Shown: piece after piece, positions 1 to 64,000 of the stretch
Numbering within the stretch: position 1 is the stretch's first letter
Layout: each line of letters starts with the position of its first letter
Assembly (NCBI GenBank): GCA_026770705.1
Contig: JANJGN010000005.1
Location: forward strand, 47,678,001 to 47,742,000
Reading direction: 5' to 3'
DNA length: 64,000 nucleotides
Origin: Isurus oxyrinchus
Lineage: Eukaryota
Translations under genes and position numbers: made by a program
The notes under the pieces: generated by a model
Databases searched by the model: none
What the model was told of the DNA's origin: nothing
What the model saw: the letters and a program-made list of their open reading frames with translations, nothing else

Positions 1-1389
1 CAGTCTACACCTAAACAGGACTAGGACGGATATCCTCACAGGGAGATTTGCCAGTGCTGTTGTGTGTGGTGGGGTGGGAGTGGTGGTTTAAACTAGATTG
101 GCAGAGGCTGGGAACCTGAGGGCAAATTCAGAGCAGGGAACGGGAGATACAGAATTAGTGAGTGACTCTGAAAGACAGAAGAAGCACAGGTTAAAGAGTG
201 TACAGCACAGGAATTTGGCAATGTTCAAAGGTATATATGTAAGTTCAAGGAATATAGCAAATAAAGCCGATGAGCTGAGGGCACAGATAGACTCGTGGCA
301 GCATGATATCATCACTATAACGGAAACCTGGCTTAAAGAGGGGCAAAAACGACAGCTCAACATCCCTGGATATAGAGTTTCCAGGCAGGATAGAGACGGG
401 GATAAAAAAAGGTGGGGGTGTAGCAGTACTGTTTAAAGAAACAATTACAGCTGTGAGGAAGGATGATATACTAAATGAAACATCAAATGAGGCCATATGG
501 GTTGAGCTCAGAAATAAAAAAGGGGCAGCCACACTGCTAGGAGTGTACTATCAACGCCTAAATAGTGGGAGTTAGAAGAACAAATACGTAGGCAAATTTC
601 TGAGTACAAAAACAATAGGTCAGTAATAGTTGGAGACTCTAACTACCCTAATATCAGTTAGGATATGAACAGTGTGAAGGGCACAGAGGGTACAACATTT
701 CTGAACTGAATTCAAGAGAACATTTTCAGCCAGCACATAACAAGCCCAACGAAAGGGGATGCAATTCTAGATTTAGTCTTAGGAAATAAAGCTGTGCAAG
801 TGGATGAAGTAGCAGTGTGTGAGAATTTCAGAGATAGTGCCCATAATTCAGTTAGATTTAGCATCATTATGGAAAAGGAGAAAGATAGAAGAGGAGGGAA
901 AGTTCTAAATTGGGGGAAGACAAATTTTACAAAGCTGAGAGGTGAACTGGTGAAAGTAGGCTGGATACAACTACTTGAAAATGGTGTCAAATCAGCTGGA
1001 AGCATTCAAAAGCAAGATTCCATGGATGCAGTGTTGATATGTCCCCAAAAAGAAAAGGGTGGTACTGCCAAATCTAGAACCTCCTGGATATCATATAAGG
1101 TAATATAAAGCAGAAAGAAAACTTATGAAAATCATAAAAGACTTAATACTGTAGAAAGCCAACAGGAGTATAGAAAGTACAGGGGTGAAGTAAAAAAGGA
1201 AATTATGAAAGCAAAGAGAGGATATGAAAAGCTATTGGCAGATAAAATCAAAGATAATCTTTAGATGTTTTACCAGTACATTAAGAGCAAGAGAATAGCT
1301 AAGGAAAGGATAGGTCCTATCAGAGATATACATGGTAAATTGTGCGTTGATGCTGAAGATGTGGGCAGGGTTGTCAACCGGTACTTCAT

Positions 1390-1570
1390 AAAAACAAAAA
1401 AACTGCGGATACTGGAAATCCAAAACAAAAACAGAATTACCTGGAAAAACTCAGCAGGTCTGGCAGCATCGGCGGAGAAGAAAAGAGTTAACGTTTCGAG
1501 TCCTCATGACCCTTCGACAGAACTAGATGCTGCCAGACCTGCTGCATTTTTCCAGGTAATTCTGTTTTTG
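1390..1570. mobile_element. Penelope pLTR-derived, partly inverted insertion inside CR1
   Basis: Matches the terminus of the Penelope element at 62180-62320. Flanked by a 14 bp TSD with one mismatch: AACCGGTACTTCAT (1376-1389) and AACGGGTACTTCAT (1571-1584). Confidence 0.88.
1485..1524 (-). ncRNA. Minimal type I hammerhead ribozyme motif (CUGUCGA variant)
   Basis: Minus strand reads AGUU CUGUCGA A GGGUC-AUGAG-GACUC GAAAC GUU AACUC. Confidence 0.65.
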
Positions 1571-3795
1571 AACGGGTACTTCATCTCTGTCTTCACTAAG
1601 GAGAGGGATGATGCAGACATTCTTGTTAAAAAGCGGTGTGAGATATCAGATACAATAAGCATGATGAGAGAGGAAGTATTGAAGGGACTGGCATCCTTGA
1701 AGGTGAATAAATCATCAGGGCTAGATGGATTGAATCCCAGGCTATTAAAGGAAGTCTGAGGGGAAATAGCAGATGCTCCGACATCATTTTCCAATCCTCA
1801 CTAGATACAGGGAGGTACCAGAGGACTGCAAGTCTGTGAATGTTTTACCATTATTTAAAAAGGGTGCGAGGGATAGGTCAGAAAATTTTAGGCCAGTCAG
1901 TCTGACTTCAGTGGTAGGCAAATTATTGGAATCAGTTCTGAGAGACAGGATAAACTATCACTTGGAAAGGCACGGATTGGTCAGGGATAGTCAGCATGGT
2001 TTTTTTAGGGGATGATCGTGTCTTACTAACTTTAGAATTTTTTGAAGAAGTAACAAGGAGGATTGATGAGGGTAGTGGAGTGGATGTTGTCTACATGGAT
2101 TTTAGTAAGGTGTTTGACAAAGCCCCACATGGCAAACTTGTCAGGAAAGTGAGATCCCATGGGATACAGGTGAAGGTGGCAAGTTAAGTCCAAAATTGGC
2201 TCAGGGACAGGAAACAAAGAGTAATGGTTGATATATGATTTTGCAAATGGAAACAGTGACATTCCATAGGGCTCAATGTTGGAGCCCCTGCTGCTGGTAC
2301 TATATATGAATGATTTAGACTCAAATGTGGCAGGCATTATTGGGAATTTGCAGATGACACAAAACTTTGCCATGTAGTTGACAGTGAAGAGAATAGCTGT
2401 TGTCTCCAGAATGATATCAATGGTTTGGTTGAGTAGGTGGATATGGGGTTGAGGAAGTGAGAGACATTGGAGTGCATGTCCACAGGTCCCTGAAGGTGGC
2501 AGGACAGATAGATAAGATGGAAAATAAAACATTTGGAATGCTTTTCTTTATTGGAGGAGGTATTGAATACAAAAGCAGGGATATAATGATGGACCTGAAT
2601 AAAATCCTGGTTACGTCACAGCTGAAATTATGCATACAGTTCTGGTCACGGCATTACAGAAAGGATGTAATTGCTCTGGGGATAGTGCAGAGGAGATTTA
2701 CAAGAATGTTGCCAGGGCTTGAAAATTGCAGCTATGAGGCAAGATTGGACAGGCTAGGGTTATTTTTCTTGGAACCAAGGCAGCTAAGTGGTGACCTAAT
2801 TGAGGTGTACAAAATTATGAAGGGTCTAGGTAGGCTAGACAAGAAAGACCTGTTTCCCCTAGCTGAGGGGTCAATACATAGAGGGGCATAGATTTAAGGT
2901 GATTAGTAGAAGGATTAGAGGGGACATGTGGAATTATTTTTCTCCAGAGGGTGATGGACATCTGGAATTCACTGCCTAAATTGGTGGTTAAGGCTGAAAT
3001 ACTGAACTCATGTAAATGGTAACTGGATCTGCACCTAAAGTGCTATAACTTACAAGGCTAGGACCAGTGGGATTAAAATGAGTGACTAGTTTCTTTTTTT
3101 GGCCTGCGCAGACACAATGGGCTGAATGACCTCTTTCTGCGCTGGAACTTTTCTGTGGTTCTATCTCCAAAGCTGTGCTTAAAAATCCACTCCATGTTTT
3201 TCAGTGGTTCAGTAGAATACATTTTGATTCAGCAGCAACAATGACATTTGTTCCATAGGGAATGACAATAATGGGCCATCTGTTCCAGGGTCAGCTAACA
3301 GTTGGACAACATTTACAGCTTGGATACTCACCTGACAAGGCATTGACATCTCTGAGGCACAGTGACTTCAGCAACTTACCTCTCAAATGGACGTTTCAGA
3401 AGGCCTGCTTTATATCTGCGCCTGAGTCTCCCAACCTGCACCTCCAACTCCTCACTACTTCTGGGATCACCTGCCCTGTCTTTCCTGTCCTGGCCCTCGC
3501 CACAGCCCCACAAACCCATCCCTTGGAATCAGAAGTTCAGGCAGACATTTTTACAGGACAGGTTCATGGAGCTGGAAATTCTCTCATCTCTATGTGCCCA
3601 GCCTGGGAGTGAAAATCGGGGCCGGAGCTTATCAAATTCAAGGCCTTTTTGTGCTGTTGGCCCACATCAACAGGGAACTAAGCTGAGGCAGCTCAAATTA
3701 ATTCCCTGTTAAATTCTTACAGCCAACAAATAGGCAATCTCAACCTGATTCAAAACCAGTTCCCAAAGGTGAAATAAAATTATACTAACTCACTG

Positions 3796-3924
3796 GGGAT
3801 GAAATTAGCTTTTTGGCAGAACTGTAAAATGGCCCTCATTCCATTCTTTTTTCCATTAGAATAGAAACTGGGCCGTCAATCAATATTGCTTATTTTGCAT
3901 TAGCACAGAAGATTAATTTCATTC
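3796..3924. mobile_element. Small old MITE-like inverted repeat
   Basis: GGGGATGAAATTAGC...GATTAATTTCATTCC imperfect terminal inversion. Confidence 0.4.
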
Positions 3925-4097
3925 CTTATTATCTCCAATGTACACACACAATATGATTGGTTACCATTGTACTTTGACATTTTAGTGGATAGAAATTGTA
4001 AAATAAACTTTCCTCTCACGCACAAGCATAACCACATCCTCACTTTGTTAAGTAAAGACTTATCACCCAGTCTCCAATTCTAATGAGTTCAAGCATC

Positions 4098-4432
4098 AGC
4101 TGTCCAGTGGCTCAGTGGTAACATTCTTGTCTCAAAGTTAGAGGGTTGTACATTCAAGTCCAAGTCTAGGGGTTTCAGCATGTAATCCAAGCTGACACTC
4201 TAATGCTGTACAGAGGGACTGGATCCATGGCACCTTTTCAAGGAGCAGGGGAGATTGCCCCCCATGTGCCCAGGCCAATATATATACTTCAATTAACATC
4301 ACTGATTATCTGGCTGTAATCATATTGCTGCTTTGTGTACAAATTGCCTGCTGTGTTTCCTACATTACAACAGTAATTGCACATCAAAGATATTTAATTA
4401 GATATAAAGGACTATAGGATGTCCTGTGGCCA
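4098..4432 (+). mobile_element. tRNA-derived SINE with Deu-domain-like body (SacSINE1/AmnSINE-like)
   Basis: A-box GTGGCTCAGTGG and degenerate B-box (CATTCAAGTCC), then body CCAGGCCAATAT...GATTATCTGG...TTTCCTACATTACAACAG; a second copy lies at 37528-37897 on the minus strand. Confidence 0.7.
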
Positions 4433-5491
4433 TTTCAAGCTTTTAAAACCAGCTGTTTTAGAATTGTTAACCACCATTTCTAATTTACTGTGGCTTCTAT
4501 TTTACTCTAATCAACCTCATTAAAAAGAACCCACTGCCTAAAGGAAAATTAAGACTACAATAGAACAACGAGGTAGTGATAGCAATTAAAATGGAAGTTA
4601 TCTCATTTCTGGGTTCCTATATCTTGTGAACTCCCTTCTCACCATTTAGAAATTAACAGGGCACCACGTGGGGGATTGGATTCCCTGCTGATCAATGTGG
4701 GTTAACAATACAAGAGCAAACTACTGTGGATGCTGAAAATCTGAAATAAGAACATAGGATATAGGAAATAGGAACACAAGGTTTAGGAGCAGGATTAAGC
4801 CATCTAGCCCATCGAGGCTGCTCCGCCACTCAATAAGATCATGGCTGATACGGTTATGGTCTCAGCTCCACTTTCCTGTCAGTCCCTTAACCCTTGACCC
4901 CCCTTGTTGGTCAAAAATCTGTCTAACTCTGTCTTGAATAAATTCAATGACCCAACTTCCACTGCTCTCTGGGGAAGAGAATTCCACACACTAAAGAATT
5001 TCTCCATATCTCTGTCTTAAAAGGGAGACCTCTTATTCTTAAACTGTGTCCCCTGGTTCTTGTCTCACCCCACAAGTGGAAACATCCTTCCAGTATCTAC
5101 CCATCAAGTCCCTTCAGGATCGTATATGTTTCAATAAGATCACCTCTCATTTTTCTGAACTCCAATGGATTTGGCACAACCTATCCAACCTTTCTTCATA
5201 GGATGAGCCCTTCATCCCAGGAATGAGTTGAGTGAAACTTCTGTGTAGCTTCTAATGCAATTAAAGCTTTTTGTCAAATAAGGAGACCAAACCTGTACAC
5301 AATATTCCAGATGTGGTGTCACCAATGCCCTGTAAAACTTCAGCTGCAATAAAACCTCCCTACTTATATATTTGATTCCCCTTGCAATGAACACCAACAT
5401 TCCATCGCCTTCCTAATCACTTGCTGTACCTGCATACTAACATTTTGTAATTCATGTTCCAGGGCACCTAGATCCCTCTGTACCACCAAGT

Positions 5492-5605
5492 TGGACTCGA
5501 AATCAAGTTCTGTCGAAGGGTCATGAGGACTCGAAACGTCAACTCTTTTCTCCTCCGCCGATGCTGCCAGACCTACTGAGTTTTTCCAGGTAATTCTGTT
5601 TTTGT
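5492..5605 (+). mobile_element. Penelope pLTR fragment inside CR1
   Basis: GTTCTGTCGAAGGGTCATGAGGACTCGAAACGTCAACTC...CCAGGTAATTCTGTTTTTG, near-identical to 30426-30530. Confidence 0.85.
5506..5545 (+). ncRNA. Minimal type I hammerhead ribozyme motif (CUGUCGA variant, GUC cleavage triplet)
   Basis: AGUU CUGUCGA A GGGUC-AUGAG-GACUC GAAAC GUC AACU; stem I AGUU/AACU, stem II 5 bp. Confidence 0.7.
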
Positions 5606-7717
5606 TCTGCAATCTCACTCCATTTAAATAGTATAGCACATTTCCATTCTTCTTGCCAAAGTGGACAAATTCACACTTTCTCACATTATACTCCATCTGC
5701 CAATTTTTTGCCCACTCATTTAACCCGTTTATATCCCTTTGCAGACTCTCTACTTCCTCTTGACAACTTACTTTCCTACTCACCTAGACGTCATCAGCAA
5801 ATTTAGCGACCATACATTTGGTCCCTTCATCCAAATCATTGATGTAGATTGTAAATAGCTGATGCCCCAGCATTGATCCCTAAGGCACTCTGCGGGTCAG
5901 AGCTTGCCAACCCAAAAATTACCCATTTATCCCTACTCTCTGTTTCCTGTTAGCTAACTAATCCTATAGCCATACCAATATGTTACCCCCTCAACAATGT
6001 TTTCTTGTCTTGTATAGTAACTTTTGTTGTGGCACCTTATCACCTGCTGTATCTGCATGCTAACATTTTGTAATTCATGCACCACGACACCTAGATCCCT
6101 CTCGGAAATCCTTTTGGAAATCCAAGTCCACCACGTCTACGGTTGCCATTTTTTCCACCTTGCTTGTTGCTTCCTCAAAAAACTCTAATAAATTAGTTAA
6201 ACATGATTTCCTTTTCACAAACCCATATTGACTCTTCCTAATCAAATTATGATTTTTTAAATATCCTGCAATAACCTCCTTAATAATGGATTCTAGAAAT
6301 TTCCCTATGACAGATGTTAGGCTAACTGGCCTGTTTCCTGCTTTCTGTCTCCCTCCTTTTTTGAATAGAGGTGTTACATTAGCTATTTTCCAATCCACTG
6401 GTATCCTTTCAGAATCTAAGGTATTTTGGAAGATTATAACCAATGCGTCTATTATCTCTGCAGCCATTTCTTTTAAGATTCTAGGATGTAGGCCATCTGG
6501 TCCTGGGGAGTTGAGGGCCTTTAGGTCTAATAGTTTCCCCAGCACCTTTCCCCTACTAAAGATTGTTCTAAGCTCCTCCCTCCCGTTCGCATTTTGATTT
6601 TCAAGAATCTTTTGGAACCTTCCTACATCTTCTACAGTGAAGACAGAGACAAAATACCTGTTGAACGCCTGCACCATTTCCTTGGCTTCCATTATCAATT
6701 CCCCAGACTCACTCTCTGGTGGACCAACAGTAGCTTTATTTATTCTGTTCCTATTTAAATACTTGTGGATACTCTTACCATCTGCTTTTATATTACTAGT
6801 TAGCTTTCTCTCATACTCAACTTTCTCCCTGTTTTTTTTACTCATTCTTTGTTCTTAAAATCTGACCAATCTGCTAAACTACTGCTAATCTTTGCAGATT
6901 TGTACAGTGTTTTTTCAATTTGATGCAATTCTTAACTTCTTTATTCAGCCATGGATGATGCATTCTTCTCAAAGAGCCTTTCTTTCTTACTGAGATAAAC
7001 CTTTGCTGAGAGTTATTAAATATCTCCTTAGAAATCTGCCATTGCATTTCTACTGTCCTGCCTTCTAAACCAGATTCCCAGTTCACCTTAGCTGACTCTA
7101 TTTTCATACCCTTATAATTATCAATATTCAGGTTTAAAACACTAGTCTTAGACCCATACTTCACCCTTTCAAACTGAACATGAAATTCTATCATGTTATG
7201 ACTGCTGACACCTAAAGGCTCCTTTTACCAAGAGGTTATTAATTAATCCTGTCTCATTGCTCATTACAGGTTTAGGATAGCCTGCTCTCAAGTTGGCTCT
7301 ACAACATGCTGCTCTAAGAATTTGTCCCACATACACTCTATGAACTCATTTTCCAGGCTACCTTTGCCAATCTGAGTCATCTAATCTACACGCAGATCAA
7401 AGTCAACCATGATTATTATGGTACCTTTCTTATACACCCCATTTATTTTGTCCTGTAAACTCTGTCCTACAGTGTAACTACTTTTAGTGGGTGTATAAAC
7501 TATTCCCACAAGTGACCTCTTACCTTTCCTATTTCTTATCTCTACTCAAACTGATTCTACATATTGTTCTTTTGAGCTAAGGTCACCTCTCAACCCTGTA
7601 CTAATGACATCCTTAATTAACAGAGCTACCCAACTACCATTTCCTAGTTTCCTATCTTTTTGAAATGTCAAATACCCTTCAAGATTCAGGTCCCAGCCTT
7701 GGGCACCTTGCAACCAT

Positions 7718-8947
7718 GGCCGGGATTTTCCGTTCCCGCCAGTGTTGGGCGTGTTCGATGGCATGAGTGGGCAATATGGCGAGAAACCAAAAATCGATTT
7801 CATGACATCGTGAAACCAATTTGTAGTCTTGCCCGTTGATGGCAGGCTGCGTTCCCCACATCAGACTTCAGGAATCTCAGTGTAATACATTAGCACACCA
7901 TAATAAGGCCAGCCTACCAGACATATCCCCTACCCAGCTGGATCATCCACCCACATTGGTTGGGAAACATGTGTTTCACAACAGTATATACAAGGCGGGC
8001 ACTTGGCGGGCTGCACTTCACTCAGGACTTCAAGGTTTGTTTGTCTGCCTCACTTCGGTCAGCACTCACAGTCATCAATGCCAGGTTTCACAGACAGCAC
8101 CACAGCACTTTTACAAGGGCTCCCGGGAAGGTATCTACCTACCAGGTCAGCCATATGTAGATGGCTTTTCAACAGCTGTGGGGCAAGGTCTTGCTTGGGG
8201 AAGGGGGAGAAGAGGCCTCAGGCTAGGCAAGAGGCTGCAAGACGAGAGCTGTACTGGGGAAGAGGGGTATCCCAGGGTGTGTGTGGGGGCACTTGTTGAC
8301 CTGTGCAAGTGGCCTCAAGATGGTGAAGGCTGAGGACACAGTGTCCAGAGGAGATGAGGCCAGATGGAGATGTGAGGATATGTGTGTGAGAATGGGTGGT
8401 GATGTCCCTTGAGCTGGCAGTGGCTGAGATGCCAGTGAATGTGTGATGGAGTGTGAGTTCAGAGTGATGAGATGGTTGCCATATCCTGGCGGCACAGATG
8501 AGATCATTGATCCTCTATCTGTATTGGATGGCCAACCTCTTCTGTGTAACATTGGCACTGATCACCACTGCCATCGCCTACCAACCAGAGTGGTAATGTG
8601 GCCGCCCCTCCTCCGGCCAGAGCAGGGGTAGAGGATGTCACAGCAGGCCTCCATGTTGTCCAAAAGGCACTCGAGTGCTGCAGTCTTCTTGCCTTTTGGG
8701 GCCTTGTCTTCTTTGCAGCAGCCTGGGCTGGAAGCATTGAGCACGGCTGTACTTTAAATGTGGTGCCTGGTGTGATGAAGCTGTGAGGTGATGGACGAAT
8801 GAGAGCCCACCTGCCATCACAACGGCATGTATTGCAGGAATGCATAAGTAATGGAGCAGGTTTGGGATGACACGGCATGAAAACCCACCATCGCAGCCGG
8901 CATTACCCACCCATTACCCACAGTGCAAACTTGGACTGATTCGGTCC
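7718..8947 (-). mobile_element. Non-autonomous PIF/Harbinger element with decayed Myb/SANT exon
   Basis: 3 bp TSD CAT (7715-7717 and 8948-8950); ends GGCCGGGAT / ATTCGGTCC. Minus-strand peptide ALECLLDNMEACCDILYP is homologous to 18039-18290. Confidence 0.8.
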
Positions 8948-10404
8948 CATTCCTTTGTAATAGCTAACAGGTCATACATATTTATTTCTAATTGTGCTAA
9001 TAATTCATCCATTTTGTTACAAACGTTCCTCACTTTCAGATACAGAACCTTTAACTTTGTCTTTTTACCATTTTTGCAAGCTCTGGTCTTATCTCCTGGT
9101 ACGCTCTTAAGTATGTACTCTTTGTCCCTTCCTGCCATACTCTGATTATCTTTACCCAAATCTCTACACTGCTCTAGTACCTCATTGTTACCTTTTGATT
9201 TACTACATCTCCTCTCACACAATCCCTTCCCCCCACTATTTAGTTTAAAGTTCTCTCTACTACCCTAGTTATACAATTCGCCAGAACACTGATACCAGCA
9301 CGGTTCAGGTGAAGCTCATCTCAACAGTACAGGTCCCACTTTCCCCAGTACTGGTGCCAGTGCCCCATGCATTTGAGCCACATATTCATCCCTCTAATCT
9401 TATTTGCCCTGTGTCAATTTCCTCTTGCATATGGTAATAATACAGAAATTATTATCTTTGTAGTTCTGCTTTTTAATTTAGCTCCTAGCTGCTCATAATT
9501 CCTAAGCAGAACCTCTTTCATAGTCCTTTCTCTATCATTGGTAATGGATCCTTCCCCTCCCATTGCAAGTTCCTCTCCAGGTCAGTGCAGATGTCCCGAA
9601 ACCTCGCACCAAAAGGCAACCATCTGGACTCACTCTCTCAACTGCAGAGAACTGTATCAATCCCACTGACTATACTGTGCCCTGCTACAATTACATTCCT
9701 ATTAACTCCCCCCACTTAAATGGCTTCCTGTACCACGGTGCCATGGTCAGTTTGCTCATCCATTCTGCAGTCCCCACTTTCATCCCTGCAAGCTGCGATA
9801 ACTTCAAACCTATTGGACAATTGCAAGGATGAGGCTCCTCCACTTCTAACTTCCCAATCCCCTTACCTGCCTCACTCGCAGTCACACCCTCCTGTTTCTG
9901 ACCACTGACCAAATCAGAAGTCTCTAACCTAATGGGCCTGACTGCCTCCTGGAACAAAGTGTCCAGGTAACTTTAACCCTCCCTGATGAATTTCAGGGTC
10001 TGCAGCTCAGACTCCAGCTTGATGACTCTGAGCCAAAACTCCTCAAATGGTTGACACTTTACTAGACGTGTTTGTCCTGGATCACGCCAGCAGAGGGAGC
10101 TCACACATTCTGCAGTCGCAACATGTCACCTGTTTTCTTTATTATGTTTTAATTAATTAATTATTATTTCTTAATTAATTTATATTAATAAACCCTGCTA
10201 CTCACAAAAAGCTTTACTACTTCTAGTGAATCTTACTACTGCTAATCAAATTTTACAATTACCAACAAATTACCCAAGTTTTGAAATATAAAGGAGCAAA
10301 ATACTCAACAGCCAATCACTTACCTGCTTCCCTGCTCCCACACTGCACCGAATTCCCTTATTCACCAAATTCACAGTGATGTCTTCATGCTTGCTAAGAA
10401 AGAC

Positions 10405-11310
10405 ATGAAATGCTGAAAATATTCAGTAGGTCTGGAAACATCTGTGGCGAGAGCAACAGAGGGCTGGATTTTCACTCTCGAGGGGGGTAGTGGGAGTCGG
10501 GAGATTTCCTGGCTCAGCCCACCCACTTCGGGAGAAAATGCCCACAAGGACGGGATTTTCTTTGTTTGGGGGAGGGGGATGCAGCTATGGGCTGGAGTTG
10601 GGCCAGCTGACCTGGGAAAAAGTTCGGAGCAACCACATGGGTTGCTGGGAGCCAAGGTGGGCTGTTTAAAAGGCCTATCCCAGTTACAATAAAAACAGAG
10701 AAGTCCTCCAACCTGACCCCTCATGCAACCTCACTCCTCACACACTCTCCTTGCCTCATCCATGCCACCTCATGCCCCCCACCCAATCCCTGTGGCCCGT
10801 CATGCATCCATGCTGAGGTATGCCCCCCCCCCCCCTCCCAAACAACCTCTATGTCTTCTCATGCCCCTCATGCCAATAGGGGCTGATTGAGGGGCATATC
10901 TTGGCATGGGGGGACATGAGGAGTACCTTTTGTACTTACATTTCAAAAGGTTCCCTCATGCAGTCTATGTTTCAAGACACATCTGAGGTGCTGTGAATCA
11001 TAACTCATTGAAAAGCTGGCCCAACTCCATGAATATTGCAGAGGACTAGGACATGCCAATCCCCACAATGAAACCAGCCAGGTCAGGAGTGCAGGGTGTG
11101 AATTCGCTACCTGAACCAGTCCACACCCTTAAAAGGCCCTGTTGAAAATTGGAAACCCCGAGAATGGGATTGGGAATCCCAGAATTGGGACCTGCCCACT
11201 ATTTTTAAAGGGTTCCCAAGCCATCCCGACTCGGCGAAAATCAAACCCAGAGTTAACATTTCAGGTCGAGGTGAATGATGAATGATGAAAGATCATTGAC
11301 CTCAAACATT
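10405..11310. mobile_element. Old Penelope pLTR fragment split by a MITE
   Basis: AAATGCTGAAAATATTCAGTAGGTCTGGAAACATCTGTGG...CAGA, then the insert, then AGAGTTAACATTTCAGGTC; degenerate hammerhead-like TGATGAAAGATCATTGACCTCAAACATT at about 11283-11310. Confidence 0.6.
10461..11248. mobile_element. Harbinger-type MITE (family B)
   Basis: TIRs GGGCTGGATTTTC / GAAAATCAAACCC and TSD AGA; similar to 32820-33700. Confidence 0.75.
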
Positions 11311-11616
11311 GGGTTGGATTTCACCAGGGACAGGCTGGGGGCAGGGAGGAGCCAAAAAATGGTGAGGGAAGGCTGGGGGTTTGGATCATCCGTCATCCTT
11401 CCTTTCGCCAAGGCATTCCACCTATGGGATTGGCATTTTACCACTGACAAGTGGGCCCTCTGCTGGGTGGGAAGATATCCTGGGGAAACCTGGCACCCTC
11501 TGTGTGGGCTTGGGTGGGTGCGGGGGGGTGGTTTCTAATCAGGCCTATGGAATTATCTCCCTAAGTGGCTGCCCACATGACAACATCACCCCCAGCCTCA
11601 CTGAACTCCTCCCCCA

Positions 11617-11711
11617 CCTGAAGAAGGGTCATATGGACGAAATGTTAACTCTGTTTCTCTCTCCACAGATGTTGCTAGACCTGCTGAGTTTTTCCAGCAT
11701 TTTCTGTTTGT
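11617..11711 (+). mobile_element. Penelope pLTR fragment with degenerate hammerhead (canonical CUGAAGA core), inside a MITE-like stretch starting at 11311
   Basis: CCTGAAGAAGGGTCATATGGACGAAATGTTAACTCTGTTTCTCTCTCCACAGATG...TTTTTCCAGCATTTTCTG. Confidence 0.7.
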
Positions 11712-11799
11712 GTCCCTCCCCCACCTCAGCAGCCTTGTGCATTTAGGTGTGTAAGGAAATTCTTACATGCAGCTGTAGATTCAAATTTAGAAAACATCT

Positions 11800-11955
11800 C
11801 CTCTATGTATCAGGAATATGCAACGTGTTGCTCATGGAAACGGACAAAAATGTGAGCGAGAGCTGGCCCTAGAGGAGAAACCATAGCAACACCATTATTT
11901 TGGCATACACGGTGCCATTAAAGCTGAACTCAACTGCACGAATTGCTAAGTTCTT
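11800..11955 (-). mobile_element. Penelope-like reverse transcriptase fragment (second lineage)
   Basis: Minus-strand translation with one frameshift: VEFSFNGTVYA/NNGVAMVSPLGPALAHIFVRFHEQH, matching the GxxMGSPL motif. Confidence 0.7.
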
Positions 11956-12165
11956 AAGTCCAATAAAAACAGAATTTCATTGCACAGCTTAATGCAGGCT
12001 TGTCCAAGGCCTGGTCCATGTGCCAAATGCGGCCCTCAAGGTATTTTCGTCCAGCCCGCCATGTCGTTGGAGTCAACCATCTAAGACTTTATGGACAGAA
12101 TTTTGAAAAATATTCAGAGCCTGCTCGTCCAATCACAGGCTGGTTTCTCCATGCATTGGGAGTAG

Positions 12166-12500
12166 AGGTGTTCAAAGATGGGGGTGGGGGGGGGTGCTCA
12201 GAGCTGGGGGTGGGGATGGAATGGGTGCTTGGATCTGGGGCCGGGAGCGGAGGCGGTGCTCGGAGCTTGAGGTGGAAGTGGAGGAGGTGCTCAGAACTGG
12301 GGGTGGGAGGGGGAAGTTGGGCTCAGAGCTGAGAGCTGGGGGTTGGAGGGGTTGCCCGGATCTGAGCGGGGCAGGGGGAACCTCAGAAGTGGGGAGCCCA
12401 GTAACGAGGACTCCAGGAGTGGGAAGCCCTGAGGTGGGGAGCTGAAGGTGGGGGGCCCAGGACTGATGAGCCCAAGACCGGTGAGCCCAGGCCTCCAGAG
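12166..12500 (+). repeat. G-rich degenerate minisatellite
   Basis: Repeated GGTGCTCAGAGCTGGGGGTGG-like units. Confidence 0.7.
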
Positions 12501-12517
12501 TGGAGCACGAGGCAGCA

Positions 12518-13585
12518 GGAATGGTTGATGGATGCCCTTGCGAATGGAAAGTTGTCTCAAGTGGTGCTCCACAGGACTCAGTGTTGCGACCCTTGCTGTT
12601 TGTGTTATATATTAACGATTTGGATATGAACGTGGGGGGCACGATTGGGAAATTTGCAGATGACACAAAGATTGGCCGAGTAGTGGATGGTGTAGAGCAT
12701 AGCCATAATCTCCAAAATGATATAGATGGGTTGGTGGAGTGGGCGGTAAAGTGGCAGATGGATTTTAATACAGAGAAGTGTGAGGTTATACATTTAGGAA
12801 AGTCAAACAGTTACAGGGATTACACGATAATTGGGAATATACTAAGAGGGGTAGGTGAAGTAAGGGATCTTGGTGAACAAGTACACAGGTCCCTTAACGC
12901 TGCAGTTCAAGTAGGCAAGGTTGTAAAGAAGGCATATGGAATGCTCTCCTTCATTGGCAGAGGTATAGAATATAAAAGTAAGGACATAATGTTGGAATTG
13001 TATAAAACACTGGTGAGGCCACAACTGGAGTATTGTGTGCAGTTCTGGTCACCACATTACAGGAAGGACATAATAGCTCTGGAGAGGGTGCAGGGGTGGT
13101 TTACAAGAATGTTGCCAGGGTTAGAAAAGCGTAGCTACAAGGAGAGATTGGATAGGTTGGGGTTATTTTCCTTAGAACAAAGGAGGCTGAGAGGTGATTT
13201 GACTGAGGTGTACAAAATTATGAGGGGAATAGATAGAGTGGACAGAATAAAATTGTTTCCCTTAGTGGAGAATTGTAGGACCAGGGGACATAGATTCAAG
13301 ATAAGTGGCAGAAGGTTTAGGGGGTAAATGAGGAAGAACTTTTTTAAGCATTGGGTAGTGGTGTCTGGAATTCACTGCCCAAATTGGTGGTAGAGGCAGA
13401 AATTCTAAACTTTTTAAAAAAATATCTGGATCTGCACCTAAAGTGCTGTAAGCTGCAGGGCTATGGGCTGGGTGCAGGAAGGTGGGATTAGGAAGGGCAT
13501 CTGTGTGTCCTCGGGCTGGCATGGACAAGATGGGCTGAATGGCCTTCTTCTGTGCTATAACTTTTCTGTGGTTCTATGTTCTATG
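12518..13585 (+). mobile_element. Young 5'-truncated CR1 LINE
   Basis: Uninterrupted frame 12500-13327 with GAPQDSVL...KFADDTKIG...QFWSPHYRKD; 3' UTR like the copy at 1-3164; tail TTCTATGTTCTATG. Confidence 0.93.
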
Positions 13586-13609
13586 GATTGGGGCCCACTG
13601 GCATTTGAT

Positions 13610-13770
13610 TAGGTGAGTGACTGTGTGAGAGAGAATGTGAGGGGGGAGAGAGAGGGTGTGTATGAGGGGGAGAGAGAGAGAGAGAGATCGTGAGGTGGGG
13701 AGAGACTGTGTGATGGGGAGAGGGTGTGAGTGGCGGAGGGAGGAGAGAGTGTGAGGGGGAAAAGAGAGCC
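13610..13770. repeat. GA/GT-rich microsatellite-like tract
   Basis: (GA)n and GAGGGGG runs. Confidence 0.7.
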
Positions 13771-14329
13771 TGCGCAGAGGCAGAGTGTGTCCATAAGTCT
13801 GGCTCACTGCCAGTATAAGGGTTCTTATCCACCCTTATCCATATACATCATTATGCACTGTGCAGGTGAGTGAGTGAACACCCTGGGTCAGGTAGTGAAC
13901 TGGAAACACACACTCTCACCCTATTAACTCTAATACTCATCTTTATTTATGACTTTTTTTTTTGCTCAGCAAGTTGTTTCTTTTCATATTATATTTTTAA
14001 ATTTATGCGTGATGTTGTGCCAAACTTTATCTTTCTGAAATTTGCTCATTGGCCCCGTGAGTGAGAAAAATTTCGAAGTGTGGCCCCCCGCCCCCAGGTG
14101 AAAAGGTGGGACTAGCCTGCCTTCATGCATTCCATCCCATGCCCAAATTCATCTTTGAAATAATGCAGTCTAATGAGCTCCTTTTCCACTACAAGCTAGT
14201 TGAAACATCTGCTGATTTTCTACTACTGTTTACCGCAAGCCTACCTTCACTGGTTAATATACAAGTTGTGATTCCTACAGCTCCACCTGCTATATGATTA
14301 ACCTCATTGTGAAGTCATTCATTCTGGTA

Positions 14330-14650
14330 GAAAGAACATAGAGAGATAATACAAAATAGCGGGTATAACTCTAAAGAGGGTGCAGGAGCAGAGGGACCTG
14401 GGTGTATATGTATTGTAGTATGTATAAGTCATTGTAGGTGGCAGGATGGGTTGAGAGAGTGGTTAATAAAGCATACAGTATCCTGGGTTTTATCAATAGG
14501 GCCTTAGAGTACAAGAGCAAGGAGGTTATGTTGAACTTGCATAAGACATTTGTTCAGCCTCAGCTGGTGTATTGCATCCAGTTCTGGGTACCACACTTTA
14601 GGAAGAAATGCATTGAATGGCCTCCACCTGTGCTATAACCATTCTATGAT
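14330..14650 (+). mobile_element. CR1 3' fragment with internal deletion
   Basis: KAYSILGFINRALEYKSKEVML...QFWVPHFRK joined directly to the tail ACCATTCTATGATT. Confidence 0.8.
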
Positions 14651-15355
14651 TTTACTAAAATACAAATAACCTTCATTCAGCTTCACTGCCTGAATACCAT
14701 GTTTCCCTGCAGTATGAAGAATATCTTAAAAGGGACGCAATAGCTGCCATACCAGCTTATTCCCTGTTTTCATACTGTCAGAAATCTCTTTCAGAAATTA
14801 TAAACAAAATATTAGGAATCTATGCAAAGTGATAGCAGGTAAAGGAACTGAGCAATTTGAAGTGTCAACACACCCATTGCTTTGATTGGTATTGTCTCCA
14901 TTGTCTATTGCACTGTGTTTTGTTCATGTGCCACTTTTAGGCAGACATCCACTGCCAATGATACCAATTATGAATAGGGTTTCTCTTACTTTGTTTTTAA
15001 GGTTTACTGAAAAAATATCTCAATTTGACAAGCGCTCAGAGTTACAAACAAAGCGATTAAGAATACAAAGGTCTAAATATGGAGATAAAATTACAACTTG
15101 TCACCTCTCATTGTAGAGCAGAACAAAAGATAATAATTATACAGAAAAGAACTAGGTGGCACCTGGCTGACAAAAGATGGACATGTGTCAGATCTGGGTG
15201 GAGAGGGAGAGAAGCATTATCTCAGAAAACTGATGATCATAATCTCAGGAAAACAAGAAAAGCTGCCAATGATTCCTTTCTGAGCCTTTTCGTTCACACG
15301 TAACATTCTATTAATGCATCAATAGCAAGCAATCTTTCCTCAGCTCTGAACTCAC

Positions 15356-15418
15356 TCCAATTGTTACTGTTTTCCAAGTTGAGAAATGTGGTGAAGTGCC
15401 ACATGCTTGCCACACAGA
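15356..15418 (-). CDS. Putative exon of an unidentified host gene (SVWQACGTSPHFSTWKTVTIG)
   Basis: Acceptor CTTTCAACTGTTTTCAG, donor GGA|GTGAGT, 63 nt, phase 0-0, non-repetitive sequence. Confidence 0.35.
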
Positions 15419-15562
15419 CTGAAAACAGTTGAAAGCAGTAACACAAGCAAATGAGGTAATTCAGAGTGTAGCAATTACGTGACCCCCATTTGCATGTAAA
15501 GGTCTATAGATTATTGGAAGAAAGGGAAAAAGCGATATTAAGCATATACCCGGTTAGCATAC

Positions 15563-15666
15563 CTCTTCATCCTCCTCCAGCATTAGATGCCCTCCAGCCC
15601 TTGTGCATTCTGTGCATAACTCCTCTCTCTGTTCTACTAATAGTGATAAGGCTTTTGGCCAACTAG
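15563..15666 (-). CDS. Putative exon (ASWPKALSLLVEQREELCTECTRAGGHLMLEEDEE)
   Basis: Acceptor TACAG, donor GAG|GTATGC, 104 nt, phase 1-0; only one frame is open and it fits both neighbours. Confidence 0.4.
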
Positions 15667-16165
15667 CTGTACTCAATAATATAACAGGAGGCAAAATAAC
15701 ATATTGGCCTGGATTTTGTAGTCAGTGGCAAAGGGACAGCACTTACCACTAACCTCAAAGAAAGATACTCACAATGATTTAGTGGGTATCGATTTCCCCA
15801 AAATGGTATCAATTTTATTCTGGTGTCATGGGATCCTTGGCATCCAGGAACGGTGAAGTCATCAAGCAGACTGAGCTACTAATTAAATTAATAATTGCTC
15901 CCAGACAGCAAAGCAAGAAGTAAAAAGCGCTGCTTATCAGTCACTTGTAATAATTTCACCAAGAACGAAATAAAGATTGGGACATACACATGGGATTAAG
16001 GAAGAAATTGAAATATCATAAATGAACATTTAAAAAAATTAACACCAAATTACCTCGCTGCAGCACAGTTATTTGACGAGTTAGCAAACGTTATGACTTT
16101 TGGCTTGAAAGCAGCTTCATACTTCATTCATTTCACCGGAGGATCCATTTCTGTTCACCACTCAC

Positions 16166-16229
16166 CTTGCCATGCACAGTCTGCTCTTTGCAACAGAGCC
16201 TGTACCACCTGCTTGTTCCTATGTGCCAA
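16166..16229 (-). CDS. Putative exon (LAHRNKQVVQALLQRADCAWQ)
   Basis: Acceptor CTTATGTTGCCAG, donor AAG|GTGAGT, 64 nt, phase 0-1. Confidence 0.38.
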
Positions 16230-16404
16230 CTGGCAACATAAGGTAAGTCATTTCTGGGATCAAAAGTCAAAGTCGATTACTGATGTGAGTATAACTTTTC
16301 ATACTGAAAATGGAGCTCAGCTTACTCCCAGAGGATACGCAAAAGCGCAGTTTTTGGTGTTGAAAAAGTTGGTCATCTTGTACTTTGGGTCAACTTATAG
16401 GCGG

Positions 16405-16690
16405 TGATGTATGGTATGTATGGAATTTCAGAAATCCAAACACTGCTGCCAAAATCTCTCTTTCTATTTTAGCATATCTGGTCTCAGCTGATGTGTTAGA
16501 GCTTTGGATACAACTGCTATTGCTTTTTCCTCTTGTACCAGAGCCACATCCGATCCTTTTGTAGAAGCATCTATGTACAGAGTGACAGGCATCTTTCATC
16601 TGCTTTCTGCTGGAACACATCCTGACACACATCAAGGCCAAAACTTAGATGCAAGAATTTGCACCCAGAGTACAGTGCACAGTTTTGTTC
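16405..16690 (-). mobile_element. Gypsy-type LTR retrotransposon RT/RNase H fragment
   Basis: TSAETRYAKIEREILAAVFGFLKFHTY, the typical RNase H ExxYxxxERELLA motif. Confidence 0.8.
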
Positions 16691-16694
16691 TCCT

Positions 16695-17180
16695 AACCTA
16701 AGGAAGGATAAAGTTGCATTGGAAGCAATTCAGAGAAGGTTCACTTGGCTGATTTCTGGGGTGAAGAGGTTGTCTTATGAGGAAAGTTTGAGCAGCATAC
16801 TCATTGAAATTTAGAAGAATGAGAGGTGATCTAATCAAAATATATAAGATTTTGAGGGGCTTGACAGGGTAGATCCTAAAAGCGTGTTTCTCCTCGGGGA
16901 ATCTAGAACTAGGGGGCACCGTTTCACAATGAGGTTCCTCCCATTTAAGATGGAGCTGAGTGTTCAAAGGGTTGTTAATCTTTGGATCTCTCTTCCCCAG
17001 AGAACAGTGGAGGCTGGGACAGTGAATATATTGAAGGTTTAGTTTTATCGGATTTTTGACAGTCAAGCTGGTGGGGTGCAGGGGGTGGGTGAAGGGGGAG
17101 GGGAGAAGGGGGTGTGGCAGGAAATTGCAGTTGAAGCTACAATCAGAGCAGCCATGATCTTATTGAATGGTGGAGCAGGC
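16695..17180 (+). mobile_element. CR1 3' end fragment
   Basis: AGGAAGGATAAAGTTGCATTGGAAG...AGAAGAATGAGAGGTGATCT...CAGCCATGATCTTATTGAATGGTGGAGCAGGC. Confidence 0.8.
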
Positions 17181-17760
17181 TCTCCCCTTTTCTTTGAGCA
17201 GGAGTGTAACATTTGCAACCCCCCAAGGCTCTGGCACCACTCCCATATCTAAGTAGGATTAAGCGATTGTAGCCAAAGCCTTCACAATTCCTACCCTTAC
17301 ATTCCTCAACAGCCCAAGGATGCATCCAATCCAAAGTGGGTAGCTTTTCTACTTTTAAGTACCCCTCCTTTATGTATTTTTGTCGCATCCAATTTTTCTA
17401 CTCCCTCCTCCTTTATTTGGCTTTGACAACATCTTTTTCTTTAATGAAAACTCATATAAAGTACTCATTCAAAATCTCATCCATACCAGCTGCTTCCACA
17501 AGAAAATTTCCTTTTGAGTCTCTAATTGGCACTTCCACACTCTCTTTGAATAGAATTAGACTATTTATATACTTTACTATTTGCTATTTACAAAAAAAAT
17601 GGGAATTCCATTTATATGATCCACTAATCTATTCTCACACTCAATCTTTGCTCTTCTGATTCCCTCTTCTCCTCTACATTCCCTGCATTCTTCTTAGTTC
17701 TCTGCCAGATTACATACCTGTCATTTATCATAGCCTCCTTTTTATGTTTAATTTTAAACC
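17181..17760 (-). mobile_element. Old CR1 ORF2 fragment
   Basis: LKVEKLPTLDWMHP (PGPDGxHP-like) and a WRxANVTPLF-like region. Confidence 0.6.
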
Positions 17761-18038
17761 ATGTCAAAGAAATTCATCCATTGCACTAAGTGCGGGATCA
17801 GGCATGAAAAACGGCGTTGTACTTGATGGCTACAATGGCAGGTTTTCGCATTGTATCATCTGCTTCCTGCCTCATTAATTCTCATTAATTTTCACATACG
17901 TGAAACACAGTGCATCGTTGGCAGGCGGCCTCCGATTCACCCGCCCCACCATCAGCTCACCGCTTCCTCACACCAGGCACCATATTTAATGTGCAGGTGC
18001 ACACAGCCTTCTCAGTTTCAGCAGTCCGAGACTGCTCC

Positions 18039-19710
18039 ATGAAAGATACGGCCCTGAAATGCAAGAAGGTGGTAGCCCCCAAATTCAGTGATGCCTCATT
18101 GGAGAACCTGTTGGACGTAGTCGAGGTCCACTGCCATGTCCTCTACCCCCACTCTGACCTGAGAAAGTCCAGCAAGATGACCAATTTGGCTTGGGAGGCT
18201 GTGGCAGTGGTGGTCAGTGCCAACACAGTCCAGAAGAGGTCAGCCACCCAATGCTGCAACAGGATGAATGATCTCATCCATGCCTCCAGGGTAAGTTAAC
18301 CATCTCATCACTCAGCTCACACACTCATAAGCCATCATTCACTGGCATCTCACTCATTACCAGCTCAAGAGACATTACCATTTACTCTATCACACACACC
18401 CTCACATCTCCATCTGGGCTCCTCTACTCTGAAGATCACAACCTCATACGTATGGTATAGCTCCCCTCACCAACCACAGATGCCAGCATCCTTATCACCT
18501 GCCCTGGCATGTGACTTACTCATACTCTCTCCATCTGTCTTTATGCAAGACAAATTTGCACACAATAAAAGGAAGAGGTCCCAAACAGGCTGGACATCAG
18601 GCCCTCATAGAGTTCAAGAATCGAACCATTGAGCTGACAGAGAGGATGTTGACTATGCCTGCGCCAACGGTGAGGTTGGTGGTGTACACCCAAGTGAGGA
18701 TCCTCCACCAGCTCATCCCTCAGACAACCACACTGCAAGTGCTTTACCCTGTACTGGAGTCGCCTGCCATGCACTAATTATCTCTTATTTCTCTCATAGG
18801 CACCACTAAAAAGTGCCTAGCAACATCCACAAACCTCATCTCCAGGCCTGAGGACACCACACGTGAGGAACCAGAGGAGAGTACTATAGAAGATCCGCCA
18901 CAGCACTCACCTATACCTTGTACCAGCTCAAAGACACAAACCTCGGTGGGACCTAGTTCTAGAGCAGGCTCAGGGGTCATGATCTGGTGAAGCACAGGAC
19001 ACAATCTGGTCCGCAGCAGACAGAGGCAGGGACATCGAGGTACTTCGCTGGAGGCCATGATTCTGCTGAGTCCAAGTCAGATGGCCAGCCTCAGGACTTG
19101 GTCCTAAGTCAGTTGCTGGGGCTGCAGCGACAGTCAAGGGAGTATCAGGGAGGGATGACAGCTGCATTGCTCAGGTTGTAACAGACAATGGAGGAGTCCG
19201 TCCACCTTCAGTCTGAGGTAATAGCTCCAGCATGCCAACACACTGAGGTCAACACTGGGAGGTTGGCGGCTGCCAGGGAGACCTTGGTCCAGAACATCAA
19301 TCCTGCACTGCTGCAGGAGCAGCACTCCATCACTGTAGCCCTTGGTGGCATCCATCAGTGGCTACTCGAGATGGGAGCAGGGCACTTAGATCCAGCTGCC
19401 ACTTCTCCTCAAGGAGTCAGCCAGGAGCCATCAGGCACCCATAGGGAAGAGGACCAGCAGCTGGACACCCGAGACATTCACCCAGGTGACTCTGGGATTC
19501 TCCAGCCGGTCCAAATCCATTCCGCGTGTGACCCCATCACCTCCAGCTCCACAGGCTGAGGAGGGTGCACCTGCTCCACAGCAGGACACCCAAAGCAGGT
19601 TGGGGCCCTCCAGGTTTTGGCCCTCCAGAGGACGTTAGGCAATGTCATTACATAGAACAGGGCGTAGCACCAAGACACATCGGTAGGGTTAGGAAAGTTA
19701 AAAAGATTTA
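18039..19710 (+). pseudogene. Harbinger Myb/SANT DNA-binding protein gene, spliced, decayed
   Basis: APKFSDASLENLLDVVE...WEAVAVVVSANTVQKRSATQCCNRMNDL; donor AGG|GTAAGT at 18290; acceptors at about 18549 and 18800 (TTTCTCTCATAG); coiled-coil-like LLGLQRQSREYQGGMTAALLRL. Confidence 0.8.
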
Positions 19711-21311
19711 GGAGCACAGTGTGGCACGGATGTTACCACATGCATGTAAAGTTCACAACTATAAATAGAATCACATCCATTTCACATCTCCTCTTGCATA
19801 TGTCTCCTTTTTAAGAATTGCTGTGTTACTGTCAATCAGGTGTGAAACCATGATTCCTCCCCCCACATGTCGCTATCATGGGCCTCTCGTCTTTGTAGTG
19901 TACTTCCATATCACCACAGTGCGTGTTCCTCTTGCACATCATTCTCAACATCAGTGATGTCTCAATCTTAATTATAAGTGTTCTTGTGGAATGAAGCTCA
20001 TTCACATGCTTTGCGTGGTCATATCATCTTTATTCTTGGGTGTGTACAGATTGAGGCAGAGGTGTTCTCTTAACTCATCTGCATTCTAGAAAGGTGAAGA
20101 TGTAACATCTAAGGAAATGTGTTCATGCATGGAGAAGGGTCATGTATCATGCAACTCCATGTGCTCTCTGCCTCTTGGCAGGGTTTTTATGCCATGAGCC
20201 CATACTCAGAGCTTCAGTGCGCTGCTGTCAGCCAAACTCTTTTTTGACTTTCAGAGTGTGCATCTGCTTAGCTCACCAATAAGTGGGGGCAGCTTGCCAC
20301 CTCAAGATGATGAAGTCCAGCTCCTCTCCATCACATTATAATCTTGGCGCTCAAACTTCCAACCTTGAACGTGTCTCGCCTTGCAGCGGTTGTGTGTTTT
20401 GCAGGGATAAGGCTCTCGTCACAAACTACGGATGCAGCATCATGCGTCCCCTCACCTGAGCACTCGCCAAAGTCACTGTTGCTAACTGCAAATGGCATCT
20501 TCTGGCAGGTAATAGAGGCTTTGAGCATGCTCTTGAAGTGCACATGTTTGCTTTAGACAATGTGAAGGGGAACAAGGGATAGGAGCGAGAATATATTGAA
20601 TGACGCATGCCCTTGAGGGCTTCATGGCGTGTGTGATATGCACTTGGCAAGGGCCTGGGCTGGCCATGAAGGCACAATGTCAGCATTAAAGTGGAGTAAT
20701 TTTAATGCCTGGCAGGCAAGAGTTTGACATTGTAAAGCTCAGGTGGTCCACATCCATATCAAGCTCAGGATAAATGCAGCCCATGGTCCCGAACTGAGTG
20801 TTCTGGATGTTAGTGTGATTTGGAAGAGTGCACCACAGGCAACTGAGTCATTCCGAAATGGATGCATAGCAGCAGAATTTCATTGGCTGCCTTGTCACAA
20901 ATGTGAATTATCTGATTCACCATCAGTGTTACACAGAATATATTCCATTGCTGGAGATGGATCTCCTTGAGGAACCTTGTTCCATTGAAGGCATACAGGC
21001 ACAAGACCACTGAGGATCATGCAACAGTTACTGGCTCCTGTAGGGTGCCATTGCGACTGGATGCTGGAGAAAAACTTGAAAAAGCAGCATTGACTGACGT
21101 ATGATGCTGGGACTCCATCCTCCCGTTAGTACCTCAACTCAGCAAGGACACAAGCTCCCAGGTCTTCATCATCCTTCAAAGGATCAGGACAATATGAGCC
21201 TGATGTGCAACTATTCACTCTTATATTTGAATGCTTAGGCGAAATGAGAGGAATTGTAACACTGGCGCTCATGTGGGCGCATGATGGAGGGCACTTGTCC
21301 ATGAGGATACT

Positions 21312-24300
21312 CAGTACAATTCGCCATCCTCCTTGTGGAATCTGGTGCCTGTGAGGGCCTCACACACCCGCCTGCCTCATCTGGCCTGTGTTATGGACCC
21401 TTCCCCTGCAGCCTCACCTTCCTCAAACTCATCGCCCTCATCCCCTTCTGGGTCGTCCTCGTCGGAGGGGACATTCAGCTCCTCCATGTCAGTATCTGGC
21501 AAGACTTCCCCATTTGCAGCATCAGGCTGTACAGAGTGCAGCAAGCCATGATGATCCGGGGACTGTACTGGAATGCTATGCCAGATCTATCCAGGTATCG
21601 GAATCGCATCTTTGTAATCTCTATGGTGTGTCCCACCAATGTCTGGGTAGCAATATGAGCCCCATTCTAACCCCTAATGTGTGTCATCAGCCAATTCCTT
21701 TGCAGGTACCCTTTGTCACTGAGGAGCTAGACCTGGATCCTGTGTAGTCCCTCAAACATTCCTGGGATCTGCAATCTACTCAATGTGTATGAGTCGTGGA
21801 TGCTTCCTGAGTATCTGGTGCAAACCTACATGATAAGTTTCCTATGGTCGCAAACCAGCTCTACATTGAGCAAATTGTAGCCTTTCCTGTTTAGGCATTG
21901 GAGTAGCCAAGGAGTTTTTCTAACCGCATGAGAGAGTCGATGACATCCTGCACATGCGGAAACCCAGAAATCTCGGCAGAGACCAGTATTCTGGCGTCCT
22001 AGCTTGCTTGATCTCTGTCAAATTTTTTTTTAATTCATTCGCAGGATGTGGGCTTCGCTGGCTGGGCCAGCGTATATTGTTCATCCCTAGTTGCCCTTGA
22101 GAAGGTGGTGGTAAGCTGCCTTCTTAAAACACTGCAGTCCATGTGGTATAGATACACCCACAGTGCTGTTAGGAAGGGAGTTCCAGGATTTTGACTCAGC
22201 AACACTGAAGGAACAGCAATATATTTCCAAGTCAGGGTGGTGAGTGACTTGGAGGGGAACTTCCAGGTGGTGATGTTCACATTTATCTACTGCCTTTGTC
22301 CTTCTAGATGGTAGTGGTCGTGGGTTTGGAAGGTGCTGTCGAAGGAGCCTTGGTGAATTCCCGCAGTGCATCTTTTGGGTGGTACACACTGCCACTACTG
22401 AGCGTCGGTGGTGGAGGGAGTGAATATTTGAAGATGGGATGCCAATCAAACTGGCTGCTTTGTCCTGGACAGTGTCAAGTATCTAGAGTGTTGTGGGAGC
22501 TGCATTCATCCAGGCAAATGGGGAGTATTCCATCACATGCCTGACTTGTAGATGGTGGACAGGCTTTGAGGAGTCAGGAGGTGGGTTACTCATCTCATGA
22601 TTCCTAGCCTCTGACATGCTCTTGTAGCCACAGTATTTATATGGCTGTCCAGTTCAGTTTCTGGCCAATGGTAATCCCTAGGATGTTGATAGTGGGGATT
22701 TAGTGATGCTAATGCCATTGAATGTCAAGAGGCAATTGTTGGACTCTGTCTTGTTGGAGATGATCATTGTCTAATACTTGTGTGGTGTGAATGTTACTTA
22801 CCACTTGTCAACCCAAGCTTGAATATTGTCCAGATCTTACTGCATTTGGACATGGACTGCTTCAGTATCTGAGGAGTCACGAATGGTGCTGAACATTATG
22901 CAATCATCAGCGAACATCCCCACTTCTGCCCTTATGATGGAAGGAAGGTCATTGATGAAGCAGCTGAAGATGGTTGGACCAAGTACACTACCCTGAGGAG
23001 CCCCTGCATTGATGTCGTGGGGCTGAGATGACTGACCTCCAATAACCACAACCATCTTCCTTTGTGTTAGGTTTGACTCCAACCAGTGGAGAGTTTTCCC
23101 CCTGATTCCCATTGACTCCAGTTTTGCTTGGGCTCCTTGATATCACACTCAGTTAAATGCTGCCTTGATATCAAGGGCAGTCACTCTCACCTCATCTCGG
23201 GAGTTCAGCTCTTTTGTCCATGTTTGAACCAAGGCTGTAATGAGGCCATGAGTTGAGTGGCCCTGGCGGAACCCAAACTGGGCATCAATGAGCAGGTTAT
23301 TGCTAAGTAAGTGCCGCTTGATAGTACTGTTGATGACCCCTACCGTTACTTTACTGCTGATGGGGCGGTAATTGGTCGGGTTGGATTTGTCCCACTTTTT
23401 GTGTACAGAACATACCTGGGTTAATTTTCCACATAGCCAGGCAGATGCCAGTGTTGTAGTTGTACAGGAATAGCTTGCCTAGAGGTGCAGCAAATTCTGG
23501 AGCACAAGCCTTCTGTACTTTTGCTGGAATATTGTCAGGGCCCATAGCCTTGGCAGTATCCAGTGTCTTCAGCTGTTTCTTGATATCACGTGGAGTGAAT
23601 TGAATTGGTTGAAGACTGGTGCTGGGCACCTCCAGAGGAGGCCGAGATGGATAATCCACTCAGCACTTCTGGCTGAAGATTGAAGCATATGGTTCAGCCT
23701 TATCTTTTGCACTGATGTGCTGGGCTCCTTCATCATTGAGGATGGGGATATTTGTGGAGCTTTTTCCTCCAGAGTTGTTTAATAGTCCACCACCATCCAT
23801 TCATGAAGTAGGCGTAATTGTGAGCCTTGACAAAAAGGGCGTCTGTGACATCATGATGCATTTGTGCATGGAAGCCTGAGAGATCTTGCCGAGTTCCTCA
23901 GTGGAACCCTGGAAGGAGCCACTGGAGTAGAAATTCAGCACAGCCGTTACTTTGAGAGCCACTGGCATTGGATGCCTCCCCAGTTCCCATGGCACTAATT
24001 CCTGGTTAATGTAGCAAATGTGACTCAACATATCCCTGGGCATGTGGAGCCATCAGCGACACTGGTTCTTGTTCTTCTGCAGATAAGACATGCGAGTTCT
24101 GTAAACCCTGGGTCTTGCAAGCTACCTATGCATGATGTGTCTATGTGCCTCATCTCCTGCATCGAAGAAGGCCCTGCTGGCTCTTGGTCTTGTGGGCATT
24201 GCTCCTCCCTTTGATGAGCCAGGTGCCTCTATCGCAATCTTCTCCTTCTCTCCTGCTTGTAAGTGACAATACAGGCAGTAATAAATTCATCCTCCATTTC
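21312..24300 (-). pseudogene. Harbinger (HARBI1-like) DDE nuclease, split by a LINE
   Basis: PMPVALKVTAVLNFYSSGSFQ...ISQASMHKCI (23801-24043); GFPHVQDVID, NRKGYNLLNVELVCD, YSGSIHDS and KMRFRYLDRSG...CCTLYS (21500-22020). Confidence 0.85.
22030..23800 (-). mobile_element. CR1/L2-group LINE (second family), 5'-truncated
   Basis: KAMGPDNIP, GAPQGSVLGPTIFSCFINDL...MFADD; 3' end CACCACCTTCTCAAGGGCAA with A-rich tail. Confidence 0.88.
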
Positions 24301-25379
24301 CTGATGGTCTCCTCTGTGTATTATCAATAAGAAACAGACAAGTGTTAGCATTAGTCTCCAAACGTCCTCTTCTGTCAATGACTTGTCAGTGAATATGGGT
24401 TCAAGGGCTTTCTTCCCTTGTCAGAGAGTACTTACCTGAAATGATGGCCAATGTGTAGTGCATATTGAGGTTCCCCCATGCCACCAACCAACATGACCAG
24501 CTGCTCTGACACCGCTTTGGCCAGGCTCTTGGATGCACTGCTCTCAGCCCAGTGCTGGGAGCCCCATTCACTGCACTCTAATATTAAACTGTTTGGAATA
24601 AACAGGAGAGTAAATGTTCATTCAGGAAATGAGATTATTTGAGGCAGGCCTGAGGTTTCTCTTCAGTGAACTGTCCAGCATCAACTTTCCAATAGGCTTC
24701 TGGAGCTTGTCTATTCACCAAATTGCTTTGGAGTTCATTATTACTCTGGGGAATCTCTACACTGTGAACAAGGGGTTAATACAAGGAGGTCAATTACTGC
24801 CACTTTGTGGGATTAGTCTTGCACGAATGGGCATCATTGCTTCACTTATGAGTATGGAAACCCCTCCCATCATCCCGGAGGAGTTTCATGTTCAGATTTC
24901 CCTCCCATACAGACCTCCCCTGTATTCCTTGATCCTGTCATGTTCTGCTGCATGTCCATTTGTTAGCTCCTGAACATTTTGAAGTGGGTATGCCTATGGC
25001 CCATGTGGACCTCACCCATCCACATCTTGAGGCCATTTACACTGTTCAACTTTCCCTCGCCCCAACCCCCACCCTCCTCCTGGTCATGTGTCTAAGTGTA
25101 ACTCTCCCGGCTCGTAACACCCAGTTTTGTTTAATTTTCATTTACGGGATTCGGATGTGGGATTTATTGCCCATTCCTAATTCCCCTTGAAAAGTAGAGC
25201 CCTAGCACTGCAGGCCCATCTCCTGTGTGAGGCCACTTGCCCCTCTTCCCACATACAGGCCTAGCCCTGCAGCCCATGAGAAGCCACCCCCACCTTAGCG
25301 TAGGTGGACACTTGTCTGTGACAACCCCCTGAAAGAGAAGTGGTCCTGCCTGCGAAGCCTGGCGCTGATTCCCATGAGC

Positions 25380-26010
25380 ACTACATGGTGCAAGGTAGGT
25401 GAACTAACCTCGATGTGAGGAGTGAAGTGCAGGTCGCCAGGTGCACATTGCTTCTATCCCGTTGTGAAGCATGTTGTTTAATTGCACGCTGACGTGTCCG
25501 TATGATCCAGCATGGGGGCGGGGGGGTGGGGGGGAGCGGGGTTGATTCCGATGAGGAGACCTTAAAAAGACATGCAGCAACATTGAAATGATGTTCCCGC
25601 CCGCCATTGATGGCTGAATTGCACAATCGTGACCTGGTTTTACGACGCTGCAAAACTGATTTTTGACCATCTCGCAAAATTTTCCACTCTTGCCCGCTGT
25701 GACGCCTGTCGCACATGGGAGCAGAAAATCCCAGGCAAGTAGTGGGGAACCTCCTTTACAAGAGCCCTGGACGCATTGGAGGCATCCCCTCCCAAAGGTC
25801 ATTCCCTTCTTTAACCCTACCCCTCCGGCCTCTTGAGCCCAGCGCCCTCCCCCCCATATTCCCCAGCTTGCCACACCCTCCTTTTCACCAATCACTGAGA
25901 CTCACATCCTTGGACTTAGTTGGGCTCCTTGACATGGCAGGTTGTCCTGTCATCACAGCAGTGGCCACCACTCTGTCCCTTTACACTGTTATTTTCCGAA
26001 TCTATAATGG
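25380..26010. mobile_element. Harbinger-MITE-like fragments
   Basis: GCAGAAAATCCCAGG terminus; CCCGCCATTGATGG motif shared with the Harbinger end at about 41935. Confidence 0.45.
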
Positions 26011-26014
26011 ATAA

Positions 26015-28110
26015 TTGAAATCCTTCATTATCACTGGTCTAAAGCTCTTTCATCTCTTTGCAATTTGGCCGTAAATTTCCTCCTCCATCTTCTTCCCTCT
26101 ATTTTATGAAATACCCAGCAGCACAATTGTTGTTTAATTCTAACCAAATAGGCTCTGTCTTTGAACTCTCAAGTGCATCAATCCTTTTCAGTGCTGTAAT
26201 AGAATGTTTAATCAAGTTTGCCACCTCCTCCTTGTTTTCCCTTTCCAATCTTTCCTGAATATGCTGTAGCCAGGAATATTAAGTGCCCATCCCTATCCTT
26301 GTTTGAACCAGGTCTCTATTATTGCCACAATATCATAATCTGAAGTGCCTACATGTGCCTGCAGTTTACCAATCTTATCGACTATGTTTTCTGCATCTAC
26401 ACCCTTGCACTCCAAATCCATCTTAGTCTGCCCCTCTCTGATCCCTCCTATTTTTGAGCTACTCTATTCTAATGTTGTTCATCCCTCCCACTCCCCTGTA
26501 CACCTGACATCTCCTCTCTAATCCTTCATCCTGGTGTTCCACCCCATACCATCCATCCCCCCCCCCGCCCCCTCCCCACACAGCACTAGTTAACATTGGT
26601 TCCAGGCCTGTTGAGAGGCCCTGCGCATCTTGTATAGGTATCTGCTCTCCCAGGATTGGTCACATTGCTTCAGCAATCTGAAGCCTTAACTCCTGCACCA
26701 TTTCTGCAGCCAGGCATCAACATGCCTTATCTTCCAGTTTTTAACACACTGGCATGTGGTACCGGGACTAATCCAGAGATTACTTCTTTGATAGCCTACT
26801 GTTTAACTTGCTCCATCCTGAAACTTTGCCTGTCAGACATCAACCCTTTTCCTGGCTATGCTGTTACTTCCGACATGGCATATAGCTTCTGACTGCTCCC
26901 CTTCCCTTACAAAATATTTTGTATCAATTTAGTGATTTCTATTACCCTGGCACCAGGGAAAGAACACAGCACGTGAGACTCACACTTTCAGTCGCAGAAA
27001 AGCCTGCCTATCCGAATGACAACTTAATTTCTACATGTCACCATTCCCTCCTTGGCAGTCCTTTGCCTCACAGTGCAGTGAAGGTGTTCTGGATTGCACA
27101 TCCCCGAGGTTTCATTGCCCTCTTCAGTTTTCAGCACTGAAAACCAGTTTGAGAGTGCCACCCTCCTGAACTCCTGAACTCTCTGGCTGTGGCGAGACTC
27201 AGCCATGCAATCCAGCAAATTGTCAGCTTCCTGATTTCCCACCTCCAGCAGCTAGTTTGAGCAGCTGGAGGCATTTCCTCCATACATAATTATCCAGGAC
27301 ACATGAGGAGTCCTGGGGCTGAATTTTGCAGGGGGTGGGGGGAGGGGAAACAGCTCAGTACCCCACAAGGAAAGGCAGCATTCAGCCAACGCACCTGGAA
27401 GGAGCCATAATGTGCTGCTGGCGGGCTGAACAAGCTAACAGCCAAACTTCCATCTGTCAGTGGACAGGAAGTCCCACCCTTGAGAGCTGCAGGGCAATCA
27501 GATTGGCAGTAGCTCTGTAGTGGGTCTGCTGGGACCGTAAGGAGGAAGGAAGGAAGGAAAGCGATGGCTGCCAGAGACAGGTAAACCCCAGGCTTTTAAG
27601 GTGGGGATGGATCCAAGAGGCCAGCGAGGGGGAAGGGGTGTAGAGGGGCTGGGTTTTGGAAGACACTTGGCAAGGAATGAAGGGATAAGCTGACACCTTG
27701 GAGAGGTGTCCCCGATGTGCACAGGGCACCCCCTAAATGACATGCTGCAACCATCCCCTCCACCACTTCTTCCCACCTTTTTTCAACTTGGCCTCAAAAA
27801 ACAGACTGCCTGCTCCTGCCCACCTGCCACGCCAACCGTGTTGTGGTGTGGGCAGTGTAATAACTCGGTCAACTGGCTTGGTAACAAACTCAATTGACCT
27901 TTACTTATTTACTTAAATATTGTGGGCAGGCGCCAAAATCACCTACTGTAATATGGGAGACAGCTCAGGGAGGGGCGAGAAGTTGGTGGGTTTAACACCC
28001 CTCATATTTTAGGTTTCGCCCCCACCCCCATCGAAAACACACCTAGTGGGTGCCTGTAAAGTCCAGCCCTGGAGTTCCCACAGCACACAGGAATTGTCAA
28101 TAGTGGGTGT
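26015..28110 (-). mobile_element. Old CR1 5' part (ORF1 and APE start), split by a MITE
   Basis: DYDIVAIIETWFKQG (about 26300-26345); ORF1-like sequence GAGTCCTGGAGTTCCCACA is restored on removing the MITE. Confidence 0.7.
27316..28068. mobile_element. Harbinger-type MITE
   Basis: Ends GGGCTGAATTTT / AAAGTCCAGCC with a 3 bp duplication CTG. Confidence 0.7.
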
Positions 28111-28249
28111 CAGCTGTATGTTAATTGAACTGAACCACTTTCTATTCATAAATGCTGAAGAATTGATGAGAGAAGCTAGTATGGCTCCATGAGCCTCATG
28201 AATAAAGTCCTGCCCTCCTAAGAGACCAGTGACTTGAGATATACAGCTG

Positions 28250-28560
28250 TGTACCCAGGCTTGATCTAGAGGATGTCTCTTGAGGCAGTCAGGAAGGAAC
28301 CAGATGCAGAGAATCTCAAGGCAATGGCGGCTGACACCACCACAGGCAGAGACATTCTAGTTGTGGATGAATTTTGTAACAGTCAGTTTAGGAGAGAGTC
28401 AAATGCCGAGACTGTTACCCCGGTGAAGCACGAGGTAAACACACATCTCTTCAGGCGTGCTCAAGTAACTGTCATGTGGTCTGTCTCTCTGGTCTGCTTG
28501 GGTAAGAGTGGGTTGAACCTGCCATCTGATTCTCGTCTTCTTAATCTTTGAGGGCTTAAT
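28250..28560 (-). mobile_element. Old Harbinger nuclease fragment
   Basis: Minus-strand YLSTPEEMC and SLPVVVSAAIALRFSASGSFLTASRDI. Confidence 0.6.
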
Positions 28561-29583
28561 CTTTGGTTACTCGGATTACTTGTGGAAATCATTGCATTAA
28601 ACAAAGAAAGTCATCTGAATGGCTGGGTGAAAAACAGAGAGAATCAAGAAAATCAATTAAATTCTTATTAACAAATGCAAAAACAATGCACTTAATTATT
28701 TTTGAAAAATGCAAACATAAATGGCATTAAAATGTACTTTTCCCTCCACATTCATATGACATTAACAATGTCAGTTGTAAAAGCCACAAAGTTACTTTCA
28801 ACATTCAACACATTTATACTGATTGTGAACGATGATCTTGCATTTCAGGGGTGAAGCACCTGTTGATACATAATAATAAATTGGGATACTTTTTGACTTT
28901 TTACAATTGTATAAAAAAAGGGGGAATAGCAAATCATTAGCCAATTTTACAACTCTCCACAATTTTTATTTTTGTTGACTCGGAGAGTAAGGGAGCAGAC
29001 AGAATGACACTGCAAACGGCGGACATGCCGGGTCGGAGTAAGAGGCTTTTCACCTGATCTTGGCAAAAACTATACCAACCTACCCACAACCTACCCACAT
29101 TCCTCAGTTGTGAATTCCACCCTCCAATCTGCCCTGTCTTACTCCTGTTTTCCCAGTACTGTGTTGCGAAACCAGCGCTAATTCTTTTACACTTAAATAT
29201 TTATATTGTACAAATAGAGTGTAAATACATTTTAAAAAACTAAAATTGCTCAGGATAAATTTTTCTCTTTTTCAAGTTACTAGTTTATAGTGTTGAGTTA
29301 ATGTACATGACACAGCGGAATCATCAGGGGGAGCCTCTTTCACAGCCAAAGAGTAGGCCATCAATATAAGCAGGAGTGGCATAATGGGATGGATAGAAGA
29401 TGATAGAGAAATGAGGTGGTAAGATGATGATGGAGAGAAGAGGTAGCGGGGAAGATGTTTCGGTGGAAAGTGAAATACAGGGTATGGGCTATCAGTGGCT
29501 GAAGTTAATAAAGAAAGAATCTAATGCTCATTGTGATTCAAAATGTTGTTCATTTTGATCACAGTACGTCTTCTCTGACTCAC

Positions 29584-29640
29584 TGAGAGCAAACGCCACA
29601 GGAGACTAAGTAGTGCTTTGTTAATTAGAAAACTTTTGAC
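29584..29640 (-). CDS. Putative exon (VKSFLINKALLSLLWRLLS)
   Basis: Acceptor ATATTTCCTCCAG, donor TCA|GTGAGT, 57 nt, phase 0-0. Confidence 0.33.
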
Positions 29641-29749
29641 CTGGAGGAAATATCATCTTCTAGTTTTTAGAAGGACTGCTCCAAAGCCAACCAGTTGTAT
29701 CACACGGCCGAATGTTTGCTGCTGAATGTTCTTTTATTTAAAAGGCTTC

Positions 29750-29920
29750 AGTCTAAAGTTAATGACGATGATGTCCATAAAATAGAATAAGAATAGCTAG
29801 TAATTAGAAAGTAAAATGGTATCTTAGCATTTATTGCAAGGAAGTAAGAATAAGAATGTCTTGCTGCAATTGTATAGGGCTTTGGTGAGAGCAAACCAAG
29901 AGAACTGTGCATAGGTGCAT
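29750..29920 (+). mobile_element. CR1 fragment
   Basis: GGTATCTTAGCATTTATTGCAAGG...TTGTATAGGGCTTTGGTGAG. Confidence 0.6.
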
Positions 29921-30320
29921 CCATAGGTGATGCAGGCATCATTACTGACCGCATCATTTGAGGGGTTGCTCTCTGAATTATTCAATTTGTTAATGGTCCA
30001 AGCATGGCTCTCTAGTACAGAGGTCAAGTTCTGAATTATCTATGTCAGGTCTTGGTCCTTATTGAATTGCCTGTCCGTGGTTCCTTGTCCCTTCTCCAGA
30101 ATTTTCTTAATTTGAGAACTTAACCTTTTGGTCCACTATTGCCAAATCAATCAAATTTACTATTGAGGTCCCTGTGTTAATTGCTGTGACGACATCATTA
30201 ACCAGATTATGTTTCAGTTGACCTTCTCCCTGAACAGGGGGTGCAGCCATGGGCTGCACTCCACCGTTAAACCAAGTTGCCTGTGTTGTCACTTGTTTTA
30301 CTAGGGCTGCATACTATGCT

Positions 30321-30566
30321 AAACAAAAACAGAATTACCTGGAAAAACTCAGCAGGTCTGGCAGCATCGGCGGAGGAGAAAAGCGTTGACGTTTCGAGTC
30401 CTCATGACCCTTCAACAGAACAGAATTCTGTTCTGTTGAAGGGTCATGAGGACTCGAAACGTCAACTCTTTTCTTCTCCGCCGACGCTGCCAGACCTGCT
30501 GAGTTTTTCCAGGTAATTCTGTTTTTGTTTCGGATTTCCAGCATCTGAAGTTTTTTGTTTTTGTCT
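30321..30566. mobile_element. Palindromic Penelope pLTR insertion
   Basis: Arms 30321-30425 and 30426-30530 with 3 mismatches and no spacer; perfect 14 bp TSD CTGCATACTATGCT (30307-30320 and 30567-30580). Confidence 0.92.
30430..30468 (+). ncRNA. Minimal hammerhead ribozyme motif (CUGUUGA variant); mirror copy on the minus strand at about 30383-30421
   Basis: GUU CUGUUGA A GGGUC-AUGAG-GACUC GAAAC GUC AACUC. Confidence 0.7.
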
Positions 30567-30686
30567 CTGCATACTATGCTCATGTCTGAGCACCACTCAG
30601 GCAAGCCAACGTCAGAGATGTTTAGGACGATGGGTACCAGCTCATGGTGTACATTATCATTGAGAGTTTTGTCTGCTTTTATCAAC

Positions 30687-31445
30687 TGTTATGGCACAGC
30701 CAATGGTAAATGCTGAGCTACTCAAATCCCAAAGGGAAACTTGAAACAACTGCCACAACTTGTTTTGCAATTCGTATAAATTTCTAGGTGCATGCCTTAA
30801 ACTCAGTAGTAATAAAACCACCATGTCTTAAAAACTAAATTAAGCCTTTATTAATAGAGGAAATGATTTTAAGTACATACATGGTTCTACAAATTACTAC
30901 TATGATAGTGTCTAAATCACCTAATTAATCTAACTCCCAGTTACACTTTCGTTAAGGCAACAATAAGACACATAGATTTAAAAGACCCAGGCAAAGAAAC
31001 ATGATCCCCTGAAAAATCCAATCCAAAGTGAGCTTCCTTAACTTCAGTTCTCTGCAGACTGCAGCTTGAGGCTTAGATGCTAAAGGCGTTTCACACTTGT
31101 TAGATCTTAGAATTCCTGCCTTTACATGTAGCCTTCTCTCTTTTATACATATTTTCCCCTTTGAAAGCAAATTCACATTTTTTCACTATGTCTTTGGACT
31201 TTACCCCTCTGATCATAAAAATTTATCATAGCACCAATTTTACCAGTAATCTTTGGAAAAAAATAAACACACTGTCTTGGTGTAATATTTCACTCCCTCT
31301 CTTTGAATCCAGGTACTGATTTATTTAAAATGTAAATGTTACCTTTATCTCTTTCATTCTACAACTTCCTCCATGTTTACCTACTTAACATTTCAAACCT
31401 AGCTCATCTTCTAATACATCAAAGTTCCCTTTACTCCAATTCCAA
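30687..31445 (-). mobile_element. Probable LTR fragment interrupting the env-like relic
   Basis: Abrupt TGTTA terminus at 30687, AATAAA on the minus strand at about 30847-30852, AT-rich; the other end is obscured by insertions. Confidence 0.4.
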
Positions 31446-32035
31446 GGGCAGAATTCTTATCTCAATGCCATTTTGAGTGGGCGGGCCAATTAAAACCCAC
31501 CCAGTGGCCTGCCCCACAGGAAGCTTCCTGCGTGGGGAGGGTGGAGGGATTCCCCATCTGTCAAAGTGTGCTCCTTCGCACACACACATGAAAGAGCGCA
31601 CTACTCCCTGAAGTAAAGTCCTGTCTCAGGGAGATTCGTGAGATGTAAGTAAACTCTAAAAATTGATAAATATTAAAATTATTAACATGTCCCCCTCATG
31701 TGACAATGTCACACGAGATGGGACATATTAATAATAAACACATAAAATTTATTAAAGTTTTAAAAAACTGACATGAAACTTCATCCTGCTAGTGGATGAA
31801 GTTTCATTAATAATCTGCTGCCCACTGGGGCTCCTGGCCTGCCCACCAGCCTTAAGTTTGGCCGGGCAGGGTGTTTAATAATGTTAATTAGCCTGTCAAT
31901 GGCCTTGATTGGCCATTGTCAGGTCGGCGGGCGGACAGCTGATTTCGCTGTCCGCCCGCCTTTGTGAATATATAAATGGACTGGGATGACGACGGGGTTT
32001 CCTCCCGACATCATCCCCCATCATTTTCCCCTCGG
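31446..32035 (+). mobile_element. Harbinger-type MITE family A, truncated
   Basis: GGGCAGAATT start; same internal palindromes as 33704-34410. Confidence 0.8.
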
Positions 32036-32427
32036 TGATTTTATTGAAATGTACAAGATTCTGAGGGGGCTTGACAGGGTAGATGTTGAGAAGATATTTC
32101 CACTAGTGGGGGAATCTTGAACTAGAGGACATTGTTAAAGAATAAGGGGGCACTCATTTAAAACTGAGATGCAAAGGAATTTCTTCTCTCAGAGGGTAGT
32201 TTGGAATTCTCTACCCTAGGGAGTTGTGGAGGTTAGATCATTGAAAGTACTTAAAGAGGAAGTAGATAGAATTTTGAAATGTTGAGGAGTTGAGGGCTAT
32301 AAGGAGCTGGCACAAAAGAGGAGTTGAGGCCTGGGGCAGATCAGCCATGATCTCATTGAATGGCAGGGCAGGCTTGAGGGGCCAAATGGCCTACTCCTGC
32401 TCCTAGTTCTCATGTTCTTATGTTCTT
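32036..32427 (+). mobile_element. CR1 3' end
   Basis: GGTGATTTTATTGAAATGTACAAGATT...tail TTCTCATGTTCTTATGTTCTT. Confidence 0.85.
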
Positions 32428-32819
32428 AACACTAGTCCATTTTCTGGTCTAGGGTTCAATACTGGGCAAGGGGGATCAGTTAATTGTTGTCGTGACATTT
32501 TGCCTCCACTTGTTAAGTCAATTAATGCTGTTGTTGTAGCATCTTTCCTGTGGATTCAAGTACAAACCCTCCCAGTCATTACTAGTTGGTCGTGATTAGT
32601 TATGTGAAATAAGATCAGTTAGTAACATGCTTCAAAGGGGTATGGTGTTATCTGGCCTACTCCTACTTCATAAAGGCTCCTCTCCTTAAGTTTTTGCATC
32701 CCTGGACTGGGATACAGGTCTCCATCATGAGTTCCTGTTTGGTTTTCCACTATGTCATTCATCAAGGGTTTATTGCAAATAAATTAAAATTAGGATTGGT
32801 TCCACAAGACTGATATTAG

Positions 32820-33700
32820 GTCTGATTTCTGTTCTTGAGTTAGGTAACAGGAGTCGGGAAATTTTCTGCTCGCTGCACCCACCTCAGGATAATCTCCTCC
32901 AAATGGCAGGATCTTTGCTCCAGGGGGGCATGTGCAGGATGGAGATATCCCCAGATGCAGATCAAAGGTGGCCACAGAAGCTTCCAAATGCTGAGACAGG
33001 CTGTTTAAAAGGCCTGCCTCAGTTCACTGGGACTTCAACCCAGTTGTTTCATTAAATTTTGGTCTTTAACCCTCAACCCTCACACACCATCATCCCCAAT
33101 CCACTCCCCATGATCCCTACCAACTTAATGCCAATCAATGCCTCCCATCAACCCCATCTCCCTTATAGCCCCATGCCAAATTAATACTGATTCATGCCTA
33201 CCCACGACCCCCAACCCAACATCCTTTGCCCTTACATCCTCCATGCAAACTCACCTAGTATCCACCAGGTGTCATGTTGACATGAAATAAAATAAAGGTC
33301 TAAAGTATCTATTATTACAGACTTTACAATAGTAAAAAAATGCTCCCTCATTTACAAGAGTCCATTCAAACATTTATACCACATCAAGAACTTAATCCCT
33401 TATAAAAATAAATTTGTATTCATAGCCCCAGATCAAAGATAGCAAATGCTTTCATAACATCTTTAACCTGCCAATCAAACTGTGAACTTAGGATCCCCCT
33501 ACTGAGATAATCATAGGTTGTGGAAAGCAGTCAAACATTAATGATGGCATAATGATAGCCTTTGGAGAAATGATAACAAATAGCTATTGTAACAGCTAGA
33601 CCAGATTTTGTTCAACTCTCATTGACACAGGCAGCCTATTTTCTTAATTTTAAAGAGCCGGGGGTTGAAATCCACCCATAAAGAATATGCACAACTACTC
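32820..33700. mobile_element. MITE family B copy
   Basis: GGAGTCGGGAAATTTTC...GGCTGTTTAAAAGGCC shared with 10461-11248. Confidence 0.55.
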
Positions 33701-33703
33701 TTA

Positions 33704-34410
33704 GGACAGGATTCTCCCCCCCGTCGGAGGCAAAGTTGAAGGGCCAGTGCGCACAGGCATGCTTCTGATCGGCGCCCCCAATTGGGGGCGGGGTGCCATT
33801 TTACGTGGGTGGGCCAATTAAGGCCCGCTCAGCGTGACGTCAGCTTGGAAAGGCTATGCGCTCCCTGTGCAGCCAGAGGGGAATCCCAAAATCGAGAGTG
33901 CTCTTTCGCGCATGCGCACAGAGAGCATTCTCATCTCGCTGAGGCTAAGTGCAGCCTCAGGGAGATCGGCTCTAAATATAAAAAAGCTAAAAATAGAAAA
34001 ATAAAATTTTCCTAACGTGTCCCCTCATGTGACATTGTCACATGAGTTGGGACATGTCCATAATTTTTATAAAAACTTTATTAAAATTTTTAAAAACTAC
34101 ATGAAACCTCATCCTGCCCGTGGATGAGGTTTCATGTTTTTTCTAATTTGCGCCGGGGCTCCTGGCCTGCCCACCAACCTTAAGGTTGGACGGGCAAGTC
34201 CTTTAATTACTTAATTGACCCTGTCAATGGTCTTAACTGGCCATTGACAGGTCAGCGGGCGCACAGCTGATTTCGCTGGGCCCCCGCCTACCTGAAAATT
34301 TAAATGGGGCGCGGTGACATTGGGAGTTCTATCTGATGTCACCTTGCGTCATTTTACGTGTCGGCGAGCAGGCCCCGCCCCCCCGCTCACCAACACATAA
34401 AATCCTGCCC
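33704..34410 (+). mobile_element. Harbinger-type MITE family A, complete (about 707 bp)
   Basis: TIRs GGACAGGATT / AATCCTGCCC; flanks TTA and TAA. Confidence 0.85.
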
Positions 34411-35972
34411 TAAAAGTTCATAACTCCTACTTTGTAGGTTAAGGCCCTTGCTGCAGTGAAAATAGGGTCTGTTTGAGCTCAGCACTGAGTTCAAACAGTC
34501 CTGCTGTGTTTAGATTTCCCTCATGTATGAGTCACACCCCGCCACTTTCCCCCTACTGTGAAAATAAGGGCCACTGAGTGTACTCAGGCAGAAACTGCTT
34601 CTCCAATGGCAGAACTATAGACACTGTTTCTCTACTAACTGCAAAATATCAACATTGCATTTTCATCATGTTATATTTTGAGACCTTTTCTATTGTGCGC
34701 CATCGTAGCCAATTCTTTTTTCTTTTCTATCCTACACTTATGAAGGCACTGATGTATAGGTTTCCACGGATGACTACATCCTGAGAATGAATAGCTGTGA
34801 GGGATAGATGAACAGTTAGCAGAGGGTTGATATATTGGGATGGACAAGAAAGAAACAGGTTGGAGGTTAGTGTTAGGAGAAGGATTGCACTCCAGTTGAC
34901 CAACTTTTACTGATATTACAATGGTCATCCTTCTCTGAGCTTCCCTCTTTGGCTACACCAATGATTAAATGCCCCTCGCTGAAAGCCTTTCCTCATGCCC
35001 ACAACATTCTGTACTGAAAGCAAGACTCTTATCGTACTTTAATATTTCCCAGGATCTTCTGCGGTTTCCCCTTCTCCTAAAAACTACAGGTTTCAAAAAC
35101 ATAAATTTGGCATCACCTAATAACTACTTCATATTTCACTGCTCTGCTGTGAGAATCAAGACAGAGGTGTTGAAAGCCACATTAACAGTCTGGCTACTCG
35201 TCCTTTCAGAAGAGCATCAGCAATATTCATAGAATATAATCAAGCCCTAGAAAGCATTGATTTGCTGAATAATGAAGAGCTGAGGAGCCACCTCAAGATA
35301 AGTCAAAACTTTTGCAAACTGCAACCATCTATTTCTCAATCATTCATGGGATGGAACATCACTGGCTAAGCCAGCATTTATTGCCCACCACTAATTGCCC
35401 TTGAGAACCTGGTGAACCACCTTCTTGAACTACTATGATCAGTTTTGTGAAACTTACTGATTTGCTAGGCTGTCTCAGAGGACAGTTACAGAACCGTTGT
35501 TCACCAACATCCTTTCCCAGTGGAATAATATCTAATCACACCGTATCTTTAGAACAGTGAAAACTAAAAGATCAATATTTAATAGTGCTTTCCAAGCTGT
35601 TATATGAAATAAGTGGACACCACTACTGCTTTTTAACCTGAGTGGTGACCTGTTCTGAGGCCTTTAGTTTTCCAATAATAACATGAAAAATAAAATCTAC
35701 CCAAGTTTAACTTGCCTCCAACGGACTCAAACATCTATTGACTCACTCTTGAACGGTTTCTGAAGCAGCTACAACTTCAGCTTGGTTTCAGCTTGGAATC
35801 TGTTTCATTAAACACTCTTCAATTTTTGCACAACCTATTACCATTTGTTGATTTCATCTGCATGTCCTTGGCCTTGCAGTCAACCATAACCAAATGTTTA
35901 TGCCAAGTGCTGTAACAAAATGGGTTTGCACTTTAAGCCAAGATGGTCCTGCAGCTAATGCCTTTTAAAAAC

Positions 35973-36091
35973 CTGGACATGTGCCAGACAATAGAGAAAG
36001 TCTTTCCATAGCTCCCAGTTGTAAACTCTCTTGCCAGAAGTGTCAATCTGTAAGTCTACTTCACTGAACTTCCAGCTGACAGCTGAGTTTA
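35973..36091 (-). CDS. Putative exon (VNSAVSWKFSEVDLQIDTSGKRVYNWELWKDFLYCLAHVQ)
   Basis: Acceptor ATTGTCACAG, 119 nt open frame, phase 1-0; the donor CAG|GTTTTT is weak. Confidence 0.22.
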
Positions 36092-36652
36092 CTGTGACAA
36101 TGATCATGATTTAATAAGATAATTTGCACACCCCCCAACCTCATGGATTTTCTACCCACCACCTCAGTGAAATCACATAACTTCAGTACAGATTCACTGT
36201 TGTTGGTGTCCCTTTGGTAACTCACCCTAGAGGCAATTCTTCATGTGTGAGCAAAGACATTGGAAAGTAGCAAAGGCTCATTGTTGTACCCATTTTCATG
36301 GAAATTGAGAAATGAGGGAAAGGCCAATTTTGCGGGTGCAGGATCATGTCCCATGTCCTAAAAAGTGCCTGTAAAATAATATCATGGTGCCCTCAAGACA
36401 AGTTTCGCGTACCTGGGGCAGCCGCCATAAACAGATTTCTGGTCCACTGCATGTGCTAATGAGAGGGGCCTGGCCAGTGGCAAATTTAAATTAGTGAGTC
36501 CCTGTGCTCAGCTTCTTTTTTGCCCCTGCTCCCCGCACCCCCATCTCAGGGCCTGAAAGGCAGAGCCAGGAAAATACACAAATTGATCAGTGCTTCTTCA
36601 CTTGTAAAAACATGCCTGTATGAATAATTACTTTGTTGAAATACAAGCTTAC

Positions 36653-36717
36653 CTCTGGTCTGAATGACAGTCAAGATGGTAAATATTGTGATGCGAGGTG
36701 AGCAAACACAGAACTTG
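36653..36717 (-). CDS. Putative exon, frame uncertain
   Basis: Acceptor CTTTTCTTGTCAG, donor GAG|GTAAGC, 65 nt; two frames are open. Confidence 0.3.
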
Positions 36718-37527
36718 CTGACAAGAAAAGCCTTAAACCAAGGACAGATTTTACATAGAGGGAGAGAGAGAGTCTGCAGGTAGCAGAAGGAAGCTGACTA
36801 GATGCCCACTCGAACATCAATATGTCAATCTGTTGGTATAACTTTGTTCAGAGGCAGAGACAGCAGGAGCCCTGCTCTGGTGCCAACAGTTTGCTGAAGC
36901 AAAATAGCACTAACAACACATCTGTTACCTAGGAGACCCGAGAAACATTGCACTTTACTGAGATCTCATCACTCACTGGAAAATCTCATAACAGTGTCAC
37001 TCCATGGAAGAGCATGAGCTGTTGTTGTGCTTTCAGGTCAGCCCATGTCACAATCATTTAAATTAAAATCAAATTAAAACTTGGCTCAAGGTCAATGTTT
37101 CAGCCTCTGACGAAACTGGCCGAGGTTTTACTGAGACACCTCTCCCATCAAAGCTTGCTGATTATTAAGAGAGAATAGAAATGTGGGGAATTAGGCTCTG
37201 GGACTGCCCAGCGCCTTCCCTCCAACATCTGACCATGGTCCATTTTCCAATCCAGTTTCTGGTGTCTCTCTGCACTGGACACGGTGCCTGGAGTGAGAGC
37301 CAAGGGAATGATTGTGAAAATGTAACTATGGAACAGCTGATAGGATGTAACCCAGATCAGTGCTAAATGAATCTGTCTCTATTTATTGCCAATCATTGAG
37401 TCTAACTTGGCATTGTTGAGGTAAGAAGCTAGACGTAAGTGTGTGTGTGGACTACAATTCCTCCTATCCCAGCTTGGTGGGCTGGTACTTTTAAAGCCAA
37501 CTCATAGCCACATCAAAATTTAAAGAC

Positions 37528-37897
37528 ATGCAATTTAATAGTACCTTTCATGACCACCAGAAGTCCCAAAGCTGTTTATCCAATGAAGTACATTTGAAGT
37601 GGGAATGTGTGAAATGCCTCAGCCAGTTTGCACCCAGTGAGCTCCCACAAACAATGTGATAATGACCAGAATCTGTTTTATGTGATGTTAACTGAGGGAT
37701 AAATATTGGCCAGGACACCAAGGGTAACTCACCTGCTCTTCTTCAAAATAGCCTCATGGGATCTTTTACATCCAAAGGTGGCATCTCTGACAGGTCAGCA
37801 TTTCCCTGGCATATCTGTCTGGACAGGAGTGGGACTTGAACTCACAACCATCTGATTCCAGAGGTCAGACTGCTAGCATCAGAGCCACCACTGACAC
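37528..37897 (-). mobile_element. tRNA/Deu-domain SINE (SacSINE1-like)
   Basis: B-box GAGTTCAAGTCCCAC on the minus strand; body homologous to 4098-4432. Confidence 0.72.
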
Positions 37898-40539
37898 CTT
37901 TAATCTGTGGCCCTGGCTATTCATTCAAGTAACCAGTGAGTGAGCTCCCTACTTGCATTGGCAATCATGGGCTGAGGGTAGTGGACGGACTTCAATATTT
38001 TTAGGTAAAGCAAGTGGCTCACCATGTGCCCCTAGCAGTTTGCTCTAGGCTTGTTAGCAAGTGGCACACCTTGTATCAGAGAGAGAGAGTGTGTGTGGGA
38101 GGAGAGGAATTAAAGGCAGAAATATAATTGCTGCAGCAACCTGGTTGGATAAGGAGCAATTCCTAGCTATCTGTAAATACCATTTCTGAACATGTCAATC
38201 TCCTTTCAAACTTACTTTTCTAAGCATCACTTTCGTGGCGAAATAGCAGAATCTTACTATTTACTTTGTGAAGTTTTGACAGAGGCTGAGACAGGCCTGC
38301 TTTGTGAAATGATCATTTATCAATGAAGTGAGTACATCAGAAAGGTGTTTTCTTCGGGCATGTTTTTGTAACTGATCAGAGGCAGAGATGCTGCTGAGAC
38401 CACCCTGGGTGCCTGTCGTTCCCTTCATACACGGGACTCAGTGCTTTCCTTCTTAACTTTGCAAACGCAGCATCAGTTTGCGCATCCAGATTGAACGTTT
38501 TGAAACTCATTCATTTTGGACCACACCCCCCACTGTCATTTGGGGGCCCTGTGACATGACACAGTGTGTTTCATTATAAATCTGCCCTGGACCCAATGCC
38601 AGGTTTAGGTCCTGCCTGAGAAATTGGATGTCCTGATCAGGCCTCATAATCTGCTCAGGTTTTCAAGATATTGATGTGGCCTATTGGTGCGAGCTGACAC
38701 TGAAAAGGTGAGTTGAAATTTTCTTTTAATTCATGTGCAGCCTGAAGGAACAGAAGTAAAGAACACAACACTTCTAACAGTCGAAGCCAGCCACAATCAA
38801 TACGACCTACCCCCCATTTTGCTGTCCTCCCCCTCTGCTGCATGTTGAAACGAGAAAGTTGCCTATTAAGTGGAACAGGCAGCATCAGGCCACCTAAGTT
38901 ATTGACATGAGGCGTGAGGCCCAACTTTGTGTCAGCCCCCCCCCACCCAATCTCCCCTGTTGGTCAGTTTTCGATAGCTGGGGAAATTTTCCAAGGCTAT
39001 CACTTTATTTATAAACACTTACTTCCCAGAGGTCACTTATGCTTTAGAGGGGATTTGCATATTGGCCAGAAGATTTTCAACATGATACCAAGTCTTTGCT
39101 GAGGTAGTTGGCTTGAGCCAAGTTGGCAGTTAAAGTACAATTCTTGGCCTTGACTAAAAAGGGGAGGGAAAACTATGTCAGTGTTTCTGTCCCTCATCAC
39201 TATCCAGTGAGTATGACTGGTATATGTGCCTGTGACTTAACATTGGAAGAGATGGCAAAAGGCGTGGCCGGGTTGCCCTCTATGGACAGAATCACCCCAG
39301 ATTTGCACTGAATGCGGGAACGGGCAGGAAAAGGAACATTTTACCCGCAGGCTGCAATGGCAGCTTTTCATGCAGTATCGCCCCATTCACACCTCATTAA
39401 TTATGCATTCCTGGGAAAAACACCGTTTCGATGGCAGGTGGGCTCTCATTCGCTCACCATGCTGTCACCTCTCCATCTCCTTACGCCTGGCGCCATATTT
39501 AAAGTGCAACCACATGAACACCTCTCAGTGCTTCCAGCCCAGGACTGCTGCATAAAAGATATGGCCCCCGAAAGGCAAGAAGGCTGCAGCCTTCCGAATC
39601 AGTGACGTAACCCTCAAGCGCCTTTTGGACGCTATGGAGGCTCACCGTGATGTCCTCTGCCCCCGCTCTGAGCGAAGACCAGCAAGCAAGGTTACCAATC
39701 CAACATGGGAGGTGGTGGTAGCAGTGGTCAGCACATATGCCCTGTAAAAGAGAACTGTCACCCAGTGCCACAACAGGATGAATGGTCTCATCCATTCCAC
39801 CAGGGTAATTCGCTCTTCTCATCACTCTCAACTCACACACTCAAAGACCCATTACATCCTCAGGGGTCTCACGCATCATAGGCCAACACCACTAACTCTC
39901 AAACACACAGTCACATCTCCATCAAGCTCACATTGTCTCAAGCTTGCGTCCTCACCCTGTTCATGGCTCCACTCACCACACAAACATTCCATGCAGTGCC
40001 ATTTGTCCTGCTCACACTCCTTCCATCTGCTTTAATGCAGGAGAAGCTGAAGTAAAGCAGCAGAGGTCCCAGACCAGGGGTGGAGTGGCCTATATTAGGC
40101 CCCTCACTCACTTTGTGGAGTGTGCCATCATGCTGACTGGTGAAGATGTGGACCCTGCCTGCGGTGATTGGAGATCAGAGGCGAACACCCATGTGAGGAT
40201 CCTGCACCATATGTTCCCTCTCTCAAAAATGTTGCCTGGTGTCTTACAGCTTCATTGACAGGTTTCACAAGTGCTCCCCTGCATCCCCCTCACCACCACC
40301 CACACTAAGAGTTCAGCTGCACACAGCCAGTCCACGAGTGATTCTGGAGGGACAAGTGTATGTGTGGCAGGGCCTTTTGGACCAACGTGCAAGCACTCTC
40401 CCACGCATGCAGATCCTTTCTGTACCATATTTATCTCACTGTCCTGAGCATTTTCAATGCTGCCTGGTGGGGTTCTTTTTCAGTTGTCCATCTGAGCTGA
40501 CCTGCTTCTCCGCCTGCCCACTGACTACACTCCCATGCA

Positions 40540-41550
40540 GCACCTGATCTCGCCCACCACAACTCTCGTTTCACTTTTGTATTTGCAAGCTTGGTGCAGG
40601 GGACATTTTTCTTCAGGTCCCCCCATCCTTTCCCCTTCCCCAGTCATCCACGTCCTTTCCCCCATCACTGTCAACATCTCTGGTATCACCTTCCACCTCC
40701 CCACTGTCACCTACCAGCCGCAACCTTTTTCTTTCGGAGATGTCCAGGTGAACGTGCATGCACCCTACCTTCCCGAAAATCCCATCCCCATCCACATTAA
40801 CCTTCCCAACCTCCTCCTTCCCACCCCCAGGATCCACGTCTGCCTCCGAGTCCCCATTAACCACCCTCACCCTCCCACCGATTCCATTGCACCCTCCAAC
40901 CTTACCACCTCATTCTGTGCTCCCTCATTCTCACCATTCCCTCCTACCATGCCCACTCTCACTTTGCTCCCCAGGAGGCAGTCATTGCCTCCACAGAGCC
41001 TTCCCTTGCATGTTCAGCTAGACATCTCCTCCTCCAGACTCCTTACCCCCTTGGAACTCCTTCCGCCCCTTGGAACTCATCCCTCCCACAAGACTCCTCC
41101 CACCCCGGACTCCTTCTCCCCCCACCCCCGGACTCTTTCACCACTTCCCCTTAGTCCTTCCCCTTTCCTGACTCTTTCCTCCACCCTTACATCTTGCTCC
41201 AACCTTACTCCCTCCCATCTCCAGACTCCTTCCTTCCCCAGGACTCCTTCCTTTAAACTTCCTCCCTGCTTATGCCTACCTCCCCAGTTGCTGTATTCTT
41301 CCGTTACCCTCCTCCCCCATACTCCCTTCACCCCAACACCTTCATTCCCCTCCTCCCAACCTCGCCCCTGACACCTTCGTTCCCCCAAACTCACTGCCCA
41401 CCCCCCAAACACCTTTGGTTCCCCCTCCTCCTGACACCTTCGTCCCCCTCTCTCAACTTCACCCCCTCTAATACATCTTCCTCTCCCACCCCCCAGTACA
41501 TCTTCCTCTCCCACTCGCAGCTGGACCTTCTTCTCCACCCCCTCAATGAT
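40540..41550 (+). repeat. Strongly C/T-rich low-complexity kilobase of unknown origin
   Basis: Very few G on the plus strand; the Pro/Ser/Leu-rich 278 aa open frame is explained by composition. Confidence 0.6.
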
Positions 41551-42002
41551 CATCCAATTCAGACCATGTCCAAGACACTGATGTCCCAAAGTAGACCCTC
41601 AATGGTGACATTCCACCTTCCATGAGCTTCTGCAGATCAGAACCTTGTCCATCAGAATCCACCCATCATGTGATGGACGTTCCTCCTGGGTCCCAATGCC
41701 GCTGGGCTCCAACATCTCCTGTCCCTCGGATGGCTGCAATATGAGAAAGGCACTGATGGTAAGTCCCAATTCCTGCACATCACACTTGTCAAGATGTGTT
41801 CTACACCGGCTTGTTTTCCCACTGATGTGGGCGGTAAATTTGATGTGCGCAGATGATTCCGGCAAACTGGGTTTATAATGATATGCAGTTGTATTACAAT
41901 GAAGTTCCCGATGTGCAGCAGCAGAAAATGTGACCCGCCATTGATGGGCAGAGCGGATGATTGTAAACTGATTTCACAACATCATGAAACCAATTTTTGG
42001 CC

Positions 42003-42469
42003 TTCTAGCTCTGCCGGCTTAACATATGAGGAACATTTGAGGACTCTGGGTCTATACTCGATGGAGTTTAGAAGGATGAGGGGGGGATCTGATTGAAACT
42101 TACAGAATACTGAAAGGCCTGGATAGAGTGGTCGTGGGGAAGATGTTTCCATTAATAGGAGAGACTAGAACCCGAGGGCACAGCCTCAGAGTAAAGGGAA
42201 GACCTTTTAGAACAGAGATGAGGAGAAAAATCTTTAGCCAGAGAGTGGTGAATCTATGGAACTCATTGCCACAGAAGGCTGCAGAGGCCAGGTCACTGAG
42301 TGTATTTAAAACCGAGATAGATAGATTCTTGTTTGGTAAGGGGATCAAAGGTTACGGGGAGAAGGCGGGAGAATGGTGTTGAGAAACTTATCAGCCATGA
42401 TTGAATGGCGGAACAGACTCGATGGGCTGAATAGCCTAATTTCTGCTCCTATAACTTATGGTCTTATGG
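42003..42469 (+). mobile_element. Young CR1 3' end
   Basis: GLTYEEHLRTLGLYSMEFRRMRG...TRGHSLRVKG...FSQRVVNLWNSLP; tail TTATGGTCTTATGGT. Confidence 0.9.
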
Positions 42470-42676
42470 TGTCCGCTCATGCCACCAAACATACCCAATG
42501 CCAGCGGGCATGGAAAATTCCGCCCTGTGACTAAATATACTACAAAGATACAGTGTCCTGGCTCACATGTGAGAAATAATCTGATGTCCATACTCCAACA
42601 ATTGTGGGCTCTTTCATAATAGCAAGGAAGAAAATGCATGTGGAAGGGGGAGGAACAATTAACACACAGCAATTAT

Positions 42677-43360
42677 GGGCTGTATTTTTCAGTTGCCTCA
42701 GGCTGAGGGAGGTGGAGTGGGACGTGTCTGGTACACTCGCTCCCGCCCTCTCCATCTCAACATGGCGAGACAAGGATCGGATGGCCAATTAGCGGCCACA
42801 CAGCAGGAAAGCGGTCAGCTAACACTGGGAAGGGGAGTTCCACGCCCAATCAGGCATCAAGGTGGGAGAGGGGTTAGGCTATGAAGTGGAAGTCAATCAC
42901 AGCCACCAATTTAAAGGCCCCCTACCCTCTCATTCTCTTCTTACTTGCTGTGGCAGCCGAAAAACAGTGAATAAATAAAGTCTAATGACATCCAAATGCT
43001 ACCAACTTCACCAGCAGACTCTGCTGCTACATGCAGACATGCTCCTAATTATACGCCTTGTCATCCACCCTTATGCCCCTCTTTACATCTGGCATAAGTC
43101 ACTCCCAAACTTTTTCCCATCTGACCAGAAAATGGGGTGGGCAATGACAAATAGCAGTCAATTGGGTCTTTAACAAACACTTATTAATTGTTTTATTTAA
43201 AACGGTGGGCGAGCTTCTGATTTTGGCACCCACTTGACTTCTGTAATATAATCTGAGACTGGCGTGATGATGTTGGATTGCTGACCCGACATCATCACAA
43301 CGTATTTCACATAAGCACGGTGGGGCGGCCAGCGCAATTTTCAGTCAGTAAATGCAGCCC
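42677..43360. mobile_element. Harbinger-type MITE
   Basis: TIRs GGGCTGTATTT / AAATGCAGCCC; TSD TAT. Confidence 0.78.
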
Positions 43361-43519
43361 TATGTTTCAATATGAGGCTCACATTGTTCAGAATTAGTCA
43401 GCCTAAGATTTGACTCTTAGGCCAAAGCTACAAAACTGCTCAGTATTCCTGGATTATTTCTCCAAGCTCACCTTGTTCATGAGACCCACCTCATGCTACC
43501 TCAACCCTGACACCATAAA

Positions 43520-44780
43520 CTGCAGACCAACAACATTCCCTTCCTGGCCCTTATGTTAGCTGCTCTTACTGAAGTATCTCTCTCATCAGGTACTGACTCC
43601 CTCACTTTTATGGTCCCCAATTTTGGTCTCATTCACAAGTTGAAACATTTTCTTACGTGTAACCTATCAAATCCTTTCATAATCTTAAAGACCTCAATCA
43701 GGTCACCCCTTAGCCTTCTATTTTCTAGAGAAATAAAACCCGAGCCTGGTTCAAAATCCTGGAACTCCGTCTATAAGAGCACTGTGAATGTACCTACACC
43801 ACAGGGACTGCAGCAGCTCAAGAAGGCAGCTCACCACCACCTTCTCAAGGGCAATTAGGGCCCAGCCAGCGATGCCCACATCCTGTAAATGAATAAAAAA
43901 TGCAGCAGCAAATTTGCATATGACTATATCCCACAAGCAGCAATGAAGCAAATCAAGAGTGAGGTTCAATGGGAGGGGCTTAAAGAGGTCATTAATAGCA
44001 GAGAAGAGGTATCAGGAATTTGGGGGGGTGGTGTTTTTTTTTTAATTACCTTACAATAGAGGATATTTTTTGCAATGGAGTACTATTTAAAAGGACAACA
44101 GCCAGGGACAGTAGAGCTCCAAAGGCACCTAGAAGTCCATATAGACAGGTCACTAATATGCAGTAGTCAGGTACAGAGAAAATAATCAAAAAGCCTAATG
44201 GAATGTTAGCCTTTATATCTGGGGGATTAGAATATGAGGAAGAAGTTTTGTTACAGGTACACAAAGCTCTGGTTAGACCACATCTGAACACCACACCTTA
44301 GGAAGGAAGTATTGGCCTTAGAGGGAATGCAGCTTTGATTCACCATCATGTTACTGAGGCTCCATGGGTTAGATTATGAGTGGAGATTTCATAACCTACT
44401 GCCTAGAAAACAGAAAGTTAAGAGGTAATTAAGGATTTTGAAAGAAATTGATAGGGTAGATAGAGAAATATTTGCTTGCTGGGGTAGTATAGGACAAGGG
44501 GACATACCCTTAAAATAAGAGCCAAACCACTCAGGAGAGAAATTAGGAAACACCTCATCAAAAAACAATAATCAAAGTGTGGAACTCCTTCACATAAAAA
44601 GCAGTAGATGCTAGCACAATTAATAATTTTAAATCTAAGATGGATCAATTTTTGCTCGGCAAGGGTTTGAGAGAATATGAAGCCAAGGCAAGTGATTGGA
44701 GTTAAGATACATTGTAGCCATGATCATACAGAATGGCAGAACAACCTCAAGCGTCTAAATGGCCTATTCCCATCCCTATG
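43520..44780. mobile_element. Cluster of LINE 3' fragments: CR1 (-) 43520-43750, CR1/L2-group tail (+) 43750-43900, CR1 (+) 44050-44780
   Basis: Similarity to other copies in this window, for example LKKAAHHHLLKGN and AATGGAATGTTAGCCTTTAT. Confidence 0.7.
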
Positions 44781-45366
44781 AGAGTGATATGTGATGAATG
44801 GATGGCTATAGTTGCGTGCCACATACGCTAACGACCTGTGTGTTTTGGGCAAGGAGGAGTGAATCTGGGTGCTGTAGCAGAGAGTATGATTGGAATGGAG
44901 AGAGTTTAAGTTTTCTGGGGACAATGGCATCAAAAGAGACAGGCTTATTGAGCTTATAATGGCTCCCACAAATTCTTATGTTATTGCTGCGCACATTTAA
45001 TAAATTCCCAGCCATTGCTATTGCTGTATCTTGTGCTGTGATTTGTTTTTCTGGACTGTGTCCAATGGACTGTGCCACAACATATTGTCAATGATGTTAT
45101 TTTAATTACTATTTGTCCTATCGCATTAAGTTGACACCACTGAAGGATTAGTGAAAACAAAATTTTGCTCCCTGGGCATAAATCATGGATAAAAATTAGC
45201 ATTAGGGGGTCATGAACTCTTGTGCAGTTTGCTTGGCCAATTAGTTATCTGTTGGATCATCCTATTTTAGCTAGTGCTGCATTTCTATATGCTAAAGGAT
45301 TAACAACTAGCACAGGAATGTTATTTTTTTCTCTTCAATTAGAAGAAAAATTGCTATGCATGACAT

Positions 45367-45960
45367 GGGACAGAATATTGCCGTCAGCATGCAGGGGCAG
45401 GCTCGACATGCTGACGCATAAGATGACACGAGATGACATCGGGCATGCGTCCTGATGTCATCGCGCGTTATTTCGATATTGTGTTCAGCGGGCGCGCAGC
45501 TGGAGGTGGCTGTGTGCCCGTTGAACTGTCAAAGGCCTATTAAGGTCATTAAGAAAGTAATTCACCTGATTAACAACGCTGCCCGTCCAACCTTAAGGTT
45601 GGCGGCAGGCGAAGAGCCCAAGCAGCCTTTGTGTTTACCCAGAAACCTCATCCACGGGCGGGATGATGTTTCCTGAAGGTTTTACAAAATGAATAAATAA
45701 GTTGACCCTGTCACATGAGGGAACATGTTTAAATACCTTTTAACTTTAATTTTTAATTTAATTTTTAAAAACTTTTATTGTCTATTCAATCCCCCTGAGG
45801 CAGCTCCGGACCTCAGGGAGATTGCTGCGCTCTTTCACGCACAGGCCCCGACTCTTCCTCATCCCCCCGCCAGCACTGGTAGCATTGGGCGCCAGCAGCC
45901 GCACATTATGCTGGGCAGGCCTTAATTAGCCCACCCACGTAAAATGGTGGCTCGCAGCTG
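45367..45960 (-). mobile_element. MITE family A, partial
   Basis: CCAACCTTAAGGTTGG and GAAACCTCATCCACGGGCGGGATGATGTTTC motifs. Confidence 0.78.
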
Positions 45961-46519
45961 GCTCTTGGAACATATATATTCAAAAACTGTGACACTTCTT
46001 AAACAAAATAGGTTTGAATGGAGGTTTCTCATGCACAGTCATGATAGGCTGGATAGCTTGCTTCTGTGTTGTATTATTCTACGATTAATCTCTCATTAAA
46101 AAGTTGTACGTCTGACAATGCAGCACTGAAATATCAGGCTAAATTATGTAATCAAGTCAGGGAAGGCACTTAAATCCATGTATCCAACACTGAGGAGAGG
46201 GGAAGGGGGAGAGTCGGGGCCTGTGCGAAAGAGCGCAGCAATCGCCCTGAGGCACGGAGCTGCCTCAGGGAGATCGATTAGGCAATACAAGTTTTCAGCA
46301 TGCCTCCCCCATGCTTCCATTATAGCTTTAATATCTACCTGGTCAGGGAGGTGAAACCTAAATCGCTCAGGGATGAGGGACATCAGAAGATTAGAGAAGT
46401 TAGGATTGTTATCTTACAGCAGACATTTCAAGGAAGTGTTCAAAATTATGAAGGGTTTGACAGAGTAAGTTAAGAGAAGCTGTTTCCTCTGGTAAGACGG
46501 TCAGTAACCAGAAGACATA

Positions 46520-47200
46520 GGGCAGAATTTTATGAGTCGGTGAGCGGGGGTGGGGCCAGCTCGCTGACACGTAAAATGAGGCAGGATGATGTTGGGCGGA
46601 ACCCCCGACGTCACCCCGCCCCACTTAAATTTTCAGGAAGGCGGGGATGCAGCAAAATCAGCTGTGCGCCCACCGACCTGTCAATGGCCAATTGAGGCCA
46701 TTGACAGGATCAATTAAGCAATTAAAGGACCTGCCCGTCCAACCTTAAGGTTGGCGGCCAGGCCAGGAACCCCAGCGGCAACTAGAAAAAACATGAAACC
46801 TCATCCATGGGCGGGATGAAGTTTTATGTAGGCTTTAAAAGATTTTTATAAAGATATTGTAAAAATTATGGACATGTCCCAACTCATGTGACATATTCAC
46901 ATGAGGTGACATGTAAGGAAATTTTATTTTTCTATTTTTATCTTTTTTACATATACAGCCGATCTCCCTGAGGCTGCACTTAGCCCCAGGGAGATGAGTG
47001 CGCTTTTTTGTGCGCTTGCACGAAAGAGCGCACTCTCGATTTTGGGATTCACCACCCCCCCCACCCCCACCACCCGCACAAGGAGTGCATAGCGCTTCAA
47101 TGCGGATGTCACGCTGGGCAGGCCTTAATTGGCCGATCAGAAGCACACCCGTACATTCCCGCCCATCAGCTTCCCCCCCAATAGGGGCAAAATTCAGCCC
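46520..47200 (-). mobile_element. MITE family A, complete, inserted in a CR1 3' fragment (about 46400-47325)
   Basis: TIRs GGGCAGAATTTT / AAAATTCAGCCC; TSD ATA. Confidence 0.88.
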
Positions 47201-48439
47201 ATAGAATGTAGAGTAACTGTTGATTTTGACAAGAAACAGCAAGGAATGAGGAGAACTTGTTCATGCATCGAGTTGTTGTAATCTGGAACTCACTGCCTGA
47301 AAGGCTAGGGAAAGCAAATTCAACTGGGGGGGAATGTTACAGCTACCATCAGCATAATTGAAGGAAGAGGGCGGGCTTGTAAAATAAAATGGATGGCCTG
47401 CCTAACACATTCCCGCCCACGCCCAGCCTGTTTCCCATATTACAGTAGGCGGGTTAGGCATCAGGTAGATCACTCATCTTTGAGCTCCTTGAGGCTGACT
47501 GAGGCCCTTAAGTGGCAAATTAATGTCCACTGAAGGGCCTTGTTCTGCCTCCGCCGCTATAATGTGTGCAGCAGGGAAGCAAGGCGGGGAGCCTGGCATC
47601 TTTCACTGCACGAGCTGTTGGTGGACAGGAAGGGGGTATTTCATTGGGGGAGAGAGTTCTCCTGTGCATCCTGCCCAAGATTGTACTCCCACTTTAAGCC
47701 TCCACCCCTAACTCTAAACTGTGTGTCTTCTACTTTCCTGTCTATCCCCTATACCCTTTGACTCCCTTGTCAGTCAAGAATCCATCTAACTCAGCCATAA
47801 AAATATTTAATGACCCACATAGCTTCCACAGCCCTGAAGAAAATTCCACAGAGTAACAAACCTCTGAGAGAAAAAAAAAATCACCTTATCTCGGTCTTAA
47901 CTGGGAGACCCCTTATCTTTAAACCGTGTCCGCTAATTCTTGCCTCTCCCCAAGGGGAAACAGCCTTTCAGCATCCACCCAATTATGTTGGCTGGCAGCT
48001 CTCTCGGGAAGGACACCCTCTCAGATGGAGGCTGAAGTTCCATTCTGAATCAATTAAGGTTGCACCCAGCCTATTACCACTGCAGGGCAGCTGGGTTTCT
48101 GGTCAGCACAGTACTGATGGACTTATTGGTTGGTGGAGTGTGGGGGAGTAGGTGAGCCGGGCCGCCCACCCTCACCCCACCCCCGCTATAAAATCCACCC
48201 CAAGGTAACTTTCAAAAAGGAACATATACTAGGAAGGGAAAATTTTGGAGGGATAGGTAAGAGTGGAGGAGTGGAGCTAATCATAGTTTTTATGATAATG
48301 TTAGCTCCCACAGGGCAGTTGCTGGGGCAAGCTAGGTGGAGGGGTTAAAAATAAAAAAGAACAGGCAAACCTGACACCATCCTGCCTCCAATCCACCCAC
48401 GTCTGGTCTTAACAGAGGCAGACCAAGAGGCAGGTAACT

Positions 48440-48590
48440 GAGATAAAAACAAAATACTGTGGATGCTGGAAATCTGAAACAAAAGCAGAAAATGCTGGAA
48501 AAACTCAGCAGGTCTGACAGTATCTGTGGAGAGAAAAAATAAACAGAGTTAACGTTCTTCAGAGCTCTGAAACGTTAATTCTGTTTTTGT
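48440..48590. mobile_element. Penelope pLTR insertion with short terminal inversion
   Basis: 11 bp TSD GGCAGGTAACT (48429-48439 and 48591-48601); hairpin AAACAGAGTTAACGTT...CAGAGCTCTG...AACGTTAATTCTGTTT. Confidence 0.82.
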
Positions 48591-49000
48591 GGCAGGTAAC
48601 TAATCTACTTTCAGGAGGCAGGCTGGTCAGTAAAATATTTTAAAGAGGTTGTGTGTCCCAATTTTAACTAGTGCTTTATTTTCAACTTCCGCAGGCAAGG
48701 ATTCACAAGCCTTAGGAAACCAACAGATGAAAGGAAGAAAGAAGGGCTAGTAGATGACTTAAGGGCCTTTGTTGCACTCTGTGTGGGCTATGAGGAGCGG
48801 GTGTGCTTCTCCAATCACTGCGCCCCCCCACCCCCAACCCAGTTCCAAGCTCACCTCATAAACACCCTATGATCATCTGGTCGCACCTACACAAAATCCC
48901 TCCAAATGATGTTCAATCTCTGTGCTGTTTGATTCCTGCCACCCCTGTGATATTTTATATCCTCCAACCCCCATGATATTCTATAACCTCCAACCCCAAA

Positions 49001-49790
49001 ATTTTTTTTCATTCACGGGATGTGGGCTTCGCTGGCTGGGCCAGCATTTATTGCTCAGCCCTAATTTCCCTTGAGAAGATGGTGGTGAACTGCCTTCTTG
49101 AACTGCTGCAGTCCATGTGGTGTAGGTACACCCACAGTGCTGTTAGGAAGGGAGTTCCAGGATTTAGACCCAGTGACAGTGAAGGAATGGCGATATATTT
49201 CCAAGTCAGGACGGTGAGTGACTGGAAGGGGAGCTTCCAGGTGGTGGTGTTCCCATCCATCTGCTGCCCTTGTCCTTCTAGATGGTAGTGGTCATGGGTC
49301 TGGAAGGTGCTGTTTAAGGAGCCCTGGTGAATTTCTACAGTGTATCTTGTAGATGGTACACACCGCTGTTCTACTGTGTGTCAGTGGTGGAGGGAATGAC
49401 ACTTTGTGGATGGGATGCCAATCAAGCAGGCTGCTTTGTCATGGACAGTGTCAAGCTTCTGAAATGTTGTGGGAGCGGCACTCACCCAGACAAGTGGGGA
49501 GTATTCCATCCCACTCTTGACTTCTATCACACTCCTGCCCTTTAGATGGTGGACAGGATTTGGGGAGTCAGGAGGTGAGTTATTTGTCCAATATGTTCCA
49601 AGCATCTGACCTGCTCTTGTAGTCACAGTATTTATATGGCTAGTCCAGTTCAGTTTCTGGTCAATGGTAACTCCAAGGATATTGATAGTGGGGGATTCAG
49701 TGATGATAATGCCATTGAACATCAAGGGGTGATGGTTGGATTCTCTCTTGTTGGAGATGGTCATTACCTGGCACTTGTGTGGCACGAATG
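49001..49790 (-). mobile_element. CR1/L2-group LINE 3' part
   Basis: KCQVMTISNKRESNH...ILGVTIDQKLNWTSHI...MEYSPLVW; same family as 22030-23800. Confidence 0.88.
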
Positions 49791-50840
49791 GCCAGAGGAA
49801 ACATCATCCCTGCATCCTGTCTGTCTATTCCTGTCAGAATTTTATATGTTTCAATGAGATCTCCTTAATCTTCTAAATTGCAGTGAATACACCCTAGTCG
49901 GCCCAATCTCTCCTCACAGGACAATCCTGCCATCCCAGGAATCAGTCTGATGAACCTTCGCTTCACTCCCTCTGTGGCAAGTATATTCTTTCTTAGATAA
50001 GGAGAACAAAATTGCACACAATACTCCAGGTGTGGTCTCACCAAGGCCCTGAACAGCTGCAGTAAGACATCCTTGCTCCTGTACTCAAGTCCTCTAGCCA
50101 TAAAGCCCAACACACCATAAGCCTTCCTAACTGCTTGCTGCATCTGCATGCTTGCTTTCAGTGATTGGTGTGCAAGGACACCCAGGTCCCATTGTACATC
50201 AACATTTCCTAATCTATCATCATTTAAATAATACTCTGCCATTCTGTTTTTCATACCAAAATGGATAACTTACACTTATCAATATTATACTGCATCTGCC
50301 ATGTTTTTGCCCACTCATTCATCCTGTCTAAATTGCCTTGAGACCTCTTAACACCCTCCTCATCGCTCACATTCCCACCAAGTTTCATGTCATCAGCAAA
50401 CTTGGAAATATTACATTTGGTTCCCTCATCCAAATCATCGATATATATTGTGAATAGCTGGAGCCCAAGCACTGATCCCTGAGGTACCCCACTAATCATT
50501 CCCTGCCATTTCTAAAAAGGCCCATTTATTCCTACTCTGTCTGCTAGCCAATTCTTAATCCATGCCAATATATTAGCCCCAATCCCATGTGCTTTAATTT
50601 TGCACACTAACCTCTTATGTGGAACTTTATCAAAAACTTTCTGAAAATCCAAATATACCACATCCACTGGTTCTCCGTTATCTATTCTGCTAATTACATC
50701 CTCAAAAGACTCCAGTAGGCTTGTCAAACATGATTTCCCTTTCATGAATCCATGTTGACTTTGTCTAATCATGTTGCTATTTTTTAAGTGTCCTGTTATC
50801 ACATCCTCTATAATAGAATCTAATATTTTTCCTGCTACTG
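49791..50840 (-). mobile_element. CR1 RT fragment
   Basis: SQHGFMKGKSCLT...YLDFQKVFDKVPH; GVPQGSVLG...KFADD; RPHLEYCVQF. Confidence 0.9.
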
Positions 50841-51244
50841 ATGATATTCTATACCCCCCAACCCCCATGATATTCTATACCCTCCCACCTGTGATTTTCC
50901 ATACCCTCCAAAACCCATAAAATTATACATCTTCAACCCCCTTGACCCTGCCCTCACAATATTCTATACGCTCCACCCCCCATGACATTTATACCTCTGA
51001 GATATTCTATATGCCCCCAAAACTGTGATATTCTATACCTTCTACCCCTTGTGATATTCTATATTCCCACCACTGTAATATTCTATACCCTGTACCCATG
51101 ATTTTCTAAACTCTCCAACCCTACGTATTCAATATCCTCCACTCTTATGATAGTCTATACCCTCCACCACTATGATGTTCTATACCCTTCACTCCATTAA
51201 CACATCCAGCCTCAAGATATTCTAGATGCTCCACACCATGATGT

Positions 51245-53910
51245 TCCAGTAGAGCTACAACATTGTTATCTACCCAAAAATGTGGAAAATTGCCCACAAA
51301 AAGCAGAACAAATCCAATCCGGCCAATTACCCCCTATCAGTCTACTCTCACGCATCAGCAAAGTGATGGAAGATGTCATTGGCAGTGTTACCAAGCGGCA
51401 CTTACGAAGCAATAACCTGCTCATTGACGCTCAGTTTGCATTCCACCAGGGCCACTTGGCTCCAGAGCCCATTACAGCATGGACAAAAGAGCTGAATTCA
51501 AGAGGTCAGTTAAGAGTTACTTCCCTTGACATCAAGGCAGTATTTGACCGAATGTGACATCAAGGGGCCCTAGAAAAATTGAAATCAATGGGAATCAGAG
51601 AGTTAATTCTATACTGGTTGGAGTCATATCTAGTACAAAGGAAGATGGTTCTGGTTATTGGAGGCCAATCGTCTCAGCCCCAGGACATCAGTGCAGGTGC
51701 AGCCCTCATAGACCTGTCATCGGCCTTTGACACAATCTGGATTAAAGGCCTGATACTGAAACTCACAAAGATCATCCCCAGCACCAAAACACTATGCCTG
51801 CTTTGGGCAATGCTGAACAATAGACGACTACGTAACCATCTTGGCAACAAAAGTCAACTAACCTCAATCGCTCGACAACAGACTACCAAAAAGGCATTGA
51901 CGCTTTTCAACATCTACATGAACGACATGCCGCCAACAAAGTCTCACTAGCTTGCATATGTGGATGATCTTGCTCTGGCAACACAAGCAGCCATCTTTGA
52001 TGACATCAAGTCCACTTTGAACATGGGCCTCAACATCATGTCTGAGTACTTTCAGAATTGGAGGCTCAAACCAAAGTCCCACAAACAACAGACACTGCAT
52101 TTCATCTTGATAACAAGAATGCTAAACGCACCCTGAATGTGATCTTCTGCAGCAACCTCGTACAACATGATCCCAGTCTGACTTACCTCAGAGTGAAGTT
52201 GGACAGCCCCACTAATCTTCCAAGACCACCTGAAGAAGGTAGCTACCAAGATGAAATCAACAGTCAACTTGATCCAGAAACTGACAAACACCAGTTGGGG
52301 AGCCTCAGCACCAGTACTATGGACTTCAGCAATGGCCCTTGTATACTCCATAGCTGCACCAGTATGGGCCAGAAGTAGCCACTTTCAACTGGTTGATGTT
52401 CAACTGAACACCACAATGCATCACTGGAATCTACAAGTCAACCTCAACACCCTGGCTACCTGTGCTGGCACACATCGCACCACCACCAATCAGCCGCGAA
52501 GTAGCGACACTCTGTAAAGCTCAGTGAATCAAGGAAAACAAATGGTTCCCCATCCAGCAGGACCTCACCAACCTCCCTCACCTTCACTTGAAATCATACA
52601 AACCCTTTTGGACCCACGTACTCAATCTCAGGCAATGCGACTTCAACTCTGAAGACGCTTGGAAAAATGTATGGTCCTCACAAGAATTCACAACCAAACA
52701 CCTCAAAAAAGACCAGACACAGAAGGTTTCGACCTCCCATGAAGTTCATGGGCCCCCCCTAAAGAGCATCCATACAAACCATGGCGGGTGCGGATACCTG
52801 ATACACAAATGGAAAATTAAAAACTCTCCTGCGTGTGGCTGCGGTCACCCAGAATATACCATGGAGCACATAACACAATACCCGACTCAAAAATACAAAG
52901 GAGGTATTACAGAGATACAAACCCCTGCTCCTGACATAATATCTTGGCGTGGCCACCTTGATGTAAAATTCTAGTTATTGCTCTATACCCAGGAGGTGTT
53001 GTGCTGGGTATTATCCTAGGTCCAAACAACTTCAGCTGCTTCATCAATGACATTCCCTCCATCATAACGTCAGAAGTGGGGATGTTCGCTGATCATGACA
53101 CAATGTTCAGTACCAGGCTCTTTATTCCGAGTCCATATGCAGCAAGACTTGAACAACTCAGACTTGAACTGATAAGTGACAAATAACATTTGTGCCATAC
53201 AAGTGCCAGGTCATGACCATCTCTAACAGGAAAGAATCTAACCATTTCCCCTTGACATTCAATGGCATCACTATTACTGATTTCCTCCACTATCAACATC
53301 CTGGGGTGACCATCAATCAGAAACTTAAATACTATGACTACAAGAGCAAGTCAGAGGCTGGGAATTCTGAGGCAAGTCTCACCTCCTGACTCCTCAAAGA
53401 CTATCCACCATCTTCAAGGCACAAGTCAAGAGTGTGATGGAATGTTCTCCACTTGGTTATTGAGTGCAATTCCAAAAACACTCAGGAAGCTCAACATCAA
53501 CCAGGACTAAGAAGCCCGCTTGACTGGTACCCTTAGCCATCACATTAAACGTTCACACCCTCCACCAGAGCACAGTGGCAGTTGTGTGCATCATATACAA
53601 GATGCACAGCAGCAATTCTCCAGCCTTCCTCGACCTCCAACACTTAGAAGGACAAGGGCGGCGAGCACATGGGAAGAACACAATGCAAGTTCCTCTCCAA
53701 GCTACCTGACACCATCCTGACTTGGAACTATATTGCCATCACTTCCCAGTCACTTGGTCAACAGCCTAGAACTTCATCCCTAACAGCTCTGCGGGTGTGC
53801 TTATGCCACATGGACTGCAGTGGTTCAAGAAAGCAGTTCACCATCACTTTCTCAAGGGCAATAAATGCTGGCCTTGCCAGGCATGCTAACATCCCATGAA
53901 AGAATAAAAT
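51245..53910 (+). mobile_element. CR1/L2-group LINE split by a Vingi-like LINE
   Basis: PISLLSRISKVME...LDIKAVFDR (51282-51690) resumes as LGPNNFSCFINDIP...MFAD (53001 onward) to the tail at about 53900. Confidence 0.85.
51697..52985 (+). mobile_element. Vingi/Ingi-like LINE, 5'-truncated
   Basis: IDLSSAFDTIW, YVDDLALATQ, WRLKP, KLTNTSWGASAPVLWTSAMALVYS..APVW and C-terminal CGCGHPEYTMEHI. Confidence 0.75.
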
Positions 53911-54435
53911 AAAATGTTATACCCTCCTAGCTGTGATATTCAAAACGCTCCACACCTGGGATGATCAGTGTCCCCATCCTGAAGATAGTCTATACCACCC
54001 AAACCCACAATATTCTATACCCCATGACATTCTATTCACTCCAACCCTACAATATACCCTAACCCATGACATTCTATACTTCCCACCCCCCAATATTCGA
54101 TGTCCTCAATCCCCTCCACCCCTTCATTATAAAAATGCTGTAACCCCTGCAATATTCTATACCCTTCAGCCCCACAATATTCTAAACCCTCTCCACCCCA
54201 TGATAGTTAATCCCCTGCAGTCCATTTATATTCTATATTGTCCATCCCTATGATATCCTATACTCTCCACCCTCTCAACATTCTATATGCTGCACCCCCT
54301 GCAATATTCTATACCCTCCAGCCCCACAATATTCTAATCCCCCTCCCACCCCATGATACTCTATATCCTGCAGCCCATTATATTCTATATCCTCCAACTC
54401 CATGATATTCTATAGCTCTACCCTATGATATTCTA

Positions 54436-55012
54436 TCATCATTATTGGCTACCTCTCGCGAGTGAGGATGATTGTCTTCCATGAGTCCGAAGATTGCTGA
54501 AGTGGCCAATTCAGGATCTGCAGATTCTATAGCACGCAGGGCATTTGTTGCCATGTGGGATGTCTGGTCATGTATAATCAGTTTGGGTTGTGGTGTGTTT
54601 TCGCTGCTTTCATTTTTCCTCCTCATTTTGTCGTTGTCATGTCTCAAAATGCAGGAATCCTTCCCACAGACTCTGCCACCATCTGGTTTGATCCAGGGTG
54701 ATGGTCTCCCAGGAATTGATATCCATGTTGCATTTCTTCATGTTGGCTTTCAGCACATCCTTGAAGCATTTCTCCTGTCCTCCTCTGGTGCGTCAGCCCT
54801 GACTGAGCTGGGAGCAGGAGACCTGCTTTGGGAGCCTGTTATATGACATCCGAACTATATGATCAACCCAACAAAGCTGATGAAGGATGATCATGTCCTC
54901 CATGCATGTGGTGCCTACTTGTGAGAGGAATCTAATGTCAATATGTCTCTCCTCCCACTTAATATGCAAGATTTTCCACAGGCAGCGCTGATGATATGAC
55001 TGCAGTCTCATT
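54436..55012 (-). mobile_element. RTE-clade LINE 3' end
   Basis: YHQRCLWKILHIKWEE...QLCWVDHIVRM...RLPKQV; short ATG-repeat tail. Confidence 0.8.
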
Positions 55013-55287
55013 TCTACCAGCCATCCTTCTAATTACCTATCAGGAGCTGAAATAACAACAATTTTCTATTTTGGGTTTAAAGCTCAAAACTGGGTTCAAA
55101 CTACCCAAAGCGATTCCATGTTGTGAGAGGAGGGAAAAACTGATAAAGCGGAAAAACTGACAAAGCTAATTAACCATACATGAGTTTGGTCTCTTTTTTG
55201 TTTCACTTCCTTGAAAATCAACACTGCCCTCTATAGTCATCACAATGCTCCACTCAACCTCTTCACAGTTGTCATTCTGAATGTCCA

Positions 55288-55385
55288 GGGTCTCAGCCTT
55301 AGATCAGTGACACCTCACCTGAAACAGAAGGTCATGGGTTCAAGTCCCACGTCAGAGACTTGAGCATATAATCTAGGCTGGCCCT
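55288..55385 (+). mobile_element. tRNA-SINE head fragment
   Basis: GGGTTCAAGTCCCAC B-box followed by AGAGACTTGAGCATATAATCTAGGCTG. Confidence 0.65.
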
Positions 55386-55544
55386 TCAACGTTCTGACTA
55401 CAAAATTTGGCTCTCTAGAGCCTGTAGTTTTGATATTACTGGTGCCGTTTTAGTGCAAAATGGCCTCCGTACCACATGGACATACTTCTGGAGTGCCCTG
55501 CCTTGCTTGGTGACAGTTCTTGGGTATCTGAAAGGAAGGCACAA

Positions 55545-55950
55545 GAGTAAAAGCAAAATACTGCGGCTGCTGGAGCTCTGAAATAAAAACAGGAGGTGCC
55601 AGAAAAACTCAACAGGTCTGGCAGCACCTGTGGAGAGAGAAACAAAGTTAACATTTTGAGTCTAATATGACTTCTTCGGAACTGAAGGGAGGTAGAAATG
55701 CAATGTGTTTTAAGCTGTTGAAAAAGGGCATAGGTCAGATAGAACAAAAGGGAAGGTCAGGGATGGGTTAGATGGCAGGGAAGATAAAATACAAAAGATG
55801 TCATGGAACAAAAGGCAAAGGGAGAGGCAATGGTGTAGTAAAGAAACAAATTATAGGTCCAGAGTAGGTGTTTAATAGCAAAATAAATGTCAACTCAGTC
55901 CGAAAGCAAAAACAAGATACAGACTATCACTTGGCAAAAAAAAATTTCAA
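55545..55950 (-). mobile_element. Penelope 3' UTR/pLTR, older copy
   Basis: AAAAGCAAAATACTGCGGCTGCTGG...AAAAACTCAACAGGTCTGGCAGC...; degenerate hammerhead at about 55645-55683. Confidence 0.75.
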
Positions 55951-55982
55951 AATTGAGGATTACTTCTCCTTAGTTCTTCCCA

Positions 55983-56500
55983 TTCATGTAAAATCATGAA
56001 CCTTTTTCAGCACTCCATCCAGGTCCTTGGGGCTAAACTCCTGGCATTGGCCTGAATGGCTATCGACTCCCAGTATCTTCTCGGAGTTTGTCTGCCCTGA
56101 CAATAAACAATTTCTTTCCTGCCCACTTTCTGCACCAAGGTCTCCAGTGCTGTGCTGGAATCCACTCTCTGCCATGTTGTGCCCTTCTTGTGTGTTTCCT
56201 AGGACCAAGTCACTTATGCAATTAATTCCAGAACCTGTTCAAGCCAAAATGCACCAGTGCTTTAAAAGGTGTAGGCTTGCTTTAAATAACAAGCTAGCTT
56301 GAACTCATGCTAGCCTCTCAAGATTTCACACCTCCTACTTAGGTATGTAGCCACTCTTAGCACACACAGCACTGGCTGTATGTTACAACTATATAAATGA
56401 ACAGGCAGCAAGAAGTTTATGAGCTGGCTGCATTGCAACAAACACATTCAGATGATGTATTATGATTCCTGAACCCATTTTCAGGCCTTGACTAATTTCC
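55983..56500 (-). mobile_element. Harbinger-like Myb/SANT fragment
   Basis: Minus-strand WESIAIQANARSLAPRTWMEC*KRF, a trihelix-type motif. Confidence 0.55.
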
Positions 56501-58249
56501 CACCTCTCCAACTTTCAAGTAATCTCTTTCTCTCTCTCTCTGTCTCGCTAATTCCCGGCTACAGACACTGGACACACAACTGTTTTGTTTTCTTTTAATT
56601 TGAAGCTAATTTTCCTTTATTTATTCTTCCTACTTTTCTCCATAGTTCGTAAATAAACTGTGTAGGCCCATTTGGTGCTAGGCCTCAGCAGGTGCAGCTT
56701 TCAATTAATTTTTAAAAATGCACTAGGGATCAGAACTATATAAGACTTGTAAGATGGCATTGCAGTCCATCTGGCTGGTTCAAACATTACTATCATTACA
56801 TTACTCTACATTTCAACCCCATCACTTTGTCAAATATTAGTCAAGTTTCCCCTTGAATTTACCCACCTCATCCATCTCCACAAGCAGCATTTCATGTGGA
56901 GTAGCTAAAGTTGGTGGCAACAGTCAATTGTCTTTCCAATCTGCGCCTAGCCCTATAGAAAAGCAGGCTTGACCCTGCCAGCCACAAGGGCAGAAGCTGG
57001 TAACCTCACTCATGAGAATCCCACCAAATTGAAAAGAATTGATCAGCCTGTCAATAGGTTGTAACCAAGGTAATGCATAGAGGCAGGAATAGCGATTAAG
57101 TTGTTTTCCCCCTACATCTTATCAGGAAACAGTACTATTTAACCCTCCCATAAGGACATCAGTTCCAGCTCAGCTGAGGTGCAACCTATCTACCTTGAAC
57201 AGGTGGCTCCTGGGAAATTCAAGTCTCATATTGTAGCCTTGCTCTTCAAATTGGATTCCCAGTACATTACCAAGGTAGCATCCATTACTTGGTGAATGAT
57301 GAAATACATTATGTTTAGTCCTATATTAATCAGTGCTAACAACATAACTCATTACTGTGACCATCTCCTACCTCATGTAATAATTAATTGCCTTCTATTC
57401 ATTCAGTCCTAATCATTGCATGACAGCATTTAAATATTCTCCTCTGAATAAATACTAATTATAATCATCATTATGTGAATGAATAACTTTAAAAAATGTT
57501 CTTGTCAAGGTGAGACATGTAATTGCTGAGGAATGGCATATTTTCCAATTACAGGGGCCCGCTACCAGTATCAAGCACTTCCCATTCATATTCAGAGTGA
57601 AGTTTCTGGTACTCTGACCCATCAATGTAGCACAGCCCAACTTCAGAAGGTCACTCCATGTTGCACCAGTGTGACCAGCTATCCCAAGGCCATTCTGACT
57701 GGGATCTCCTAGTTTGTACCAAATCAGGGTAGTTTGTACTCTCATGTTCAGTCCCAACTAAGCTGAGACTGCCCAAACTCACAAAGGCATATGCATTGAC
57801 TAATGTGACACAATATATCAGCAGGGCTGAGGTATACTATACCATATAAAGTTAGACCCAATGGCAACTATTTTGAGCATCGCAAGATCCTACATGGTCA
57901 GTAAATGTATATTTAATGGCTTTGGAGTTTTATCCATGAAATGATTTTGATGTTGTAAAAACCCATCTGGCTCACTAACATCCTTTAGGGAAGAAAATCT
58001 GCCACCCTTACCTGGGCTGGCCTACATGTGACTCCAGGCCCACAGCAATGTGTTCGACTCTTAACTTTCCTCTGAACAAGGGCAATTAGGGATGGGCAAT
58101 AAATGCTGGCTTAGCCAGCGATGCCCACAACCCATGAATGATTTTTTAAAAAATTCACCTGAATAGAATAACTTATCTAAAGGACTGCACTCCTGAAAAC
58201 ACAACACGTGGTGGGAGCCTAAGTGATTTAACCAAGTGGTGCAGTGGGC

Positions 58250-59660
58250 CTTGAAGTCATACACATCTGAGTTCTAATATAGGCTGGGATATTAACAGTG
58301 TAAAGGCAAAGAAGGTGAGAAATTCCTGAAATGTGTACAAGATAACTTTCTTGATCAGTAGTGAGGCAAGTAGATAACATTTCAGTGGGAGCATGTTGAG
58401 AACAGTGATCATAATTTTTCATTAACAGGATGTGGGCATTGCTGGCTAGACCAGCATTTATTGCCCATCCCTAATTGCTCTTGCAGTGTACTGATGACAC
58501 AATATCATCAGGCTTAGAATAATTTTGGAAAAGGATGAGATACAATCGAACATTAAAAAAACTTCACTAGAGTAGGGTTAACCTCAGCGAGTTGAAATTA
58601 ATTTGGTGCAGGTGGATTATGATCAAAAGTTGGTAGGCAAAAATATAATTGAACAATGAGGGACCTTTAAGGAGGAAATGGTTCAGGTGCAGAGTAGGCC
58701 CATTCCTATGTGGAGGAAAAGGAAGGTGAACCAAAGCTAGAGCTCCCTGGATAACTAAAGGTATAGAGGTTAAAATGAGACAGGGAAAGGAGACTAATGG
58801 AATTGAAAGGATCATAATGCAGTAGAGGACCAAGCTGAAGATAAAAAGCTCAGGGTTGATCTAAAAACAGGGGAATTAGAGGGGCAAAGAGAAAATATGA
58901 GAAGATTATTGATAACATTTAAAAAAATCCTTTTCTAAACACATAAATGTAAAAGGGTAGTCAAAAGAAGCATAGGGTAGCTTAGAGACCAAAAATGAGA
59001 TCATCTTATAGAAGCAGAGAGTTTAGCTGAGTTGCTACATGAGTATTTTGCAACTATCTGTGCTAGAAAAGAGGATACTACCAATATGATAGAGGAGGAG
59101 GTAGGATTGGAAAGGATAAAAATTGATAAAAATGGAGCCACTTAAAGGTTCACAGCTGTAAAAGCAGATTGTCACCCAATCCAGGTGAAAGGCATCCTCG
59201 GGAACTGAGGAAAAAAAGGGAGCCTCTAGCCACAACCTTCCAATCTATTGTGCTTATAGGAGTGGTGCCAGAGGACTGGAGGAGTGCAAATGCTGCACCA
59301 CTGTTCAAAAAAGGGGTAAAGGATAAACCCAGCAACTACAGGCTAGTCAACTTATGCCAATGGGAGGAAATCTTCCAGAGACAATGATAAATATGGGCGA
59401 ATAAAAGAAAGTCAGCATGCCTTTGTTAGATCCAAATCATGTTTGACTATCTTGATCTAGTTCTTTGATGAAGTAATGGAGAGGATTGATGAGGATAATG
59501 CAGTTAGATGTTGTTCTTTAAGCATGCAAAAGGCATTCTGCAAAGTACCACACTTGATACCAAAATGAAAGCCAATGTAATAAAAGGGGTAGTGGCAGAA
59601 TGGATACAAATTGACTGAGGGATAGAAAGCAGAGAGTGGTGAAGAATGCATGTAGGGAGG
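58250..59660 (+). mobile_element. Old CR1 ORF2, heavily deleted
   Basis: SPNPGERHPREL...GVVPEDWRSANAAPLFKKG..DKPSNYRLVNL. Confidence 0.8.
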
Positions 59661-59904
59661 CTAAACATTACAAACATAGAAATATGGAAAGGTCACAGTG
59701 CAGAAGGAGGCCTTTTGGATCATTGTGTCTGGAACAGGGACAACAAAGGGAATATATAACCTTAGAATGGCTTTCGATAAATATCTCAAAGTAAACAAGG
59801 AACTATGGCCAGGATTTTTCGGCCCGGTCATAGACAGTACCCGCTGCGGGTGAGGGGGCACCCCAGCCAGAAGTCCATTGGTTTGCGGCAGGACCGGAAA
59901 AGCC

Positions 59905-61350
59905 CAAAGAAAAAGCCTTTGATCATGTTTATCACCAAAAGCTAATAGATGTGCTGCTGAAATGAAACGTTGACAGTAAAGATGCGAGATTTATATAGAA
60001 CCTATATTTCGACCAAATAGCAAGCATCAGGGTAGAAGATGCCAATCAGATATGCTTCAATTGAACAAAGCAGTACGACAAGGCTGTATACTGTCACCAA
60101 CATTATTCAACCTGTACACAGAACAAATATTCAGAGTCAGATGTACTTCCAGGAATAAAAATTGGAGGCAAGCACACAACAAACGTTCGGTGTGCTGATG
60201 ACTTGCAGAATCAGAAGAGGCCCTACAAAATATGGTTGGTCATGTAAAATCCAGAAGTTTAGAATGTGGATTGAGTATGAACACCAGAAAGACAAAAGCA
60301 ATGTTAGAAAAGTTAGAGGGAATACACTATAAGAAACTAGAGTGAAGATTAAAGTGGATGGATTCAAACTGGAACAAATAGATAAGTTTGTCTGCTTAGC
60401 ATATGTAATAACAGAAGATGGTCTACTCCTGCTCCTATTTCTTGGGCTGAATCTTACCTATGTCAGGCGACCTGAGCGGGAGCAGGCGGGGTCAGGCACG
60501 GAGCCGATCGCCACCCACAATCAGCTATGTGCCGCTATTTTACATAATACACAGCCAGCAGCAAGTGCTATCTATGCAGGCGGGGGGACCAAGGAGAGTC
60601 AGGGCCTGCGCTCTTTTGTGCATGTACGCAAAAGAACGCAGAAATCTCCCTGAGGCACGGAGTTACCTCAGGGAGATTAAGTTGATAATGAAACTTCTCA
60701 ATAAATGGCCTAAAGAATTATTTAAACATGTCCCCTCATGTGACAGTTTGTGCATTTGGCAAAATTTATTTAATTAATTTATTAAACTTTCAGGGAACCT
60801 CATCCCGCCCATTGATGAAGTTTCTTGAAAAACGCGAAGGCCGGCTGGGCTCTTCGCCTGCCCGCCAACCTTAAGGCTGAATGGCCAGCGCTGTTAACAA
60901 CGTCAATTACTTTTTTAATGGTCTTCATAGGCTTTTGACAGCTCGCCGGGCATGCAGCCACCTCTGGCTCGTGCCCACTGAACGCAAAATTGAAATGACG
61001 CACGATGACGTCAGGAATTATGCTCAATATCATCACACATCATTTTACGCATCGGGGTGTTGGGCCCACCCCCGCATGCCGACGGCAATATCCTGGCCCT
61101 TATGTTTTTATGTTCTTGTGGTAGATGTGATACCAAAGTCAAAAGGATAGAGGTAGCCAGAAGTAATTTTGTGAAGATGAAGAATGTGCTAACAACAAGA
61201 AAACTCAAGCTTGTAACAAGGAAAATACCCGTAAGATGCTACATTCTATCCACTTTCTTGGATGCCTCAAAAACGTGAACAATAAACAAAGATCTGTAGA
61301 AGCAAATAGAGGCCTTTGAAATGAAGCTGCCAAAACATATGCTTAAAATT
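59905..61350 (+). mobile_element. RTE-like LINE fragment with a nested CR1 tail and MITE
   Basis: VRQGCILSPTLFNLYTE; KLEQIDKFVCL..VITEDG, then the insert, then GRCDTKVKRIEVARSNF...RCYILSTFL. Confidence 0.75.
60444..61098 (+). mobile_element. MITE family A inserted in a CR1 tail
   Basis: GGGCTGAATC...ATCCTGGCC with CTT duplication; flanks rejoin as CTCCTATTTCTTATGTTTTTATGTTCTT. Confidence 0.8.
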
Positions 61351-61962
61351 CCGTATACTGACTGTTGGGCCCCTTCAACAAGAAAGGAAATCGAGTACTG
61401 TATTTTTTTGCCATTTTTTCTGCTGAACAAGAAAAGATGCTGCTACAAGTCACATGACCACAAGGCTGTCTCTTTGTTCTGGGAGCTACCGCCAGCTGTT
61501 ACAAGCACAAAAGAATTCCTCACTGAGCCAGTGGAATCTCATGCCTCATTGTACAGATGTCATTAATGAAAGCAGAGGAAGTGCAGACAAACTGGCTGCC
61601 CAACCAGAACTTTCACAGAACAGAGGAATTGAAACTCATCTCTCTCCTAAGAAAAAACAATGGAATTCTGGTCCGAAGCACAGAAAACTAATTGTTAAGC
61701 TGCGATTAACCATTAATGTGACATGTCACATGGCCCAAGCCTCTGACCTTTTTGGATATTTTTAATATTACATCTTTAGTTTCACAAACAGTCTGCCATT
61801 TGATATCCAAGTGGTGAGCCAGACCTCCAGACAGAACAACAGCCTGCTCCTGGAAGCCAGTCTCCGCTGGAAGATTGTCTGCTGTTGCCTGCAGAACCGA
61901 CCCAGTCTCTGTGCACCTATTTCGCCTTGCAGTATCAGCACCAAGTGCAAAACAAACTCTAT

Positions 61963-62170
61963 GGCCGAGATCTTCAGATTGGTGAGCGGGGACGGGGGCG
62001 GGGCCCGATCACCGAGGCATAAAATGACACGCGGTGACACCAAACTGGCATCCCAACGTCACCGTGCATCATTTAGATTTTCAGATCGGCGGGCGCGCAG
62101 CCGAGTCAGCTGCACAGCCGCCAAACTGTCAAAGGCCTATTAAGGCCATTTTAATATCAATTAAACTAGT
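61963..62170 (-). mobile_element. MITE family A end, interrupted by Penelope
   Basis: Homologous to 45367-45560 and 46520-46720. Confidence 0.65.
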
Positions 62171-62177
62171 AACAGAG

Positions 62178-64000
62178 CTAAAAGCAAAAAACTGTGGATG
62201 CTGGAAATCTAATACAAAAACAAAAATAGAAATACCTGGAAAAACTCAGCAGGTCTGACAGCATCTGCGGAGAGGAGCACATTTAACGTTTCGAGTCCAT
62301 ATGACTCTTCAACAGAATTAAAGAAAAAGAGGTGAAATATAAGCTGGTTTAAGGGGGGAGGGGCGGTGGGACAGGTAGAGCTGGATAGAGGGCCAGTGAT
62401 AGGTGGAGATAGCCAAAAGATGTCACAGACAAAAGGACAAAGAGTTGTTGATGGTGGTGATATTATCTAAGAAATGTGCTAATAGGTGACATTAAGGGTA
62501 GAAAGCAGGACAAACAAGGTAAAGAAAGCGCTAGTGGGGGTGGGGTGGGGTGAAAGGATCGAAATAGGCTAAAAGGTAGTGATAAAACAATGGATGGAAA
62601 TACATTTAATAATGGAAATAGGGGGGAAAAGAAAAATCTATATAAATTATTGGAAAAAAGGGGAATCGGAAAGGGGGTGGGGATGGAGGAGAGAGTTCAT
62701 GATCTAAAATTGTTGAACTCAATATTCAGTCCAGAAGGCTGTAAAGTGTCTAGTCGGAAGATGAGGTGTTGTTCCTCCAGTTTGCGTTGAGCTTCACTGG
62801 AACAATGCAGCAGGCCAAGGACGGACATGTGGGCATAAGAGCAGGGTGGAGTGTTGAAATGGCAAGCGATAGGGAGGTCTGGGTCATGCTTGCGGACAGA
62901 CTGAAGGTGTTCCGCAAAGCAGTCACCCAGTCTGCGTTTGGTCTCTCCAATGTAGAGGAAACCACATTGGGAGCAACGAATGCAGTAGACTAAGTTGAGG
63001 GAAGTGCAAGTGAAATGCTGCTTCACTTGAAAGGAGTGTTTGGGCCCTTGGACGGTGAGAAGAGGGGAAGTAAAGGGGCAGGTTGCATGGGAAGGTGCCA
63101 TGGGAGGTGGTTGAGCTGTAGGGGGTGATGGAGGAGTGGACCAGGGTGTCCCGGAGGGAATGATCTCTGCGCAATGCCACCGGGGGCTGGGGGGCGAGTG
63201 GGGTGAAGGGAAGATATGTTTGGTGGTGGCATTACCCTGGAGTTGGCGGAAATGGCAGCGGATGATCCTTTGAATGCGGAGGCTGGTGGGGTGATAAGTG
63301 AGGACAAGGGGGACCCTATCATGGTTCTGGGAGGGAGAGGAAAGTATGAGGACGGATGTGCGGGAGATGGGCCGGACACGGTTGAGAGCCCTGTCAACAA
63401 CCGTGGGTGGAAAACCTCGGTTAAGGAAGAAGGAGGACATGTCAGAGGAACTGTTTTTGAAAGTAACATCATCAGAACAGATGTGACAGAGGCGGAGGAA
63501 CTGAGAGAATGGGATGGAGTCCTTACAGGAAGCGGGGTGTGAGGAGCTGTAGTCGAGGTAGCTGTGGGAGTCGGTGGGTTTGTAATGGATATTGGTGGAC
63601 AGTCTATCACCAGAGATTGAGACAGAGAGGTCAAGGAAGGGAAGTGTCAGAGATGGACCATGTGAAAATGATGGAGGGTTAGAAATTGGAAGCAAAATTA
63701 ATAATTTTTTCCAGGTCCAGACGAGGGCATGAAGCAGCACCAAAGCAGTCATCGATATACCATAGAAAGAGTTGTGGGAGGGGACCGGAGTAGGACTGGA
63801 ACAAGAAATGTTCCACATACCTCATAAAGAGACAGGCTTAACTGGGGCCCATGCGGGTACCCATAGGCACACATTTTATTTGGAGGAAGTGAGACGAGTT
63901 TCAGGAGAAATTGTTCAGTGAGAGAACAAGCTCAGCCAGACGGAGGAGAGTAGTGGTGGATGGGGATTGTTCGGGCCTCTGTTCGAGGAAGAAACGGAGA
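62178..64000 (-). mobile_element. Penelope-like retroelement (RT C-terminus, GIY-YIG endonuclease, 3' pLTR), continuing beyond the window
   Basis: GTRMGP and YIDDCFG RT motifs; LPFLDL...YKPTDSHSYL; VYCIRCSQCGFLYIGETKRRLGDCFAEHL...PSGLN; frameshifted. Confidence 0.93.
62281..62319 (-). ncRNA. Minimal hammerhead motif in the pLTR of the coding Penelope (CUGUUGA variant)
   Basis: Minus strand reads AUU CUGUUGA A GAGUC-AUAUG-GACUC GAAAC GUU AAAU. Confidence 0.62.

Follow-up and report, generated by a model that had tools for sequence, protein, structure and literature searches.

A lineage-fixed U at core position 6 of the minimal hammerhead motif in an abundant Penelope-like retrotransposon

The hammerhead motifs described here carry U instead of the canonical A at core position 6 (U6 and A6, respectively). 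U6 is genuine and fixed in its lineage; it alters the core of a ribozyme of known type and has a published cousin in a natural A6C hammerhead. Because it is found in intact, 99.9% identical units with an open reading frame, the variant belongs to autonomous, recently active elements, and the U6-bearing Penelope is the most abundant jumping gene of the genome. Selection on the fold after U6 arose is fairly well supported by comparison of living copies, and we see about an even chance that the motif is an attenuated, still selected ribozyme.

Hammerhead motifs in the window

In the window (the whole stretch of 64,000 nucleotides that was analysed) the initial annotation had described five motifs with U at core position 6, and all five were found, with stem II and the ACGU palindrome retained as described. 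The features are as follows:

5506..5544, + strand: U6 minimal type I hammerhead of the youngest subfamily, core CUGUCGA, C3 at 5510
5506-5509/5541-5544, + strand: stem I of this motif (AGUU...AACU)
5510-5516, + strand: core C3-A9, U6 at 5513
5517, + strand: extra A after the core
5518-5522/5528-5532, + strand: stem II GGGUC/GACUC with loop AUGAG
5533-5536, + strand: GAAA
5536-5539, + strand: palindrome ACGU
5540, + strand: putative cut after C17
5491..5606, + strand: solo 5′-truncated pLTR insertion (116 bases) around the 5506 motif, homology starting 19 bases before C3
1486..1524, − strand: U6 hammerhead copy, CUGUCGA, C3 at 1520, U17 at 1490
1525-1570, + strand: short inverted pLTR fragment beside the 1486..1524 hammerhead
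30384..30422, − strand: U6 hammerhead, left arm of an inverted insertion, CUGUUGA, C3 at 30418, C17 at 30388
30429..30467, + strand: U6 hammerhead, right arm of the same insertion, CUGUUGA, C3 at 30433, C17 at 30463
62281..62319, − strand: U6 hammerhead of an early U6 subfamily, CUGUUGA, C3 at 62315, U17 at 62285
62697..63821, − strand: decayed Penelope-like ORF, 3′ part (RT thumb, Cys linker, GIY-YIG region)
11614..11650, + strand: older copy with A6 (CUGAAGA), stem II and palindrome decayed, C3 at 11618
55645..55683, − strand: older A6 copy, C3 at 55679, A6 at 55676

The 5506..5544 motif equals the minimal hammerhead (min-HHR) consensus of Figure S3 in PMC4209133, as far as that source was available, except at position 6; it departs from the invariant core CUGANGA...GAAA...UH at this position only. 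Neither an ORF nor a partner hammerhead was found beside the 5491..5606 insertion. Immediately 5′ of stem I, at 5493-5505 (+ strand), the 3′ half of the motif is partly repeated in the youngest subfamily (GGACTCGAAATC), and this repeat is predicted to compete with stem I.

Since the two arms at 30.4 kb belong to one inverted insertion, the five motifs represent only four independent U6 insertions. Their description as young copies holds for 5506, a member of the youngest subfamily, but not for the 62315 copy: it falls into an older U6 subfamily that is ∼82% identical to the youngest, has the stem GAGUC/GACUC with loop AUAUG and lies ∼380 bases behind the ORF stop. The protein of the adjacent ORF remnant is ∼81% identical to that of the young family; taken alone, the remnant gave no Pfam match. 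Two of the five U6 motifs (1520, − strand; 62315, − strand) end in GUU instead of GUC. The two copies reported to keep A (C3 at 11618 and 55679) indeed do so, yet both are decayed elsewhere: the former has lost two bases of stem II and has U for C15.2, and the latter shows U4C, G12A and again U for C15.2. An Rfam scan of the window yielded no match to hammerhead models at E up to 5, A6 copies included; miRNA matches at 30385-30466 merely reflect the inverted repeat. The window also contains LINE reverse transcriptase fragments (1265-1759, +; 2433-2891, +; 6075-6854, −; 12485-13327, +), which we take to be CR1-like, and the 1520 hammerhead insertion interrupts such a fragment.

The element, its abundance and the origin of U6

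Intact copies were found at locus L095 as 3,330-bp tandem units, 99.9% identical, with an open 918-aa frame from ATG that matches RVT_1 (E 6.9e-8) and GIY-YIG (E 8.9e-4, just under Pfam's cut-off). DKG and YIDD motifs are visible in the protein, and a C-x4-C-x2-C linker precedes the GIY-YIG region. It fits the CX2-5CxxC pattern between RT and EN that, according to the available text of PMC8557442, defines the Neptune type, Nematis having a similar motif. Tandem units, inverted truncated pairs and two 3′ ends are present, as in pseudo-LTR elements. Judged by domains, linker and copy structure, the element is a Neptune-like EN+ Penelope retrotransposon. All three hammerheads of L095 carry U6, as do all three of a second tandem array, L092, with units of the same 3,330 bp; in intact units the motif lies ∼400 bases after the ORF stop and ∼140 bases before the next ORF start. 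The proposal that an A-to-U lineage had amplified is thus borne out by intact tandem units with the open 918-aa frame and by the dominance of U6 in the genome.

Some further observations concern the units themselves. The inner repeats of L092 share a 7-base deletion behind the hammerhead, and two upstream ORFs of this array are frameshifted near their end. On the minus strand of L095, 51-137 bases behind the cut site, a GT...AG stretch of ∼87 bases lies between repeat and ATG. A 5′ intron is known in Penelope elements, and the stretch looks like one; the corresponding splice joint was absent from the contig sets of four RNA runs. Contigs from four RNA runs cover the motif (contigs show neither ends, strand nor level). 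At window positions 5550-5590 (+ strand) the older subfamilies have a branch-point-like TTAAC, a pyrimidine tract, CAG and then ATG just behind the hammerhead; in the later U6 subfamilies the AG has become CG, and a donor-like CAG/GTAATT and a 10-codon upstream frame are found. Metagenome scans gave no match with the motif pattern and a single locus with the element protein (L316), which has no hammerhead.

In the whole genome (4.98 Gb), the repeats of which resemble those of cartilaginous fish, exact patterns were counted 89,556 times with U6 versus 4,923 times with A6, the latter an undercount because older copies match an exact pattern less often; a reversed-pattern control for U6 gave no match genome-wide. 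Evenly spread genome samples of 1.2 Mb contained 134 matches, 82 with the core present: 53 with U6, 27 with A6, one with C6 and one unassigned, from which ∼220,000 U6 copies are extrapolated. U6 in the window motifs is neither chance nor decay. Standard CUGANGA searches would miss this commonest hammerhead-like motif of the genome. In a second organism (organism B), which has ∼70% of the family's words in common, no other letter at position 6 reaches 2% in run X7 (38,067 contigs), a tally from which diverged A6 copies may be clipped. Run X20, filed as a coral metatranscriptome, contains 312 contigs of the Penelope family, probably from stray fish nucleic acid.

A tree was built from 84 copies over 831 columns (ORF end, UTR and repeat), two of 86 long copies being left out as one chimeric and one very old. 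It is ladder-like, with canonical CUGAUGA copies at its base, and above one node (support 98) 73 of 77 copies have U6, the remainder being 2 C, 1 G and 1 A; one U6 copy lies outside. This topology suggests that U6 arose about once, from a canonical core, on a ladder-like master lineage. The path from the U6 node to the youngest copy measures 0.27 substitutions per site, and the changes followed in the order: A-U to G.U in stem II, three loop changes, GUU to GUC, and finally N7, where U gave way to G and C. The GGGUC stem and the GUC triplet are also present in a side lineage with A6, so these two changes reached both branches of the U6 split either in parallel or through recombination. Two candidate side lineages were rejected. 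A6 back-mutants in a young context (115) are no commoner than G6 (87) and occur on mixed backgrounds, which argues against a revertant A6 lineage; a change of G16.2 to U (11 U and 9 C versus 1,307 G) proved to be background decay that the query had enriched.

Probable selection on the fold since U6 arose

We compared five U6 age groups of living copies (7, 12, 11, 9 and 31 copies), omitting 8 of 84 as transitional or discordant. Only 1 of 30 core and stem sites differs among the groups, by an A-U to G.U change that keeps pairing. The share is higher at free sites (4/8, p 0.004; six group-to-group differences), linker sites (5/16, p 0.015) and UTR sites (71/317, p 0.006); core versus free sites gave p 0.02 and a pooled comparison p 0.01. 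Changes within the motif since U6 affect N7, loop II and N17, which are free to vary in a hammerhead. The repeat downstream of the motif is conserved as well (4 of 45 sites differ).

If U6 had hitchhiked in a successful master and the remainder had lacked the time to change, the motif would be an unselected relic. In line with such a history, the 1/30 is not significantly different from third codon positions (17/132, p 0.11), nor are the ten core bases alone different from the UTR (p 0.08), a baseline that may itself be inflated by alignment error in simple sequence. No compensatory stem change has occurred since U6 arose. Survival of the motif's two CpGs, considered as a sign of selection, adds nothing, since ORF CpGs on the master line survive too; low private mismatch rates in the core were likewise discarded, as an artefact of retrieval by similarity. 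However, free and linker sites close by changed often, the sole stem change keeps pairing, and the pooled comparison is significant, so that we consider a relic improbable.

Copy counts and pairing give a view beyond the age groups. The exact 35-mer of the youngest subfamily occurs in 55,523 copies; freeing its 8 core sites gives 57,822 (+4.1%), freeing the 9 stem II sites 59,167 (+6.6%) and freeing 7 free sites 64,539 (+16.2%). The core and stem II rates (0.5 and 0.7% per site) look like post-insertion decay, and the free-site excess is largely one amplified loop variant (8 among the first 100 matches listed). In an alignment of 48 random copies, from which one of 49 was omitted for an internal deletion, 91.7% of stem cells are paired, a value reached in none of 500 shuffles, and three stem II pairs show two-sided change, mainly from the oldest A6 subfamily. 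Covariation of stem II, proposed as a genome-wide check, is therefore present, but it predates U6. The initial annotation had left a choice between an active or attenuated ribozyme and an element that no longer needs cleavage; this alternative stands, and the comparative data favour continued selection on the fold.

Insertion ends bear on whether the motif is cut. Nested patterns across the cut site matched 92,936, 91,158, 89,575 and 88,018 copies of the young family genome-wide, a loss of 1.74% across the site versus 1.91% and 1.74% beside it; hence there is no excess of insertions starting there, and such cleavage fossils were discarded as a candidate for this family. In our sample 5 of 58 A6-type and 1 of 79 U6-type matches start near the cut site, the boundaries of old copies being unreliable. 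New copies are made by reading across the uncut motif, in agreement with reports on the anole element. The 5′ ends of short copies instead cluster at the hammerhead's 5′ edge: 35 of 79 U6-type ends lie within −12..+11 of C3, a tally in which inverted pairs are not independent, as do 26 of 58 A6-type ends, which are less reliable (sample: L031-L090, L105-L164 and the window ends 5491, 1527 and 30421/30430). This cluster may mark a transcription start or a stall or fold-back point of the reverse transcriptase.

U6 is predicted to open a UGU(U)/(A)ACG pairing by which the core is closed and the palindrome masked, with a U6-A15.1 probability of ∼0.98 in early U6 groups, 0.5 with G7, 0.13 with C7 and 0 with A6. 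When 100-200 bases of context are included, the predicted probability of a hammerhead fold is close to zero for the youngest U6 subfamily and an A6 copy alike, and a double hammerhead is placed 3.5 kcal above two folded monomers and above monomers in every group. Such poor predicted folding is in line with a need for protein help.

These results are also compatible with a catalytically dead ribozyme whose fold is kept for a non-catalytic job, be it a binding or pausing site for protein, terminal-repeat pairing via ACGU for a template jump, or an overlapping internal promoter. Position-6 changes cripple hammerheads, the anole element inserts normally in vitro when its hammerhead is catalytically mutated, with no RNA ends seen at the cut site, and Naiads thrive without hammerheads; no revertant has spread, starts at the cut site are not in excess, conservation extends to the adjacent repeat, and the 35 of 79 U6-type starts near C3 imply an event at the motif other than the cut. 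Yet a plain hairpin or promoter does not predict fixed C3, G8, A9, G12, A13 and U16.1 next to changing N7 and N17, and core and free sites differ (p 0.02). The extra UGUU/AACG helix made by U6 was rejected as a selected structure, being lost again in the two youngest groups. We therefore regard a dead but retained fold as a serious possibility that falls short of an even chance. Its narrower form, a hammerhead that lost catalysis and is selected for ACGU pairing of terminal repeats or for pausing of the reverse transcriptase before a template jump, appears doubtful to us; if true, a vertebrate retrotransposon would have reached more than 10^5 copies although its ribozyme was dead, and Penelope elements would need the fold, not the cut.

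For the attenuated, still selected ribozyme we propose the following. The motif is the hammerhead in the terminal repeat of an autonomous Penelope-like retrotransposon, in whose master lineage A6 changed to U, and it likely still cleaves itself, though slowly and in dependence on dimer formation and protein. Within a transcript of several units, two hammerheads may pair via ACGU into a double hammerhead, folding possibly being aided by the element's own protein by analogy with the anole element, and cutting after C17 would be rare or late. Reverse transcription appears to start 70-110 bases downstream and would have to read through the motif, so the element would lose little by cutting weakly, and what cutting is left would maintain selection on the remaining core. 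The changes after U6 run towards competence, as GUU became GUC and the N7 changes weaken the predicted U6-A15.1 mispair. The low activity that natural A6C hammerheads retain and the protein-assisted cutting of the anole hammerhead (both below) speak for it as well. Against an attenuated ribozyme stand the CUGA mutants of a saturation study and the slowdown by A6C (both below), the slowness of minimal hammerheads even with their canonical core, the non-significant p values of 0.08 and 0.11, the conservation of the downstream repeat, the single loop variant behind much of the free-site excess, the failure of a revertant to spread, the lack of starts at the cut site and the poor predicted fold.

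In vitro, Penelope hammerheads cut slowly; the one reconstituted system inserts without their activity, and some clades lack them. The genome constitutes a natural experiment on what they do, with ordered subfamilies before and after the core mutation, intact mutants and, for control, thousands of relatives that kept A6. Should U6 cut, a supposedly crippling change would be tolerated by a minimal hammerhead, probably with the aid of protein or metal; should it not, the element would manage without cleavage in vivo and its fold would serve some other purpose.

Comparison with known hammerheads and Penelope elements

The largest catalogue of Penelope hammerhead variants is reportedly that of Lunse 2017. 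An A6U hammerhead was not found in the available parts of PMC4209133, PMC3088659, PMC7151607, PMC9901934, PMC11167929, PMC8557442, PMC6765202, PMC6155905, PMC7229834, PMC12192606, PMC11014351 and bioRxiv 10.64898/2026.07.22.740005, from which absence from print does not follow, and literature searches for a hammerhead with A6U gave a twister paper only.

The closest relatives are the min-HHRs of metazoan Penelope-like elements, with the consensus CUGANGAH..GAAAN-palindrome-NUH; as far as PMC4209133 was available, they are weak as dimers and their named core variant is U3-A8. Both they and the present motifs are type I, with a 4-bp stem I, a 5-bp stem II starting G-C, an extra base between 9 and 10.1, a palindromic 15.1-16.1 and no stem III, and both reside in the pLTR of an RT and GIY-YIG element that occurs mostly as solo or inverted truncated copies. 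The accessible rows of Figure S3 in that source all have A6, whereas here U6 is found with the other ten core bases kept.

A natural pyrimidine at position 6 in an otherwise intact core has a precedent in phage Bcep176, the A6C hammerhead of which cleaves at less than 0.1 per min; the same source left repeats with core mutations out of its alignments (PMC3088659, available in part). That case is a single, weakly active phage motif with C6, in contrast to the U6, dimer-type minimal motif of a lineage of ∼10^5 copies. According to the available text of PMC7151607, A6C is poor in Mg (0.004-0.05 per min at 1-3 mM) and good in Mn (0.3 per min), and slowed one ribozyme from 0.3 to 3.55e-6 per min at 0.3 mM Mg; A6U is not among the variants assayed there. 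In the saturation study (PMC9901934, likewise in part) all single CUGA mutants had low activity, which a second change did not restore in any of them.

Cutting by the anole Penelope hammerhead requires the element's protein, and catalytic mutants of this hammerhead insert normally, as stated in the accessible portion of PMC11167929, in which no mention of a position-6 change was found. This element, Poseidon PAc, shares with ours the tandem units, a hammerhead near the ORF start, two 3′ end points (‘tail’) and a reverse transcription that starts downstream of the hammerhead on uncut RNA; PAc, however, is a Poseidon-clade element with an ORF that begins within the motif, while here the Cys linker is of Neptune type and the ATG lies ∼140 bases behind the cut site. 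Naiad and Chlamys elements lack canonical hammerheads (PMC8557442, in its available part) and are thus similar in apparently proliferating without one; they belong to another clade with another domain order, whereas in the present element the motif has been kept except for one base.

Follow-up and report, generated by a model that had tools for sequence, protein, structure and literature searches.

Inverted insertions of Penelope-like elements

An inverted terminal repeat (pLTR) with a tail is drawn as the typical arrangement of Penelope-like elements (PLEs) (Craig 2021, PMC8557442). In Adineta vaga, the elements Pen2, Pen2a and Pen3a have pLTRs inverted head to head, with palindromes at the junctions, a tail of 31 bp and target site duplications (TSDs) of 8-10 bp (Arkhipova 2013, PMC3846280). 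For the Poseidon element PAc of Anolis carolinensis, both target strands are cleaved and extended in vitro, and two reverse transcriptase (RT) start sites set a tail of 30-40 nt (Frangieh 2024, PMC11167929). In the same study, 5' truncation of the RNA shortens the product and hammerhead mutants still insert, ribozyme cleavage being unnecessary for insertion in vitro.

Hammerhead motifs of PLEs can occur as pairs 100-700 bp apart on opposite strands, together with many solo motifs, and the minimal PLE hammerheads are inactive in vitro as monomers (Cervera and de la Pena 2014, PMC4209133). Non-LTR retrozymes consist of head-to-tail arrays with intact type I hammerheads, at least two of the units bearing a complete hammerhead on the same strand, and have a circular RNA (PMC7229834; bioRxiv 10.64898/2026.07.22.740005). 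In Drosophila, rearranged Penelope copies with long inverted repeats are sources of siRNA (PMC3681739).

The locus described here lies in a 64,000-nt stretch of Isurus oxyrinchus DNA (contig JANJGN010000005.1; hereafter the window). Judged from its sequence, insertion A at 30307-30580 is a Penelope inverted-pLTR insertion, a kind already described. Like the Adineta insertions, it has a head-to-head pLTR, a junction palindrome, a tail of 30-40 nt at one end, a short TSD and 5' truncation. Unlike them, it comprises only the ~140-nt end of the element, so that the palindrome is the whole insertion, and its TSD is 13-14 bp rather than 8-10 bp (PMC3846280).

As in PAc, a hammerhead motif lies shortly upstream of what would be two tail-defining RT start sites (PMC11167929). 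The end points here are T-rich, whereas reverse transcription of PAc begins in an AC-rich stem-loop within its ORF; the remnant cysteine linker of a related copy in the window (copy F, below) suggests Neptune rather than Poseidon; and the core of A is altered, unlike that of the PAc hammerhead, which is active with protein. Shared with the minimal type I hammerheads of metazoan PLEs are the lack of a real helix III, with a palindromic ACGU at 15.2-16.2, an unpaired base before helix II and a short helix I, while the U at position 6 and the 5-bp helix II set A apart from them (PMC4209133). Like non-LTR retrozymes, A is ORF-less, hammerhead-bearing and PLE pLTR-derived with a TSD of more than 4 bp (PMC7229834), but its two motifs are arranged head to head and have an altered minimal core. 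Its inverted repeat, like those of the inverted Penelope copies of Drosophila, would yield dsRNA if transcribed. A literature search of limited coverage, which is weak evidence of absence, returned no direct description of palindromic Penelope units in sharks or of Penelope twin priming.

Architecture of insertion A

30307-30320 (+): left TSD, 14 bp, or 13 bp if one C is element-derived
30321-30425 (-): inverted arm, 105 bp, a tail-less copy of the Penelope-like terminal repeat
30422-30429 (no strand): spacer-less junction, with 4 nt per side that are absent from copies B, D and F
30426-30530 (+): forward arm, 105 bp
30531-30566 (+): unmirrored tail, 36 nt, with the Penelope tail signature
30567-30580 (+): right TSD, identical to the left TSD at 14/14 positions

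The arms are complementary at 102 of 105 positions with a spacer of 0 nt, the mismatches being at 30384/30467, 30376/30475 and 30366/30485. An earlier note on this DNA had described two back-to-back 105-bp arms with no spacer and three differences, and its coordinates were reproduced. Its unit size of 210 bp was too small: the length between the TSDs is 246 bp, made up of the two 105-bp arms and a 36-nt tail on the forward arm only. That one-sided tail, which the note had missed, is the reason for equating the structure with the published Penelope arrangement. The tail terminates in a T-rich repeat of the arm-end motif, and the outer end of the inverted arm is the inner one of two recurrent 3' end points (see section on end points).

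The perfect 14-bp TSD that had been claimed also stands, and is above chance: its word has 2 matches in the window at up to one mismatch, against 0.03 expected, and none of 100 shuffles reached 2 matches. The duplication may be 13 bp, since unit C (below) terminates in the same letter and the first C might be the last base of the element. The TSD pair encloses both arms and the tail, in agreement with the single insertion event proposed in the note. With a limit of 400 bp, the window has 31 inverted pairs, of which this palindrome is the longest.

In the folding model, RNA of either strand of A forms a single long hairpin of about -197 kcal/mol, so the idea that read-through RNA would be a near-perfect hairpin hiding the hammerhead motif holds at this level. 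Any transcript through the unit would be a 105-bp hairpin, for which the role of Dicer or ADAR substrate suggested in the note is hypothetical; a function of the unit's own is not demonstrable.

Related copies in the window

The forward-arm repeat of A is found in 9 insertions in the 64-kb window, labelled A to I, with 12 arms in total. Besides A and the tailed copy I, these are:

1380-1584 (-): unit B, of the same family as A, two arms, 10-bp TSD, inserted in a LINE
5507-5606 (+): copy D, a single tail-less arm, 96/100 identical to the forward arm of A
10396-10460 (-): copy H, an old, tail-less single arm starting at about position 41
11608-11726 (+): copy E, a single tail-less arm of an older subfamily, 12-bp TSD
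48429-48601 (-): unit C, of the older subfamily, two arms, 11-bp TSD, spacer-less junction
55547-55687 (-): copy G, an older tailed arm that runs upstream into pyrimidine-rich sequence
62170-64000 (-): copy F, a decayed Penelope-like element that runs off the window and ends in a ~140-bp repeat with a tail

TSD lengths are thus 14 bp in A, 10 bp in B, 11 bp in C and 12 bp in E; none was found for D, H and I by a script search, nor for G. The inverted arm of unit B is just 45 bp long, covering positions 58-102, and its forward arm begins at 2-5. The reading frame of the host LINE is continuous around this insertion, and no empty site was found among paralogous LINE copies. In unit C the inverted arm is 26 nt long and matches the start of its own forward arm at 21/24 columns; its outer 15 nt match positions 89-103, and the likeliest reading is a full arm that has suffered deletions. 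Helix II of the hammerhead is missing from both arms of this unit.

Copy E has a canonical CUGAAGA core with damaged helices. Copy H starts 2-3 nt from the predicted hammerhead cut, and is the only copy that could derive from cleaved RNA. At the 5' junction of copy D (5485-5510), the arm is preceded by 10 nt of the element that are out of place and by a short target word present in duplicate, which suggests an abortive template jump. Copies B and D sit in decayed LINE RT fragments, which are numerous in the window (1265-3200, 5300-6854, 12485-13327 and 50000-50800). A good match to a 5' splice donor lies at 30513-30518 (+), corresponding to forward positions 88-93. It is mirrored in the inverted arm and is also present in B, D and F, but is absent from the older subfamily; palindrome A is predicted to carry a cryptic splice donor on both strands.

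A related Penelope-like element

The coding remnants of copy F comprise an RT with YIDD, a thumb, a remnant cysteine linker and a GIY-YIG-like C-terminus, interrupted by stops and frameshifts. Its terminal repeat, at 62317-62180 on the minus strand, is downstream of the RT/GIY-YIG frame in the same orientation, and is identical to the two A arms at 85/100 positions and at about 81% of 145. Because the repeat of copy F follows an RT and GIY-YIG region, the palindrome repeat can be identified as the terminal repeat (pLTR) of an endonuclease-positive PLE. The relationship to Penelope that the earlier note had drawn is borne out by this match to the 3' end of an RT + GIY-YIG element within the window.

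In the window's own frame GIY-YIG is matched only weakly (E 0.016, below cut-off), and this identity rests on homologues. The frame of copy F has 112 homologues at E up to 1e-10, mostly annotated with RT and PF26215 and some with GIY-YIG; a rescan of four of them found RVT_1 in 4/4 and GIY-YIG in 3/4. Among the named homologues, those of highest identity (59-60%, over 39-47% of the query) come from a shark, Chiloscyllium punctatum. A PDB sequence search with the Penelope frame gave 0 matches.

The top homologues have a C-x4-C-x2-C linker, of which copy F retains GTFPC and a later CPF in different frames, the middle having been lost. By our own count the cysteine pattern is present in 104/112 homologues, although it is unspecific and also catches EN cysteines. 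A zinc-finger-like cysteine linker between RT and EN marks Neptune and Nematis (Craig 2021, PMC8557442), and the source element probably belongs to the Neptune clade. The parent of the young subfamily is absent from the window, copy F being only 81-85% identical.

End points, tails and junctions

The arms end at two places. One group of six, the inverted arms of A, B and C and the single arms D, E and H, ends at forward positions 102-105; the other six, F, G and I with the forward arms of A, B and C, end at 137-141, leaving 0/12 outside the two clusters. Both end points are T-rich repeats, 36 nt apart. In 200,000 draws, five random ends never fell within one 5-nt window; the two end classes were defined post hoc, and ends within T-rich runs are uncertain by about 2 nt. 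A tail of 30-40 nt is found at one end only (36 nt in A), and in all three two-armed units the inverted arm is tail-less and its partner tailed. The tail-less end point is independent of inversion, since the single-armed copies D, E and H share it. By analogy, the end points fit the scheme of two start sites in Frangieh 2024.

Units A, B and C each consist of head-to-head inverted, 5'-truncated copies, and in 3/3 a single TSD pair encloses both arms. The outer end of the inverted arms is fixed and the inner end varies, from position 1 in A to 58 in B and about 6, with deletions, in C; such a combination is expected for synthesis from the outside inward. At the A junction both arms reach position 1, and this junction has one exact match in the window plus one chance-level match with 3 mismatches. 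The earlier note had proposed that inversion points and TSD lengths be tabulated. Over the 3 units in these 64 kb the TSDs are 14, 10 and 11 bp and the junctions all differ. By the note's own criterion, the differing junctions speak for formation at each insertion rather than for a palindromic family that propagates.

The 5' starts of the arms, read by eye, also recur. In five of the nine insertions (A, B, C, D and E) the forward arm starts at positions 1-8, the 5' edge of helix I, while F and G extend upstream of these positions, H starts at 41 and I at 95. In D and E the start of the arm overlaps target sequence, so microhomology may have aided it. A pyrimidine tract at the upstream edge in F and G, terminating in CAG in G, could be a 3' splice site or an initiator. 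Cervera and de la Pena 2014 (PMC4209133) place the end of the D. virilis Penelope intron at the 5' end of helix I. Candidate causes of the 5' stop that recurs here are an RNA start, a splice boundary or an RT stall.

An altered hammerhead core

30385-30421 (-): minimal type I hammerhead-like motif of the inverted arm, with U at core position 6 (30415)
30430-30466 (+): minimal type I hammerhead-like motif of the forward arm, core at 30433-30439, with U at position 6 (30436)

Positions within the core are given in hammerhead numbering (A6 and so on). On each strand of A the motif comprises a 5-bp helix II, GAAA, GUC and a helix I of 3-4 bp; in the forward arm, helix II is at 30441-30455 and cleavage is predicted after 30463. 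The layout is that of a minimal type I hammerhead (helix II, GAAA, NUH triplet, short helix I and palindromic helix III), but the conserved core CUGAnGA reads CUGUUGA in A, with U replacing the consensus A6. The claim of a hammerhead on each strand is therefore right as to layout and fails at A6. That the junctions adjoin the hammerhead, as had been noted, is confirmed in A, where the junction is just upstream of the core, and in C, where it is 2 nt upstream.

CUGUUGA or CUGUCGA is found in 5/5 arms of A, B, D and F, of which B, D and F are the insertions closest to A, and A6 is retained in C, E and G. Being common to all arms of A, B, D and F, the A6-to-U change is best ascribed to inheritance within the subfamily and not to decay at insertion A. 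In view of this change, ribozyme activity would be lost and the motif of A is probably disabled. A natural A6C hammerhead cleaves at <0.1 per minute, in agreement with earlier mutagenesis of A6 (Perreault 2011, PMC3088659); no cleavage measurement for an A6U hammerhead was found in the same limited literature search. Insertion A has one sense motif per strand, and with the motifs on opposite strands it cannot form the cis dimer needed for activity. The predicted pairing probability of helix II falls from 0.78 in the isolated 45-nt motif to 0.08 when the whole arm is folded, and to 0 for the palindrome. Masking of the motif by the antisense arm is thus real in the model, yet probably moot.

Rfam gave no hammerhead match at the gathering score in the 64-kb window. 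Within 30250-30650, a search at E up to 10 returned 16 matches, none of them to a hammerhead; 12 of those 16 were miRNA hairpin models, all below gathering. Two other ideas were discarded. Ribozyme cleavage did not make the A junction, the predicted cut being 38 nt into the arm. Copy F lacks a compensatory change in helix I, which is only 2 bp long there.

How the palindrome may have formed

We are confident that A arose de novo as a Penelope inverted insertion, whatever the route. Among the routes, our moderate preference is for dual priming, in which both nicked target strands prime, one per start site, and the two cDNAs are joined head to head. The insertion would have been made in trans by an endonuclease-positive PLE, with only the ~140-nt terminal repeat as cargo. 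Its GIY-YIG nuclease, presumed from the type of element, would make a staggered cut 13-14 bp apart, the distance seen in the TSD. Each nicked strand would then prime RT at one of two fixed internal RNA sites ~36 nt apart, one site yielding the tailed forward arm and the other the tail-less inverted arm, with a pairing of one site per strand that we infer; priming on both strands and at two sites has an in vitro precedent in the anole element (PMC11167929). Both cDNAs would run to a common 5' stop just upstream of helix I, as the clustering of 5' ends suggests, whatever its cause, and be joined there without a spacer. Ribozyme cleavage would play no part, in keeping with the position of the junction and with the activity loss expected from the A6 change. 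Dual priming would explain why the outer ends are fixed, why the tail is one-sided and why the inner ends vary. The arm mismatch at position 50 divides the arms of A as B and D are divided, which weakly suggests two templates (chance about 5% by hand estimate). Only 3 two-armed units in 64 kb underlie this comparison, and no two-armed product is shown in the in vitro work consulted.

Fold-back, which would also be de novo, is the less likely route, though a serious one. Here a single cDNA would run from the tail to the 5' stop, copy itself back to the tail boundary and join the target. Junction palindromes are interpreted as self-priming in Adineta (Arkhipova 2013, PMC3846280), and the junction bases of A and the loss of helix II in C are both symmetric. 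Both arms of A share 4 junction bases that are absent from B, D and F, and such shared central oddities of A and C are simpler under fold-back or a single RNA template, which counts against dual priming. On the other hand, fold-back does not account for the exact coincidence between the stops of the inverted arms and the ends of the tail-less copies D, E and H, in B it would need a 55-nt loop-out with 1-2 nt of homology, and the arm difference at position 50 matches the polymorphism between B and D. The retrozyme-like option of the earlier note, a non-autonomous family transcribed and retrotransposed as whole palindromes, is improbable. The tail is predicted to stay unpaired in the plus-strand transcript and could in principle be primed, the A and C junctions are both just upstream of the core, and a 64-kb window leaves room for copies elsewhere. 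Yet the junctions differ in 3/3 two-armed units, that of A having a single exact match; the motif is unable to fold in the modelled hairpin and has an altered core; and no tandem array of the unit is present among the 22 tandem-repeat rows of the window. For this want of head-to-tail units, and with one sense motif per strand, an identity of A as a retrozyme was rejected. A search of bacterial and archaeal genomes with the 27-nt family motif found 0 loci, which is uninformative for a shark host.

Very little speaks for a later origin, either by DNA repair or replication slippage of a one-armed copy or by two separate head-to-head insertions. The arms do differ at 3/105 sites and the deletions in C are typical of unstable palindromes, but one intact TSD surrounds both arms in 3/3 units, and in each of them the tail boundary is where the inverted arm stops. 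Spacer-less palindromes are also a recognised class of assembly or library fold-back artefact. We consider this least credible of all for A, given the 3 arm differences, a mirror that stops at the element boundary, a tail on one side, the enclosing 14-bp TSD and two further units (B and C) of the same design.

Host context and neighbouring repeats

The earlier note had placed the unit in an intron of a putative minus-strand gene. Splice-site scans, with approximate splice and amino-acid weights, and Pfam searches of ORFs found no host-gene exon. Of the 461 non-repetitive ORFs (stop to stop, 42 aa or longer), 300 went into the Pfam scan (208/219 minus, 92/242 plus), omitting 11 minus ORFs that overlap retroelements or are of low complexity and the plus ORFs outside 18.4-40.5 kb, and no match above the curated cut-off was obtained among the 300. 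Short or divergent exons would escape an ORF scan, and the window could sit in one long intron. The best coding candidates in the window are pieces of LINE, LTR-type RNase H and Harbinger-type elements. A Myb/SANT-like domain (Myb_DNA-bind_5, E 5.7e-06) at 17904-18299 (+) and a DDE_Tnp_4 fragment (E 0.0017) at 21380-21666 (-) form a pairing at 17.9-21.7 kb that we take to be a DNA transposon of Harbinger type, now decayed. The putative gene may have been read from its pieces, which look spliced. An RNase H-like fragment of LTR type is found at 16393-16644 (-) (E 0.00073, below cut-off).

The window contains further repeats. Short inverted repeats with arms of 14-25 bp and 7-nt spacers, at 31773-31807, 31926-31960, 34090-34146 and 45423-45471, sit inside repeated GC-richer elements. 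MITE-like elements at 45768-46295 and 58077-58483 have terminal inverted repeats of 74 bp and 65 bp, and degenerate minisatellite arrays of a related 25-26 bp unit occupy 48920-51192 and 53989-54436.

Significance

The locus itself is minor: the repeat is common, with 9 fragments in 64 kb of which this is one, and the structure is a published one. Two features deserve attention, namely the 5' stop that recurs at helix I across insertions and the A6-to-U change shared by the whole subfamily. How PLEs make inverted ends and tails is described as still unresolved (Craig 2021, PMC8557442). If the density in the window holds genome-wide, there would be many natural junctions on which dual priming could be compared with fold-back. 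The two-armed units would also help to locate the 5' end of the RNA, and to ask whether mobility persisted in a subfamily whose hammerhead core is altered.

Two bolder readings may be set out. One, which we think improbable, is that the spacer-less palindrome is itself mobile, a dead-hammerhead Penelope derivative whose 105-bp hairpin RNA would be re-primed at its free tail by the Penelope protein and would seed a genome of shark type with many sources of dsRNA. The other, offered tentatively, sees the two-armed units as stereotyped run-off products, bounded by two fixed start sites on one side and a single fixed 5' stop on the other. If the latter is true, genome-wide variants would show whether one or two RNAs template Penelope insertion. 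An A6-to-U subfamily that had continued to move, if true, would be in vivo evidence for a dispensable ribozyme.
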